Below, one piece after another: positions 1 to 64,000 of a DNA stretch of 64,000 nucleotides. The position numbers and the translations under genes were made by a program. The stretch spans positions 384,001 through 448,000 of the forward strand of contig CAVQNG010000025.1 of the NCBI GenBank assembly GCA_963713825.1. The letters are read 5' to 3'. Under the pieces are notes generated by a model. The model did no database searches. It saw only the letters and a program-made list of their open reading frames with translations, and was not told the origin of the DNA. Every line of letters begins with the position of its first letter. Within the stretch, counting starts at the first letter, position 1. This stretch comes from an uncultured Acidobacteriota bacterium (lineage in GTDB: Bacteria > Acidobacteriota > Thermoanaerobaculia > Multivoradales > JAHEKO01).

Positions 1-724
1 CACCCTCCATCCCCAGGATCTGCCGCATCTCATCCACCCAGACGCCGGTAGCGTTGATGACCAGGTGCGCTTCGATGCGATGGGTCTTACCGCTTTCGAG
101 GTCCCGTACCAAGACCCCTCGCACTCGGCCAGTGGAATCCCGCACGGCATCCACGACCTGGGTCCTTGTCAGGGCTCGACCGCCGTAGGCGCAACCGGTT
201 GCCGCCACCGCCAGGGTCAGCTGGGCATCATCGGTCAGCGCGTCGGTGTAGATCATCGCCCGCTCGAGACGGTCGGTGTCGAGGCCTGGAGCCAGTTCCT
301 CGACCTCGGGGCGTTCGAGATGAGCGTGCTTGTCCGAGCGGTGGGTGAGGCGGTCGTACATCCAGAGTCCCAGATCGACAGTCCACCCGGGAATGCGGTC
401 TCCATGACTTGCCGGGTAGATGAACCGCACAGGTCGGACTAGCAGCGGATTCAACGCCAGCATCCGGTCCCTTTCGCTGCAGGCCATCCTGGTGACCCGG
501 AACTGCATCTCCTTCAAGTAACGAAGACCACCATGGATGAGCTTGGATGAGCGTGAGGAGGTGCCCGAGGCGAAGTCACCCTTCTCCAGGAGTAGAGGCC
601 GCAACCCGCGCTGAGCGGCATCGAGCAGGATTCCGCAACCGGTGATCCCGCCGCCGATGATGATCAGATCGAAGGGCTCGTTCAACGCTTCGAGGGTGCG
701 GCGGTGCCAGCCATCGGGGAACAT
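1..724 (-). CDS. glpD: FAD-dependent glycerol-3-phosphate dehydrogenase/oxidase (5' part; runs off the window edge)
   Basis: Manual translation from ATG at 724: MFPDGWHRRTLEALNEPFDLIIIGGGITGCGILLDAAQRGLRPLLLEKGDFASGTSSRSSKLIHGGLRYLKE, containing the GlpD signature GTSSRSSKLIHGGLRYL. Not in the ORF track because it has no stop in the window. Confidence 0.9.
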   Translation of the reverse strand, partial: MFPDGWHRRTLEALNEPFDLIIIGGGITGCGILLDAAQRGLRPLLLEKGDFASGTSSRSSKLIHGGLRYLKEMQFRVTRMACSERDRMLALNPLLVRPVRFIYPASHGDRIPGWTVDLGLWMYDRLTHRSDKHAHLERPEVEELAPGLDTDRLERAMIYTDALTDDAQLTLAVAATGCAYGGRALTRTQVVDAVRDSTGRVRGVLVRDLESGKTHRIEAHLVINATGVWVDEMRQILGMEG

Positions 725-726
725 GA

Positions 727-2382
727 TCAGGCCTCCAGTCGATCCTCTGGATCCAGCAATACCTGTGGATTGAGAATGCCTTCTGGGTCGACGGCTCGGG
801 CAGCGGCAGCCAGGAGCCTATGTCCTGTGCTGCCAATCTCCTGGTCCAACCATGGGGCGTGCCAGCGGCCGACTCCATGATGGTGAGTAAGGGTACCGCC
901 GGCCTTCAGCAGGGCCTCGGTGGCGCGACGCTTGAGATGGGCCCAGCGGCTGAGTGCTTCGTCGACGTCGGTCGGGCAGCGGAAGAAGAAGGTGAAGTAG
1001 AGCGAGGCACCATCCTGGTACGGATGCGACAGGTGGCACAGGACGCTGGTCGCCTCCTGCTCCTCCTGCAGTGCCGACTCGAGTGCCGCTCGAACGCCCT
1101 GAGCCAGGCTCGGTAGGGAAGACCAGGGAGCAGCAGTCTCGAGGGTGTCGGTCGCGATGCCCCGGTCGAGCAGGGAATCGCGCAGGTAGGGGTGGCGGAA
1201 CCGATCCTCGAGCCAGCGGCGTCCCGGTCGCCGTCCGAGAGCGACGGCTCCATGGCGCCGGAGGATGGCGGCTGCCCGATCGAGGCAGAGCTCGGTCTCA
1301 TCCACGCTGCCAGCAGCACCGCACAGTAGGAGGCATCCCGAGCCACGAATGCCACGCAAGCGAATCCAGCCCCGCAGCAGCGACGCGACGAGGGAGTGGC
1401 CGGCGAGCCCGGCTCGCAGGGCAACCTCGGTCTCCGGCTCGTCCGAGAGTCGAAGGAGTTGCAGGGGCAGGCGAGTCTGGGTCAGCTCCCTGACCGCCTC
1501 GAGCCCTACCTCCCAGCTGCGTAGGAGAAGGGCCTCCACATGCATGCACTCGGGCAGCGGGCTTACCCTGACCGTGGCCTGCGTCAGGACTCCGAAGCGC
1601 CCCTCGCTGCCCAGAAGGACTTGCCTCAGGTCGGGTCCTGCCGCAGTCGAGGGCATGGCTGCCAACTCCAGCCTGCCAGTGGGAGTCACCGCCTCGGTTC
1701 CGGCCAGGAGACGTTCGATGCCACCATTGGCGAGCGACTCCTGACCGGAGGCTCGCGTAGCGATCCAACCTCCGAGGGTCGAGAGCTCCCAAGATTGAGG
1801 AAAGTGACCCAGGGTGAGGCCGTAAGGCGCCAGCTGTGACTCGAGCTCGGGACCACGAACTCCAGCGCCGAAAGTGGCGAGGCGCGACTCGGAGTCGAGC
1901 CCTTCGAGTCCGGATAGTCCTTCCATGTCGAGAGAAAGGACCGGGTTCTGGCCCGGGAGCACGTTGACCGCTCCCGTTACCGAAGTGCCGCCTCCCCAGG
2001 GAATGATCCGAATTTCGTGCTGGCTGCATAGCTGCAGTGTTGGCTCGATCTCGGTTGCGGAGCCGGGGCGGGCTACGGCGTCGGGCAGGGCGGAGACAGC
2101 TCCTGCTCGGAGACGTAGAAGATCGGGCAACCCCTGACCTCGTGCATGAGCGAGCCGGTCGAGCGGCTCCAGAGATATCTGGCACGGGAGACGGGGGAGG
2201 GGTTGGGAATCGACCGGCAGAAAGCTCGAGGGGTCGAATCGCGGGTACGGTACCGTCTTTCCAAGTCTCTCCTCCAGCCACTGGAGGAGAGAGTCGGATG
2301 GAGGGAAGGACTCGCCTTCGAATCCCCAGCCTGCCAGACGACGACGTGGTGGGCCACTGCCCGCATCAGAGCTTGCCATCAC
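727..2382 (-). CDS. FAD-binding oxidoreductase, alkyl-dihydroxyacetonephosphate synthase-like (FAD_binding_4/FAD-oxidase_C)
   Basis: PWGGGTSV, GHFPQSWELSTLGGWIATRASG, GSEGRFG, CHLSHPYQDGASLYF and HHHGVG motifs; directly upstream of glpD. Confidence 0.85.
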   Translation of the reverse strand: MMASSDAGSGPPRRRLAGWGFEGESFPPSDSLLQWLEERLGKTVPYPRFDPSSFLPVDSQPLPRLPCQISLEPLDRLAHARGQGLPDLLRLRAGAVSALPDAVARPGSATEIEPTLQLCSQHEIRIIPWGGGTSVTGAVNVLPGQNPVLSLDMEGLSGLEGLDSESRLATFGAGVRGPELESQLAPYGLTLGHFPQSWELSTLGGWIATRASGQESLANGGIERLLAGTEAVTPTGRLELAAMPSTAAGPDLRQVLLGSEGRFGVLTQATVRVSPLPECMHVEALLLRSWEVGLEAVRELTQTRLPLQLLRLSDEPETEVALRAGLAGHSLVASLLRGWIRLRGIRGSGCLLLCGAAGSVDETELCLDRAAAILRRHGAVALGRRPGRRWLEDRFRHPYLRDSLLDRGIATDTLETAAPWSSLPSLAQGVRAALESALQEEQEATSVLCHLSHPYQDGASLYFTFFFRCPTDVDEALSRWAHLKRRATEALLKAGGTLTHHHGVGRWHAPWLDQEIGSTGHRLLAAAARAVDPEGILNPQVLLDPEDRLEA

Positions 2383-2401
2383 CGAGAACTACTCTATCTG
2401 A

Positions 2402-2500
2402 TAGGGGTTGAGGCGTCCGGTCGTGCCTCCTGGACGATCTTTGTGGGCTTGGGGGTTGAACCGGCCGAACTGCGTCTCGGCCGGCCTTTGGGGCTTGGGT
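2402..2500. repeat. Partial copy of a dispersed palindromic element (full copy at 36846-36974)
   Basis: TAGGGGTTGAGGCGTCCGGTCGTGCCTCCTGGACG matches the reverse complement of the right arm at ~36939-36973; CGATCTTTGTGGGCTTGGGGGTTGAACCGGCC matches ~36876-36906. Confidence 0.65.
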
Positions 2501-2792
2501 CCTGAACTGATGACTCTCATCTCGTGGAGGTCCGCACGGGCGGCTCGCAGGGGGACGGCGTCGGCTACTCGGACTGCGACGGCCAGGCCGCCACCTCGTC
2601 TCGTCATCGCGCCTGATCTGTTGTGCACTTTGATAGTCCTGGCGCCGCGCTCGACGAGGCGCCCCCTGTCGAGCCACCCGCACGAACTCTGGCACCAGTG
2701 GAGGCAAATGGGGGCCTAGGACGTAGGGGCGTAGAGGACGATTTCCAATGTCACAGAGGGGCAGGGTCGCGTACGAGGTCTCGCCACCTACA

Positions 2793-2876
2793 GAGGGGTT
2801 CGACGTGGGGACCTCCAGGGGGTTGGTTGCTGTGGAAGGGAGGATAGCCCCCTGGGGGCCCCACGTCGAACCCCTC
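2793..2876. repeat. Long GC-rich inverted repeat (~29-bp arms)
   Basis: GAGGGGTTCGACGTGGGGACCTCCAGGGGG (2793-2822) pairs almost perfectly with CCCCCTGGGGGCCCCACGTCGAACCCCTC (2848-2876). Confidence 0.8.
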
Positions 2877-2932
2877 CGCAACGACCAGGCGTCTTTGGGC
2901 CCGAGCGCGCCTGCGAACCACCCGGATGGGCC

Positions 2933-3553
2933 TCATCTAGTTGACGGATTGTTGGGGCGCAGCGTTTCGAGGTAACGCTCGATGCCCAGGCGGCAGGCGG
3001 ACAGGACGTCGGTGCTCAGCTCGCACTTCGCCAGGCCGATGGACCCCTCCCAGGAGGCGACGATGAACGTGGCGGCGGATAGGGCGTCCACATCCTCTCG
3101 AACGGTCCCATTCCGCTGGCCTCTCTCCAGGAGCACTTGCAGCCCGTCGCGCCACTCCTGATAGATGGCGGAGAGCCTCTGACGGAAACCCTCATCGATA
3201 GCCGACATCTCCTGGCTCAAATTGTTGAGTGGACAGCCCAGTGCCAGCCTTTCGGGAGTGACTTCCTGCTCGGACTTCCGGGCCAAATCGATCAGGGCAT
3301 CGATGGGATCGGCGGCCTTCTCGACAGAATGGAGCCAACGGTCGAGGATCCAATCTCGGACTACCTGGTCGACCATTTCGTGACCCAACTCGGCCTTGCC
3401 TCCGAAATGGTGGTAGAGCGCGCCCTTGGTGACCCCGGCCCGAGTGAGGATGGCTGCCAGGTCCGCCGATCGAAACCCTTCCCGATGAGATACCCGAAAA
3501 ACGGCCTGGAGAAGCCGTTGCTTGGTAGTCGCGGGATCCCTTCTTGTAGCCAT
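2933..3553 (-). CDS. TetR/AcrR family transcriptional regulator
   Basis: N-terminal HTH (ILTRAGVTKGALYHHFGGK) and GCPL motif in the C-terminal domain. Confidence 0.92.
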   Translation of the reverse strand: MATRRDPATTKQRLLQAVFRVSHREGFRSADLAAILTRAGVTKGALYHHFGGKAELGHEMVDQVVRDWILDRWLHSVEKAADPIDALIDLARKSEQEVTPERLALGCPLNNLSQEMSAIDEGFRQRLSAIYQEWRDGLQVLLERGQRNGTVREDVDALSAATFIVASWEGSIGLAKCELSTDVLSACRLGIERYLETLRPNNPSTR

Positions 3554-3611
3554 TGAATGGGTGATCTGAGGGTTCTAGGGTTCTGCACGCGATTTGGTCT
3601 TGAGCATTGTA

Positions 3612-3633
3612 ATACAAACCAACTGGTATGTAT
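3612..3633. promoter_or_regulatory. Putative TetR operator (palindrome)
   Basis: ATACAAACC-AACT-GGTATGTAT imperfect palindrome in an AT-rich patch about 60 bp upstream of the tetR start. Confidence 0.65.
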
Positions 3634-3728
3634 GTACGGTTCTGGGAATCCAAGCTGCTTGCGAGAACTTGGTAGTTCTGGCGCGCAACCCTGGACAGGC
3701 GCGAACTTGCTTGGCAACCGGGGCGAAT

Positions 3729-4481
3729 TCACCCCGATGGGGCGAGGGCCAGCACCAAGGCTGCGTAGGCCGACGCGGCAAGAATGAATGCGATGAGATC
3801 GGCCGAGCGATCGGTGTACGGCAGCTCGTTGCGGAGAATGTTCAAGATGGTGCCGCCGGCGATGAAGGCGAGCACCAGGGCCAACGCAGCGGGTGGTATG
3901 TCGAAGCGAGGTATGACTCCGATCAGCCAGCCTGCAAGAAGGCCTCCTGTAACCAACCACCTCCCCTTACGCTCGTATCGCTTGCCGTGGTGCTCGACCA
4001 AAGACCAATCGTTGGCCAGAAAGTGCAGGCCCATCGCCAGCGCGAACAACCAGAGGGGTTCCACGGCCTCGTCGCCCGGGCTGGCGACCGCATATCCAAT
4101 CGAAGCGTTGAGGACAGAGAAGGACAGAATGCTGAACCAGAAGGCTCCATTCCCTGTGATCTCTGGGGTCCCCGAACGACGGCCTTTGCGGCGCGAGTTT
4201 CTGGAAACGGTCTCCACGGCATAGAACATCGTCAGACCGACCATCGCGAGGATGTAGATGTGGTGCTGGAGTCCAGGCAGGAATCCTCGGTTGTCGATCA
4301 GGACCTGTCGTTTGGCGAGATCGGGGAGCAGATCCAGGAGGACCCAGCAAACGCTGATCCCAGCCGCGGCCGACAGGGCCCTCGGTTGCCACCGGCGCTC
4401 GAGGGACGCCACGGTTCCGGCGCTCACATGCACGGCGGCCAGCGCCGCGACTGTGATCAGGGAGGCAAGAACGGGATTCAA
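3729..4481 (-). CDS. Polytopic membrane protein, distant ZIP (ZupT)-like metal transporter
   Basis: About 8 hydrophobic segments; ZIP-like elements AAGISV..LDLLP, AMGLHF, and LAFIAGGTILNILRNELP near the C-terminus. Confidence 0.55.
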   Translation of the reverse strand: MNPVLASLITVAALAAVHVSAGTVASLERRWQPRALSAAAGISVCWVLLDLLPDLAKRQVLIDNRGFLPGLQHHIYILAMVGLTMFYAVETVSRNSRRKGRRSGTPEITGNGAFWFSILSFSVLNASIGYAVASPGDEAVEPLWLFALAMGLHFLANDWSLVEHHGKRYERKGRWLVTGGLLAGWLIGVIPRFDIPPAALALVLAFIAGGTILNILRNELPYTDRSADLIAFILAASAYAALVLALAPSG

Positions 4482-4518
4482 TGGATGGACCTTCGCCAGC
4501 GCGGATCTGGGAACGATT

Positions 4519-4938
4519 TCAAGTCCCCATCACCTGCAAATGGATGCGCCGTGTTCTGGGCCGATTGTCGAAGTCGCAGAGCACGACCTGCTGCCAGGTC
4601 CCTGTCTCGAGCCGGCCCTCGGTCACCGGTAGGACCATCGAGGGTCCCAGCAAGGCCGCACGGACGTGGGAGTAACCGTTGCCGTCGCCCCATCTGAGGT
4701 TGTGGTCGTATTCGGCGTTGCGTGGCGCCAGTCGCTCGACTGCCTTCTTGAGATCACTGACAGCACCGCTCTCGAACTCGATGGTGGTCACGGAGGCGGT
4801 GGAGCCCGGCACGGCGACAAGCACCCAGCCGTCTTCGATGCCAGTGGATGCGAGGAAGCCCTGGACATCGCCTGTCAGATCCAGGATGTCGGTCTCCCCC
4901 GAGGTGCTTCGTTCCAGGACTGTCGTTTCGAGTCTCAT
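4519..4938 (-). CDS. yjbQ: UPF0047/YjbQ secondary thiamine-phosphate synthase family
   Basis: YDHN..GDGNGYSHVRAALLG and GTWQQVVLCDFD motifs. Confidence 0.9.
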   Translation of the reverse strand: MRLETTVLERSTSGETDILDLTGDVQGFLASTGIEDGWVLVAVPGSTASVTTIEFESGAVSDLKKAVERLAPRNAEYDHNLRWGDGNGYSHVRAALLGPSMVLPVTEGRLETGTWQQVVLCDFDNRPRTRRIHLQVMGT

Positions 4939-4971
4939 CGATCAAATCCTCCGATGCTCTGACACTTGGTC

Positions 4972-5757
4972 CTACGCGAGCCCCTTGAGATAGCCGCCAT
5001 CGACAGCCATGGCCTGTCCGGTGACATAGGACGCCGACGGCGAGCAGAGAAACGCGATCACCTCGCCGATTTCCGAAGGTTCTGCCATCCGGCCAATCGG
5101 CAGGTCCCGCCCCTGCGCTGCCAGGATTTCGTCCGCATCCTGGCCGGTCTGTTGAGCCACCTGGGTAGCCAACTCCACCTGCCGCTCGGTTCGTGTGTAG
5201 CCCGGAAGCACGGAGTTGACAGTAACGCCGTCGGCAGCCACCTCTAGCGCCAGCGTCTTTAGATAGCCGAGAACGGCGGGTCGCAGAGCATTGGAGAGGG
5301 CAAGGCGCGGAATCGGTTGCCTCGCCGAGACCGAGTTGATGGCCACGATGCGACCCCAACCGCGGCGTCTCATCCCCGGCAAGACCAACCTGCAGAGCCG
5401 GGGCACGAACAGAAAGGCCAGGGGCAGGGCCTCCTGCCAATCGGTCTCGTCCAGTTCGATTGCTGGCTTGACGCGGGGACCGCCCCCATTGGCAACGAGG
5501 ATATCGACAGGGCCGAGATGTTCCTCGACTTCGCTTACGAGGTTCGCGAGCTCGTCGGGTTGTCGAATGTCGGCTGGGATGGCCACGACCTCGCCGCCCC
5601 CGGCGGACAGCGACCGATGAGCGGACTCCAGCTTCTTTCCTCCGCGGCTGTTCAGCGCCACGCGGGCGCCGAGGTCGACGAGCGCTCGAGCGGCGGCAAA
5701 TCCCAGGCCACTACTCGATCCGGTGACCAGCGCGACGCGATCTTGCAAGGCCGTCAT
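4972..5757 (-). CDS. SDR family oxidoreductase (3-oxoacyl-ACP reductase-like)
   Basis: TGSSSGLG Rossmann motif, VANGGGP, and YVTGQAMAVDGG. Confidence 0.9.
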   Translation of the reverse strand: MTALQDRVALVTGSSSGLGFAAARALVDLGARVALNSRGGKKLESAHRSLSAGGGEVVAIPADIRQPDELANLVSEVEEHLGPVDILVANGGGPRVKPAIELDETDWQEALPLAFLFVPRLCRLVLPGMRRRGWGRIVAINSVSARQPIPRLALSNALRPAVLGYLKTLALEVAADGVTVNSVLPGYTRTERQVELATQVAQQTGQDADEILAAQGRDLPIGRMAEPSEIGEVIAFLCSPSASYVTGQAMAVDGGYLKGLA

Positions 5758-5784
5758 GGCTGTCTCCTTGTCCTGGATCTCTGT

Positions 5785-6675
5785 TCAATCGATCTTCTTG
5801 CCATTCTCGTCATATTCGTAGACCCCTCGACCCACCTTCCGACCCAGGCGTCCAGCCTGGACATACTGCTGGAAAAGATTGTTGGGTCGGTAGAGCTCTC
5901 CCAGAGACCGACTCAGGCGCTCGAGGACCGACAACCTGACATCCAGCCCCACGAGATCGATCATCTCGAAAGGTCCCATGGGGTGGTTGAGGCCCAACTT
6001 CAGAGCTTTGTCGATGTCGGAGGCGCTGGCAACGCCCTCCTGCAGCATGCGGAAGGCCTCATTGCCGATGAGTGCGTTGATGCGCGAGGTCACGAAGCCG
6101 GGCGATTCCTTCACCTCCACGACTTCCTTGCCCATCGTCTCGGCCACTTCACGCAGCGCCTGGAGCGTCTCCCAGTCCGTTTCGAGTCCTTTCACCAGCT
6201 CGACGAGTCGCATGATGTGGACCGGATTGAAGAAGTGCATACCGGCGAATCGCTCCGGCCTGTCCAGGGCACAGGCCATCTCGGTGATCGACAGCGCCGA
6301 GGTGTTGGATGCGAGCAGCACGTGCTTCGGGGCCGACTGAACGACTTTTTGGAAGGTGTCGATCTTGAGCTCCATCGACTCGGGTACCGCTTCGATCACC
6401 AGATCTGCACCCGAAACGGCGGCGGAGAGATCGGGGTGGAAGTCGAGCAGCTCTCGGGCACGTTGCGCGATCGCCGGATCCACTTTGCCCAGCTCAACGC
6501 CCTTCTCGAGATTGTTGAAGATGGCGCTACGGGCCTGCTCGAGAGCATCGCCTGAGATGTCGAACAGGCAGGTCTCGTAACCTCCGAATGCGGCCACGTG
6601 AGCGATTCCCCGTCCCATGGTTCCGGCTCCAAGTACGGTAATGGTGCGAATCTCCGGTTGGGCTTGTCGGCTCAT
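5785..6675 (-). CDS. 3-hydroxyacyl/3-hydroxybutyryl-CoA dehydrogenase
   Basis: GAGTMGRG, IEAVPE, SNTSALSI, GMHFFNP and HPMGPF motifs. Start placed at MSRQAQ (6675), overlapping the upstream stop (ATGA). Confidence 0.92.
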   Translation of the reverse strand: MSRQAQPEIRTITVLGAGTMGRGIAHVAAFGGYETCLFDISGDALEQARSAIFNNLEKGVELGKVDPAIAQRARELLDFHPDLSAAVSGADLVIEAVPESMELKIDTFQKVVQSAPKHVLLASNTSALSITEMACALDRPERFAGMHFFNPVHIMRLVELVKGLETDWETLQALREVAETMGKEVVEVKESPGFVTSRINALIGNEAFRMLQEGVASASDIDKALKLGLNHPMGPFEMIDLVGLDVRLSVLERLSRSLGELYRPNNLFQQYVQAGRLGRKVGRGVYEYDENGKKID

Positions 6676-7778
6676 GGAGTGGCCTCGCTCTCGTTGGCAG
6701 AGGTGGCGGTTTTCGGGGCTGGCGGGCTGCACGCGACCTCCGGGTCTCCCACGGTGAGCACGACCTTGCCGAACAGGGTACGGTCGGTCAGAAGCTCCTG
6801 GGCCTCGGGCGCCTTTTCCAAGGGCAGTGTGCGGTCGACCACCGGTTTCAACGGACCGGTGTCGAAGAATCTCAGGACTTCCCTCAGTTCGGCGAGACTG
6901 CCCATGGTCGAGCCGAGAATCGACAGACTCTTGAAGAACACGGCCCGGAGGTTGACTTTGGCCATGGCTTCACTTGTGGCACCACAAAGCACCACGCGAC
7001 CGCCCCAGGCCAGTGCCTTCAAGCTCTCCTCGAAGACAAGTCCTCCGACATGTTCGAAGACAACTTCTACGCCTTTGCCTGCGGTGATTTTTCTTACATT
7101 CGAGGCGAATTTCCCTGTCGAGTAATCCAAAGTGTGAGTGGCGCCCAGTTGAACGGCCTGGAGTCGCTTGTCCTCCGTGCCGGCGGTGGCGATGATCTTC
7201 CGTGCACCGAGGAGCTTGGCGATCTGGATGCCGGCCGAGGAGACTCCGGAGCCGGCCGCGTGGATCAGCACGTCTTCCAGCGGGCGCAACTCGGCACGGG
7301 CGGTGAGCATGTGCCAGGCTGTGAGGAAGACAAGAGGAATACCAGCGGCCTCCACGTAGGACAGCCCTTCGGGAAGGCAAAGAATATTGCGGCGAGGTAC
7401 GGCCACGTACTCTGCATAGCCGCCGTCGCGATCCTCTCCGAAGATCCCATAGGAGCGACAGAACTGATCGTTGGCGGCGAGGCAGGCCGGGCAGAGTCCG
7501 CAGGAGACCCCAGGTGCCACCAGAACGGGCTCCCCGGGAGTGAGGTCCATTGCGACGGCTCCCACTTCTTCAACTTCACCAGCGATTTCGCTACCCGGAA
7601 TCAGTGGCAGGGGAAATCGATGTCCTTCGACACCGTTACGGACCCAAAGATCCAGGTGATTGAGACCGCACGCACGGACTCGAACGAGCACCTCGTCGGG
7701 GCGCACCTCAGGCCGGGGCAGCTTGCACCACTCCAGCGCCTCGGGACCACCATGGTGACTGATTCTGTAGGCGAGCAC
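6672..7778 (-). CDS. Zinc-binding alcohol dehydrogenase / quinone oxidoreductase (MDR family)
   Basis: CGLNHLDLW, structural-Zn cluster CGLCPACLAANDQFC, AAGSGVSS. Confidence 0.9.
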   Translation of the reverse strand: MLAYRISHHGGPEALEWCKLPRPEVRPDEVLVRVRACGLNHLDLWVRNGVEGHRFPLPLIPGSEIAGEVEEVGAVAMDLTPGEPVLVAPGVSCGLCPACLAANDQFCRSYGIFGEDRDGGYAEYVAVPRRNILCLPEGLSYVEAAGIPLVFLTAWHMLTARAELRPLEDVLIHAAGSGVSSAGIQIAKLLGARKIIATAGTEDKRLQAVQLGATHTLDYSTGKFASNVRKITAGKGVEVVFEHVGGLVFEESLKALAWGGRVVLCGATSEAMAKVNLRAVFFKSLSILGSTMGSLAELREVLRFFDTGPLKPVVDRTLPLEKAPEAQELLTDRTLFGKVVLTVGDPEVACSPPAPKTATSANESEATP

Positions 7779-7896
7779 CGGGAAATTGTAGCAGCGACGC
7801 GAGGTTCTCCAGACCGAGAGTGAACGAGTTCCACAGGAGAAAGGTGTCCTCTCAGGCTAGACTATGCGCCAGCCGGTCGGTCCTTTTCGACTTGCC

Positions 7897-8835
7897 ATGA
7901 TGGAGGCTGTTTTGAAGAAGATACAGGTTGGCCCCGTGGTTGTTCTGTCGGCGAAAATGACGGCAGCCCTTCTGCTCTGCCTGCTGCCCCTGCTCGCCTC
8001 GGCCAGCTCTTCGGGTGGCTACTCGCCCCTTTCCTTCCTGCTGGACCTGAGAGGCGATTCGGTCAAGGTTCGCTATGCGCCAGGATCCCTGGATCGGGCC
8101 TCACACAGCCAAGATCGGTTCGAGTTGGTGGTTGCCGACTGCAAGAGTTGGGCTCACAACTCCATGCCCCTGGTGGTCTACGTTCTCGGGCCGGAAGAGT
8201 GGCAGGCGGCCGAGGTCGATCGCCCGTATGGGCTGCCGCAGCACATGAGCAGTACCGAGCTGGCCGTTGCCAGTTGGGGAGACGCCCAAACGGTGGCACT
8301 CTGGAGGGATCTGTTGGGCCGACGATTGCCTGTTGTCGAAGGCACTGCACTGCGAGGCAGTCCGGAGGAAGTGGCCAGCATCGCCCTGCAGAACGTGATG
8401 GCGGTCGTCGAAGCCTTCGAGATGTGTCTTGCCAGTAGCGGAATCTCCGGCGACCAGCCGTGGATTGAGGGATTTCTGGTCCAGGCGATGGTGCGGTCAT
8501 TCGTCCAGAAGCACGAGGCTGGGCGACTGGCGGAGGTCGATGGGGTCTTCGCCAGCTTCTCCGAACGAGGTGGTGGTCCCGGCGCCCTGTCATTGAACCA
8601 GGCTCTCGAACCCGAGTCGCTCACCCAATGGCTGTGGGCTGAAGCCCAGTTCTACGAGGCCGCCAAGCGTCTCGCGGAAGAGGAAGGCAAGGCCCCTGCC
8701 AAAGTGGTTTTCAAGCTGGCTGGGAAGCAGAAGGGCAGTCTTCAGGCGGCGGTTCTGGTGGCTGAATTTCCGCTCCTCGCCGACTGGTTGAAAGAGGCCT
8801 TCGCAGGGGATTCGGCCTTGCCTGACGGGCAATAG
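7897..8835 (+). CDS. Hypothetical exported protein
   Basis: Long ORF with a signal-peptide-like segment (LLLCLLPLLASA). No family recognised; start uncertain. Confidence 0.7.
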   Translation: MMEAVLKKIQVGPVVVLSAKMTAALLLCLLPLLASASSSGGYSPLSFLLDLRGDSVKVRYAPGSLDRASHSQDRFELVVADCKSWAHNSMPLVVYVLGPEEWQAAEVDRPYGLPQHMSSTELAVASWGDAQTVALWRDLLGRRLPVVEGTALRGSPEEVASIALQNVMAVVEAFEMCLASSGISGDQPWIEGFLVQAMVRSFVQKHEAGRLAEVDGVFASFSERGGGPGALSLNQALEPESLTQWLWAEAQFYEAAKRLAEEEGKAPAKVVFKLAGKQKGSLQAAVLVAEFPLLADWLKEAFAGDSALPDGQ

Positions 8836-9016
8836 ATGAAAGGTTGAGTGGAAGTCGCTCATGCTGCCGTGCCAGGCTCTTCTCAGGTGACTGTGGAGGC
8901 CGTCCTTGCGTTTCTCAGGACTTTTGTCTAAGAATCAAAATGCTAGAGCTATACCGGAAACGAGATCCCGGCTTCGGCCGTCGGCTGAGGTGGGAATCTG
9001 GAAAGGGAGGTTCGAG

Positions 9017-9586
9017 ATGAAGAAGGCGTTGATGACGTTGGGTCTTGCTGTCCTGCTGACGGCTCCCGCCATGGCAGGTAGCGCAGGCGTCTATGGCGCC
9101 TGGTGGACTAGCGAGGATGCAAGCGACTCGCTAGGCCTTGGCGGTTGGGTCGATTTCTACCTCGGAAAGGGTATGGAGATCGAGTTCCGGGGCAGTCATT
9201 TCAGCGATTTCGAGGCGGAAAACGACGTCGGTGACAGAGCCGATCTGCGGGTCACTGCATGGGATCTGGGCTTCACCTACAACTTCAGCCACAGGTCTGG
9301 GAACAAGCTGAATCCGTACATCGGGGGAGGCGGCACGATTCTCTCCGCGGAGCTGGATCGAATCGAGAATCACAAGGAGCTGGGGACCTTGGACGACGAG
9401 TGGGGCTACTACCTTGTCGGCGGTCTCGAGTTTCCAATCAGCACGCATTTCGCGCTCGTCGGCGAGGCGATGTTCCGCCAGGCGAAGTTCGAGATCCTCG
9501 GCAACGACCTGGGCTTTTCGGGAGTCAAGCAAGTTGTCGACATAAAGGGCTTCGAGGTCAACGGCGGCATCGCCTTCAAGTGGTAA
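9017..9586 (+). CDS. Outer-membrane beta-barrel protein (OmpW/OMP_b-brl-like)
   Basis: RBS GGGAGG, signal peptide MKKALMTLGLAVLLTAPAMA, NPYIGGG, and C-terminal aromatic strand GGIAFKW. Confidence 0.85.
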   Translation: MKKALMTLGLAVLLTAPAMAGSAGVYGAWWTSEDASDSLGLGGWVDFYLGKGMEIEFRGSHFSDFEAENDVGDRADLRVTAWDLGFTYNFSHRSGNKLNPYIGGGGTILSAELDRIENHKELGTLDDEWGYYLVGGLEFPISTHFALVGEAMFRQAKFEILGNDLGFSGVKQVVDIKGFEVNGGIAFKW

Positions 9587-9623
9587 CAGTCGGCTGAAGC
9601 GAAGTTTCAGCTCGAAGATACTG

Positions 9624-9674
9624 TCGGCGGGCGCGGCGATCCAATCAGGATCGTCGGCCCGTCGATTCTCTTTT
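9624..9674 (+). terminator. Intrinsic terminator-like hairpin between the convergent OMP gene and cusA
   Basis: TCGGCGGGC-GCGGCGATCC-aatca-GGATCGTCG-GCCCGTCGA followed by TTCTCTTTT. Confidence 0.55.
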
Positions 9675-9749
9675 GATGCGGCCGTTCCCACCCTGTAATG
9701 GTGACTATGAGATCCATGTGATTGCTCTCATGGCCGTCTTGATGCTCTC

Positions 9750-12700
9750 TCATGCTTCTTCTCCTTCTTCAGTAGTTCCTTTGTGCAGTTCTTCTGGGGT
9801 TTCGAAAAGTGGAGTGCGCTTCAACCCGATTCCACGCCACACGAAATAAATGGCGGGGAAGACAATCAGCTCGCCCATGAAGGAGGTGAACAGGCCGCCG
9901 ACCATCGGCGCTGCGATTCGCCGCATCACGTCCGCACCCGTGCCGGAGGACCACAGGATCGGGACCAGGGCGATGAAGGTCGTCACGACCGCCATGGTCT
10001 TGGGTCGGATCCGTTGGACGGCACCGTGGTCCACGGCCTCCCGGAGGTCGGAGAACGTGCTCATCCTGCCCCTGCTCTTCCAGTTCTCGTAGGCGATGTC
10101 CAGATACAGCAGCATCACCACGCCGGTTTCAGCTGCCAGCCCGGCCAGGGCGATCACTCCGACCCAGACTGCAACCGACCAGTTGTAGCCCAGCCAGTCC
10201 ATCAGCCAGATCGACCCCACCAACGCGAAGGGAACCGCCGATAGAACTATGGCGGTCTTGACCAGCGACTTCGTGTGGAAGTACAGGATCAGGAAGATCA
10301 AGATCAGGGTGATCGGCACGATGACCAGCAGGCGAGCCTTGGCCCGCTGCATGTACTCGTACTGGCCCGACCAGAAGATGCTGTAGCCTGGAGGCAGATC
10401 TACCTGTTCGGCCACCTCGCGTCTTGCCCTTTCTACCCAGCCGCCGACGTCGATGCCCCTCAAGTCCACATAAACCCAGGCATTGGGGCGGGCGCCTTCC
10501 GTCTTGATTCCTGGAGGTCCTGTTCGAATCACGAGCTCGGCTAACTGGCCAAGGGGAACTTGCGCTCCTGAAGGTGATGCGACGAGCACTTCCTTCAGCG
10601 TCGACGGGGAATCCCGAAGCTCCCGTGGATAGCGGACATTGATCGGATATCTCTCGAGACCCTCGACCGTCCAGGAGACGTTCATTCCACCGACCGCCGA
10701 TTGAATGACGTCCTGGATATCGCCGACTTTGATGCCGAAGCGTGCGGCGGCCTCCCGATCGATCTCGAAATCGATATACGAGCCACCCATCACCCGCTCG
10801 GCGTACACCGAGAGCGTGCCTGGCAGGGGCTTGACCACGGTTTCGACCTGCTCGGCAATCTGCTCGAGCGTGGTCAGGTCGGGACCCGCGACTTTGATAC
10901 CGACCGGTGTCTTGATGCCCGTCGATAGCATGTCGATCCGGGTCTTGATCGGCATGGTCCAGGCATTGGTCAAGCCGGGTATCTGGATGGCCTGGTCGAG
11001 CTCGGCGATCAGGTCTTCCTTGGTGAGGCCGGGTCTCCACTCCGATGGATCCTTGAGCACGATGGTCGTTTCGATCATCGACAAAGGAGCCGGGTCGGTG
11101 GCGGTCTCGGCACGTCCGACCTTTCCAAATACTGTTTCGACTTCTGGAAAGGTTTTAATGATCTTGTCGGTCTGTTGCAGGAGCTCCTTCGCTTTGGTGA
11201 TGGAAATGCCCGGAAACGTCGTCGGCATGTAGAGCAGATCCCCTTCCCACAGCGGTGGCATGAACTCGGAGCCGATTCTCTGCAGTGGAACAAGGGTCAC
11301 GGCAAGAATCGCGACCATCGCGAGGATCACCATCCATCGCCATCGTAGGGCCCAATTGAGGACAGGGGTGTAGAGGAAACGGAGGGCGCGGGACACCGGG
11401 TTACGGTCCTCGCTGCGGATCTTGCCTCGGACGAACCAGAACATGAGCACGGGTACGGCGGTCACGGCCAGGATAGAGGCCATGGCCATGGAGTAGGTCT
11501 TCGTGAACGCCAGGGGTTTGAAAAGACGACCCTCCTGCGCTTCGAGGGTGAAGACCGGCAGAAATGAGACCGTGATTACTAGAAGCGTGAAGAAGAGGGT
11601 TGGACCCACCTCCTGAGCCGCCTTCGTGATGATCTCCAGGTGGGATCGTTTCCCCTGCCACTCCTCGTAGTGCTTGTGGGCGTTTTCGACCATGATGATG
11701 GCCGCGTCCACCAGCACACCGATCGAGATCGCGATGCCTCCCAGAGACATGATGTTCGCGCCGATTCCCTGGATCTTCATGATGATGAATGCGAGGAGAA
11801 TCGAGACTGGAATGGAGATAATCGCGACCAGTGCCGAGCGGAAGTGAAACAGAAAGACCAGGCAGACCAGCGCCACAACAATCGATTCCTCGAGCAGGGT
11901 GCGGGTCAACGTCTCCACGGCGCGATCGATCAGGCCAGTTCGGTCGTAGGCGATGGAGATCTCCACATCTTCAGGGAGGCCGGCCTTGAGCTCCTCGAGG
12001 CGCTCCTTCACGTTCTCGATAACCGTTCGCGTGTCGGCCCCCCAGCGAACCACAACAATGCCGCCCACAGTCTCCCCTTCACCGTTCCACTCGGCCAGAC
12101 CGCGACGGATTTCGGGCCCGATGGTGACCCGCGCCACATCTCTGAGCAGCACGGGTACCCCACCTGGGGACGCGGTCAGCACGATGGTCTCGAGATCCTT
12201 CACGTTCTTCACGTAACCCAGTCCCCGAACCATGAACTCCTTCTCGGCTAGCTCGACGACCCGTCCACCAACATCGATGTTGGATCGTTGAATCGCCTTT
12301 CTCACCTGATCGATCGGAATCCCGTAGGCGCGCAGCCGTACCGGATCGACCTCGACCTGGTACTGCCGCACAAAGCCGCCGATCGACGCCACCTCGGCGA
12401 CGCCATCGACCGAAGTCAAGCCATAGCGCAGGTACCAGTCCTGATAGCTCCGCAGGTCGGCAAGCGAGTGATTCTCGGAGTTGAGAACGTACATGAAGGC
12501 CCAGCCCACTCCGGTAGCATCGGGGCCGAGCTGAGGAGCCACACCAGCAGGCAGCTGTCTCGAGAGGCCCGAGAGGTATTCCAGGACTCGGGAACGAGCC
12601 CAATAGAGATCCGTGCCATCTTCGAAGATCACGTACACGAACGAGAAGCCGAAGAAGGAATAGCCCCTGACGACTTTGGCGAATGGCACTGACAACATCG

Positions 12701-12914
12701 TCGTGGTGATGGGGTAGGTGACCTGGTCTTCGACTACCTGCGGTGCCTGCCCTGCGAACTCGGTGAAGATGATCACCTGGACGTCGGACAGGTCGGGGAT
12801 CGCGTCGACCGTGGTGTTGCGGATGGCCCAGACGCCACCCAGAACCGCCAGAATCAAGCCCACTATGACGACCAGCTGGTTTCTGAGAGACCACTCGATA
12901 ACTCGATCCAACAT
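9750..12914 (-). CDS. cusA: CusA/CzcA heavy-metal efflux RND permease (Cu/Ag type)
   Basis: DAIPDLSDVQVI, GPDATGVGW, SEFMPPL.EGDLLYMP, TDPAPLSMIET and WTMPIKTRIDML with the CusA methionine triad. Confidence 0.95.
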   Translation of the reverse strand: MLDRVIEWSLRNQLVVIVGLILAVLGGVWAIRNTTVDAIPDLSDVQVIIFTEFAGQAPQVVEDQVTYPITTTMLSVPFAKVVRGYSFFGFSFVYVIFEDGTDLYWARSRVLEYLSGLSRQLPAGVAPQLGPDATGVGWAFMYVLNSENHSLADLRSYQDWYLRYGLTSVDGVAEVASIGGFVRQYQVEVDPVRLRAYGIPIDQVRKAIQRSNIDVGGRVVELAEKEFMVRGLGYVKNVKDLETIVLTASPGGVPVLLRDVARVTIGPEIRRGLAEWNGEGETVGGIVVVRWGADTRTVIENVKERLEELKAGLPEDVEISIAYDRTGLIDRAVETLTRTLLEESIVVALVCLVFLFHFRSALVAIISIPVSILLAFIIMKIQGIGANIMSLGGIAISIGVLVDAAIIMVENAHKHYEEWQGKRSHLEIITKAAQEVGPTLFFTLLVITVSFLPVFTLEAQEGRLFKPLAFTKTYSMAMASILAVTAVPVLMFWFVRGKIRSEDRNPVSRALRFLYTPVLNWALRWRWMVILAMVAILAVTLVPLQRIGSEFMPPLWEGDLLYMPTTFPGISITKAKELLQQTDKIIKTFPEVETVFGKVGRAETATDPAPLSMIETTIVLKDPSEWRPGLTKEDLIAELDQAIQIPGLTNAWTMPIKTRIDMLSTGIKTPVGIKVAGPDLTTLEQIAEQVETVVKPLPGTLSVYAERVMGGSYIDFEIDREAAARFGIKVGDIQDVIQSAVGGMNVSWTVEGLERYPINVRYPRELRDSPSTLKEVLVASPSGAQVPLGQLAELVIRTGPPGIKTEGARPNAWVYVDLRGIDVGGWVERARREVAEQVDLPPGYSIFWSGQYEYMQRAKARLLVIVPITLILIFLILYFHTKSLVKTAIVLSAVPFALVGSIWLMDWLGYNWSVAVWVGVIALAGLAAETGVVMLLYLDIAYENWKSRGRMSTFSDLREAVDHGAVQRIRPKTMAVVTTFIALVPILWSSGTGADVMRRIAAPMVGGLFTSFMGELIVFPAIYFVWRGIGLKRTPLFETPEELHKGTTEEGEEA

Positions 12915-12925
12915 GGCAATCCCCT

Positions 12926-14425
12926 TTAGTGGTCTTTCTGTTGAGAGCGCTGCGCGATCATCTTCTGCACCGCCGCTTGTAGGCTCGACTCCGAGTCGAT
13001 GAGAAACTGCGATGAGGTCACGATGCGATCCCCTTCGTTCAAACCCTCGAGAACCTCGACTTCACCACCCCCTTCGTGCCCGGTCGTGATCTCCCGAGGT
13101 GCGAAGCTCCCTTCTCCCAGGTCGACGATCACGATGCTGCGCTGCCCAGTCCTGAGGACGGCCTGCGTTGGAACGACCAGCGCCTGCTGGGCGGCTGTGG
13201 GGTGGAAGCGGACGGTGCCGAACATTCCGGCCCTGAGACGCCCGGTCGGGTTGGGGACTTCGACCTTCATGCGCAGCGTCCGAGTGGCTTCGGAGAACTC
13301 CGGCTCGATGTAGCGAACGGTGCCGCGAAAGACCTCGCCAGGGAAGTAGGTCAATTCGAGCTCGGCCACGCTGTCGATGTCGATCTGGGCCAGCTGGTGC
13401 TCGAAGACCTCGACGGACAACCAGATCGAGCGCAGATCGGCGATGTGGTACACCTCCATCCCAGGCCGGACCGCCATGCCCTCGAGCCCCGCCATCCTCT
13501 TCATGACCAGGCCACTTGCCGGCGCCACGACCTGCAAGGTCCGGAAGACCTCCCCAGTGCGCTCCAGGTTGTCGATCTGCTCGGAGGAGATATCCCAGTA
13601 GCGGAGACGCTCCCGAGCCGAGTCGACCAACGCGCTGGCCCGACGCCCCGCCTCGGCGTTAGTGCTGTCGAACTTCTTGGCGTACTGGATGGCCGACAGC
13701 AGCTCCTGCTCGGTCTGAACGAGCTCAGGAGAGTAGATTTCGAATAGAGGTTGGCCCTTCTTCACGGGCTCGCCAACGTAGTTGACGTAGACCTTCTCGA
13801 CCCAACCGGAGTACTTCGTGGTCACGGTGACCATGCGCTCCTGGTCGTACTCGAGGTAACCGACAGTGCGGATCTCCTGATTCAGGTCGCGCCGCTCGAC
13901 GACCGCGGTCTGAACGTTCATGTTCTGGACGACGACCGGGTTGATGCTGACCGTCGGGCCCTGATCAACGGCCTGGTTCGCCTCGTCTGCATAGACCGGC
14001 ACGTAGTCCATCCCCATCTCGTCCTTGGCCGGAACCGGTGAAGAGATGGTGGGGTTCATCGGATTGCGATAGAAGAGGATCTCCCGCTCGCCTCCTGCCG
14101 CCGGAGATCTCTTGGCTGATCCTTCTTGTCCACCTCCACTTAAAGGCACGAGGGCCATGCCGCAGACCGGGCACTCGCCGGGCTCGTCCTCGAGAATGTG
14201 GGGATGCATGGAGCAGGTCCAAAGCTGTTCTCCCTGTTCCTCGGAGACCATCTCCATCGTGCCGGCGTGATAGTCGAGGCGGGATTGCAGCCACCCATCG
14301 ACTGGATGCAGACCCCAGGGGTCGAAGAACAGTAGATAGAAGAGCAGAAAGCTGAAAGCGACCAACAGCAGTGCCCACAGCACCTGCTTCCCACGGGAAT
14401 TCTCAGATTTGGCAAGTGATGTCAT
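12926..14425 (-). CDS. cusB: CusB-like RND periplasmic adaptor with heavy-metal-binding domains
   Basis: WTCSMHP..CPVCGMAL and YRNPM..DEMGMDYVP metal-binding modules, YSPELVQTEQE, SQFLIDSES. Confidence 0.92.
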   Translation of the reverse strand: MTSLAKSENSRGKQVLWALLLVAFSFLLFYLLFFDPWGLHPVDGWLQSRLDYHAGTMEMVSEEQGEQLWTCSMHPHILEDEPGECPVCGMALVPLSGGGQEGSAKRSPAAGGEREILFYRNPMNPTISSPVPAKDEMGMDYVPVYADEANQAVDQGPTVSINPVVVQNMNVQTAVVERRDLNQEIRTVGYLEYDQERMVTVTTKYSGWVEKVYVNYVGEPVKKGQPLFEIYSPELVQTEQELLSAIQYAKKFDSTNAEAGRRASALVDSARERLRYWDISSEQIDNLERTGEVFRTLQVVAPASGLVMKRMAGLEGMAVRPGMEVYHIADLRSIWLSVEVFEHQLAQIDIDSVAELELTYFPGEVFRGTVRYIEPEFSEATRTLRMKVEVPNPTGRLRAGMFGTVRFHPTAAQQALVVPTQAVLRTGQRSIVIVDLGEGSFAPREITTGHEGGGEVEVLEGLNEGDRIVTSSQFLIDSESSLQAAVQKMIAQRSQQKDH

Positions 14426-15816
14426 GGCTTGGATTGCTCCGTCATTGAGATCTGTTGCAGAGGCTCTGCCACCACCCCCTCGAGTTGGACCAGGCGGATG
14501 GAATAGTCGGCTTGCGCACGCGCAATCGAGGTCTCGGCCCTGAACAGGACATGTTCCGCATCCAGTAGATCGAGTGCGTTCAAGGTCCCGGATACATAGC
14601 CGTACTGGGCCGACTGGACTGACTCTTCAGCCTGCAGGATCAATATGTCCTCGAGCAGGCGGAACTGTTGCCAGGTGAGCGGTATCCGCTGCATGAGATC
14701 GCCGATCGCAGATTCGATACCGGCCAGGACATCCCGTTTGCCTTCCCGGGCGGCAAGCTCGATCTGGCTTGCCTCTTCGACACCAGCTCTGGTTCTCTTG
14801 CGCCAGATCGGAACGCTGACGCCGCCCTGGATGCCGAAGATGTCGTCGCCGTTGCCCTCGGGCGGCGAGATCATCCCCGCCTGGTCTTGCCTCGGGTCGA
14901 CGAACGTATAGGTCAGTCCGACCTTGAAGTCGGGCCGGAAAGCCTTCTCGGCCCGCTTGACCCGCGCCTCGGAGGCGGCGATGCGGGCGTCGGCAGCCGT
15001 CAATTCTGGTCGCGAGCGGATTGCGGATTCCCTTAGCCTCTCGACGTCGAGGGCGACTTGTTCGCCCTCCGGGAGCAACGCCGGGAGCAGGGTCGTCGAA
15101 GCGGGACGATCTCGCAGGTCGTTGAGGGTGGCTTCCAGGTCGACCCGGCGCAGATCGATGTCCAACAGGAGGTTCTCTGCGAGAGTGATCTCGGCCTGCA
15201 TCTTGATGACATCCTGGCTGGCGCCGGTACCTGTCGCGTAGCGCGCCTGCGAGATCTCCTCATGCTGGCGGAGATGATCGACAAAATCCTGGGTGATCTC
15301 CTTGTGTCGCACCAGGAAGGCCAGCTCGTAGTAGAGGCGGCGAACTTCTGTGGCGAGAGCGAGTCGCTTGGCCTCGACATCGGCGTAGAGTGCGGTCGCA
15401 TTGAGGAGATTCGCCTGTTCTTCCAGATCGAACTTCGAGAGCCAGGGTAGGCTCTGCAGATAGTTCAAAGTCAGCACCTGAGGTCCTGTCCGCGTTTCCG
15501 GACTCTTCAGAAATGCGGTGATACCTACGACGGGATCAGGAAGAGCTCCTACGTTCGAGGCGCGATGTTCGGCTGCGCGTGCCTGTGCGAGCCCCCTGGC
15601 GACACCTGGGTTGCGATCCAAGGCGTCGGCAACAAGTGCTTTGAGCTGATTGTCTGTCTGCGACTCCAGAAGCCGATCGGCCGGCGCCTCGATCGGGGCG
15701 GCCGTCGTCCTCTCGCCAGTTGGCGAGTGGGAACTGTCTGGGTCTGCCTGCTGTCCGGTTGCGATCGTGGCTAAAAGCGTTGCCGCAACAAGATTGATGC
15801 CGATCCTTGAATGCAC
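14422..15816 (-). CDS. TolC-family outer-membrane efflux protein (CusC-like)
   Basis: OEP repeats (ALDRNP, ALPDP, RSRPEL, LDLLDAE), signal peptide, and 4-bp overlap with cusB. Confidence 0.9.
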   Translation of the reverse strand: MHSRIGINLVAATLLATIATGQQADPDSSHSPTGERTTAAPIEAPADRLLESQTDNQLKALVADALDRNPGVARGLAQARAAEHRASNVGALPDPVVGITAFLKSPETRTGPQVLTLNYLQSLPWLSKFDLEEQANLLNATALYADVEAKRLALATEVRRLYYELAFLVRHKEITQDFVDHLRQHEEISQARYATGTGASQDVIKMQAEITLAENLLLDIDLRRVDLEATLNDLRDRPASTTLLPALLPEGEQVALDVERLRESAIRSRPELTAADARIAASEARVKRAEKAFRPDFKVGLTYTFVDPRQDQAGMISPPEGNGDDIFGIQGGVSVPIWRKRTRAGVEEASQIELAAREGKRDVLAGIESAIGDLMQRIPLTWQQFRLLEDILILQAEESVQSAQYGYVSGTLNALDLLDAEHVLFRAETSIARAQADYSIRLVQLEGVVAEPLQQISMTEQSKP

Positions 15817-15899
15817 CTCAGTCCTCCAAAGAGACCTGTGTTAGAGGTTTCGCCACCATCACCGGTGACGAGACGGCTCGAGGTCACTTCAGAGGAGGA

Positions 15900-16310
15900 T
15901 CAGAGCAAGTAGGAAGACAGGAGGGTGTAGCGTCCCAGCTCGTGTCTCTGAGATGCAATGGTCGCATCGGAGCTCACCAGTGGCGCGAGCCACGGCTGGG
16001 GATCGATCGACGTCACCTCGTCTAATAGGAGTGAGGAGGACGGGTCGAATTGAGCGGTCGGAGCCGAATCGATCGGCTCGCGATCGAGCGGAGCCGAGCA
16101 GCAAGCGTTTGCAGCGGGGGCCAAGGACCCCCGATCTGGTGACTCATTGGCTGCATCGTGGCAGCCAGGCATGGAGGCGCCGGTACCGGCCATGGGGCAG
16201 GCAGACATCTGGCAGACGCCCGAGTCCGCGGAGTCACAGCCCCAGGCAACTGGCGAGGACAAGAGAAGCAAGAGTCCCGTCAGAACGTAGATGGTTCTTC
16301 GAGTAAACAT
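15900..16310 (-). CDS. Small Cys-rich exported protein at the head of the cus operon
   Basis: Signal/TM segment, CQMSACPM, CH, CC, hydrophobic tail RYTLLSSYLL; this layout is common for leader genes of metal-efflux operons. Confidence 0.65.
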   Translation of the reverse strand: MFTRRTIYVLTGLLLLLSSPVAWGCDSADSGVCQMSACPMAGTGASMPGCHDAANESPDRGSLAPAANACCSAPLDREPIDSAPTAQFDPSSSLLLDEVTSIDPQPWLAPLVSSDATIASQRHELGRYTLLSSYLL

Positions 16311-16337
16311 AGTGATCTTGGTGGACCTTCTGCTCAC

Positions 16338-16366
16338 AAGATAGAGATCCACTCACGATCTGTCAA
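16338..16366 (-). promoter_or_regulatory. Sigma70-type promoter of the cus operon
   Basis: Minus strand TTGACA-17 bp-TATCTT; an AGATC...GATCT inverted repeat spans the spacer. Confidence 0.65.
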
Positions 16367-16480
16367 GCTGGCAGTGCACGGGCCCCCGAGGTGGTACGGT
16401 ATTAGATGGAGCATCTAAAGAGGTCCCTGCCAGGAGTTGCAGGGTCTGATTGAGGAGTCTTGCAAGCCTCGAGGAGGAAG

Positions 16481-17200
16481 ATGATGACGCAGCAAGATCG
16501 ACCAAGATTCACTTATCTGGGGCATGCCACCGTTCGATGTGACCTGCCGGACGGCAAGGTAGTGCTTATCGATCCCTGGGTGCAGGGCAACCCCGCCTGT
16601 CCGGAAGAGCTGAACGAGTTCGAGCGTATCGACGCGATGCTCGTGACCCATGCCCATTTCGACCACATCGGCGATGCGGTGGAATTGGCCGCGCGCTACG
16701 GGCCCGAAATCGTCGTCGCCAACTTCGAGACCTGCCACTGGCTGGAGAGCAAGGGCGTGGCGAACACCTCCGCGATGAACATCGGCGGCAGCCAGGATGT
16801 GCTGGGCTGCAAGGTGACCATGGTCAGGGCCGATCACTCCTGCGGCATCCTGGATGGCGACCAGATTCTCTACGGTGGCACGGCGAGCGGCTACGTCGTC
16901 GAGCTGGCAGGTGGATTCACCTTCTACCATACTGGTGACACGGGACTCTTCTCGGACATGCAACTGATCGCTGAGATGCATCGCCCGGAGCTGGCATTCG
17001 TGCCTATCGGTGACCTGTTCACCATGGGTCCGGAGGCCGCCGCCCGAGCCTGTCGGTTCCTGGAGGCTCGCAAGGTGATTCCGATTCACTGGCAGACCTT
17101 TCCAATCCTTACCGGCACGCCTGTTGAGCTGGAGGAGGCGCTCACCCAGCTCGGCGGGCGCACCGAAGTGATCACTCTGCAGCCCGGTGAGTCCTACTGA
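16481..17200 (+). CDS. Metal-dependent hydrolase, metallo-beta-lactamase fold (UPF0173)
   Basis: YLGHAT, IDPW, THAHFDH, YHTGDT, PIGDLFTMGP and IPIHW; RBS GAGGAGG. Confidence 0.92.
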   Translation: MMTQQDRPRFTYLGHATVRCDLPDGKVVLIDPWVQGNPACPEELNEFERIDAMLVTHAHFDHIGDAVELAARYGPEIVVANFETCHWLESKGVANTSAMNIGGSQDVLGCKVTMVRADHSCGILDGDQILYGGTASGYVVELAGGFTFYHTGDTGLFSDMQLIAEMHRPELAFVPIGDLFTMGPEAAARACRFLEARKVIPIHWQTFPILTGTPVELEEALTQLGGRTEVITLQPGESY

Positions 17201-17224
17201 GCCGGATCGGTCTCCCTGACACTG

Positions 17225-17890
17225 ATGCCGACGAGCACTGTCGAGGACTATCTGAAGTGCATCCTGCTGGCTGAGCAGGAGGCACCCGATCAGCCTGTGA
17301 GCACCGGCCAGATCGCGGCCGCACTGGGTGTCGCTCCCGGCACGGTGACGGCGATGCTCAAGACCCTGGCCAACAGCAGTCTGGTGAGCTATGAGCCCTA
17401 TTCTGGGGTGTCCCTCACGGATCCCGGACGTCAGCTGGCGGTGCATGTGCTGCGCCGTCATCGACTGGTAGAGCTGTTTCTGGTTCGGGTCATGGGTCTC
17501 GACTGGGCGGAAGTGCACGACGAAGCGGAGCTGCTGGAGCACGCCGTGTCGGATCGCATCATCGAGCGCATGGATGCCATGCTAGGGGAGCCCGATGTGG
17601 ATCCCCATGGTGACCCGATCCCAACGGCGGGTGGAGAGGTGGAGCATCGAGAGCTGCAGAGCCTGCTCGACTGTCCGCTGGATGTCTGGCTGCAGATCGC
17701 CCGGGTCACCGATCAGACTGCCGACTTCCTCCAGTTGGTGGAGACCGAACATCTGAAGCCCGGTAGCCGGCTCATGGTTACTGGTCGCGACGAGGCCGCC
17801 GACACCATGCAGTTGGAGAGACCCGGGGTGGGGCCGTTGGCGCTGGGCTGGCGAGCGGCTTCCAAGATTCTGGTTGCCGAAAAGCCCTAG
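17225..17890 (+). CDS. mntR: DtxR/MntR metal-dependent repressor with C-terminal FeoA/SH3 domain
   Basis: VEDYLK, RRHRLVELFL, HDEAELLEHAVS and DPHGDPIP motifs. Confidence 0.9.
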   Translation: MPTSTVEDYLKCILLAEQEAPDQPVSTGQIAAALGVAPGTVTAMLKTLANSSLVSYEPYSGVSLTDPGRQLAVHVLRRHRLVELFLVRVMGLDWAEVHDEAELLEHAVSDRIIERMDAMLGEPDVDPHGDPIPTAGGEVEHRELQSLLDCPLDVWLQIARVTDQTADFLQLVETEHLKPGSRLMVTGRDEAADTMQLERPGVGPLALGWRAASKILVAEKP

Positions 17891-17900
17891 CTCACAAGGC

Positions 17901-18893
17901 TCAGAGACGTTCGAGTGGCAGCCAGCGGGCGCGCATCAGCAGGGAGAGACGGGAAGCGGCCCCCAGCTGCGGAGAGTTCAGCCGCAGATCAGCGCCGGCT
18001 TCCTCCAACAGGTTCAGCAGGCGAACTCCTGCCAGGAGCAGGTACTTGCCGCAGCGTCGGTAGTCTGGCGGTAGGTCCGGAACGGCCTGCGCCGATCGCA
18101 GCAGCAGAGGGCGAATCCTGGTGCACTCGGCATGAACGGCTTGGGCGAGGGTTTCGTCGTCTCCTTCTGCTGTCGCCTCCCAGGTCTCTGGTAGCTCGTT
18201 GACAGGGAGCCTGGCCTGGTGCCGCCGGAGATCCTCTCCCAGCATCCGCAACGACAGGATCCGCGACAAGGCAGCCGCCATGGCTTCGAGCGCCGGAGTT
18301 GGCGGGTGGCCGACGAGCACTTCCGCCAGCGCTCCACCCAGCTCGGCACTGTCGCGCTCTGCCGCTTCGGCGGTGGCGGGTCGACGAACCGTGGCTCGGC
18401 GACGAGCGGCGCTGATCAATCGATCGAAGCCGTTGCGCGACCAGGGGATGTGTTGCTCGAGTCGAGCGATCTGGAGGAAGACGGGCTGCCCCTGGGGATC
18501 GCCAGTGAGGGCAGCCTCCAAAGTGAATTCCCAGCGATTGATCTGGGCCAGCCGCTCACCTTCGAGCCCGCCCTGACGAGCGAAATCGAAGAGTGTGAAG
18601 GCGTAGGTGGCGAGCGCCTGTACCCGGCGGCGCTCGGTGCCGGATAGCAGTGTCAGAGCTGGCGCGAAATCGAGAAGAAGTCGCCGGGTGACCTCCGCGC
18701 AGAGGGCTGCCGCCTCGCGAGGATCGCCGCCTTCGAGGGGACGGCTGATCTCGTCGACGAGGCGACTATGGTGGCTGGAGACATAGTCTTCGGCCTGGCG
18801 ACTGACCTCCGGCGGCTTTTCGGCATTGCTGACAGGCCTGCCCGGGGCTTCAGTCAACAGGGATTGTCCCGGCTGTCTTCTGTCCTCGCTCAT
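17901..18893 (-). CDS. Squalene/phytoene synthase-fold protein with degenerate Asp-rich motifs
   Basis: Resembles HpnC/CrtB (F..AL.LL...RR.V.AL..YA; ERLAQINRW; EDLRRHQARLP), but the DDxxD motifs are absent. Confidence 0.65.
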   Translation of the reverse strand: MSEDRRQPGQSLLTEAPGRPVSNAEKPPEVSRQAEDYVSSHHSRLVDEISRPLEGGDPREAAALCAEVTRRLLLDFAPALTLLSGTERRRVQALATYAFTLFDFARQGGLEGERLAQINRWEFTLEAALTGDPQGQPVFLQIARLEQHIPWSRNGFDRLISAARRRATVRRPATAEAAERDSAELGGALAEVLVGHPPTPALEAMAAALSRILSLRMLGEDLRRHQARLPVNELPETWEATAEGDDETLAQAVHAECTRIRPLLLRSAQAVPDLPPDYRRCGKYLLLAGVRLLNLLEEAGADLRLNSPQLGAASRLSLLMRARWLPLERL

Positions 18894-19104
18894 GAGTGAT
18901 GGGGTCCTGAATCGGTCGATCGATCCTAGCAGTCGAAGGCGGCCCGGGGCTCAGATGGTGTCACGTCTTCGGCGATGCAGAGAGATATGGAAATATGGCG
19001 ATTAGATATACTGGCGGCATCTCTTGGGCAGGCGATCCAGGGGCAGTTCCGATGGCTGTGAAGGGCTCCATTCCTGTTCGAAGGACGACTGACTAGATTT
19101 CCAT

Positions 19105-20157
19105 ATGTCGATGGCGAGGCAAGACCGAATCAAGCGTCGCATGATTCGTCAGGTGGTGCGCGACAATCTCGAAACCATCGAGGGAGCTCGCCCCCGACGA
19201 CGGGGACGCCGTCTCCGGACGGTGCTGACCGTGGCTCGGGTACTCTTCCTGGTCGCGCTTCCGGCTGCCCTGTTCACCTCCTCCTACGTCTTGTCGACCG
19301 TGGCCGCCGAGTGGCGGGAAGACGTCTGGTTGGATGGGGCTCAAGGCGCCAGGACCTCCACACAGGCCCCCAGGGTCTTCAGCGAAATGGAGCCGCTGCC
19401 GCCGATCGAGACGGGCCGTTCCCTGGTGACGCCCCAGCCGATCGATCCGTCCGTGCTGCCTCTGGCGCTGCACACCGTGGTGCTGGATCCAGGCCATGGA
19501 GGAGACAACGAAGGAACGGTCTCACCGACAGGCCTCATCGAGAAGGAGATCACACTGGACATCGCCCAGCGCGTCCAGAGCCTGCTCGAGAGCTACTCGT
19601 ACAAGGTCGTGATGACGCGCCGGCGGGATGTCGATTTCTCGCTCAAGCAGCGAGCCGAGTTGGCCAACGAGGCCAGGGGTGACATCTTTGTCTCCATTCA
19701 CGTGAACTGGATCGAAAATCGGGAGGTCCGGGGTGTCGAGACTTTCTTTCTTGGCGCCACCGAGGACCCCTACTTGGAAGCCCTGGCGGCGCGAGAGAAC
19801 CAGAACTCGGGTTACTCGTTGGCCGACTTCCGAGACATCCTGGAGCAGGTCTACGCCGGGGTGAGGCAAGAGGAGTCCCGGCAGTTGGCGGGCGCCATGC
19901 AGCAGGCGCTTTACGAATCGCTGAAGGCCGTGAACTCGAAGGTTCGGGACCGCGGCGTCAAGAGTGCGCCCTTTGGTGTCCTGACCCACACCGAAATGCC
20001 CGCCATCCTGGCCGAGGTCTCTTGTGTGTCCAACGACGTCGAAGCCCGGCTCCTGATGACGCCGATCTACCGTCAGTATCTCGCCGAGGCCATCGTGGAG
20101 GGTATTCAGATCTATGCCCGCAGCCTCGGCCAGTCCAACAACCGCCTCGAGGGTTGA
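19105..20157 (+). CDS. Membrane-anchored N-acetylmuramoyl-L-alanine amidase (Amidase_3, AmiC-like)
   Basis: VVLDPGHGG, EKEITL, FVSIHVN and ILAEV zinc-amidase motifs; basic N-terminus followed by a TM helix. Confidence 0.92.
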   Translation: MSMARQDRIKRRMIRQVVRDNLETIEGARPRRRGRRLRTVLTVARVLFLVALPAALFTSSYVLSTVAAEWREDVWLDGAQGARTSTQAPRVFSEMEPLPPIETGRSLVTPQPIDPSVLPLALHTVVLDPGHGGDNEGTVSPTGLIEKEITLDIAQRVQSLLESYSYKVVMTRRRDVDFSLKQRAELANEARGDIFVSIHVNWIENREVRGVETFFLGATEDPYLEALAARENQNSGYSLADFRDILEQVYAGVRQEESRQLAGAMQQALYESLKAVNSKVRDRGVKSAPFGVLTHTEMPAILAEVSCVSNDVEARLLMTPIYRQYLAEAIVEGIQIYARSLGQSNNRLEG

Positions 20158-20160
20158 TCG

Positions 20161-21207
20161 ATGTCCGAAGACACACCAGAGCAGGGAAGCGAGAGGGTGC
20201 TCAATCTGGGAGTCGATTTGGGCACTTCCAGAAGCTCGGTGTCGGCTTCGAACGGCGTCCGCCAGGCGGTTGAAAGCTACGTTGGATGGCCTCTCGACAT
20301 GGTGGCCAGCAAGGTTCTGAAGAGAGATGTGCTGGTGGGGAAGGAGGCGATCGACAATCGCCTGATGCTGGATCTACACCGGCCGTTGGAACGGGGGCTG
20401 ATCAAAGAGGGGTCGGAGAAGGATGTTCTGGCAGTGCGCGAGCTGCTGAAGCATCTGGTCTCGTTGGCCCTGGCGGGGGCTGATCGGGAGAGTCTGCTGA
20501 TCCAAGCCGTGGTTGGCGTTCCGGCGGAGGCCCTGAGAGTCAACAAGCAGCAGCTGCGCAGCGCGCTCAAAGGAATCGTGGACTCGTTGATGATCGTTTC
20601 CGAGCCCTTTGCAGTGGCCTACGGCTTGGAGTCGCTGGTCAACGCATTGATCATCGACATCGGAGCCGGCACAGCGGATTTCTGTGTCATGCACGGCAGG
20701 TACCCTCTAGAGGAGGACCAGCGTACGCTGCCCATCGCCGGCGATCATGTGGACGAGCAGCTCCACCGGCTGATCACCTCCAAGTACCCAGACGCGAAGA
20801 TCTCACTCCACATGGCCCGCGAGTGGAAGGAGAGGTTCAGCTTCATGGGAGAGCCCATCGAGAAGGTATGGATCGTGGCGCCGGTCCAGGGACGCCCCAC
20901 GGAGTTCGACGCAACCGAGCCGATGCGGGCGGCCTGCGAGAGCTTGCTTCCAGCTGTCAGGGAGACCATGCTGGATCTGATTTCGCGGGTGCAGCCCGAG
21001 TATCAGGACAAGGTGCGCAACAACGTGATTCTTTCCGGGGGTAGCGGTCTGATTCGCGGCTTCGGACTGGCCCTGCAGGAAGCCCTCGAGGAAGTTGGCG
21101 GTGGTCGGGTCAGGGTGGTCGCCGACCCTCTCCATGTCGGGGCCGACGGTGGCCTGGCCCTGGCCATGGATGCGCCGCCCTCGGAATGGGACAAAGTGGC
21201 CGCGTGA
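20161..21207 (+). CDS. Actin-like ATPase of the MamK/Mad28 type (not canonical MreB)
   Basis: GVDLGTS, VVGVPAEA, VSEPFAVAYGL, IIDIGAGTADF, KERFSF, QPEYQ, LSGGSG and a PPSEW tail are collinear with MamK as I recall it (GIDLGTS, VSEPFMVGYGL, DIGAGTTD, KEQFSF, QPEYQ, PPQYW). Confidence 0.85.
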   Translation: MSEDTPEQGSERVLNLGVDLGTSRSSVSASNGVRQAVESYVGWPLDMVASKVLKRDVLVGKEAIDNRLMLDLHRPLERGLIKEGSEKDVLAVRELLKHLVSLALAGADRESLLIQAVVGVPAEALRVNKQQLRSALKGIVDSLMIVSEPFAVAYGLESLVNALIIDIGAGTADFCVMHGRYPLEEDQRTLPIAGDHVDEQLHRLITSKYPDAKISLHMAREWKERFSFMGEPIEKVWIVAPVQGRPTEFDATEPMRAACESLLPAVRETMLDLISRVQPEYQDKVRNNVILSGGSGLIRGFGLALQEALEEVGGGRVRVVADPLHVGADGGLALAMDAPPSEWDKVAA

Positions 21208-21261
21208 TCCCCCTCCCACACTCCCGGCCCGGGGCTTGGGACTTGGGCATGTAGGATTTTC

Positions 21262-21305
21262 CCCAGGACCCAGGACCCAGGACCCAGGACCCAGGACCCA
21301 GGACC
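21262..21305. repeat. Heptamer tandem repeat (CCCAGGA)x6
   Basis: Counted directly. Preceded by opposite-sense GGGGCTTGGGACTTGGG; lies between convergent genes. Confidence 0.9.
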
Positions 21306-21321
21306 TGGGCTGCCGTCCCGC

Positions 21322-22626
21322 TCAAAGCGGAATCCGAACGATTGCGGGTGGAGGAAAGTCCTCCAGGTCCGCTTCAGCATCGATCGGAGGCGAGGCGGTG
21401 ACGAACACGAAGCCGTCACTGACCGCGCTGGTGTAGGGATCCAAACCCTCCGCAAGGCCGATGTTCAGCTGGTGAAGGTGCGTTGCTTGCCGGCCCGTTG
21501 CATCGAGCTCGATCCACACCACCCGGTTGTTGAGCGAGGGCTGGTTCTGCACCAGGATCAGCCTACCCTCCGCCCAACTCAAGCCGTCAGCCGAGACCAG
21601 TGTGAGATCGCCTTGCGGAACGACTCGCTCGACCGCACCTGTGGCCGCATCAATGGCGGAAAGTCCCTCTGCGTGGGCGACGTAGATGGTCCGCCCATCG
21701 CCGGAGGCTGCAATGCCGTTGGCGAAACCGAACTGGGGGAGCTCGAGGAAGATCTCCAGTGCTTCGGCCCCGGGCGGTAACCGATAGAGCTTCCCGGCGA
21801 GGCTCTCGGTGAGCCAGGCAGTTCCGTCGGGAGTGACAACCACGTCATTGACCAGCAGGATCTGATCGGTGTCCGGAACCGGATATCGAGCCACGAGCTC
21901 ACCGGTATCGACGTTGTAGCGCACGAGCTCGGCGGGATGTGTCATCTCCGCCATCGAGGTCGAGCCTGAAGCGGCCCAGAGCTCTCGGCTGTCAGCATCG
22001 ACCCACATCCCGAGGACTGCGCCGAGACCGTCGTTCGCCGAATCGCCAAGGTCGGAAACGGTTCCATCCGGAGAGATGCGGACGATCTTGCGCAGCAGAA
22101 AGCTGCCGGTGAACAGGTCGTCGGTAACGGCATCCCAGGCGATTCCTTCAGGAGAGAGCCTCTTTTCATCGAATGTAACGAAGACCTCGGCGGGCTCCTG
22201 CGGTTCGCCGTTGGCCCGGATCTGGTCGGCCACCCGAGCGAAGTCTGGATGATCCAGCAGTGGCTCGAAGATGGGCTGGTCGAGCTGTGTGGTCGTGCCT
22301 CCAAGACGGCCCAGAGTAGACAAGTGAGCGACGGCTTCGTCCAGCTGCCCGAGCCGGACCTCGACCTCGGCAATGCGCTCGTAGACAATCGGGTGCTCGG
22401 GGGCCACAGCCAGGGCCTCGAGATAGATCTGGTGCGCCGACTCCCAGTCCTCTTCGGCTTTGGCTTGTCTGACATCCTGGCCGAGGACTGCGAGATTGGT
22501 GGTCCTGGTCTCGGCTACCGGAGCCGTCTCCGGGGTACGGGGCGGTTCGGGTTGTGGACTCGAATCGGAGCAGCCGTGAGTCAGTAGAGTCAGGGCGATC
22601 AGGGTAGGTCCGAAACCTCGCAGCAT
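21322..22626 (-). CDS. Lipoprotein with TPR region and SMP-30/gluconolactonase-like beta-propeller
   Basis: Lipobox-like LTHGC, TPR-like helices, and SPEGIAWD, VNDVVV, ANGIA, ADGL propeller motifs. Confidence 0.75.
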   Translation of the reverse strand: MLRGFGPTLIALTLLTHGCSDSSPQPEPPRTPETAPVAETRTTNLAVLGQDVRQAKAEEDWESAHQIYLEALAVAPEHPIVYERIAEVEVRLGQLDEAVAHLSTLGRLGGTTTQLDQPIFEPLLDHPDFARVADQIRANGEPQEPAEVFVTFDEKRLSPEGIAWDAVTDDLFTGSFLLRKIVRISPDGTVSDLGDSANDGLGAVLGMWVDADSRELWAASGSTSMAEMTHPAELVRYNVDTGELVARYPVPDTDQILLVNDVVVTPDGTAWLTESLAGKLYRLPPGAEALEIFLELPQFGFANGIAASGDGRTIYVAHAEGLSAIDAATGAVERVVPQGDLTLVSADGLSWAEGRLILVQNQPSLNNRVVWIELDATGRQATHLHQLNIGLAEGLDPYTSAVSDGFVFVTASPPIDAEADLEDFPPPAIVRIPL

Positions 22627-22721
22627 CGACTTTCCCTCTTCAGTGTTGACCTGAGTACGGTCTCGGCTCAGTCTGGTTTCGTCTGAGGATACAGTGAGCC
22701 CCCTTCGAAATCGCCTCTGAG

Positions 22722-24146
22722 CTAGGGAACGACTGCCGACCAGTAGCGCCAATCCCCTGATTCGAAGCCATCCCCGAAGATCACCGCGATGCCCTCGTAC
22801 ATCCCGATGTCGACCGTCCCGTTGATGATTCGGGGTGTGCCGTCGAAATCGGCGACACCAAGACCACCCGGCGGATCGTTATCGCCAGCGTCCTCGGCAG
22901 GTGAGCCGGGCTCCAGATGGTAATCGAGGTTTTCCGGATCGGTAAAGAGTGGATCGAGACCGATCAGATTGGCACCGTCGTCCAATCTGGCCGACGCCTC
23001 CAGGTCCACCAGGTTGCCGAAGGAGATCGTGTTGTAGAGGCTGATGTCGCCAAACTCGTAGATCGCCAGATGCAGCCCGGTATCCGTGTGGTCGGCTGCG
23101 GTGAGGTTCGTCAGGTGAATCTGCCCCGAGTCGATCACATAGGCATACACACCGTCGGATTCGCCCTGGGCAATTCCCGAGTCCCTCACGGTTATTGTCG
23201 AGACGTCCGTCGCCATGGCTCTGAGCTGAGAGCCCCCTGCGGCCCCCGTTGCGGTATTGAGCATGACTCCTGTTCGTTCGATCACGGCGACAGCAGATTG
23301 TGAAGATTCAATGCTCAAGCCGGAAGCAACCCTGACATCTCCGATTGCCGTGTTGTTGAAGATTCGCGAGTCCAGAAGTCGACCCTGGGCGAAGTGTTCC
23401 GTCCTTAGATAAACCCCACCTCCCAGGGCATCATCGCCACCGGGATTCTCAATGCTGTTGCCGTCGAACTGAGAGTCTTCGACAGTAAAATGGGCGTTGC
23501 CACCAGCCATGATCGAGAGACCGGCTCCATAGACCGCAGCCTGATTGCGGCTGATCGCCAGGTTCTGTTGGGCGACCAGGTTACTGATTTCCAGGCTCTC
23601 ATCGCCGTCGATATCCGCACTCACGCCACCACCATGAACCGAGCCCGATGAAATCGACGTATTGCCGATCACCTGCAGGTTCTCGAGCTCGACACGTGCA
23701 CCGCCTTCGAGAAGAATCTGGATTCCGGCCCCTTTCTCCGCCTGCCCATTGGTGACGGTGAAGCCCTTCAGCAAGAGCTCACCTCCGTCAATACGAACCC
23801 TCGCTACCGCATTCTCCTCACCGCCGTCGATCACTGTCGTGGTCGGGTCGTTGTCCCTTGTCGAGAAAGGGCAATCCCAGCCACCCGTCATCTCGACCCT
23901 CCCGGCATCGAAGGTCTTTGGGAAGAGAAGATTCTCCTCGTATGTGGAGTTACCCTGGATCCTTATCTCGGTGTCGTCACCTACGACCAACGCATCGATA
24001 GCATCCTGGATATCGTCGTAGGTGCCACACGTCCCTACCGTGGAGATCGTTGTCTGAGCGACTGAGCCCACCGGCAGCAGGACCAGCAGAAGGCCACATA
24101 GGCCGAAACTCGACAGACACGTCCGATTCTTGATTGCCGATTTCAT
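22722..24146 (-). CDS. Secreted beta-helix protein with choice-of-anchor-Q-like domain and IFGDGFESG tail
   Basis: Signal peptide, IQDAID, GGG/GAG..N beta-helix repeats, DYHLEPGSPAEDAG..DFDGTPR..VDIGMYE, and terminal IFGDGFESGDWRYWS. Confidence 0.8.
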   Translation of the reverse strand: MKSAIKNRTCLSSFGLCGLLLVLLPVGSVAQTTISTVGTCGTYDDIQDAIDALVVGDDTEIRIQGNSTYEENLLFPKTFDAGRVEMTGGWDCPFSTRDNDPTTTVIDGGEENAVARVRIDGGELLLKGFTVTNGQAEKGAGIQILLEGGARVELENLQVIGNTSISSGSVHGGGVSADIDGDESLEISNLVAQQNLAISRNQAAVYGAGLSIMAGGNAHFTVEDSQFDGNSIENPGGDDALGGGVYLRTEHFAQGRLLDSRIFNNTAIGDVRVASGLSIESSQSAVAVIERTGVMLNTATGAAGGSQLRAMATDVSTITVRDSGIAQGESDGVYAYVIDSGQIHLTNLTAADHTDTGLHLAIYEFGDISLYNTISFGNLVDLEASARLDDGANLIGLDPLFTDPENLDYHLEPGSPAEDAGDNDPPGGLGVADFDGTPRIINGTVDIGMYEGIAVIFGDGFESGDWRYWSAVVP

Positions 24147-24181
24147 TGGATCCCTCCATGATTCGATTCGGAGACTGGTAG

Positions 24182-27860
<3,679 letters not shown>

Positions 27861-27925
27861 GCGGCAACTGTATCAGCGGGAGAATCGATGAACGGCGGGC
27901 GCAGGGACTAGAATCGAGGTGGAGG

Positions 27926-29689
27926 ATGCGGATGGAGAATCTCGAGATTGCCAAGGTGCTGTCGCAGATGGCCGACTTGTTGGAGATCCAGGACGCCAAT
28001 CCTTTCCGCGTCCGCGCCTACCGAAACGCCGCCCGTTTCGTCGATGGGCATGCCAAGCCGATGCGCAAGCTGGTCGAAGAGGAGAGTGACCTGACGGACC
28101 TGCCCGGCATCGGCAAGGAGATGGCCAGGCACATCCACGAGCTGATCGAAACGGCAGGGCTGTCGGTTCTCGACGAGTTGGCCGAGAAGATTCCCCGCTC
28201 GCTCATCGACGTCATCGAGCTACCTGGAGTGGGTCCGAAGAAGGCCAAGAAACTCTGGAAGGAGCTCGGCGTCGAAACGGTGGACGAGCTCGAGCAGCGC
28301 GCCGAGGCTGGAGACGTCGCGGCGCTGGATGGGTTCGGAGAGAAGAGCCAAGAGAAGATCCTCACCGGCATCGAACAGTTCCGACAGCACCGCAGCCGCT
28401 TCAAGCTGGTGGAAGCCGATCTGCTGGTACAACCCCTACTCGAATACCTACAGGAGAGCTCCGAGATCGAGCGCCTCGAGGTTGCCGGCAGTTACCGTCG
28501 CCGGGTAGAGACGGTCGGTGACATCGATCTGCTGGCCATCGCCAGCGACGCCGAGGCGGTGATGGATCGATTCACCGCGTACCCGAAAGTCACCCAGATA
28601 CAAATGTCGGGCGGCACGCGCGGTAGGGTCTCGTTGCAGTCCGGACTGGAAGTCGATCTGCGCATCCTCACCGAACCGAGTTATGGGGCGGCCCTGGTCT
28701 ATTTCACCGGCTCCAAAGAGCACAACATCAAGCTGCGCAAGCGGGCCATCGAGCGGGGGTTGAGGCTCTCGGAGTACGGGGTCTTTCGAGAGGACGGTGG
28801 CGGCGAGGACGAGTCAGAAGAGAAGGATCCATGGGCTGGCGAGCAACTAGCCGGTCGGACCGAGAAGGAAGTGTACTCCACCGTGGAGCTGCCCTGGATC
28901 GAGCCGGAGCTACGGGAGGATCGTGGCGAAGTCGAGGCTGCGGCCAGGGGCGAGCTGCCCGTCTTGGTGGAGCTGTCCGACATGAAGGGCGACCTGCAGA
29001 TGCACTCCACCTGGTCGGATGGCAAGAACAGCATCGAGGAGATGGTGGCGGCCTGTGCCGCTCGGGGCTACGAGTACATGGCCCTGACCGATCACAGCAA
29101 GGCTCTGGCTATGACCGGAGGTCTCGATGCCAAGCGTATCCGCGAGCAGTGGAAGGAGATCGAAGAGGTCCAGGAGCGGCACCCGGAGATCCGCATCCTG
29201 AGGAGTCAGGAAGTGGACATCCTGGCTGATGGCACGCTGGACCAGGACGAGGATGTGTTGGAGGAGCTCGATCTGGTGGTCGTCTCCGTTCACTCCCGCT
29301 TCGATCTGCCTGCGGCCGAGCAGACGGCACGGGTTCTGACGGCTCTCCAGCATCCACATGTCGATGTCCTCGCCCACCCGACCGGCAGGCTCATCAACCG
29401 TCGACCACCCTTCGACCTACAGATCGATGAAGTATTGGACTGCGCCAAAGAGAATGGCGTCGTAGTGGAGCTCAATGCGCATCCGGAACGTCTGGATCTC
29501 AAGGACAGCCACTTGATGCTGGCGCGCGAGTTGGGCTTGAAGGTGGCGATCAGCACCGATGCCCATCGGGCTCGGGATCTCGATCTCATGCACTACGGCG
29601 TCGAACAGGCCAGGCGAGCCTGGCTATCGAAGGCGGATGTGGTGAACGCACTGCCGCTGGAGGAGTTCCTGCAGCTGCTACGCAGCTAG
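27926..29689 (+). CDS. polX: DNA polymerase X with PHP domain
   Basis: NPFRVRAY, GSYRR, GDIDLL, VDLRI, FTGSKEHN, and PHP motifs (QMHSTWSDG, TDHS, HPTGR, STDAH). Confidence 0.96.
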   Translation: MRMENLEIAKVLSQMADLLEIQDANPFRVRAYRNAARFVDGHAKPMRKLVEEESDLTDLPGIGKEMARHIHELIETAGLSVLDELAEKIPRSLIDVIELPGVGPKKAKKLWKELGVETVDELEQRAEAGDVAALDGFGEKSQEKILTGIEQFRQHRSRFKLVEADLLVQPLLEYLQESSEIERLEVAGSYRRRVETVGDIDLLAIASDAEAVMDRFTAYPKVTQIQMSGGTRGRVSLQSGLEVDLRILTEPSYGAALVYFTGSKEHNIKLRKRAIERGLRLSEYGVFREDGGGEDESEEKDPWAGEQLAGRTEKEVYSTVELPWIEPELREDRGEVEAAARGELPVLVELSDMKGDLQMHSTWSDGKNSIEEMVAACAARGYEYMALTDHSKALAMTGGLDAKRIREQWKEIEEVQERHPEIRILRSQEVDILADGTLDQDEDVLEELDLVVVSVHSRFDLPAAEQTARVLTALQHPHVDVLAHPTGRLINRRPPFDLQIDEVLDCAKENGVVVELNAHPERLDLKDSHLMLARELGLKVAISTDAHRARDLDLMHYGVEQARRAWLSKADVVNALPLEEFLQLLRS

Positions 29690-29693
29690 CGCG

Positions 29694-29726
29694 AGGGGCG
29701 TAGGGGCGTAGGGGCGTAAGGGGCTA
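29694..29726. repeat. Octamer tandem repeat (GTAGGGGC)
   Basis: GAGGGGCGTAGGGGCGTAGGGGCGTAAGGGGCT between convergent genes; a similar unit occurs at ~2722-2737. Confidence 0.75.
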
Positions 29727-29739
29727 GAAAGCAAGGGGC

Positions 29740-30000
29740 CTAGTGGGTGTGCTCTTCGGCGTGGCCAAGCACGCTCTCGCACTGATCGGGGGTCAGGAGA
29801 CCCTCGCTTTGCAGTCGAAGGGCGAGGAACTCCGCGATCGTCGTCAGGTCCCAGAGTGCCAGCTTCTGGGCCTCCATGGGACTCAGAGCCTCGTGCCGAA
29901 TGGCGAGGAACAAAAGAAATTCGGCCAGGGTGTCGATCACTGGCCTGCCCTCGGGCGAGGCCTTGAGGGCGCTGTCGATTCCAGGTAGCTGCAAAGACAT
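29740..30000 (-). CDS. 86-aa hypothetical protein, paralog of 31989-32246
   Basis: IDTLAEFLLFLAIRHEALS...WDLTTIAEFLALRLQSEGLLTPDQCESVL aligns without gaps to the paralog. Start chosen at MSLQL to match the paralog length. Confidence 0.75.
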   Translation of the reverse strand: MSLQLPGIDSALKASPEGRPVIDTLAEFLLFLAIRHEALSPMEAQKLALWDLTTIAEFLALRLQSEGLLTPDQCESVLGHAEEHTH

Positions 30001-30105
30001 TAGTAAGTCCGCGGTCGTTCCCGTCCGTTCGCGACCATCCTCGCGCAATCGGCGAGAGGACGCAGTTAGCTTCTCCACTGCGGTGGGGCTGGAAGGTGTG
30101 CTGGC

Positions 30106-30573
30106 TCAGTATCCGGCCAGTGAGCGGGCCTCGTCGAGGAGGTCGAAGACTCTCTCCTGGTGCCGCGCTGGGTTGCCGTAAGTCGAGGCCGTGCCCCGGG
30201 CCATGGAATCGAACTGCGAGTACATCGTGCGCAGCTCGCCGGCCGCCTCGGCAGCCTTGCGACATGCTTCGGAGAGACACGTGCAGGACATCTCAGCGTC
30301 TCGAATCTCGGACTCGATATCCCAACTGGCAGTGGACCACTCGTCCGAGTCGACAGGTCCGGAGCTGAATCGCCTGGCGAGCTGGCCGAGGCTGTCGTTG
30401 GCGTGGGCGACGCTTTCGATGCAGGGCCCGGCAGGATCCGAGGTGTCGCCCTCGGTTGCTTCGTAGCTGCGGGCCGTCGGGGCGAACTGTTCCTGGATCC
30501 AGGGCAGGCCGCGGGTCAGTGCGAAGTAGATGAGAGCCATGACCACCGCGAAAGATACGAGTTTGGAGAGCAT
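30106..30573 (-). CDS. Hypothetical membrane-anchored helical protein
   Basis: N-terminal TM segment, four Cys (C...CTC...C), RBS GAGGA; 13 bp downstream of the DUF362 gene. Confidence 0.7.
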   Translation of the reverse strand: MLSKLVSFAVVMALIYFALTRGLPWIQEQFAPTARSYEATEGDTSDPAGPCIESVAHANDSLGQLARRFSSGPVDSDEWSTASWDIESEIRDAEMSCTCLSEACRKAAEAAGELRTMYSQFDSMARGTASTYGNPARHQERVFDLLDEARSLAGY

Positions 30574-30586
30574 AGTGATCGTCCTC

Positions 30587-31873
30587 TCAGGATTCCCTGG
30601 GCTTGGAGGTCGCCGTCATCCTGCGTCGTTGGGCGATTTCGGGCGCCTCCTTGAGGCAGGTTCCCAGGATCCCCAGTGAGGTCCAGAAGGCTGCTAGACC
30701 GGTTCGCTTGAGCTCGGCCGGGGAATCGCCAATCTGCGGAAAACCCTTCTCGTCGGGCTGCTGGCCTTCCCAATCGCGAAACAGACGCCCCCACTCACTC
30801 TCCAGGACCTCGGCCATCTGCTTCTTGGCCTTGAATGGATACCAGAAAGTGTCGTGGTACAGCACGCTGGCGGCGTAGGCCCACGGTGCCAGCACGGTCT
30901 TCAGGGACCACTCGATGGGCTTCTTGAGTGGGCCCCAGTAGATCTTGTGCTGCATCCGTGAAGCAAAGGTCATCTTCTTGAATGGTCCGACAAAATTCCA
31001 ACGCTCGGCGGCAGCCGAAGCGTCGCCGACCAACTCGATCTCTCGGAGGTCGCCGCAGCCGAGCCCGAGCTCGTGAGCCAGACGGATGAAGCGAATGTCC
31101 ATGGGGTCGAAGCCCATCAGCGCCGCGGCCACCGCATCGATGGCCACCTGGTCCGAGCTGGCGAGGATCACGTTCTTGACGTGCGGAATCATGCATCTCG
31201 GTCCAGGTCCGTCGCCCGCGAAGGTGCCGTCCATGACCGCGAAGACCCCGCGGTGGATCTTTTTCTGAATCATCAGGAGATCGACCAGGGTCTCGTGAAT
31301 CACCGGATGGGTCCAGTGTCGCTTCTCGTTGAGAAGACCTCCGAAGGCGTTCTTCATCGCGCCAGTGGTCGTGGTGAAGACATGGGTCTTCACCGTCGGG
31401 AGATGAATGATGTTCTCGCCGATGAATCGTCGCGGGATGTGGAAGCCCTGCGGGTATACGTCGTTGAGGCAGAGGAAATCGTCCGCCAGATCGCCCACCG
31501 CATCGCGAATGTGAATCCACTCCTCGCCTTCGTACAGATGGACGTTGTCGAGCCCATGAGCTTCGACAACCGGCAGCTGCTTGTTCTCACGCTCACCCAG
31601 ATGGGCGTCGATGACGACGGTCCGGTTGTGACAGGCGTGGATCAGCGAGGGATCGTAGCCGTCCTGAAGCATCGTTCGAATGACACCGTCGAGCTGCCAG
31701 GGCGTGGTAGAGCTGCCCGGGTAGAAGAAGTGCCACGAGATGTTCACCTTCAGCGCAGTGTCGGCATCGGGAGCGATGACTTGCCTGTAGCCGGCCAGGT
31801 GCATGAGCTCCGCATAGTCGGCAATCACCGAGCCCGGCTCGGTCTTGAGAATCGCTACACGAGATTTCGTCAT
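30587..31873 (-). CDS. DUF362 domain protein
   Basis: LKVNISW, LPTVKTH, TGAMKNAFGG, MDG..AGDGPGP and DQVAIDAVAA motifs. Confidence 0.88.
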   Translation of the reverse strand: MTKSRVAILKTEPGSVIADYAELMHLAGYRQVIAPDADTALKVNISWHFFYPGSSTTPWQLDGVIRTMLQDGYDPSLIHACHNRTVVIDAHLGERENKQLPVVEAHGLDNVHLYEGEEWIHIRDAVGDLADDFLCLNDVYPQGFHIPRRFIGENIIHLPTVKTHVFTTTTGAMKNAFGGLLNEKRHWTHPVIHETLVDLLMIQKKIHRGVFAVMDGTFAGDGPGPRCMIPHVKNVILASSDQVAIDAVAAALMGFDPMDIRFIRLAHELGLGCGDLREIELVGDASAAAERWNFVGPFKKMTFASRMQHKIYWGPLKKPIEWSLKTVLAPWAYAASVLYHDTFWYPFKAKKQMAEVLESEWGRLFRDWEGQQPDEKGFPQIGDSPAELKRTGLAAFWTSLGILGTCLKEAPEIAQRRRMTATSKPRES

Positions 31874-31953
31874 GGAATCCGCCCTTGGAGGTGGGCGGGA
31901 GTGTACCACTGTGTGACTGTGAGAATGAGAACCCGGGGGTGGTGATGCCCCAG

Positions 31954-31982
31954 CGGCGGCCGCGGCACGAGCCGTGGCCGCC
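31954..31982 (-). terminator. GC hairpin downstream of the 85-aa gene
   Basis: GGCGGCCGCGGC-acga-GCCGTGGCCGCC; no clear U-tract. Confidence 0.45.
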
Positions 31983-31988
31983 GAGGGA

Positions 31989-32246
31989 TCAATGGCAAAG
32001 GTCCGAGGCGTGCGTCAGGAGAATGTCATGCACCTCTTCAGGGGAAAGGTGGCCATCCTGTTGCAGGCGGAGGGCCAGGTACTCAGCGATCGTTATCAAA
32101 TCCCAATTCAGCAACTCCGTGGCTTCGTCCTGGCTGATGGCGCTGTCGCGCACAGCCAGTTGCAGGAGGGCGTCTGCCACCGCATCGATCGATGGCGGGG
32201 GACAGTGCCTGAGCTCAGCTACGACGAGTTCTTTGGGTTGTTCCAT
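31989..32246 (-). CDS. 85-aa hypothetical protein, paralog of 29740-30000
   Basis: MEQPKE start with upstream GAGG/AAGG; IDAVADALLQLAVRDSAIS...WDLITIAEYLALRLQQDGHLSPEEVHDIL. Confidence 0.78.
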   Translation of the reverse strand: MEQPKELVVAELRHCPPPSIDAVADALLQLAVRDSAISQDEATELLNWDLITIAEYLALRLQQDGHLSPEEVHDILLTHASDLCH

Positions 32247-32251
32247 GACCT

Positions 32252-32464
32252 TTACCTCAAGCTCGGACGTGGGCTTTGCTGTCGAGGTTCGGCTGTCGAA
32301 TCTTCGGTCTTCTCCTTGGCGCTCGGCTGGTATCGACGGACCCAATACCGGTAATACTCCCCGGAGGCGGTAAGGTTCTCGCAAACCTGTGCGCACCGCT
32401 CGCAGAGAAACTTGTCGGTCAGGGACCCGCAGTCCGGGCAACGGTGTGGAGAGTTCCGAATCAT
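32252..32464 (-). CDS. 70-aa zinc-ribbon microprotein (CxxC-x8-CxxC)
   Basis: CPDCGSLTDKFLCERC; upstream GGAG; directly downstream of a sigma54 promoter and 5 bp before the next gene. Confidence 0.7.
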   Translation of the reverse strand: MIRNSPHRCPDCGSLTDKFLCERCAQVCENLTASGEYYRYWVRRYQPSAKEKTEDSTAEPRQQSPRPSLR

Positions 32465-32520
32465 CGAGTGCTTGCTCCAACTCTCATTGTGGCGTTTCTC
32501 TCAGTTCACTCGACGTATAC

Positions 32521-32537
32521 AGCAGGAAGCGTGCCAA
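32521..32537 (-). promoter_or_regulatory. Sigma54 (-24/-12) promoter
   Basis: Minus strand TTGGCACGCTTCCTGCT (GG-N10-GC) with an AT-rich, IHF-like tract upstream. Confidence 0.75.
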
Positions 32538-32690
32538 GGGTAAAGCTCCTTGAAAACACCTATTTCTATACAGTTATGAATCGGCGACCTGTCAATTAAT
32601 GGCAACGAAGTGACAGGCGATGATGGATGGATTCAAAATTTTGGAACAAAGAATCGACTGGCACCTTGCCGAAATGCTGGAGGAAGACGA

Positions 32691-33437
32691 ATGATTCAAC
32701 GAGAAACCGCCGGAAATGTGGAGGTGCTGCGGTTGCACCACGGCAAGGTGAATGCTCTGGATACAGAGCTGCTACAAGCCCTCGACGATCATCTTGTGGC
32801 TCTGGAAGAGGAGCCCTGGCGAGCTGTTGTCATGACAGGAGAGGGCCGGGCCTTTTCAGCCGGGCTCGACTTGCCGAGAGTTGTCGAAGGTGGTGCCGAG
32901 TACGTTACGTCGTTGCTGGAGGTGCTCACTCGACTTCTGCTGAGACTCATCCGTTTTCCGCGGCCAACAGTGGCTGCCATCAATGGGCATGCCATCGCTG
33001 GCGGGTGCATTCTGCCCTGCGCCTGTGACTCTCGCCTCATGGCCGCCGGCAGCGGGCGCATCGGAGTGACCGAGCTGCTGGTCGGGGTACCGTTTCCGAC
33101 TGCCGTTCTGGAACCGTTTCGCGAGGTGGTGGACCCCCGCTATCTGCGACGCCTGGTCTACGAGTCGTCACTGCTCTCGGCTGAAGAGGCTCTCGATGCC
33201 GGCCTCGTGAATGAAGTGCTACCACCCGAGGATCTGATCCCTCGATCTCTGGAGCTGGGGGAAACGTTGGCCCGCATTCGACCGCCGGTCTTCGCGATGA
33301 CGAAGCGTCAGCTGACAACTCCCCTGCTCGAACGGATCGAGCGATTGACCGCACTGCACGAGTCCGCCGCCGAGGATCTCTGGTTCGGCGAAGAGGCTCT
33401 CGACACCATCCGCCGATTCGTCGAGAAGACTCTCTAA
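32691..33437 (+). CDS. Enoyl-CoA hydratase/isomerase family
   Basis: KVNALD, AFSAGLDL, AINGHAIAGG and IGVTE motifs. Confidence 0.92.
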   Translation: MIQRETAGNVEVLRLHHGKVNALDTELLQALDDHLVALEEEPWRAVVMTGEGRAFSAGLDLPRVVEGGAEYVTSLLEVLTRLLLRLIRFPRPTVAAINGHAIAGGCILPCACDSRLMAAGSGRIGVTELLVGVPFPTAVLEPFREVVDPRYLRRLVYESSLLSAEEALDAGLVNEVLPPEDLIPRSLELGETLARIRPPVFAMTKRQLTTPLLERIERLTALHESAAEDLWFGEEALDTIRRFVEKTL

Positions 33438-36400
33438 CGAATCGAGTCGGGAGAGACGACCCGGGTCAGCCAGCTCTCCACATACTCACGGTGCAGCGGC
33501 GTGTCGGGGAAGCTCTCCTCGGCCCCATAGGGGTAGGTGCTCATGGCCCTGAACGGCAGCGGCTCCACCTGTTCGCCCGCGCCCGTGTTGCGATCGGCGT
33601 CTTTGTCCCAGCCGTGGCTCTCGAGGAACAGGGTGCGTCGCCATCCGGGCTGCACCGCAGGCAGGTCGGAGGCGTCGAACACCAGGGACATCTCGTCTCC
33701 GGGAGCCATGATCACCGAGCGATCGTCGGAGTCCTGAAGCAGCTCCTGGACATCGCCGTAACGGGTGTAGTTGCCGGGGAACGCCAGCCAGGGCGACTCG
33801 GTGCTCACCCGCTCGTAGTCGAACAGATGAGGGCCGTTCGGCGCCTGTCGGAACATCTCAGAGAAGCCGCGATAGTGCAGATCGGCTGTGGTTGGAGCCA
33901 ATCGAGCCTGGACAACCGGCTCGTGATCCGCGATGGCCGTCGACCAGGCGATTCGGTCCCACGACAGCCATTGAGTACCGACGATGCGAAGACGTTTCGC
34001 TCCCTCTGGCAGCGGAGGAGTGTCGACGACCATGGTTTTGGATTTGCCTGCCGGGAAGCCCATCGATGGCATCAGGACCTGCCAGCCGTCTTCAGTCTCG
34101 ACTTCCAGACGCGGCGGCCAGGTCGCGAGATCCGGGCGTTGGGCGACAGCCAGATTCAGACTCGCATCGGAGGGGAAGATCCAACCATCCAGATGCAGAC
34201 GGATCGCGGTCGAAGGTGCTTCGCCCAGATCGAGAGTGAATTGCCAGGGCTCTGCCGCTACCCCTTGATAGACGCTCTTCACCCAGCCATCCGCGAAGAC
34301 TCCGTCCCGGGTGGCGACTCGGTTCGTCACCTCGACTCCGCTGGCGTCCCAGGCCCGGGCAACCTGCCTGAGATCCCGGGTGGCGAGAACGACCTCGGGC
34401 AGAGCGTGGCCCGGGATGATGCGCAGATTACTGGCCACCTCGAGGTCCTCGGGATGATCGACAACCCAGGCCCGGACGTAGTCGAAGAAAGCCGCTTCCC
34501 ACAGCTCTTCAGTGACCATGAGGCGGTAGGCCCCATCGATGGTCACCGCGCCGTCCACTCGAACCAACTCTTCGGGGTCGGAGCTCGCCCACACGCCAGG
34601 AGCTACCGGTAGCCCGGCGGGTGCGCCCCACAGTAGATCGGTGACGAACCGGACGCGCTCGCCGTCCCACGCATAGAGGAACGGACAGCTGCCTTTGAGC
34701 AGCTGTTCTTCGACGATCCACTGGTTGGCAGGTGGCTGCAGCCGATTCTGTGGCACACCGTTAGTCCAGACGGCGCGCAGGATCTCCACCGTCGGCTGTT
34801 GGCCGAGGCCGAAATGGGTGACGTCGGAGGTCACTTCCTGGTACTGGTAGGCCCGACCGTGGATGACCTCGAGGCTGGCGCCAAAGCCGAAGATGTTGTT
34901 CTTGCTGTTGCCCTTGTCGAGACCGCGCAGCCGCACCATCATGCATTGGTTGTTGCTGCCACCCCGGTTCTCGAGCCGGGTCAGACCCTCGGGACCTCCA
35001 ATCAGAAGGTCCAGATCACAATCCTGATCGAGATCGACCGCCACCAGGGAGGAGGCAGCACTCGGAGTCCCTTCAGCCGAGAGTCTCTCGAAGGTGGGGC
35101 CGGGTCGCTGAGCCGCGATGGCGACGCCGGAAGGGCCGGCCATAGCCAGATCCATCCGGCCATCATTGTCGGCGTCGAAGACCGCAATCGAGCTCCAGTT
35201 CCCTTCTGTTTCAAGTTTCGAGCCGAGGTCCCAGGGTTCGAACCGTCCTCCTTTGTTGTGGAAGACCTGCAGCTGGGCACCACCTGTCACCAGGTCGGTG
35301 AGACCGTCGTTGTCCAGGTCCGAGCTGACGACGATCGTCGCCGCCTTGCCGCCGGCCAGGCCACCTGCAGCCGTGCGATCGACGAACTGGCCCTGGCGAA
35401 GGTTGTCCAGCCAGGTCAAACCGTCGTCATGGGCCAGGATCAGGTCCACGTCCCCGTCCCGATCCAGGTCACTGGCCCTCACATCGTTGATGTTCTCCGG
35501 TCCTCCAGTGGGCAGGCTCTTGCTACCCACTGCCTCCAAGGGTCCGCGAAGAGCGTTTCTGTAGAGCTCGCCACTGGCGCTCTTGCCTCCGAAGAGGGCC
35601 AGGTCCAGGTCGCCTTCGATATCGAAGTCCAGGACCGTACCGGCTGTGGCACCGCTTGCCTGCAACCCGAAATTCTCGGTAGCTGGTGCGAAGCTCCCTT
35701 CAGGCTGGCCCTTGAAGACGTGCACGACCTCGGCGCCAAGGGCAATGAGATCGAGGTGACCGTCGTTGTCGAGATCGGCGACCAGCAGTCGCTGCGCTCC
35801 CGGTGCGGGCAGCCTCGACGCAGCCTGAGCCGGGTCCGCGGCAAGCCAGACTTCTAGAGTGGTGTTGCCCTCCGGGGTGAGAAAGACCCAGTCGCTCTTC
35901 TGGTCGTCATCGAAATCGCCACTCGCCAGGGCTGTCCCGCCTACTGGTGCGGCCGATGCCGCCTGGCCGTGGAAGGTCACCTTCGCGGGCTCGCCCATGC
36001 TCGTGAGAGGAGGCTCGCCTTGAAAGTAGAGGAGCGGCCACCCCTGGATGCCCGGTGCCACCTCGCGGAGGCCTTCTTTGTACATGGCGGTGATCTTCAA
36101 CACGTTCTCGAGCCGCAGAGCGGGCACCCTCGCGGCCTCGAAGTCGTCCGCCTCGAGCGCGGCGAGGATCTGGTCGATCAGAGTCATGGCTGCGGCCGGC
36201 GCCTGCCAGGCCGTCTCCTGAATTCGTAGGAAGATCTTGCTGGCGCCCGCCCGATCACCCGAGGCCAGGGCCCGCTGGCCCGCCTGGAGAAGGAGGACGG
36301 GATTCTCGGGTCGAAGCCGAATGAGGCCTTCCAGGGCCTGAGCGGCCGCGGCCTCAGCGCCTTCACCGGCGTAGGTCGTGGCCTGCCGGTAGAGGGCATA

Positions 36401-36793
36401 TTGAACCGCCACGTTGTTCGGTGCAGCCTGGGCGGCCTTCTGGTACTCGGGCAGCGCCTGGTCCGGTTTGCCTCCCCACTGCAGGATCTCTCCTCGGATG
36501 GTCAGGATGTCCGGATTGCCGGGCGACTTGGCCAAGGCCTCGTCGACTCGGGTCAGTGCCTCGTCGAACTTCTGCTGTCTCATCAATGCGATGGAGAGGT
36601 TGGCGTAACCCAGCGGGTCGTCGGGCAGAATCTGGATCAGCTCCCGAAAGGCCTCTTCGGCCAGGGCAGGCTGCTCGTTCTCCAGCTGGGCATTGCCCAC
36701 ATTGCGGAGCTCTACCGCCTGGTCGGGCACGGATGCTTGAATGGGCAGTGCGACTGCGAGGACGACGACAAGGACAAGCGTCGAGGGTTTCAT
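33434..36793 (-). CDS. Secreted TPR + FG-GAP + ASPIC/UnbV (CRTAC1-like) protein
   Basis: Signal peptide, TPRs, repeated DxDxDGxxD loops, HFGLG, and GSCPFLYAWDG C-terminal domain. Confidence 0.88.
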   Translation of the reverse strand: MKPSTLVLVVVLAVALPIQASVPDQAVELRNVGNAQLENEQPALAEEAFRELIQILPDDPLGYANLSIALMRQQKFDEALTRVDEALAKSPGNPDILTIRGEILQWGGKPDQALPEYQKAAQAAPNNVAVQYALYRQATTYAGEGAEAAAAQALEGLIRLRPENPVLLLQAGQRALASGDRAGASKIFLRIQETAWQAPAAAMTLIDQILAALEADDFEAARVPALRLENVLKITAMYKEGLREVAPGIQGWPLLYFQGEPPLTSMGEPAKVTFHGQAASAAPVGGTALASGDFDDDQKSDWVFLTPEGNTTLEVWLAADPAQAASRLPAPGAQRLLVADLDNDGHLDLIALGAEVVHVFKGQPEGSFAPATENFGLQASGATAGTVLDFDIEGDLDLALFGGKSASGELYRNALRGPLEAVGSKSLPTGGPENINDVRASDLDRDGDVDLILAHDDGLTWLDNLRQGQFVDRTAAGGLAGGKAATIVVSSDLDNDGLTDLVTGGAQLQVFHNKGGRFEPWDLGSKLETEGNWSSIAVFDADNDGRMDLAMAGPSGVAIAAQRPGPTFERLSAEGTPSAASSLVAVDLDQDCDLDLLIGGPEGLTRLENRGGSNNQCMMVRLRGLDKGNSKNNIFGFGASLEVIHGRAYQYQEVTSDVTHFGLGQQPTVEILRAVWTNGVPQNRLQPPANQWIVEEQLLKGSCPFLYAWDGERVRFVTDLLWGAPAGLPVAPGVWASSDPEELVRVDGAVTIDGAYRLMVTEELWEAAFFDYVRAWVVDHPEDLEVASNLRIIPGHALPEVVLATRDLRQVARAWDASGVEVTNRVATRDGVFADGWVKSVYQGVAAEPWQFTLDLGEAPSTAIRLHLDGWIFPSDASLNLAVAQRPDLATWPPRLEVETEDGWQVLMPSMGFPAGKSKTMVVDTPPLPEGAKRLRIVGTQWLSWDRIAWSTAIADHEPVVQARLAPTTADLHYRGFSEMFRQAPNGPHLFDYERVSTESPWLAFPGNYTRYGDVQELLQDSDDRSVIMAPGDEMSLVFDASDLPAVQPGWRRTLFLESHGWDKDADRNTGAGEQVEPLPFRAMSTYPYGAEESFPDTPLHREYVESWLTRVVSPDSIR

Positions 36794-36845
36794 GGTGACA
36801 ACATTCTACGCCAGCCTCCATGGTGGAGGCTGGCTGGATGGGGCT

Positions 36846-36974
36846 TGAGGTTGATACGTCCGAGCTTTGCCCGGCCGATCTTTGAGGTCTTGAGGGTGGA
36901 TCAGCCCGCGTACAGTGGCTGATCTTTGACGGTTGAAGCGGCCGGCAGGCACGACCAGGCGCCTCAACCCTAAG
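36846..36974. repeat. ~130-bp palindromic element with nested inverted repeats (MITE/REP-like)
   Basis: Termini AGGTTGATACGTCCG / CAGGCGCCTCAACCCT; inner CCGGCCG/CGGCCGG and GATCAGCC/GGCTGATC; homologous partial copy at 2402-2500. Confidence 0.65.
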
Positions 36975-37049
36975 GGTCGGTAGGACGGTGGATGTAGAGG
37001 CAGGACTTGCCGCCGTCGAGGTCCTTCTGGATGGTAACCTCCCTTCACC

Positions 37050-37562
37050 ATGGATACGGTAGACGAGCATCGCGAAGCGGCGCCGAAGGTTCTGCGTTTT
37101 TCGGTCATCACGGTCAGTGACAGCCGCACGTTGGAGACAGACATCAGCGGCCAGAGCATCTGTGAATTGGCCATCGCCGCCGGGCATCAGATCCATGGGC
37201 ACGAGATCGTCTCGGATGACAGGTTGGAGATTCGTACTCAACTCCAAGCGGTTCTGGCCGACGAGGGAGTCGATGTTCTGGTGTTAAATGGGGGTACCGG
37301 TTTCTCGCCACGGGACGTGACCAGCGAGGTCGTCGAGCCGCTCCTGGACACGACTCTTTACGGATTCGGTGAGCTCTTTCGGATGCTCTCGTGGCGGCAG
37401 GTAGGAGCGGCGGCCATGCTGAGCCGTGCGGTCGCCGGTCTCATTGGCAAGAGAGCGGTTTTCGTTTTGCCTGGCTCGCCCAAAGCCGTCGAGCTAGCCA
37501 TGGAACAGCTCATCCTGCCCGAAGCGGCTCACCTTCTGAGCCAAGTCGAGAGATCGGATTGA
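37050..37562 (+). CDS. moaB: Molybdenum cofactor biosynthesis protein MoaB/Mog
   Basis: TVSDSR, DISG, GGTGFSPRDVT, GFGELFR and LPGSPKAV motifs. Confidence 0.93.
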   Translation: MDTVDEHREAAPKVLRFSVITVSDSRTLETDISGQSICELAIAAGHQIHGHEIVSDDRLEIRTQLQAVLADEGVDVLVLNGGTGFSPRDVTSEVVEPLLDTTLYGFGELFRMLSWRQVGAAAMLSRAVAGLIGKRAVFVLPGSPKAVELAMEQLILPEAAHLLSQVERSD

Positions 37563-37570
37563 CCGCCCTC

Positions 37571-40195
37571 ATGCCCGAAGCTCGCCCACGCCTCTACCTC
37601 ATCGATGGCTACTCGAATATCTTTCGGGCCTTCTATGCCATTCGGCACCTCTCCAACTCGAAGGGGGAGCCGACCAACGCCGTCTACGGCTTTGTGCAGA
37701 TGCTGCGCAAGCTGCTGCGCGACGAGCAGCCCGATCTGATCGGTGTGGCGCTGGATGTCTCGCGCCGGACCGTGCGGACCGAGAAGTTCGAGGACTACAA
37801 GGCCAACCGGGCGCCGATGCCCGAGGAGTTGCGAGGCCAGATCCCACAGATTCGCAAGGCCCTCGAGGCGCACCGGATCCCGATCCTCGAGATGGAGAAC
37901 TACGAAGCCGACGACGTGCTGGGCAGCCTGGCAGGCAAAGCCGCGGAGGAGGGCTACGACGTCATCTTGGTGAGTGCCGACAAGGACTTGATGCAGCTCG
38001 TCGACGACCACGTCTTCTTGATGCATACCGGTCGGAACAAGCTCTACGACCCTGCGGGTGTCGAGGAGGACTTCGGTGTGCCACCGGGCCAGGTGGTCGA
38101 GGTCCTGGCTCTCAAAGGGGACTCCGTGGACAACGTCCCCGGCGTACCTGGAATCGGCGAGAAGGGCGCGATCCAGCTGGTCCGAGAGTATGGGACGGTC
38201 GAGAACCTTCTCGAACGAGCCGAGGAGATCAAACGCAAAAGCTATAGGGAAGGGCTGCAGGACAACCACGAGCTGGCTCTGCTCTCGAAGGAGCTGGTGA
38301 CCATCCACACCGATTTAGCGCTCGATTTCGAACCGGAACGACTGCAGCATGAAGAGCCTGACACGGCAGCTCTCAAGGAACTGTTTCGGGAGCTGGAGTT
38401 CTTTTCGCTGGTCGACGAGCTGGAGGTCGGCGGGCCGGCAGAGGACATTCCCGCCGCAACAGCGATTGTCTCAGCCGAGCAATGGAGTCAACACGTCGGT
38501 GGTTGGGTCGGTGAGATCTCGCTGGCGGCTGTCGGCGATCCACCGGTGGGCCTGGCCGCGTCGGCCGAGGAGTCGGAGCCAGTCTTCGCGGACTTCACTC
38601 AGCCGGGAGTCCGTGAGGCAGTGCTCGAGTCTCTGGAAGGTTGGGTCGAGGACGAAGGCCGGCGACTCGTGGGGCACGATCTCAAGGAGGTCCTGCGTCT
38701 TGGCGGCCCTGGCGCGACTGTGAATGCCACCCTCCTCGACACGATGTTGATCTCCTACGTGCTGCGCCCCGCCTCGCGGGCACATGCCCTGGAAGAAGTG
38801 GCTCTCGAGCGCCTCAACCAGAAGATCTCCAGTGCCAAGGAGGTCGGACTGACGGGAGGTTCGCTTCAGTTGGACGATACCGCTCTCCTGGCCTATGCCG
38901 GAGAACAGGTGGTCGTGCCGCAGCGATTGCTGCCCGGGTTGATGAAAGAGCTCGGCGACGGAGATCTCTCCCGCGTCTATCGGGAGATCGACGCTCCCCT
39001 GATCCCTGTCCTGATGAGGATGGAAGAAAACGGAATTCTGTTGGACCGCGACTTTCTCGAGGCGATGTCCAGCCAACTCGGTGGGGAGCTGGACGAGTTG
39101 CGCACAGAGATCTTCAAGGTGGCGGGGGAGGAGTTCAACATCAACTCGCCGCAGCAGCTCGGCGTCATCCTCTTCGAGAAGCTGCAATATCCGGTGATCA
39201 AGAAGACCCGCAAGACCAAGAGCTACGCTACCGGTGCAGACATCCTCCAGCAGCTCGCCCTGCAGGGCTACCCGCTGCCCGAGCTCATCTTGCGCTATCG
39301 GGAGCTCAGCAAGCTCAAGTCCACCTATGTGGATGCCCTTCCGGCCCTTGTCGCTGAAGATGGTCGCGTCCACACGCGCTATGAGCAGGCGGTGGCGGCC
39401 ACGGGTCGACTCTCTTCGGTCAATCCGAACCTGCAGAACATTCCGGTGCGAACCGAGCTGGGCCAGCGTATCCGCAAGGCCTTCGTGGCTTCCGAAGATC
39501 ATCTTCTCTTGGTGGCGGACTACAACCAGATCGAGCTGCGGGTGTTGGCGCATATCGCCGCAGATACGGCACTCATCGAGGCCTTCGCATCGGGCGAGGA
39601 TATTCATCGCGCTACGGCGGCGGCGGTCTTCGGCGTGGCGCCGGAGCTGGTGATGGTCGAGCAGCGACGTGCCGCCAAGACGATCAACTTCGGAATCATC
39701 TACGGCATCAGCGCTTTCGGGCTGGGACGGAACCTGGGGATCCATCCCTCCGAAGCCGACCTCTTCATTCAGGCCTACTTCGAGCGTTATCCGGGTGTGA
39801 GGACCTACATGGACGAGACGCTAGCTAGCGCGGGAGAGTCCGGCAAGGTGGAGACCCTCTATGGCCGGGCTCGTTGGCTGCCGGAGATCCAGGCGACGAA
39901 TCGCAACCGGCGCGAGAACGCTCAGCGCATGGCGATCAACGCCCGCATCCAGGGAACGGCGGCCGATCTGCTGAAGATGGCCATGATCACCCTGGACGAT
40001 GAGCTGCGACGCCAGTACCCGACTTCGAGACTTCTCCTGACGGTGCACGACGAACTGGTTCTGGAAGTGCCGACCGGTGACCTGGACTCGGTAGCCGAGC
40101 TGGTCCGTGAGACCATGGAAGGCGTGGAACAGCTGAAGGTACCCCTGGTCGTGGATGTAGGGAGTGGCCCCACCTGGTTCGACGCCAAAGCCTAG
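37571..40195 (+). CDS. polA: DNA polymerase I
   Basis: 5'-3' exonuclease motifs (LIDG, EADDV, DKDL, DNVPGVPGIG) and PolA motifs (ADYNQIELR, AKTINFGIIYG, VHDEL). Start at MPEARP. Confidence 0.97.
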   Translation: MPEARPRLYLIDGYSNIFRAFYAIRHLSNSKGEPTNAVYGFVQMLRKLLRDEQPDLIGVALDVSRRTVRTEKFEDYKANRAPMPEELRGQIPQIRKALEAHRIPILEMENYEADDVLGSLAGKAAEEGYDVILVSADKDLMQLVDDHVFLMHTGRNKLYDPAGVEEDFGVPPGQVVEVLALKGDSVDNVPGVPGIGEKGAIQLVREYGTVENLLERAEEIKRKSYREGLQDNHELALLSKELVTIHTDLALDFEPERLQHEEPDTAALKELFRELEFFSLVDELEVGGPAEDIPAATAIVSAEQWSQHVGGWVGEISLAAVGDPPVGLAASAEESEPVFADFTQPGVREAVLESLEGWVEDEGRRLVGHDLKEVLRLGGPGATVNATLLDTMLISYVLRPASRAHALEEVALERLNQKISSAKEVGLTGGSLQLDDTALLAYAGEQVVVPQRLLPGLMKELGDGDLSRVYREIDAPLIPVLMRMEENGILLDRDFLEAMSSQLGGELDELRTEIFKVAGEEFNINSPQQLGVILFEKLQYPVIKKTRKTKSYATGADILQQLALQGYPLPELILRYRELSKLKSTYVDALPALVAEDGRVHTRYEQAVAATGRLSSVNPNLQNIPVRTELGQRIRKAFVASEDHLLLVADYNQIELRVLAHIAADTALIEAFASGEDIHRATAAAVFGVAPELVMVEQRRAAKTINFGIIYGISAFGLGRNLGIHPSEADLFIQAYFERYPGVRTYMDETLASAGESGKVETLYGRARWLPEIQATNRNRRENAQRMAINARIQGTAADLLKMAMITLDDELRRQYPTSRLLLTVHDELVLEVPTGDLDSVAELVRETMEGVEQLKVPLVVDVGSGPTWFDAKA

Positions 40196-40250
40196 AATTC
40201 ACCTGAACGGACCTGCCTCTGGGCAGGCCAGAGTCTTCGAGGTGAAGCCG

Positions 40251-41009
40251 ATGGAAGAGGAACGTCTCATCGAGTTGTTGGTCGAGCTCCACGAGGGCCT
40301 GCCGCGGCTCGGACCCGGCAACGACGAGTCCACACTGAGGGCTTTGAGCCTTTGCGAGGACTTGCCCTCCAAACCTGAGATCCTGGATGTGGGTTGCGGC
40401 ACCGGAGCGCAGACCCTCGCGCTGGCCGCGAATAGCGACGGCCACTTGACGGCGGTGGATCTGATTCCTGACTTCCTGGCCCAACTCGACAAGAGCGTCG
40501 TTCGCCAAGGACTCGAGGATCGCGTCGAGATCCGAGCAGCGGACATGAACGAGCTGCCCTTTCCGGAGGCCAGCTTCGATCTCGTTTGGAGTGAGGGCGC
40601 GATCTACATCATGGGCTTCGACAACGGCCTCACCGAGTGGCGACCCCTGGTCAAGCCTGGTGGCTACCTCGTCGTTTCCGAGGTGTCGTGGTTCCGACCG
40701 GACCCGCCGCAGGAGGTGTTGGATTTCTGGCAGGAGAACTATCCTGCCATTCGTACCGTTGATGAGAACCTCGCTGCCGCCAGAGATCGAGGATGGTTGC
40801 CGGTGGGGAGCTTCCACCTGCCCAAGGAAGGTTGGGTCCAGGAGTACTACAGGCAGCTCGAGGAACGCCTCGCCGATTTCCGCCAGGCCAAAGCCGACGA
40901 CCCGGACGCCCAGGGGGTTGCCGACCTGACCGAGCTCGAGATGTCCATGTTCTCTCGCTACTCAGACTTCTACGGCTACGAGTTCTACATCCTGCGCCGC
41001 GCCGACTAG
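40251..41009 (+). CDS. Class I SAM-dependent methyltransferase
   Basis: LDVGCGTG, FDLVWSEGAIY and YGYEFY motifs. Confidence 0.9.
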   Translation: MEEERLIELLVELHEGLPRLGPGNDESTLRALSLCEDLPSKPEILDVGCGTGAQTLALAANSDGHLTAVDLIPDFLAQLDKSVVRQGLEDRVEIRAADMNELPFPEASFDLVWSEGAIYIMGFDNGLTEWRPLVKPGGYLVVSEVSWFRPDPPQEVLDFWQENYPAIRTVDENLAAARDRGWLPVGSFHLPKEGWVQEYYRQLEERLADFRQAKADDPDAQGVADLTELEMSMFSRYSDFYGYEFYILRRAD

Positions 41010-41056
41010 CTGGCGTATGGTGGCGCGCAGGACCGAGAAGGGAAGGCACTCGCACA

Positions 41057-42178
41057 ATGAGGCAGTCAATCTGGATCGCGGTGGTGTCGGTCGCCTTCCT
41101 AGTCCTGTTGTCCACGGACGCACCAGGACAATCCGACAGCGATCCAGCCCGACAGGCCGACGTCGCCAAGCATATGGAGAACGGTCGCGAAGCTCTTCGA
41201 CAAGGCAGGTTCGAGAGGGCGACTCGGGCCTTCGAGCAGGCTGACAGATTGGCGGGCGGTAGCTCGGCGCCGGCGCTCCTCGGAATCGCCGCGGCGCAGC
41301 TTCAGATGGCGCGCTTCGACGAGGCTGCTCAAAGTGCGGAGAAGGCTCTTGCTGTGGCCTCGGGAATCCCGGATCAGGCGACGGCTCACAACCTGGTGGG
41401 GACTGCATTTTGGGGGCTCTACAACACAGCCCCGGAGCAGCAGGAGGCCTCTGTATTGCTCCTCGAGAGGGCCGAATCGGCATTCGGCCAGGCCCTTCAG
41501 CTGTCGGCAGGCAACCTGAGTATCGCCTGGTCCAATCTCGCGCTCGTCTTGGAGAAGGAGGGCCGCTTTGCGGATGCCGAGGCCGTGCTGCAGGAATACC
41601 TCGAGCGCGTCCCAGAAAGCCAGTCCGCGAAGGAGCGGTTGGTTCTGCTGCAGGAACAACAGGAGTTCAAGGAGTTCGATCAGCGGTGGATCGATCTGGT
41701 CGGCGAAGGTCAGTTGACCGAAGCGGTGCGTGTGATCGAGCAGTATCTCAGTCGATCTTCCAACTATCCCAGAGCCCGATCTCGAGTTTGCTGGTTGCGG
41801 GTAGCCGGATTCGAGGTCGATGGGATTCCACGTCATGGGTCCGGTCTTGATGCTGCCGCCGTCGAGACAAGAGCGAAGGCGGCCGACCTACCCATCAAGG
41901 TGGAAGGTGATGTCGAACCGCCCGAGTTCCTCGAGGGTCCCGAGCCAAGCTACACGGACGAGGCCCGGACAGCTCAGGTCTTCGGCAAAGTGGTTCTCGA
42001 AGCGGTCATCGACAAGCAGGGGAGTGTCCATTGCGCTGCGATTGTCGCCGATTTGCCCTTCGGCCTCGGCCAGTCAGCTGTCGCCGCTGTCCAGAAGTGG
42101 CGCTTTGAGCCAGCGACTCGGAACGGTCAGCCCGTGAATGTGAAATACACCTTCACAATCGGCTTCAGCCTGGATTGA
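41057..42178 (+). CDS. TPR-containing TonB-family protein
   Basis: Signal peptide, TPR helices, and C-terminal TonB_C domain (PSYTDEAR..GKVVLEAVIDKQG..WRFEPA..GQPV). Confidence 0.85.
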   Translation: MRQSIWIAVVSVAFLVLLSTDAPGQSDSDPARQADVAKHMENGREALRQGRFERATRAFEQADRLAGGSSAPALLGIAAAQLQMARFDEAAQSAEKALAVASGIPDQATAHNLVGTAFWGLYNTAPEQQEASVLLLERAESAFGQALQLSAGNLSIAWSNLALVLEKEGRFADAEAVLQEYLERVPESQSAKERLVLLQEQQEFKEFDQRWIDLVGEGQLTEAVRVIEQYLSRSSNYPRARSRVCWLRVAGFEVDGIPRHGSGLDAAAVETRAKAADLPIKVEGDVEPPEFLEGPEPSYTDEARTAQVFGKVVLEAVIDKQGSVHCAAIVADLPFGLGQSAVAAVQKWRFEPATRNGQPVNVKYTFTIGFSLD

Positions 42179-42211
42179 TCCGTCGGCAAGTGCGGCGAAT
42201 CGAGCTTCGAG

Positions 42212-43627
42212 CTAGTCGGCCAGCGGCAAACCGCTGGGTACTACCATCGGCGTATCCCGGCGGATATCGATGCTGTTGGGATCGGTCAGGGCGTACATGA
42301 ACTCCATCAGCAGCTCGAACTCCTTCTGCGTCAGATGACGCGCCGCGAGCTCGTTGGCTTCGACGATGTCGGCGACCAGCTCTGCATCGTCCAGCACCTG
42401 GAAGTCGATCGCAGCCAGGTCCTCTCGATAGGGCAGGACGACCTGATTGCGGTTGTAGCTCTGCATCGAGGAGACGGTGTCGAGTTGGTGTCGCACCATG
42501 TCGCGGAGGTTGTTGAAGGCCCCGATGTGTCCCCATGGGCCTGTCAAGGCGACGTTGCGAAGCGTGGGAGTCCGAAACTTGAATCGGTCGGCCTCGTCGC
42601 CAGTCACCTGCTCGCGTCCGAAGTCTTCGTGGCCGCTTTCGCCGTCGCCCTTCCCCGGGCCTATCTGGGGCATGCATACAGCGTGAAAGTCGTTGTCAGT
42701 TTGGAAGGAGCCGCTGTGGCAGGCGGCGCATCCGGCTTTGCCATAGAAGAGGTTCATTCCCTTGCGCGCCTTCGCGCTCATGGCTTGCCTGTCGCCTCTC
42801 AGAAAGCGGTCGAAAGGGCTCATGTCCGCTCGCCAGGCCGAAGCCTCGAAGGCACCGATGGCGTTGGCCGCGTGAACGTAAGTGATGTCACCCGCGGAGT
42901 TGATGTCCGCAAAAGCCTCAATGAAGAGGTCGACGTAGGTCTCGTTGGATCTAAGGCGATCCGCCAGACGCTCCCACAGGAGGGGGAGGTCGCCGAGGGC
43001 AGCAGCTTGGGAGATCTCGTTTTCGTCGCCCTGGCCGGCCATCTCTGCCGGCGAGGTGACTGGGAACATGGCCTGGGCGGCCAGAACGTTGTCGAGACCC
43101 TCGGGGAAGTCATCGCCAGCGGGATTCCGGAATCCAGATGGCTGGGAGGGATCGACTTCGAGCCTGCCGTCATGGAACATGCGATGGAACTCTTTGGCGC
43201 CAAGATTGAAGACTGGCGGAGCGTTGCGCGGTACCCGTTCGTGAATGGCGTCCTGGCCCGAACCTGTGTCGCGGGTCATCCCGAGCCCTCGGCCGCCTTC
43301 TCCGACGGGCAGCGACAGGCCATCCCCCGTATCGGTCAGGGAGTGGTGGCAGGTGGCGCAGGAGATGTTGCGGTTGCCGCTGAGGAGCTTGTCGAAGAAC
43401 AGGAGGCGCCCGAGCTCCACTTTCAGAGGATCGGGTCGGCCATTGTCGTAGTAGTCACGATCGGTTATCGGTCTCGGTAACCGGGGTCCCCAGGAGTTGC
43501 CTTCACCCCGCTCGCTGGGAGGCTGTGGCGCCCGGTTCGGCTGCTGTGCCCAGCTTGTCGACGGACTGACGGCGACCAGTAGGCTGAGCAAGATCATATT
43601 TGGCGACAAAGGGCGTAGGCTCGACAT
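42212..43627 (-). CDS. Di-haem cytochrome c peroxidase/MauG family protein
   Basis: LGRLLFFDKLLSGN, CATCH, RNAP, CAACH and FRTPTLRNV motifs; signal peptide. Confidence 0.9.
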   Translation of the reverse strand: MSSLRPLSPNMILLSLLVAVSPSTSWAQQPNRAPQPPSERGEGNSWGPRLPRPITDRDYYDNGRPDPLKVELGRLLFFDKLLSGNRNISCATCHHSLTDTGDGLSLPVGEGGRGLGMTRDTGSGQDAIHERVPRNAPPVFNLGAKEFHRMFHDGRLEVDPSQPSGFRNPAGDDFPEGLDNVLAAQAMFPVTSPAEMAGQGDENEISQAAALGDLPLLWERLADRLRSNETYVDLFIEAFADINSAGDITYVHAANAIGAFEASAWRADMSPFDRFLRGDRQAMSAKARKGMNLFYGKAGCAACHSGSFQTDNDFHAVCMPQIGPGKGDGESGHEDFGREQVTGDEADRFKFRTPTLRNVALTGPWGHIGAFNNLRDMVRHQLDTVSSMQSYNRNQVVLPYREDLAAIDFQVLDDAELVADIVEANELAARHLTQKEFELLMEFMYALTDPNSIDIRRDTPMVVPSGLPLAD

Positions 43628-43663
43628 GACTCTCCTCCCAAGATGCCTGTGTCACAAGAGTCC

Positions 43664-43692
43664 AGCATAGCCACGAAAGCGCGGCATTTCAA
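43664..43692 (-). promoter_or_regulatory. Sigma70-type promoter of the peroxidase gene
   Basis: Minus strand TTGAAA-17 bp-TATGCT; GGAGGAG RBS downstream. Confidence 0.6.
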
Positions 43693-43779
43693 ATCAGAGT
43701 CTCAGAGTGAAAGGGCGAGAGGCAACACCCTTTTGGGTGGGTATTTTCTGGGAGCCAGGACAGCGAGCTCCGACGATGC

Positions 43780-44418
43780 TCACTTCTCGGTCAACAGTTC
43801 GCGGAGCACGACCCGGTAGGCGGGCCGATACGCGTCCGCGTAGCTCTTCGAGTGGTGGACGGCGGGGTACCCTTTTCTCTTCAGGGCCGCAAAATGGGCC
43901 TCGAGCTCTGAAGGCGAGAAGGGCAGGAGATTCTCTCGTGCCAACTCCACCGCGCGCTCACAGTAGCTTTCGAGGGCGAGGGGGTCTCCCGAAAATTCCT
44001 CTGCGGTTCTCGCGAAGGCGTCGAGCAGAAGGTCCATTTCTCGACCCGATTGAAGGTGCGGTCGGAGGTTGACTCTCACCAGCCGGCCGTCTGGGCTGAG
44101 TGACTCGTACAGGGACTCGTCGGGTGATGCGGCACTGGATCGCTGCAGCATAGCGAGCTCACGGTCCATCCACTGACTCGCAGCTTCGCGGTTGGGAATG
44201 GCGTGCTCACTTCCCATGGCTGCCTGGTGGAGAAGCTTGTAGAGATCGTCCGGCTGCATTTTCGGGTATCGATCGAGGTGAAACTGGAGAACCTGCTCCA
44301 GGTCTCCTTCCTGACCGGCTGAGGGCTGAGTCGCTGAGAAGAACAGGCCGATCAGGGCGAAGGCAACTAGCCAGCGCTGTGTCGCCGAGCCATGACTGCG
44401 GATGGAGCGATTCTTCAC
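43780..44418 (-). CDS. Conserved hypothetical exported protein
   Basis: YP.MQ..DLYKLLHQ..MG.EH, VRVNL and PAVHHS..Y...YRPAYRVV look like a conserved family; signal peptide; operonic position. Confidence 0.75.
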   Translation of the reverse strand: MKNRSIRSHGSATQRWLVAFALIGLFFSATQPSAGQEGDLEQVLQFHLDRYPKMQPDDLYKLLHQAAMGSEHAIPNREAASQWMDRELAMLQRSSAASPDESLYESLSPDGRLVRVNLRPHLQSGREMDLLLDAFARTAEEFSGDPLALESYCERAVELARENLLPFSPSELEAHFAALKRKGYPAVHHSKSYADAYRPAYRVVLRELLTEK

Positions 44419-44424
44419 GAGCGA

Positions 44425-44802
44425 TCAGGGAAATTCGGCCGGTGACATCCCGATGTCGATGATGGAACAACCTTCGCGAACCTCGATACCGGCTGTTCTC
44501 GCCTCTTCGAGAATCGGGCGGTCTGCCGAGCCCGGGTTGAACCAGACCTCGACACCGCTCATTCCGGCGAGCTCGGTCAGGATCAACCGTGTTCGGGGCG
44601 GGGAAAGGTAGAGACTGATCCTGTCCAGCGGGACCGGGATGGCCTCGAGGGATCGGTAGACAGAGAGGCCTTCGATCTCTTCCTCGTGAGGGTTGATTGG
44701 ATAGACATCCCAGCCGGCGCTCTTGTAGGCGCGAACACACTTGTTGCCGAATTTGCTGCGATCCCTGGAGGCCCCAACGATCGCTATTGCTTTGTCACTC
44801 AT
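44425..44802 (-). CDS. CoA-binding protein (YccU-like)
   Basis: IAIVGASRDRSKFG, YPINP, VWFNPG and GCS; ATGA overlap with the selB stop. Confidence 0.88.
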   Translation of the reverse strand: MSDKAIAIVGASRDRSKFGNKCVRAYKSAGWDVYPINPHEEEIEGLSVYRSLEAIPVPLDRISLYLSPPRTRLILTELAGMSGVEVWFNPGSADRPILEEARTAGIEVREGCSIIDIGMSPAEFP

Positions 44803-46706
44803 CCGGTAGTCCTCACAATCTGGCGAGCGTCGCCGACGCGACGCGTGACGCCCGTTGAGTCGAGATGCTCCAAGATCGGGATGGCCCATTTTCGCGTCAA
44901 GTCGAACCGTTCCTTGAAATCTCCGACGCTGATCGACCCGAGGTCGCTGGACCGCAGCTCTTCGGCAACTTTGGCCAGTGCCTGCGAGGAGATGAAGAGA
45001 CCACCCGGTAGTCGCGCCAGTTTCTTGCTCTGCACCAGATAGTGGATCACGCCATCCAGGATTTGCTGTTTGGCATCCAGTTCCTTGCAGACATCGCTCG
45101 GCGAGGGTGGACGCAAGCCGGCTGCATCGAAGCGCTGCAGAATCGACCTGCTGAGCGCGGATTCGGTGTCAGTCAGGTTGGCGCTGCGGCCAGGAAGGTT
45201 GATCATGTCCCCGTTCACGACGAGGACTTTCTGGGCTTCGAGCCAGCCGAGATAGACGTCATCGAGCTCGGAGCCGCGTCCCGGGAGGATGTGATCAACG
45301 GCCTCGGCCTTAGGCATGCCCTGCGCCAGACGCTGGCGCTGAAAGTAGGACTTGAGAACCCGGCTGGCCCGCTCGACGACCCGACGATAGGCGCTGGGAG
45401 CCAGCCAGCGGGCGCTGTGGCCCGGCCCCGGATCGACCCGCAGTGCCTGCTGATTGGAGACCAGCGCGGCGAGCTCCGGTTCGATGGAGCTCGGCTCCAC
45501 GCCCAGGCGGCGAGCCAGTGCCTCGGTCTCGACTCCGGCCTCTCCCGCCTCCTCGACCCAGAGAGCGAGCGCATCCCGGGTCTCGCCTTCCAGCGCTTGC
45601 AACGCGCCGCCGAGTTGTGCACCCCGGCGGCGGTGCCAGACCGGGTCCAGGATCTGGCCTCCACCCAGAGTCGATTGTGGCGACGGGCGGCGGACGATGA
45701 AGTGGTCACCCCGAATGGCCGTGACCGGGCCCTGGAGGCGGATCTCCACCAGGCCCGTACTGCCGGGCTCGAGCGGGCCACTCAGGGGGCGGAGTCGGCC
45801 GAGCACTTCGCTTGCGTAGAGGTGAAAGCGAATCGGCACAGAGCCGCGAATGGCCTTCGGCGCATCGGGCAGCAGCGTCATCCGACCCGCCAGGCTGGTG
45901 GTCGTCCCGAACTTGCCTGGTGTCACGAGCTGCTCGCCCCGTTCCAGGGCCTCGTGCTTGGTGCCGGTCAGCTGCAGAGCCGTCCGCTCGCCGGCCACTG
46001 CTTGCTCTCGGGTAGAGCCGTGCACCTGAATGCTGCGGACCCGGGTCTTGCTACCTGAAGGCAGTAGGTCCAGGGTGTCGCCGACCCGTGCCCTGCCACT
46101 CACCAGAGTGCCGGTGATGACGAGGCCGAGGCCTTTGAGCAGGAAAGCTCGATCGACGGGGAGCCGGCAGGGCTGTGTCAGGTCGACCTCGGCTTCGTGT
46201 TGCCCCGCCAGCTCGAGAAGGCTGGATCGCAGCTCGGGTAGCCCGGTGCCCGTCACGCTCGAGACGGGGAGGATCTGGGCGCCCGAGAAGGGAGTCTCGG
46301 ACAACAACTCCTCGACCTCCATGGTCGCCAGCTCGACGATATCTTCTGTGACCAGATCGGATTTGGTCAGAGCTACCAGGCAGCCGGGAATGTCGAGCAA
46401 CGAGCAGATGTCGACATGTTCACGGGTCTGGGGCTTGACCCCTTCGTCGGCGGCTACGACGAGGAGCAGGACGCGAATGCCTCCTAGCCCGGCCAGCGCG
46501 TTGTGTACGAAGCGTTCGTGCCCTGGTACATCGATGAAACCAACCTGGAGGTCCTCTTCCCGCAGGTGGGCGAAGCCGAGATCGATGGTGATGCCGCGTT
46601 CCTTCTCTTCGATCCAGCGGTCACAGTCGATGCCCGTCAGGGCCTCGACCAATCGGGTCTTGCCGTGGTCGATATGGCCCGCGGTGCCGACGATGACCCG
46701 CCGCAC
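44799..46706 (-). CDS. selB: Selenocysteine-specific elongation factor
   Basis: GTAGHIDHGKT, RGITIDLGF, DVPGHERF, PQTREH, and winged-helix tail TRKWAIPILEHLD. Probable GTG start at 46706. Confidence 0.95.
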   Translation of the reverse strand: MRRVIVGTAGHIDHGKTRLVEALTGIDCDRWIEEKERGITIDLGFAHLREEDLQVGFIDVPGHERFVHNALAGLGGIRVLLLVVAADEGVKPQTREHVDICSLLDIPGCLVALTKSDLVTEDIVELATMEVEELLSETPFSGAQILPVSSVTGTGLPELRSSLLELAGQHEAEVDLTQPCRLPVDRAFLLKGLGLVITGTLVSGRARVGDTLDLLPSGSKTRVRSIQVHGSTREQAVAGERTALQLTGTKHEALERGEQLVTPGKFGTTTSLAGRMTLLPDAPKAIRGSVPIRFHLYASEVLGRLRPLSGPLEPGSTGLVEIRLQGPVTAIRGDHFIVRRPSPQSTLGGGQILDPVWHRRRGAQLGGALQALEGETRDALALWVEEAGEAGVETEALARRLGVEPSSIEPELAALVSNQQALRVDPGPGHSARWLAPSAYRRVVERASRVLKSYFQRQRLAQGMPKAEAVDHILPGRGSELDDVYLGWLEAQKVLVVNGDMINLPGRSANLTDTESALSRSILQRFDAAGLRPPSPSDVCKELDAKQQILDGVIHYLVQSKKLARLPGGLFISSQALAKVAEELRSSDLGSISVGDFKERFDLTRKWAIPILEHLDSTGVTRRVGDARQIVRTTG

Positions 46707-46719
46707 CTCTGCGGCAGCT

Positions 46720-47175
46720 TCAGTCTTGATCGACAAGGGTTTGGCGCGCCAGGCGGTTGATGGTGGAGCCGTCCGCACGGCCACTGTACCGCGCCATCAT
46801 GGCTTTCATGGTCGGTCCGATGCCCTGTGGTCCGCTCAGGCCCTCGCTCTCGACGAAGGAGCGGATGGCAAGTGCGAGCTCTTCTTCGTCGACCGCCGGC
46901 GGTAGGTACTCCTCGAGGATCGCAGCCTCCCGCTCTTCCTTGTCAGCCAGATCCTCACGCCCGCCGGAGCGATACTGCTCGCTCGCCTCGTGCCGTTGCT
47001 TGATGCCCTTGCGGGTCAGGCTCCAGAGGGTCTCTTCATCAACCTCTGCCCCGGTACGGATCCTCTCGTTGTGGATCGCACTGAGGAGCATTCGGAGGGT
47101 AGCGAGGCGTTCCTGTTCACCGGCCTTGAGAGCCGCCTGCACCTGCTTTTCTATTTCCTGCTGCGGTGTCGTCAT
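46720..47175 (-). CDS. GatB/YqeY domain protein
   Basis: RLATLRML, KQRHEASEQY..GGREDLA.KE..E...LEEYLP and GRADG motifs. Confidence 0.92.
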   Translation of the reverse strand: MTTPQQEIEKQVQAALKAGEQERLATLRMLLSAIHNERIRTGAEVDEETLWSLTRKGIKQRHEASEQYRSGGREDLADKEEREAAILEEYLPPAVDEEELALAIRSFVESEGLSGPQGIGPTMKAMMARYSGRADGSTINRLARQTLVDQD

Positions 47176-47204
47176 GGCCGCATTATATGGCGCCGTGAAA
47201 GTGC

Positions 47205-49418
47205 TTACTGCTGGGGAAGAGTGATCGTGAAAATGGTGCCCTGCGGCTCGTTGTCGTCCGCCTGGATGGTGCCGTGGTGGTCGCTGACGATGCGGTGCAC
47301 GATGGACAGTCCAAGGCCCGTACCGCGCCGCTTGGTCGAGAAGTGCGGCAGAAACAACTTGTCCTTGGCTTCAGGCGGGATGCCTTCTCCGGTGTCGGAG
47401 ATGTTGATCTCCAGGCTGCCGTTGCGGCGATGGACGGCTACCGAGACCTCACCCGGGGCGCTGGTAGCGTCGAGCGCGTTGTCGAGCAGGTTGATCAGAG
47501 CGCGCTTGATCTGTTCCGCATCGAATCGCGCCGTCTGGGCATCGTCATCGATGTGCGCCGTGACTTCGACTCCCGGCTTGATCCCACGATAGAGGTTCAG
47601 TGCCTCGTCGATCAGGCTGTCGAGCTCCACTTCGCCGAGTCGGGGCAACGGCATGCGCGCGAACCGGGAGAACTCGTCCACCATCGACTTCATGGTCTCG
47701 ACTTCGCGGGTGATGAGCTCGACACCTTCTTCGAGGGTCTCACCGAGGTCCGGCGCTTTCTGCTGGTGCTTCTTGAGCATGCGCTCGGCGGAGAGCCGAA
47801 TCGGGGTCAGGGGGTTCTTGATCTCGTGCGCAATGCGGCGGGCGGCCTCGCTCCAAGCCGCCATCTGTTGAGCCTTGACCAGCTCGGTCAGCTCTTCGAG
47901 CACCATGACCCGACCGCTGACCATGTCGTGTCGGTCGCGCATCGTCGTGACCTTGGCCTCGAATGTCTTCCATTCGTCGCCCAACATCATCCTGAAGTCC
48001 TGGGTGATGCGCCGCGATTGCCCGGCGTCCATCTCGAAGAGCTCCGCCAGCTTGCCTCGCTCGGGATCGCTCCATGCCTCTCTCACGGGTTTGCCGACAC
48101 AGTCGCTCTCCTCTTGTTGCAGCATCTTGAGGGCGGCGCCGTTGCAGGTCAGCACGGTGCCTTCTTCATCGACCGAGATCACGCCTGCCGCCAGATTCTG
48201 TAGGACCGCACTGATCACGGCTCTTTCCTCGGCCAGGCGTTGATTCGACATCAGCAGTTCCAGGTTGCTCTCCTCCAGCAGCTCCTTGTTGCGATGTAGC
48301 TCCGCTGTCATGCTGTTGAAAGAGTGCACCAATACTCCGAGCTCGTCGTCGGCGTCTACCTCGACCTGGAAGTCCAGATCGCCGTCGGAGATTCTCTTGG
48401 TGGCCTCGGCCAGGGCCTGGATCGGTACGGTGATCTGTCGGGCGAGGTAGAGACCGACCCAGGACGAGGCCAGGAGGATGAGCAGGGTGACCATCAGGAA
48501 GTTCAGTAGGTAGCCGGCTTCGATGCGGCCCTTGCTGACTTCCAGTTGTCGATAGCCCTGGTAGGCCTGGATGAGTTGTCGACTCTTGCTGGCGATGTCG
48601 GCATCGAGCAGCGTGCCGGCGACTGTCAGTGTGCGGTCTTCCAGAGTCTCCTCATCACCCGGTGCTGCCACCGCGGTCAGCAGCAGTCGCTCCTCGCCTC
48701 CACCGACGCTGACCATGCGGCTGGCCTCGGTGTTACGGAGGGCTTCGACCAGAAAACGCTCTCCGGGCTCGGGCAGGTCCTCCAAGCCGGACTGGGGGTT
48801 GAGGAGGGCATGCACGAACTGTGTTCCGTCGTAGACCGCCAGGAAGTCGAGCTCCAAATCCTCCAGCAGCTGGCCCATGCGGCGCTGTACCTGCGGCCGC
48901 CGACGGGGATTGCGGGGGCTCTCTTCCTCGATCTCTCGCAAGGCGCGGGAGGTATCCCTCAGGGCCGTGTGCTCGATCTGGCGAAACAGCTCCTGGGCTA
49001 CCGCGTGTCCCTGTGTGGCCACAGCTTGAATCGCTGGCTCGTCGAACCACTGATTGATCCAACCTTGCAGCATGCGGCTTCCATAGGCGAAGAGCAGCAG
49101 CACCGGGATCAGGGACAAACCGATATAGGTGGCGACCAGCCTGGTCTTGAACTTCGAGCCCAGGATCCGGTTGTGACGCTCCATAACCAGCTTGAACAGG
49201 TTGCGTGCCAGGACGAACAGAACGGCCAGGATGAGGGTGAGATTGATGTACCAGAGGATGAAAAGGAGGACCCTGTTGGTGACCAGCTCCGAGGGCAGGT
49301 CCTGCCCCCGCTGGGTCAGGTAGTAGAGCAGCGAGAGCGCCAGCAACAGGATGGCCAGGCCGCCGATGATCCAGCGGGTGTCCTTTCTGTAGGTTCGAAT
49401 TCGCTCGCGCAGTGACAT
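47205..49418 (-). CDS. NtrY-like PAS/HAMP sensor histidine kinase
   Basis: TM region, HAMP (DDELGVLVHSFNSM), PAS, H-box AWSEAARRIAHEIKNPLTPI, and HATPase domain. Confidence 0.93.
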   Translation of the reverse strand: MSLRERIRTYRKDTRWIIGGLAILLLALSLLYYLTQRGQDLPSELVTNRVLLFILWYINLTLILAVLFVLARNLFKLVMERHNRILGSKFKTRLVATYIGLSLIPVLLLFAYGSRMLQGWINQWFDEPAIQAVATQGHAVAQELFRQIEHTALRDTSRALREIEEESPRNPRRRPQVQRRMGQLLEDLELDFLAVYDGTQFVHALLNPQSGLEDLPEPGERFLVEALRNTEASRMVSVGGGEERLLLTAVAAPGDEETLEDRTLTVAGTLLDADIASKSRQLIQAYQGYRQLEVSKGRIEAGYLLNFLMVTLLILLASSWVGLYLARQITVPIQALAEATKRISDGDLDFQVEVDADDELGVLVHSFNSMTAELHRNKELLEESNLELLMSNQRLAEERAVISAVLQNLAAGVISVDEEGTVLTCNGAALKMLQQEESDCVGKPVREAWSDPERGKLAELFEMDAGQSRRITQDFRMMLGDEWKTFEAKVTTMRDRHDMVSGRVMVLEELTELVKAQQMAAWSEAARRIAHEIKNPLTPIRLSAERMLKKHQQKAPDLGETLEEGVELITREVETMKSMVDEFSRFARMPLPRLGEVELDSLIDEALNLYRGIKPGVEVTAHIDDDAQTARFDAEQIKRALINLLDNALDATSAPGEVSVAVHRRNGSLEINISDTGEGIPPEAKDKLFLPHFSTKRRGTGLGLSIVHRIVSDHHGTIQADDNEPQGTIFTITLPQQ

Positions 49419-49446
49419 GAAGATGGAGTGGAGCTTCTCGGCGTTG

Positions 49447-49998
49447 TCAGGGCTCGGTGGCCGGGGGTCGGAACTTCCTTGTCGTGACCCAGTCGGTCTC
49501 GATCCGCGTCGGGATGAGGAGCATGATGGTTCGAGAACCCAACTTGGCCCGGGCCTTGATCAGGTAGCGCTTGTCGGGGTTGAGGTCAGTCCCTAGAACG
49601 AAGGCCGGAATCGACTCGATTCGCGTCATGGCTCGCTCGAGCTCATCGCGGTCACGGGCGATTCGACTATCGACCAACTTTCCATCCTGCTTGAAGTTGA
49701 TGAGGTACTCGCGGGTCACGGCGTTGTACATGGCCACCACCTGGAGCTCGCTCGTGTCGATTCGGTTGTCGGCCCACCGGAGATGGTCCCGTAGAAGATT
49801 GAACTGATAGGTGAAGCCGGTGGCCAGCCCTGTTTGAATCTGTTCGAAGAGCTCGTCGGTGAACGCACCCACGAGATCGAAGCTCAGCACGACCCGCTGT
49901 TCATCGAGCACCAGGTCCGGCTCGGTGAGGTAGGGCTTATCGGCCGACGAGCCGAAGAACAGGAAGGCAGTCAGAGCCCAGGTCGTGGTCCACAACAT
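49447..49998 (-). CDS. DUF4390 domain protein
   Basis: Signal peptide, G....F.Y...L.R...W and YNAVTREY; typical position immediately upstream of NtrY-like kinases. Confidence 0.75.
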   Translation of the reverse strand: MLWTTTWALTAFLFFGSSADKPYLTEPDLVLDEQRVVLSFDLVGAFTDELFEQIQTGLATGFTYQFNLLRDHLRWADNRIDTSELQVVAMYNAVTREYLINFKQDGKLVDSRIARDRDELERAMTRIESIPAFVLGTDLNPDKRYLIKARAKLGSRTIMLLIPTRIETDWVTTRKFRPPATEP

Positions 49999-50130
49999 CG
50001 ACGCTCAACTCTAGCACTGACTCCAAGGCCACCCTGGAGTCAGGCGCGATAGACTGCCGATTCCTCGGAGACGCGGGGCGCGCCGAGAATGCCGCTCCTG
50101 CAACGGGGGCGAGAGGACCTCGAGAACTCA

Positions 50131-50592
50131 ATGGGCAAGCCCAAGTCGAAGTACAAACAGTTCGCCAGCAATCGGAAGGCGCGGCACGACTACGACATCC
50201 TCGAGCGGATGGAGGCCGGCATCTCCCTGCTTGGAACTGAAGTGAAGTCGGTGCGCAATGGCAAGGTGCAGCTCAAGGACTCCTACGTCGAGATCCGCGG
50301 CACCGAAGCGTGGCTGGTCGGCGCCCACATCGGGCCCTACAGCCATGGCAACCGAGAGAACCACGATCCAGAGCGGCCACGCAAGTTGTTGTTGAACCGA
50401 CGGGAGATCGATCGCATCTTCGGTCGGACGACGATCCAGGGTCAGACCTGTATTCCCCTGTCGGTCTATCTCAAAGGCAATCGGATCAAGGTCGAGATCG
50501 CTCTCGCCAAAGGCAAGCGGCTTTACGACAAGCGTCAGGCGGAGAAGGAAAAGCTGTTGGACAGAGAAGCGAGGGAGGCGATGGGGGAGTAG
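50131..50592 (+). CDS. smpB: SsrA-binding protein
   Basis: NRKARHDY, EAGISLLGTEVKS, RKLLL and KGKRLYDKR motifs. Confidence 0.97.
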   Translation: MGKPKSKYKQFASNRKARHDYDILERMEAGISLLGTEVKSVRNGKVQLKDSYVEIRGTEAWLVGAHIGPYSHGNRENHDPERPRKLLLNRREIDRIFGRTTIQGQTCIPLSVYLKGNRIKVEIALAKGKRLYDKRQAEKEKLLDREAREAMGE

Positions 50593-50598
50593 GAGAGC

Positions 50599-51093
50599 CT
50601 ACTCCTTGTCCACGGTCACGCTCGTGGTGGAGCGGCGCTTGGCACGCCCACCGGTGTCCTGAATTCTGGCCAGCGCGGTCTGTCCGCCGTATTTCTCGAC
50701 GATGCGGTCGTCGTAGTCGTCGGAGACGTTGGCCACGGCGGCGATGGAACCCAGCAGGTTCTTGCGATCGAGGGTCTTGCCGAACAACGCGTGGGAAAAG
50801 AAGATGTCCCGGCCGACGAGTGAGAAAGCGCCGACGGGAAGCTCGTGGTTGAGCTCGAGGAGGCCTAAAAGCAGCTCTTCTTCGGGCTCGACGCCCTGGG
50901 CGCAGTAGGCGGTCACCAGCACAATCGTCTCTTCGGGCCCGTAGGGCTCGACGGAGACTTCCAGCACGGTGCTGCCATAGCCAACGTAGAAGTGTCCGTT
51001 CTCTGGGTCGAGGTAGGGGTTCTCGAAAAGCTCCAGAAGGTACTTGTGAACTTCTTCGTGTGTGTGCTCGTGATGGGTGTGTTCGAAGTGCAT
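50599..51093 (-). CDS. YbjN / type III chaperone (CesT-like) fold protein
   Basis: GSTVLEV, LLELNHELPVGAF and SDDYDDRIVEKYGG; His-rich N-terminus. Confidence 0.75.
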   Translation of the reverse strand: MHFEHTHHEHTHEEVHKYLLELFENPYLDPENGHFYVGYGSTVLEVSVEPYGPEETIVLVTAYCAQGVEPEEELLLGLLELNHELPVGAFSLVGRDIFFSHALFGKTLDRKNLLGSIAAVANVSDDYDDRIVEKYGGQTALARIQDTGGRAKRRSTTSVTVDKE

Positions 51094-51379
51094 CTCGTCA
51101 GCCTCCGCGGACCTACTCTAACAGTTATGCCGCGACCCGATCGAGGATTTGTCGACAAACTTCTGGCGAGCTGCCATGGCCGGCCAGGTCTGCGCGAGCT
51201 ACCCATCCGGGTGGTTCATCTGCCACCCCGGGGTGAGGTGGCCAACCACCCTTCCGAGCGTTATGGCTCGTCATCAAGGGCCGGTATTGTCGGGCGGTAA
51301 GAGCCCGCTGCCCGGAGTGAGGATGTATGTTCGGAGGGACGTCCTTCACTCCGGGCGGGGGGAGGGGAGATCGATTGGC

Positions 51380-51408
51380 TTGACTTAGCGAGATCGAAAC
51401 CCTAGATT
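51380..51408 (+). promoter_or_regulatory. Sigma70 promoter of the fadL-like gene
   Basis: TTGACT-17 bp-TAGATT; AAGGAGG RBS before ATG 51498. Confidence 0.7.
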
Positions 51409-51497
51409 GCTGAGGATCATTGCCCTACTGCCTGCAGCCTCGAAGGGGACGAGAAGGGAATCTTCCACGGCGGCCTTTCACCAAGGAGGTTCGTACC

Positions 51498-52853
51498 ATG
51501 ACGTCAAAGAGATTGTTGGTTGTGGGTATGGGAATCGCTGGCCTTTTGCTGGCGTCGATCTCGCCGCTGCAGGCCGCGGGCTTCGGCATCTTCGAGCACG
51601 GTACGAAAGCGATGGGCATGTCGAGTGCCTTCACGGCGCAAGCCGACGACCCCTCGGCGATGTTCTTCAACGCGGCTGGCATTGCGTTCCAGCACGAGCG
51701 TGACTTCATGCTCGGTGTCACCTACATCTTCTCGACCGAGGCCGATTTCCAGGGAGCCGCTCCCTTTCCTGGCCCCAATGTCAGCGAGGAGCAGGAGAAG
51801 CTCTCCGAGTTTCCGCCCCACTTCTACTGGGTGGAACCGATCAACGATCGGATGACCTTCGGTCTGGGCATCAACGCGCCGTTCGGCCTGTCGACGGAGT
51901 GGAAGAATACGGATGACTTCACAGGTCGCTACGTCAGCACCTTTGCTGCCCTCCAGGCAATTGACATCAATCCGACATTCGGCTGGATGGCCACCGACAA
52001 CTTCGGCATCGGCGTCGGGCTGATCGGCCGGTTCTCGGAGGTCGAGCTGCAGAACCGGACGTTCTACAACATCGGAGTCAATCCGAATCCGCCGTGCCTG
52101 GATCCCGACGTGAGTCATCCGCTCTGCGGCCCCGAGATCGCCGCTTCGTCGATCAAGGGTGGGTACGACTACGGGTACGGCTTCAACTTGGGGATTCTGC
52201 ACAAATACAACAACAGTTTCTCCTGGGGTCTGTCCTACCGGAGTGGGATCAGCGTAGAGTACGACGGCGACCTGAACCTGACGCAGATCCTCACGGGCAT
52301 TCCGCCGCTCGATGGTTTGCTGGGGGCGGTTCTCCCCTTTGGCCAGACGCTTGGCGGCAAGACCGAGATCGATTTTCCCGACATCGCAAGCCTGGGCTTC
52401 CACTTCATGGCTTCGCCGGCACTGGGCTTCGAGGTCGACATCAACTGGGCGGGTTGGAGCTCCTTTGACACCTTGGTCATTCAGGTCGACAGTCCGACGC
52501 TTCCCGATGGTACGCCAGCCCTCGGCGACATCGTCCGCCCGCAGAACTGGGACGATTCCTACAATTACCGTCTGGGTGTCCACTGGAACAGTAGCGAGAG
52601 CGCCCAATGGCGTTTTGGCTATGTATACGACGAGACACCACAACCGACGGCGGGAGCCAGCCCATTGCTGCCCGACGCGAATCGGAACGGGTTCACGTTT
52701 GGCTACGGACACCAGGGCAATAGCATGAGCTGGGATCTGGCGGTGATGTACCTACCCTTCGATTCGAAGACCGTCGAGGGTGAGTCCGACAACTACTACT
52801 TCGGTGAATACAACCAGACTGCGTGGCTGGTCGGAGTCTCGGTTGGTTTCTAG
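51498..52853 (+). CDS. fadL: OmpP1/FadL long-chain fatty-acid outer-membrane transporter
   Basis: AAGFGIFEHG..AMGM, ADDPSAMFFNAAG, PFGL.TEW, LPDANR and C-terminal Phe. Confidence 0.88.
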   Translation: MTSKRLLVVGMGIAGLLLASISPLQAAGFGIFEHGTKAMGMSSAFTAQADDPSAMFFNAAGIAFQHERDFMLGVTYIFSTEADFQGAAPFPGPNVSEEQEKLSEFPPHFYWVEPINDRMTFGLGINAPFGLSTEWKNTDDFTGRYVSTFAALQAIDINPTFGWMATDNFGIGVGLIGRFSEVELQNRTFYNIGVNPNPPCLDPDVSHPLCGPEIAASSIKGGYDYGYGFNLGILHKYNNSFSWGLSYRSGISVEYDGDLNLTQILTGIPPLDGLLGAVLPFGQTLGGKTEIDFPDIASLGFHFMASPALGFEVDINWAGWSSFDTLVIQVDSPTLPDGTPALGDIVRPQNWDDSYNYRLGVHWNSSESAQWRFGYVYDETPQPTAGASPLLPDANRNGFTFGYGHQGNSMSWDLAVMYLPFDSKTVEGESDNYYFGEYNQTAWLVGVSVGF

Positions 52854-52909
52854 ATAGAGAAACCTCGGTCTCGATCGCAGGCTGGTGGTCGCGACCTGGT
52901 CATTCGAGG

Positions 52910-52941
52910 GTGGGCTGGTAGACTCCAGCCCACTTTTTTTT
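52910..52941 (+). terminator. Rho-independent terminator
   Basis: GTGGGCTGG-tagact-CCAGCCCAC followed by T8. Confidence 0.85.
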
Positions 52942-52960
52942 GGTTCGGACTGCCTATTTC

Positions 52961-55804
<2,844 letters not shown>

Positions 55805-55872
55805 GCCGTTGTGTCCTTCACGCATTCCGCTGCGGAAGGCAATGGAAACCCTGTAGAATCAGCGCGATAGCG

Positions 55873-57351
55873 ATGAACGAAGCGCGAGCGACTTTCGCTG
55901 AAAAGCGGCGCATCCTGCAGCTGGAGACCCTCTACGATCTGGCTGTGGCGCTGCACGCGCACCGGCCGGAGCAGGAGCTGGTGGACGAGTTACTGGAGAG
56001 GGTCTGCGCGGTTCTGGACCCCGAGGCGGCGGTGGCTGTAACCCGAGACGAGTACGGTGCGGGTCGCGCCGCGGCGAGTGTCGGTTGGCCCGCCGCTCCA
56101 CCCGAAGCCTCGACGCTGCTTTCTGCGCCTCTCTGGCGGGAGCTCTTGGCAAGCGGGCAGTCGCTGTCACAGCGCGATGGAGAGTTGGTGGCGAGGGACT
56201 ATCACGAGATTCTCGCGACTCCCCTGGTGAATCGAGGGGTCTATCTGGGCTATCTAGCTGTTCTCGACAAGGAACAGCGGGGCGGTGAGCGGGTCGGGTT
56301 CGCCGGTGAGGACCGGCGTTTTCTGGAGTCGGTCGCGGCGCTGGCTGGCGTCGCCCTGGACAGTGCTCGTCAGGTTGCGGATCTGGAGGTCCAGCGGGAG
56401 CGCCTGCAGGAGGAGAACAAGGCGCTGCGAGATCATCTGGCCGATCAGGTGGCGGGTCACAGGATCGTGGCCCATGCACCCCCGATGCGGCGGGTGCTGG
56501 AGCTCGTCGAAAGGGTGGCACCCCGAGGCGTCAGCGTTGTCGTTCGAGGCGAGAGCGGTACCGGCAAGGAGCTCATCGCCAAGCTGCTGCATTTCCACTC
56601 GGCTCGCAGTGGCGCCTTGGTGGCAGTCAACTGCGGAGCGCTGCCCGAGTCTCTCCTCGAAAGTGAGTTGTTCGGTATCGAAGGAGGGGTTGCAACTGGA
56701 GTCGATGCGCGTCGGGGAAAGTTCGAGCTGGCGGATGGTGGCACGCTCTTTTTGGACGAGATCGGAGACATGCAACCAGCGCTTCAAGTCAAGCTGCTGA
56801 GAGCACTCCAGGAGCGTGAGATCGTTAGAGTCGGCGGTCACCAGGCGACTCCCGTCGATGTGCGCCTGATCGCTGCGACCCACCAGGACCTCGAGAGTCT
56901 GGTGGCGGAGAAGCGCTTTCGCGAGGACCTCTACTATCGACTGAAAGGGGTCGAGATTCAGCTTCCTCCCCTGCGAGAGCGCCGTCAGGACATACCGCAT
57001 CTGGTTCGATATTTCGCCGAAGGATTCTGCCAGCGCGAAGAGATCGAGCTGCCTCGATTTCCGGCCGAGACTCTGGCCGAGCTGATGAGCTACCAGTTCC
57101 CAGGCAATGTTCGAGAGTTGCAGAATCTCGTCGAGGCGGCGGTTTCCCTGGCCGAGGGAGTCATCGAGCCGCAACTGGTGCGATCGCTGATGGGTGAGGT
57201 CGGCGGCGCTGATGGACCCGAACCGCTCGACCTGTCGACAGCGGAGCGATTGCACATCTCGAGGGTGCTTCGCCTGGTCGGAGGCAACAAGAGTCGGGCC
57301 GCAACACTCCTCGGCATCGATCGACGAACACTGCAAAGGAAGGGCTACTGA
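55873..57351 (+). CDS. Sigma54-dependent Fis-family activator with N-terminal GAF domain
   Basis: GESGTGKE, ESELFG, GVATG (GAFTGA variant), LFLDEIG, FREDLYYRL, PGNVREL and C-terminal HTH. Confidence 0.93.
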   Translation: MNEARATFAEKRRILQLETLYDLAVALHAHRPEQELVDELLERVCAVLDPEAAVAVTRDEYGAGRAAASVGWPAAPPEASTLLSAPLWRELLASGQSLSQRDGELVARDYHEILATPLVNRGVYLGYLAVLDKEQRGGERVGFAGEDRRFLESVAALAGVALDSARQVADLEVQRERLQEENKALRDHLADQVAGHRIVAHAPPMRRVLELVERVAPRGVSVVVRGESGTGKELIAKLLHFHSARSGALVAVNCGALPESLLESELFGIEGGVATGVDARRGKFELADGGTLFLDEIGDMQPALQVKLLRALQEREIVRVGGHQATPVDVRLIAATHQDLESLVAEKRFREDLYYRLKGVEIQLPPLRERRQDIPHLVRYFAEGFCQREEIELPRFPAETLAELMSYQFPGNVRELQNLVEAAVSLAEGVIEPQLVRSLMGEVGGADGPEPLDLSTAERLHISRVLRLVGGNKSRAATLLGIDRRTLQRKGY

Positions 57352-57359
57352 AGTACGGA

Positions 57360-57501
57360 TGCGGCATAATAGCCCACGCGAGGCAAAATGTCTCAATCGA
57401 AGATGAAAGCAACACCTCTTGCGGTTTCTTCGTGATGAGCATTGAGCAATCCGAGGATGCTTGCGGCATAATGCCGCACTCGCGATGCGCATGATGCCGC
57501 G
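57360..57501. promoter_or_regulatory. Four palindromic enhancer-like sites (consensus TGCGGCA-N3-TGCCGCA)
   Basis: 57360 TGCGGCAtaaTAGCCCA; 57379 CGAGGCAaaaTGTCTCA; 57462 TGCGGCAtaaTGCCGCA (perfect); 57485 ATGCGCAtgaTGCCGCG. Confidence 0.7.
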
Positions 57502-57574
57502 TCATGGATCGAAGCTTCCATGCAAAAGACTGTAAACAGGAGACTTATGGGACTGGTGGTGGTCAATGCCGCAG

Positions 57575-57591
57575 TTGGCAGCGAGTTTGCT
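57575..57591 (+). promoter_or_regulatory. Sigma54 (-24/-12) promoter upstream of the rsbW-STAS-spoIIE operon
   Basis: TTGGCAGCGAGTTTGCT (GG-N10-GC), downstream of the enhancer-like sites and an A-rich tract. Confidence 0.72.
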
Positions 57592-57819
57592 GGTTCAGAT
57601 GTGCGAACCAGGGAGATCACCGATGCTGCAATCGATTCGAAGGGCACTACCCCTACCGCAAGTTCCAGTCCACGCAGTCGTTTGTGGCACCTCGGTGTTG
57701 GCTTTCGGCTGGCTCCTGGCAAACGACAGTATCAAGCCCATTGCAGTCTATTTGCTCCAAATCTACCTGGCCTTTTGAATCGGGCCTGGGAGGTAACATG
57801 ATGGAGCTCGGATGGAGGT

Positions 57820-58254
57820 ATGGCCAGTAGCGCCGTTCTAAGGGAGGTCACTCTGACCCTCCCTATGCTGCCGGACATGGAGATTGCGGCCAGCAAGACC
57901 GCAACTGCCTTGGCGGAGTTCATGGAGATGAGCTCCGATAAGATAGACGAAGTCCGGATGGCGGTGGTGGAAGCCTGCATCAACAGTTTCGAGCACAGCC
58001 AGGCGGATGATCGAAAGGTCGAGATCCAGTTCGCCGTGCTAGGGAACGACGAGCCGGAAAGGCTCCAGATTACGATCCGTGACTCCGGTGTCGGTTTCAC
58101 TCCGGAGAGTCTGGTGAAGCCGAGAATCGAGGATAAGCTCAAGGCTGCGAGCAAGCGAGGATGGGGACTAACGATCATCAAGGGACTGATGGACGAGGTC
58201 GACATTCACTCTGGCCCTCGTGGAACGACCGTTGTGATGAGTAAGCTGCGCTGA
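57820..58254 (+). CDS. RsbW/SpoIIAB-type anti-sigma factor Ser kinase (HATPase_c_2)
   Basis: MAVVEACINSFEH, DSGVGF and RGWGLTIIKGLMDEV motifs. Confidence 0.92.
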   Translation: MASSAVLREVTLTLPMLPDMEIAASKTATALAEFMEMSSDKIDEVRMAVVEACINSFEHSQADDRKVEIQFAVLGNDEPERLQITIRDSGVGFTPESLVKPRIEDKLKAASKRGWGLTIIKGLMDEVDIHSGPRGTTVVMSKLR

Positions 58255-58271
58255 TCTCGGGGAGTGATGAC

Positions 58272-58622
58272 ATGACCGAAATGTTGAAAGTGACCGTCGA
58301 CCGTCGGCATCCGATGGCGGTGATCTATACCGAGGGTTACATCAACAACCAGGGGGGAGAGGAGATCGCCCGCGTGGCGTACGACCTGATCGACGAGGAC
58401 CACAAGGTGCTGTTGCTCAACCTCCAAGGAACCAAGATCGTCAACTCGATCGGCATCTCCATCCTGATCGAGATCATCGAGAAGATGCTGGAGATCGATG
58501 GCAAGCTCGCCTTCTGCAATCTCACGCCGACGATCGAAAAGACTTTTCACATCATGGGGCTAGCCCAGTACGCCAAGATCTTTCCCGACGAGGGAGTAGC
58601 GCTCGGCGAGCTGGCCGGCTAA
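58272..58622 (+). CDS. STAS anti-anti-sigma factor (RsbV/SpoIIAA-like)
   Basis: STAS pattern with phosphoacceptor motif VNSIGIS and TFHIMGL. Confidence 0.9.
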   Translation: MTEMLKVTVDRRHPMAVIYTEGYINNQGGEEIARVAYDLIDEDHKVLLLNLQGTKIVNSIGISILIEIIEKMLEIDGKLAFCNLTPTIEKTFHIMGLAQYAKIFPDEGVALGELAG

Positions 58623-58629
58623 GGAGAAG

Positions 58630-60216
58630 ATGAGCCCTCCTTCTGCCCCACTTGCACGAAAGTTGAGCTGGGAGGATGTCCTTGGCGCTGCTGAGCGGCG
58701 TGAAGGGGAGCGTGCCTATCTGGTGCGCCTGCTGCAGATGCTTTGCCAGACTCAGGGCTTCAAGGCGGCAGCGCTCTATTCTCAGAGCAGCGAGTGCTTC
58801 GATCGCCAGGTGGTCTGGGGCTCGGAGGCCTTCCCGGCTTCGATCGAAGGGGGCGGCTCGGCTGGCTTCGAGAGCCTCGAGCTGCCGGAGGGTCGCCTTC
58901 TCTTCGCTCCTGCTGAGGGTGATTGGCGACGTCCAAAGGGACCGGTCGTGCTCGCCCTGGCGTCGGGACTCCGCGCGGCTGTCCTGAGACAACGGCTCAA
59001 GGAGCAGAGCTTCGCCGTCAACTATCGAGGCGTCGAGCTCGAGTCCCTCTACGATGTCGGTTTGGCGATTGCGTCGATGCTCAACCTCGAGCAGCTCGGC
59101 GAAGAGATCCTGTTGCGAGCCGTATCGCTGCTGGATGCCCGGCGGGGTGCCCTGTACCTGCGGAGTGCCGGACGACTGGTGCTCGATCACACCCTCGGCG
59201 GTGATGCCAGGCCCGAACTGCCTCTGGATGATCCTCAAGTGGCTGAGGTCCTGGGACCGGGTCTTGGCAAAGACCAGGACTTGCTGCCTGGTGCCCGATA
59301 TCTGATGGCAGTGCCGGTCGGCGCTGAGCCGAACTCGCGGGGCATTCTGCTCGTCGCCGACAAGGAGAGCCGCAGCGGTGTAGGACCGTTTCCAGACCCT
59401 GATCGGCGGACGCTCGCGCTGTTCGCCAACCAGGCCGCTACCGCGCTCGAGACTGCCTACCTGCATCGCCAGGCGTTGGAGAAGGAACGGCTCGAGAGAG
59501 AGATCGAGCTGGCCGCCGACATCCAGCGCCGTCTTCTCCCGACCACGTTTCCTGTCGTCGAGAATTTCGACCTGGCGGGCTGGAGCAGGCCTGCCCGCCA
59601 CGTGGGCGGTGACTTCTACGATCTGATGCGCACGAGGGAGGGGCGGATCGGAGCGGTTCTGGCTGACGTTTCGGGCAAGGGCCTACCGGCAGCTCTCATG
59701 GTCTCCACGATTCACTCCGCCCTGCGACTGCTGGTCGAGCAGGAAGAAATCGGACCCGAGCTCGTGCGACTTCTGAATCGCCATATTTCTGCTTCCACGG
59801 CGCCCAATAAATTCATTACTCTGCTGCTGGCAGAGCTCGATCCTGCCTCGAGCGAGGTGCGCTTTGTCAACGCGGGCCACAACCCGGGCGTTGTGATCCG
59901 CAGCGATGGCGACGTCAGAGAAATGGGCTCCGGCGGCTTGCCGCTAGGTCTGTTCGCAGAGAGCTCCTACGAGGCCGGCCGACTGCATCTCGAGGCTGGC
60001 GATCTGCTGTGTATCTACAGTGATGGACTTACCGAATGCGAATCACCAACCGATGAGGAGTTCGGTCTTCCGCGACTGGTCGATCTTCTCCGCTCCACGA
60101 CCGATCGATCTCTGTCAGAGGTCATTCGGACCGTTGACTCCGCAGTGACAGACTTTGCCCAAGGGCTCAACCAGGGCGACGACCAGACGCTGGTTCTGAT
60201 CCGTCGCACGGCGTGA
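58630..60216 (+). CDS. GAF + SpoIIE/RsbU PP2C phosphatase
   Basis: IQRRLLP, VGGDFYD, DVSGKG, NAGH, YSDGLTE and GDDQT motifs. Confidence 0.93.
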   Translation: MSPPSAPLARKLSWEDVLGAAERREGERAYLVRLLQMLCQTQGFKAAALYSQSSECFDRQVVWGSEAFPASIEGGGSAGFESLELPEGRLLFAPAEGDWRRPKGPVVLALASGLRAAVLRQRLKEQSFAVNYRGVELESLYDVGLAIASMLNLEQLGEEILLRAVSLLDARRGALYLRSAGRLVLDHTLGGDARPELPLDDPQVAEVLGPGLGKDQDLLPGARYLMAVPVGAEPNSRGILLVADKESRSGVGPFPDPDRRTLALFANQAATALETAYLHRQALEKERLEREIELAADIQRRLLPTTFPVVENFDLAGWSRPARHVGGDFYDLMRTREGRIGAVLADVSGKGLPAALMVSTIHSALRLLVEQEEIGPELVRLLNRHISASTAPNKFITLLLAELDPASSEVRFVNAGHNPGVVIRSDGDVREMGSGGLPLGLFAESSYEAGRLHLEAGDLLCIYSDGLTECESPTDEEFGLPRLVDLLRSTTDRSLSEVIRTVDSAVTDFAQGLNQGDDQTLVLIRRTA

Positions 60217-60268
60217 GCCTGGCTCCAACAGCCGATCTCGTTCCAGGTAGTCCTCAGTCTCTTGTTTG

Positions 60269-61624
60269 TCAAAGCTCCTCGAGCAGGGGCCGAAAGCTCG
60301 AAGTGTCGGCGATCGCCAGCGCCGGAGTCGAAATCCCACCGATGACCCCGTCATGGCTGAGTCTGACCACGGACTCGGACCCGACTCCCAGGAGATTCGA
60401 GAAGGCGCGCAGAAGGCTGTCCTCCCAGATCAGGTCGGGCAGTCCTTCCGCGAGTCTTCCTTCGCTGATGCGCCTCACTCCCCGAGCGTGGGCGCGAATC
60501 TGGACTCGCGACGGCTCGAAGCACTCCACCTGGTCCAACCAACCGATCCACAGGCCACCATCGGCGGCCCTTAGCAGCTCTTCCTCCGATTGGTCTCCGG
60601 GTACCAGATAGAGGTTCATGGCTCGGGCGTCGTTGCCGCCGATCGCATGGGCCGTCGCTTCGAGGCCCAACTGAGCCGCCTGACGTTGATCCAGGGCCGG
60701 CGTCTTCGGCGCTCCTTTCAAAATCAGATCGACCGGTCGCTTGGCGGTTCCTTCCAGATCGAAGGGGAAGGGCAAGCCAGCTGGGTCGGTAGCGTCATCG
60801 CGCAGATTGATGGCTCTATCGAAGACCTGGACGTCGAGATGCTGACGCAGAAAGGAGCTGCCCTGGTAGTAGGAGATGGCGGAGAAGGCCACCCGATTGA
60901 GGATGTCGCACAGCCCAGCCGTGGCCTCCGCGGAGAGCACCACGGGGAGGGGGCCTGAGGCGAGATCGGCTTCGGGTCCGGAGGCATGGCGCTGTTTGGC
61001 CCGGTCGAACACGCCAGCGATCCCGAGACCCTCGAGACTGCGAGCAGCCGACGCTGCCCTGCCGCCGCCCGGTCTTCGACCGATCCTGGCCTCGATGCCA
61101 GAGGCAGTTACTGCGGCTTGCCGACGTACTCCCCGAGTGTTGAAGACGGCAATGCGGGCGGCAGTCCATTCGAGGTCCAGGATGCCCCGCTGCCGGGCCC
61201 AGGGCTCTAGAAGCCGCTCGGCGCGCTGCGCATTCAGCTGCGCGATCTGGGGATCCCAGAGTCCACCGATCTCTGGCAAGGGTGTCTCATCAGCCGGCAC
61301 ATGGAGAAGCCCCGGCAGCGGCTCTCGGCTCCGAGATTGTGCGATGGCGAGTCGGATGCTGTTCTCCAGCTCACCAATCTCGCCGAACCCGGTGCGATGA
61401 CTGCCGACCCTGCGGCGGTCGATGACACGGACCATGATCGTGCGTTCGTGGTTGAGCCGCCCTTCGATCTGGCGATTGCGTTTTCGACTCTTGCCGCGGC
61501 GTTTCTCCAGCCAGACGATCTCGGTTTCGTCAGCCGGGGAGTTGAGCAGCACAGTTTCGATGCGATCGGAGATCGTTTCGAGGCTCAAGAACTCGGACTC
61601 AAGGGTGGAATTGCGAATGGCCAC
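60269..61624 (-). CDS. TldD/PmbA family protein (PmbA/TldE-like)
   Basis: VVLSAEA, FDLEG, GGLWI and ISTPAL family pattern; no HExxGH motif. Confidence 0.8.
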   Translation of the reverse strand: MAIRNSTLESEFLSLETISDRIETVLLNSPADETEIVWLEKRRGKSRKRNRQIEGRLNHERTIMVRVIDRRRVGSHRTGFGEIGELENSIRLAIAQSRSREPLPGLLHVPADETPLPEIGGLWDPQIAQLNAQRAERLLEPWARQRGILDLEWTAARIAVFNTRGVRRQAAVTASGIEARIGRRPGGGRAASAARSLEGLGIAGVFDRAKQRHASGPEADLASGPLPVVLSAEATAGLCDILNRVAFSAISYYQGSSFLRQHLDVQVFDRAINLRDDATDPAGLPFPFDLEGTAKRPVDLILKGAPKTPALDQRQAAQLGLEATAHAIGGNDARAMNLYLVPGDQSEEELLRAADGGLWIGWLDQVECFEPSRVQIRAHARGVRRISEGRLAEGLPDLIWEDSLLRAFSNLLGVGSESVVRLSHDGVIGGISTPALAIADTSSFRPLLEEL

Positions 61625-61645
61625 AGTTCTCCACTAGGAATCGGG

Positions 61646-62977
61646 TTAGAAGGTCGTTTCTTGGCTCTGAGAAGGCCCTGGTAGGGGACTGGCCAGCGTC
61701 GTCTGAGCTCGGTCTGCCGTTCGACACAGGACTCCTCGGAGGCCCGGCTCCAGCAACCTCTCCCGCCGCAGTTGATTGGCCAGCGGTGCCGAGCTTTTCT
61801 TCAAGACGCGAATGTAGTTGTCGGTCGTGCCTTGCCATACTCCCTCTCGACAGGCTTCCCAGAGGACCTCGATGTCGGAATCGAGATGTTGTTTCTCGAA
61901 CTCTCTGGCGCTTTCCCCGGCGATCTCCATCAACCGTTTCATTCTCTGACGCTTGACGGCGTGAGGCACCTGATCCGGTAGCTCGGCCGCTTCGGTGCCT
62001 GGGCGTGCTGAATACGGGAAGGCGTGAATCCTGGCGAACTTCATCCCTTCGATGCATCGAAGGCTTGCCTCGAATTCCTCGTCGGTCTCGCCGGGGAAGC
62101 CGACGATCACGTCAGTCGTCACGGCGATCCCGGGGACCTCTCTCTTGACCTCCCGCACGAGACCCTCGAAATCGGCAGCGTTGTACGGCCGCCGCATGCG
62201 CTCGAGGGTCGATGTGCAGCCGCTCTGCAGAGAGAAGTGGAGGTGTCGGCAGAGGCGAGGGGCCCTGAGTAGGTCGAGGAGCCGCCTGTCGAACTGCCAG
62301 GGTGCGATCGAAGTCAGTCGAAGGCGACTTCGATCCGAAGTCAGAAGCAGTTGCTCGACCAGATCGAACAGGCGTAGGTGTCCCCAGCGATACGAGGAGA
62401 TCTGGACGCCGGTGATGACAATTTCGCCAAAACCACCAGCGCTCAAGTCCTCGACATCCTGCACGATGTCATCGAAGGGACGGCTGCGCTGCTTGCCGCG
62501 GGTCTGCGGAATGATGCAGAAGGCACAGCGCATGCCGCAGCCATCTTCGATCTTGACGAGGGTCCGGCTGTTGCCGAACTCGATGGGCACGAAAGGTAAA
62601 GGCAGCTCAGTGGGCTCGGTCAGGGAAGGCGCAAGATCGGGGAACGTGTCGCGGACGCGTTCCAGCAGTGATTCTTTGTCGCGATTGGCCACAACCAGAT
62701 CGACTCCAGCCAGGGAAGCCGCTTCTTGTGGGTCCGCTTCCACGTAACAGCCGGTCAGGACCGTCTTCAAGGTCGGGTTGACCCGACGGCCGCGCCGCGC
62801 TGTCTTGCGGGAGTCCCGCGCCGCCATGTGGGTAACGGTACAGGTGTTGACAACGTGCAGGTCGGCCTCGGTGAGCTCGCCGGCAATCGAGTAGCCTGCA
62901 GCGCGAAAGCGACGCGCCAAGTGCTCGAGCTCGGCCTGATTGAGCTTGCATCCCAGGTTGCTGAAGAAGACCCTCAT
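61646..62977 (-). CDS. mtaB: tRNA t6A methylthiotransferase (MiaB-like radical SAM)
   Basis: LGCKLNQAE, NTCTVT, TGCY, GCGMRCAFC, DVIVGFPGE, YSARPGT and TDNY motifs. Confidence 0.9.
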   Translation of the reverse strand: MRVFFSNLGCKLNQAELEHLARRFRAAGYSIAGELTEADLHVVNTCTVTHMAARDSRKTARRGRRVNPTLKTVLTGCYVEADPQEAASLAGVDLVVANRDKESLLERVRDTFPDLAPSLTEPTELPLPFVPIEFGNSRTLVKIEDGCGMRCAFCIIPQTRGKQRSRPFDDIVQDVEDLSAGGFGEIVITGVQISSYRWGHLRLFDLVEQLLLTSDRSRLRLTSIAPWQFDRRLLDLLRAPRLCRHLHFSLQSGCTSTLERMRRPYNAADFEGLVREVKREVPGIAVTTDVIVGFPGETDEEFEASLRCIEGMKFARIHAFPYSARPGTEAAELPDQVPHAVKRQRMKRLMEIAGESAREFEKQHLDSDIEVLWEACREGVWQGTTDNYIRVLKKSSAPLANQLRRERLLEPGLRGVLCRTADRAQTTLASPLPGPSQSQETTF

Positions 62978-63027
62978 CGGCCGCCTATTGTACAGAGTCG
63001 CCAGAGCTCGAGCTTCAAGGTCTGCGG

Positions 63028-63249
63028 CTGGCTCGGCAATTGCACGTCCGAGGAAGCAGCATGATTTGCCGCAGCCAGGAATCTAGAATTCAGGCTGCGG
63101 CGCGACGATTGAGGAGTGCAGCGCGCATGGCCACTCAGCATGACGTCACCGAACGTGGACACCATCGACCTCGACCTGGGCGCATGCGGCCCCGGAGTAC
63201 CGGTCGAATCAGCGGGCTCAAGAGGCGGTGTGGGCAACCTTCCTCGGGG
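63028..63249 (+). ncRNA. Candidate structured ncRNA (6S-like closing stem), unconfirmed
   Basis: CCGAGGAAG (63048) pairs with CTTCCTCGG (63239); TTGCC pairs with GGCAA; the 3' GCGGGCTCAAG resembles the 6S GGGUUCAAG; about 200 nt. Confidence 0.3.
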
Positions 63250-63344
63250 TATCATGAGAGTTCCTGCCTGGCAGCGGTCTGGCGGGCTGCCAATCGGGTT
63301 TCAGGCAATGTCGGAGGGTGGATGAGGTTGGAGGTCTTACAGTG

Positions 63345-64000
63345 ATGTGGCGCAATCTGGGGAACCGGCGTAGAGTGTTGTTGGTGAGCGCTCTCCTGCT
63401 CGCCTCGACTCCGATGAGACTGTGGGCTCAGACCAGCGGCTTTGTCGACCAGAGAAGGTCGATGGTCGAGGAGCAGATCCTCCGGCGCGGGGTCTCTGAG
63501 CGCAAGGTCCTGGGTGCGATGGAAGAGGTGCCTCGCCACGTCTTCGTGCCCGAGCCCCTGAGGGACCAGGCCTACGCCGATGGCCCGCTGTCCATTGGCT
63601 CGGGACAGACCATCTCACAGCCCTACATCGTGGCCCTGATGACCTCGCTGCTCGAGTTGAATGGCGATGAAAGGGTGCTAGAGATTGGCACGGGTTCTGG
63701 ATACCAGGCGGCTGTTCTCTCGCGACTGGTCAAGGATGTCTACACTGTCGAGATCCGCGAAGAGTTGGGTGAGAAGGCCCAGAAGACGCTCGAGGATCTG
63801 GGCTATACGAACGTGCACTTTCGGATCGGTGACGGTTACCAGGGTTGGCCGGAGGCGGCACCCTTCGACGGCATCATGGTGACTGCCGCTCCGGACCGGG
63901 TGCCGGAACCGCTGATCGATCAGCTGAAGGTCGGAGGGAAGTTGGTGATTCCCGTTGGCGACTTCTTTCAGGATCTCTTGGTCGTTACCAAGACTGCCGA
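63345..64000 (+). CDS. pcm: Protein-L-isoaspartate O-methyltransferase (runs off the window edge)
   Basis: Manual translation: ..VPRHVFVP..AYADGPLSIGSGQTISQPYIVALM..VLEIGTGSGYQAAVL..GDGYQGWPEAAPFDGIMVTAA. Confidence 0.95.
   Translation, partial: MWRNLGNRRRVLLVSALLLASTPMRLWAQTSGFVDQRRSMVEEQILRRGVSERKVLGAMEEVPRHVFVPEPLRDQAYADGPLSIGSGQTISQPYIVALMTSLLELNGDERVLEIGTGSGYQAAVLSRLVKDVYTVEIREELGEKAQKTLEDLGYTNVHFRIGDGYQGWPEAAPFDGIMVTAAPDRVPEPLIDQLKVGGKLVIPVGDFFQDLLVVTKTA

Follow-up and report, generated by a model that had tools for sequence, protein, structure and literature searches.

A MamK-like actin encoded beside a predicted membrane-anchored peptidoglycan amidase in Acidobacteriota

Two adjacent plus-strand genes, one for an Amidase_3 protein and one for an actin-fold protein, lie in the window, by which we mean the whole 64-kb stretch of DNA that was analysed. 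The genes around the pair are housekeeping genes. The features of the locus are as follows.

18894..19104, no strand: divergent intergenic region between an SQS_PSY-like gene (minus strand) and the amidase gene (ORF map, sequence)
19105-20157, plus strand: amidase gene, 350 aa (ORF map and Pfam match)
19105..19218, plus strand: basic predicted-cytoplasmic tail, amidase residues 1-38 (43-ortholog alignment)
19219..19308, plus strand: single hydrophobic segment, a predicted signal-anchor/TM helix, amidase residues about 39-68 (hydropathy)
19309..19476, plus strand: variable linker, amidase residues about 69-124 (gappy and poorly conserved in alignments)
19477..20109, plus strand: Amidase_3 catalytic domain, amidase residues 125-335 (Pfam PF01520, 166.9 bits)
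19753-19929, plus strand: insertion of ~50 residues in the catalytic domain, about residues 217-275 (AmiA/AmiC versus 4RN7 alignments)
20149..20163, plus strand: gene junction of GAGGG, TGA stop, 3-nt spacer and ATG (sequence)
20161-21207, plus strand: actin-fold gene, 348 aa, a MamK-family actin-like ATPase of the amidase-linked clade

The ORF map and the sequence confirmed the original prediction that the 348-aa actin-fold gene begins 3 nt past the Amidase_3 stop. The stop codon TGA (20155-20157) is followed by TCG and then by the ATG at 20161, and a Shine-Dalgarno-like GAGGG lies at 20149-20153. The true start of the amidase is possibly an ATG two codons downstream; the ortholog from the same genus aligns from residue 2. 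By their coordinates, the amidase and actin genes of related loci are likewise separated by small gaps or overlap. This layout would be compatible with co-transcription and coupled translation. The promoter of the pair is presumably located in the divergent intergenic region. A promoter consensus scan detected no sigma-70-like site where 0.4 were expected, and a terminator scan gave one terminator-like site, inside the amidase gene, against 1.5 expected.

The product of the first gene is predicted to be a catalytically active N-acetylmuramoyl-L-alanine amidase resembling AmiA/B/C. Its catalytic domain belongs to Amidase_3 (PF01520; E 5.8e-49, 166.9 bits against a gathering cut-off of 27, residues 125-335) and retains the conserved zinc ligands and catalytic glutamate of that family. 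H131, E146, H199 and E304, taken from alignment to AmiA and AmiC as the metal-binding residues and catalytic Glu, are invariant in 43/43 amidase orthologs, as are E231 and N232. Among solved structures, AmiA, AmiB and AmiC (8C2O, 4BIN and 3NE8) are the best catalytic-domain matches, at E 1e-27 to 1e-21 and with the ~50-residue insertion included. The matches to AmiA 8C2O and AmiC 4BIN are continuous across the insertion, whereas the match to the short amidase 4RN7 is split in two and omits query residues 223-275. The position of the insertion is that of the regulatory-helix insertion in AmiA/AmiB/AmiC. Known enzymes that carry the AmiA-type insertion require activation.

The resemblance to AmiA/AmiB/AmiC, metal ligands and catalytic Glu included, is confined to the catalytic domain with its insertion. 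AmiA and AmiC are exported by Tat, with a signal that is cleaved, whereas the amidase described here has a long basic tail and a predicted anchor instead, and Pfam finds no AMIN domain in it. Scores to the three equivalog models are likewise far below their cut-offs (104.4/400, 84/532 and 99.4/700 bits). LytH-ActH and CwlD-GerS (7TJ4, 7RAG) also join an Amidase_3 enzyme to a dedicated partner. The similarity to these structures covers the N-terminal half of the domain. They lack the insertion, and in place of a cytoplasmic actin each enzyme has a membrane or lipoprotein activator as its partner; the locus amidase reaches 124 bits with the CwlD model (cut-off 221.55). The host genome has two further Amidase_3 genes, so the locus amidase is not its sole wall amidase.

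The N-terminal region of the amidase was examined in an alignment of 43 orthologs. Locus L013 (from genome G104) was left out of the amidase and actin alignments, together with six loci in which the amidase N-terminus was cut off or unaligned. The tail has the consensus RLKRRLLRxAVxENxxxIxG, in which V18 and N21 are kept in at least 90% of sequences; the motif is retained across the class of the host and is recognisable also in out-of-class loci. Kyte-Doolittle hydropathy gave one 19-residue segment of at least 1.6 in 42/43 orthologs, with a median start at residue 43, and the top 19-residue value in the window amidase is 2.16. The net charge ahead of this segment is +3 to +13 (median +8), and the 30 residues that follow it have a median charge of 0. 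This distribution would fit an N-in topology. A cytoplasmic basic N-terminus followed by one TM helix, as proposed originally, thus remains a prediction with which ortholog hydropathy and charge agree. The hydrophobic moment of the tail helix, 0.60 against a shuffle mean of 0.32, is reached by 6.6% of shuffles and is not significant; as support for a helix it is only suggestive. The N-terminal region could also be an unusual export signal instead of a stable anchor. Beyond it, the linker is Pro/Ala-rich among orthologs and variable in both length and sequence.

The second gene encodes a protein that is MamK-like rather than MreB-like, in agreement with the MamK part of the original assignment, and all of the motifs on which that assignment drew (GVDLGTS, VSEPFAVAYGL, DIGAGT, KERFSF, QPEYQ and the terminal PPSEW) are present in the translation. 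NCBIfam MamK (NF040964) is the best family model at 375.3 bits against a cut-off of 400, followed by BeeR at 201.2 bits and by the MreB models at 46-55 bits. The match to the MamK structure 5LJW covers residues 11-345 (E 5.2e-79) and scores 269 bits, compared with 39-44 bits for MreB structures. Its phosphate-binding and adenosine motifs are intact and it keeps the catalytic Glu, as expected of an actin-fold ATPase. Across 43/43 actin orthologs there is no variation in D19-S23, E148, D166/G168-G170 and G293, which make up the nucleotide-binding motifs. The C-terminal PPxxW is kept in the clade and W343 is invariant. Fold, nucleotide motifs, full-length alignment and PPxxW are thus shared with MamK (PDB 5LJW, 5LJV, 5JYG; NF040964), and the protein is 37-44% identical to 80 MamKs of named magnetotactic bacteria.

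The scores nevertheless set this actin apart from each of the named families. Members of the class score 315-393 bits to the MamK model, with 0/401 above 400, whereas true MamKs score 508-545 and named ones 540-545; the two members of the amidase-linked clade that exceed the cut-off are from outside the class (G448 and G602; 417.9 and 407.8 bits). BeeR, the three-stranded tubular actin of Verrucomicrobiota (PMC11929497; PDB 8R2N), is likewise a MamK-related actin of non-magnetotactic bacteria, and its function is not established (PMC11929497). It is far more distant, at 201.2 bits to its model (NF053558; cut-off 530) and 139 bits to 8R2N. BeeR also has a disordered N-terminal extension of 30-50 residues, with no gene partner reported (PMC11929497), whereas the actin here has ~12 residues before its first motif and its first conserved motif runs from residue 17. 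The MreB models TIGR00904 (46.3/365.75 bits) and PRK13927 (55.3/293 bits) are clearly missed. The host's true MreB, at 486 bits, is encoded beside MreC and RodA on another contig (C3:739673-744895), and mreC, mreD and rodA are absent from the 64-kb window, as the original prediction held.

Phylogenetic trees were built from 67/150 listed representatives, those with a match spanning nearly the whole query, and 17/50 amidase-linked loci; for a careful tree of 87 rows, 10 fusion-clade rows were dropped and 12 named proteins added. In the 87-row maximum likelihood tree, the amidase-linked actins form a clade with 100/100 support (21 rows), and the named MamKs form a separate clade with 100/99 support (21 rows). 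The actin therefore falls outside the group formed by MamKs from known magnetotactic bacteria. The tree does not resolve how the MamK-like clades branch from one another, and it places BeeR-like representatives in a basal clade. At 24 positions, the amidase-linked clade keeps a residue in at least 90% of its members that no more than 10% of the sequences in either the MamK or the sister clades share; these positions include R126, V127, Q130, R133 and the C-terminal A333, A338 and D342. Model scores, structures and tree place the actin outside ordinary MreB, and it is a distinct clade of the MamK-like superfamily, apart from magnetosome MamKs, BeeR and the host MreB.

The host genome was searched for mamI, mamP and mamQ, which belong to magnetosome gene clusters. 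MamI gave no match, and the MamP (24.6/300 bits) and MamQ (88.1/250 bits) matches are generic and lie outside the window, on other contigs or far off. The genome thus shows no magnetosome cluster by these genes, and for MamI, MamP and MamQ, the ones tested, the claim that the 64 kb contains nothing further of the mam set is borne out. The MamI model recovered a match in 3/4 magnetotactic control genomes, which indicates that the search works, and in 0/5 genomes of the amidase-linked clade, G448 and G602 among them. In related loci, the actin never adjoins mam genes. The data give no support to the earlier suggestion that the gene could be a magnetosome-actin relic: its clade stands apart from that of magnetosome MamK, is inherited across the class and never lies next to mam genes.

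The pairing with the amidase is strict. In 49/49 distinct related loci, the gene immediately upstream of the actin encodes an amidase and has the same orientation. Default tblastn found it in 29/30 and 19/20 loci, and the lone miss, a single place represented twice (L021 = L043), was recovered from an ORF list and blastp without the low-complexity filter. Across 21 loci with long flanks, only the amidase and the actin are common to all 21. Of the 401 genomes surveyed from the class, 267 carry the actin, as a single copy, and 262 an amidase ortholog (E <= 1e-55). Each gene occurs in 88/133 genera, and tallies are equal in 20/23 families, including 0/57 in family f16. A reading of the two tables across the 401 genomes gives 260 with both genes, seven with the actin alone and two with the amidase alone; all nine one-gene exceptions are assemblies of 310-1250 contigs. 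Genomes that lack the actin retain only an amidase paralog (E 1e-31 to 1e-42). Because related genomes share ancestry, these counts cannot be treated as independent of one another; losses in several distinct families do amount to a few independent co-losses. The adjacency on which the original prediction depended is therefore kept among homologs, and both genes have a common phyletic pattern.

Other MamK-like clades are paired differently. Around the magnetosome MamK genes of named magnetotactic bacteria, an amidase was found within 8 kb in 0/80 loci. The nearest sister clade also gave 0/80, including 0/53 among loci whose upstream sequence extends for 900 nt or more. There, the actin is accompanied in 33/41 long loci by another upstream gene, ~336 aa long and without a match in Pfam, which indicates that upstream partners vary between clades. 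The actin, amidase and paralog tallies include the unpublished genomes G104 and G175, and the paralog tally also G179, G135 and G004; G104 (L013) contributes one of the 49 loci and one tree row, and no claim rests solely on unpublished genomes. No cultured carrier of the pair was identified among the matches, and the names of representative proteins are mostly absent or generic. Fifteen DNA sequencing runs contained at least half of the sampled words and are labelled as sediment, freshwater sediment or salt marsh metagenomes; five RNA runs share 0.07-0.16 of the sampled words, a fraction too small to count as expression evidence.

The pair resembles several systems in which an actin-fold protein meets a membrane or wall component. 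FtsA, which has the actin fold, binds the short basic N-terminal tail of bitopic FtsN, and the periplasmic part of FtsN handles amidase-processed peptidoglycan. The likeness lies in an actin-fold protein and the basic tail of a bitopic partner; FtsA itself is distant from the actin here (18.8 bits), and FtsN is no enzyme. RodZ is bitopic and its cytoplasmic N-terminal part binds an actin, and the amidase is predicted to share this arrangement. The principle of MreB/RodZ and MreBH/LytE is that a membrane-proximal actin homolog determines where a wall enzyme acts. MreBH with LytE is known from Bacillus subtilis (PMC3817527). The present pair differs from both in its actin family and in having no mreCD or rodA; its partner is the hydrolase itself, an amidase and not an endopeptidase, encoded in the same operon.

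At the level of genomic association, the non-magnetosome cytoskeletal module of the original prediction is well supported; that a filament positions the hydrolase is the part that we infer. Membrane topology, polymerisation, contact between tail and filament, and a cellular role in division, elongation or shaping are inferred as well. The pair suggests an undescribed cytoskeletal placing of a wall-cutting enzyme, and a literature search with little coverage of subscription journals found no published description of an amidase paired with a MamK-like actin. In the most likely mechanism, to which we give somewhat better than even confidence, a MamK-type filament would bind the amidase tail and place the enzyme. 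The amidase would carry ~38 basic, predicted-cytoplasmic residues with a conserved helix motif in place of a cleaved export signal, and one membrane span and a flexible linker would deliver the catalytic domain to the periplasm. With ATP, the actin may assemble MamK-like filaments beneath the inner membrane. The tail would sit on the filament, where a short helix would probably occupy the cleft that separates subdomain IA from IIA, and the filament could align, cluster or move the amidase. The site at which stem peptides are removed from peptidoglycan would thereby be set from inside the cell, and the AmiA-like insertion implies that a periplasmic activator may still be required. We lean, by a small degree, towards this whole explanation, in which the pair is a two-gene operon inherited together.

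Alternative readings differ in what they make of the actin and of its link to the amidase. One leaves the two proteins in the same process with no contact between them: the actin would organise another cytoplasmic element, such as the division site, a pole, DNA or a membrane complex, and the amidase would be co-expressed simply for being required at the same moment. We consider this rather unlikely, though it has some force, as the data are a genomic association only and the sister-clade actin has another upstream gene, so that partners change between clades. It is challenged by the tail motif, which is conserved across the class and recognisable beyond it; with the tail predicted to be cytoplasmic, such a motif is difficult to account for unless a partner exists in the cytoplasm. 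No other gene is conserved beside the pair, and the junction suggests coupled translation. A contact might also be made by a protein that forms no filament. The actin-fold protein could be an ATPase switch, either monomeric or oligomeric, that acts on the N-terminal region of the amidase and so governs the enzyme's export, insertion or activity. Models for this would be the way FtsA acts on the tail of FtsN, the control of amidases by FtsEX, or the hold of a chaperone on a signal peptide. The actin/Hsp70 fold has non-filament roles, weak matches to Hsp70, HscA and EutJ were obtained, and the AmiA-type insertion is activation-dependent in known enzymes. Still, the full-length match to solved MamK (E 5e-79) and the C-terminal PPxxW with its invariant W343 make a mere switch improbable, as does the polymerisation of both MamK and the more distant BeeR (PMC11929497).

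The remaining readings concern the identity of the actin. That it is a true MamK, left over from or a silent part of a magnetosome cluster, is very improbable. The MamK model is its best match, just 25 bits short of the cut-off, and G448 and G602 pass that cut-off; yet named MamKs reach 540-545 bits and stand apart in the tree, the host lacks MamI, with only generic MamP and MamQ matches, and MamI divides the control genomes (3/4) from those of the clade (0/5). A single-copy gene in 267/401 genomes of the class also fits poorly with such a remnant. An ordinary MreB paralog is the least credible identity, to the point of being negligible: homologs are labelled MreB or rod shape-determining protein in their sources, and Pfam MreB_Mbl matches at 64.6 bits (cut-off 27), but the dedicated MreB models give 46-55 bits against cut-offs of 293-366, MreB structures fall far below MamK, a real MreB is encoded elsewhere beside mreC and rodA, and the tree places the actin outside MreB. 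Two further candidates were tried and rejected. For anti-phage defence, PADLOC gave no match to the amidase and 18 bits only to the actin; for a phage lysis cassette, PHROGs gave generic endolysin-fold matches only, and the neighbours are housekeeping genes.

Filament-based placing of the amidase through its tail could belong to a wider scheme, which we put forward tentatively and with some doubt. A dynamic MamK-type filament would grip the tail of the bitopic amidase and array or transport the enzyme, and peptidoglycan would be trimmed along a cytoskeletal track. Taken with the sister clades, this would point to an ancestral MamK-like positioning of membrane-anchored cargo, of which magnetosome MamK would be a later specialisation.

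MamK is regarded as a hallmark of magnetotactic bacteria. Its closest non-magnetosome relatives make up a large family, passed on vertically, in Acidobacteriota of sediments, distinguished from MamK by a separate clade, by lower scores (375 bits compared with 508-545), by constant adjacency to an amidase and by hosts without MamI. Some members of the clade exceed NCBI's threshold for MamK and bear that name although no magnetosome genes surround them, which affects both annotation and marker surveys. The strict amidase pairing offers a concrete, testable function for a MamK-like actin outside magnetotaxis, and binding and polymerisation assays should be straightforward because the components are small, soluble or peptide-sized. 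If the proposed mechanism is true, the pair would be a third actin-guided cell-wall system besides those of MreB and FtsA, and it would offer a starting point for tracing the recruitment of magnetosome MamK.

The gene pair comprises an N-acetylmuramoyl-L-alanine amidase (Amidase_3) gene and a MamK-like actin gene and is flanked on both sides by genes of the opposite strand. The features of the window that matter here are as follows.

9750–15816, minus strand: three-gene RND efflux system (AcrB-family pump, CusB/HlyD-type adaptor with a heavy-metal-binding domain, outer-membrane factor)
17901–18893, minus strand: SQS_PSY-like (squalene/phytoene-synthase-like) gene, upstream flank of the pair (ORF map, Pfam)
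19105–20157, plus strand: amidase gene, 350 aa (ORF map)
20161–21207, plus strand: actin-fold gene, 348 aa (ORF map)
21322–22752, minus strand: TPR/SGL gene, downstream flank of the pair (ORF map, Pfam)
24188–26479, plus strand: LigA-like ORF (name based on the translated sequence and on finding it again beside the pair in 7/21 loci)
27926–29689, plus strand: PolX with a PHP domain
37391–40195, plus strand: PolA
44799–46784, minus strand: SelB-type selenocysteine elongation factor
52940–55804, plus strand: UvrA

As originally predicted, the actin starts 3 nt past the amidase stop: TGA (20155–20157) is followed by a 3-base spacer and the actin ATG at 20161, with GAGGG 8–12 bases 5′ of this ATG. 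Because both flanking genes lie on the opposite strand, the unit is exactly two genes, and amidase and actin alone make up a candidate transcription unit. The remaining 16 scanned ORFs of the window are housekeeping or efflux genes; those for DNA repair and replication (LigA-like, PolX, PolA, UvrA) lie near one another, and the organism probably makes selenoproteins, since a SelB-type factor is encoded. A DtxR/MntR-type metal-dependent repressor with a FeoA domain (17225–17890, plus strand) sits just upstream of the pair. The iron theme notwithstanding, no sign ties it to the actin, and it and the SQS_PSY-like gene adjoin the pair only in the window's own family (loci L054–L057).

Pfam recognizes the actin only generically (MreB_Mbl, 64.6 bits; Actin, 56.9 bits). 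Against NCBIfam it scores 375.3 bits for MamK (cut-off 400), 201.2 for BeeR (cut-off 530) and 46–55 for MreB models (cut-offs 293–366). Among solved structures, MamK 5LJW matches residues 11–345 (E 5.2e-79, 269 bits), compared to 139 bits for BeeR 8R2N and 39–44 bits for MreB. These scores uphold the prediction of a MamK-type rather than MreB-type protein and place the actin in the MamK-like superfamily, at a much smaller distance from MamK than that of BeeR. All 43 aligned orthologs keep the nucleotide-binding motifs, E148 and the C-terminal Trp unchanged, and by sequence the actin is an intact MamK-type ATPase.

A search of 1.84 billion representative proteins returned 958 relatives at E ≤ 1e-3. 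In a careful maximum-likelihood tree with 87 rows and the window genome's own MreB, a long branch, as root, BeeR-like sequences (identified by BeeR scores of 337–506 bits) are basal. The named MamKs (Magnetospira QH-2, Magnetofaba australis, Magnetococcus, Magnetospirillum WYHS-4, Nitrospinota, Desulfobulbaceae) form a 100/99 clade, and the amidase-linked actins all group in a different clade (21 rows, 100/100), outside MreB and apart from the named MamKs. This tree gives no settled branching order among these clades. Another well-supported clade (proteins P0133–P0162, 523–1232 aa, none in the window) carries a C-terminal MamK-like actin domain behind 200–900 N-terminal residues that match no Pfam family; one member reaches 405.6 bits with the MamK model.

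Two more familiar roles for the actin were considered. It is not the cell's own MreB: contig C3 of the window genome (96% complete, 38 contigs) encodes a bona fide MreB of 486 bits (743924–744895), with MreC (743118–743534) and a RodA-type gene (739673–740707) nearby. Nor is it a magnetosome gene, judging by the absence of MamI, the sub-cut-off MamP and MamQ scores and the separate clade. Profile searches of this 96% complete genome gave no match to MamI, only 24.6 bits for MamP (cut-off 300) and 88.1 bits for MamQ (cut-off 250; contig C14), so that nothing exceeded a cut-off, in agreement with the non-magnetosome module proposed originally. The MamI model scored above its cut-off in 3/4 control genomes of named magnetotactic bacteria, and MamI was absent from all five further pair-carrying genomes searched. 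Overall, of the four testable features that define a magnetosome MamK, the actin lacks three: it stays below the cut-off, groups in another clade and has a different gene context.

The predicted conservation of adjacency in relatives holds throughout. Fifty related loci were fetched, representing 49 distinct places, and default tblastn placed the amidase immediately upstream of the actin, on its strand, in 29/30 and 19/20 loci, while blastp without low-complexity filtering found it in 49/49 distinct loci; in two, a contig end truncates the amidase. The single tblastn miss was one place fetched twice (L021/L043, genome G273), where a full-length ortholog is present. The default low-complexity and composition settings missed this ortholog, whose linker is Ala/Glu-rich, a warning for automated counts of adjacency where genomes are GC-rich. 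Only the amidase and actin are present in all 21 long-flank loci; the next commonest neighbor is LigA (7/21).

Public homologs of the actin number in the thousands, and the named ones, which come from MAGs of Acidobacteriota or Thermoanaerobaculia, are annotated as "rod shape-determining protein". Within the window's class, Thermoanaerobaculia, the actin occurs in 267/401 sampled genomes (88/133 genera), almost always in one copy, and no genome exceeds the MamK cut-off. A phylum-wide sample contained it in 30/401 genomes, and family tallies of that sample place it in only 5 of ~362 genomes outside the class. Amidase orthologs (E ≤ 1e-55; paralogs fall at 1e-31 to 1e-42) occur in 262 of the same 401 class genomes, also in 88/133 genera, these co-occurrence counts being over related genomes that are not independent of one another. 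Tallies of the two genes are identical in 20/23 families, including 0/57 in f16 and 8/11 in f1, and differ (actin versus amidase) in f14 (82 versus 77), f17 (34 versus 33) and f20 (16 versus 17). From the presence tables, the nine discordant genomes are all assemblies of 310–1250 contigs. The two genes of the unit are retained or lost together, and their shared absence from several distinct families argues for repeated joint loss.

The pairing itself is specific to one actin clade in the loci compared. An amidase was found within 8 kb in 0/80 canonical MamK loci of named magnetotactic bacteria and in 0/80 metagenome loci of the sister clade, the nearest MamK-like actins (L141–L220), including 0/53 with at least 900 nt upstream. 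In the sister clade another conserved gene of ~336 aa, without a Pfam match, immediately precedes the actin on its strand in 33/41 long loci (for example, L186:2838–3845, plus strand). In three loci from another class of the phylum (L040–L042, family f29), the actin nests inside the window-class clade beside f17 (100/99) and the amidase retains the full tail motif described below; the pair may have moved from one class to another, or the taxonomy may be at fault.

Amidase residues 125–335 match Pfam Amidase_3 (E 5.8e-49), and no NCBIfam equivalog cut-off was reached (CwlD, 124/221.55 bits; AmiA, 104/400; AmiC, 99/700; AmiB, 84/532). The closest solved structures, AmiA 8C2O (E 1.3e-27), AmiC 4BIN and the Bartonella-type amidase 3NE8, each align without a break over residues 124–338, while the best short amidase, 4RN7, gives a two-part alignment that lacks residues 223–275, and 5EMI, LytH 7TJ4, CwlV 1JWQ and CwlD 7RAG match only before them. 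Because of this difference, the alignments place an insertion of ~50 residues at the position of what we take to be the regulatory helices of AmiA/B/C. H131, E146, H199 and E304 are invariant in 43 orthologs, and the conserved residues therefore fit an active zinc amidase; E231 and N232, inside the insertion, are also invariant. The genome has two other Amidase_3 genes, so this one probably has a specialized role.

A single strongly hydrophobic segment is present in 42/43 orthologs (median start, residue 43). The part before it carries +3 to +13 net charges (median +8), and the 30 residues after it have a median charge of 0. This is the charge pattern of an N-in signal anchor, a predicted topology; a rival reading takes the N-terminal region as a long export signal. 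The basic N-terminus and hydrophobic segment of the original prediction are present in the sequence, and their cytoplasmic and transmembrane placement is a prediction. The basic run is preceded by a conserved motif, consensus RLKRRLLRxAVxENxxxIxG, in which V18 and N21 are kept in at least 90% of orthologs; similar motifs are recognizable in out-of-class loci L038, L044 and L045. Taken together, the alignments show the amidase to be intact and its N-terminal region, which precedes the one hydrophobic segment, to be conserved.

Partners of actin-fold filaments usually bind via short helices in the cleft between subdomains IA and IIA. In the reading we favor, in which a MamK-type filament grips the tail and places the hydrolase, the predicted cytoplasm-facing amidase tail would bind the actin filament, which would then determine where on the wall the amidase acts. 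Twenty-four actin positions are conserved in the amidase-linked clade and different in both the MamK and sister clades; among them are R126, V127, Q130 and R133, which share one stretch, and the C-terminal A333, A338 and D342. These positions are candidates for tail contact, at presumed locations in the fold. The actin would polymerize as do MamK and BeeR, both of which form polymers (PMC11929497). An actin-fold protein directing a wall-acting partner across the membrane, proposed here from genes, resembles MreB–RodZ, MreBH–LytE and FtsA–FtsN, but the pair belongs to none of these families. Our literature search, of incomplete coverage, found no description of an amidase and MamK-like pair.

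The out-of-class branch of the amidase-linked clade includes protein P0275 of a public MAG, labeled by NCBI "MamK family actin-like protein [Nitrospira sp.]". Two out-of-class amidase-linked actins, L038 (genome G448) and L039 (G602), pass the NCBIfam MamK cut-off with 417.9 and 407.8 bits, and a MamI search of these genomes found no MamI. Annotation and mamK-marker surveys could mistake such actins for evidence of magnetotaxis. More broadly, a two-gene cassette whose partner gene differs from clade to clade may be the general arrangement for MamK-like actins.
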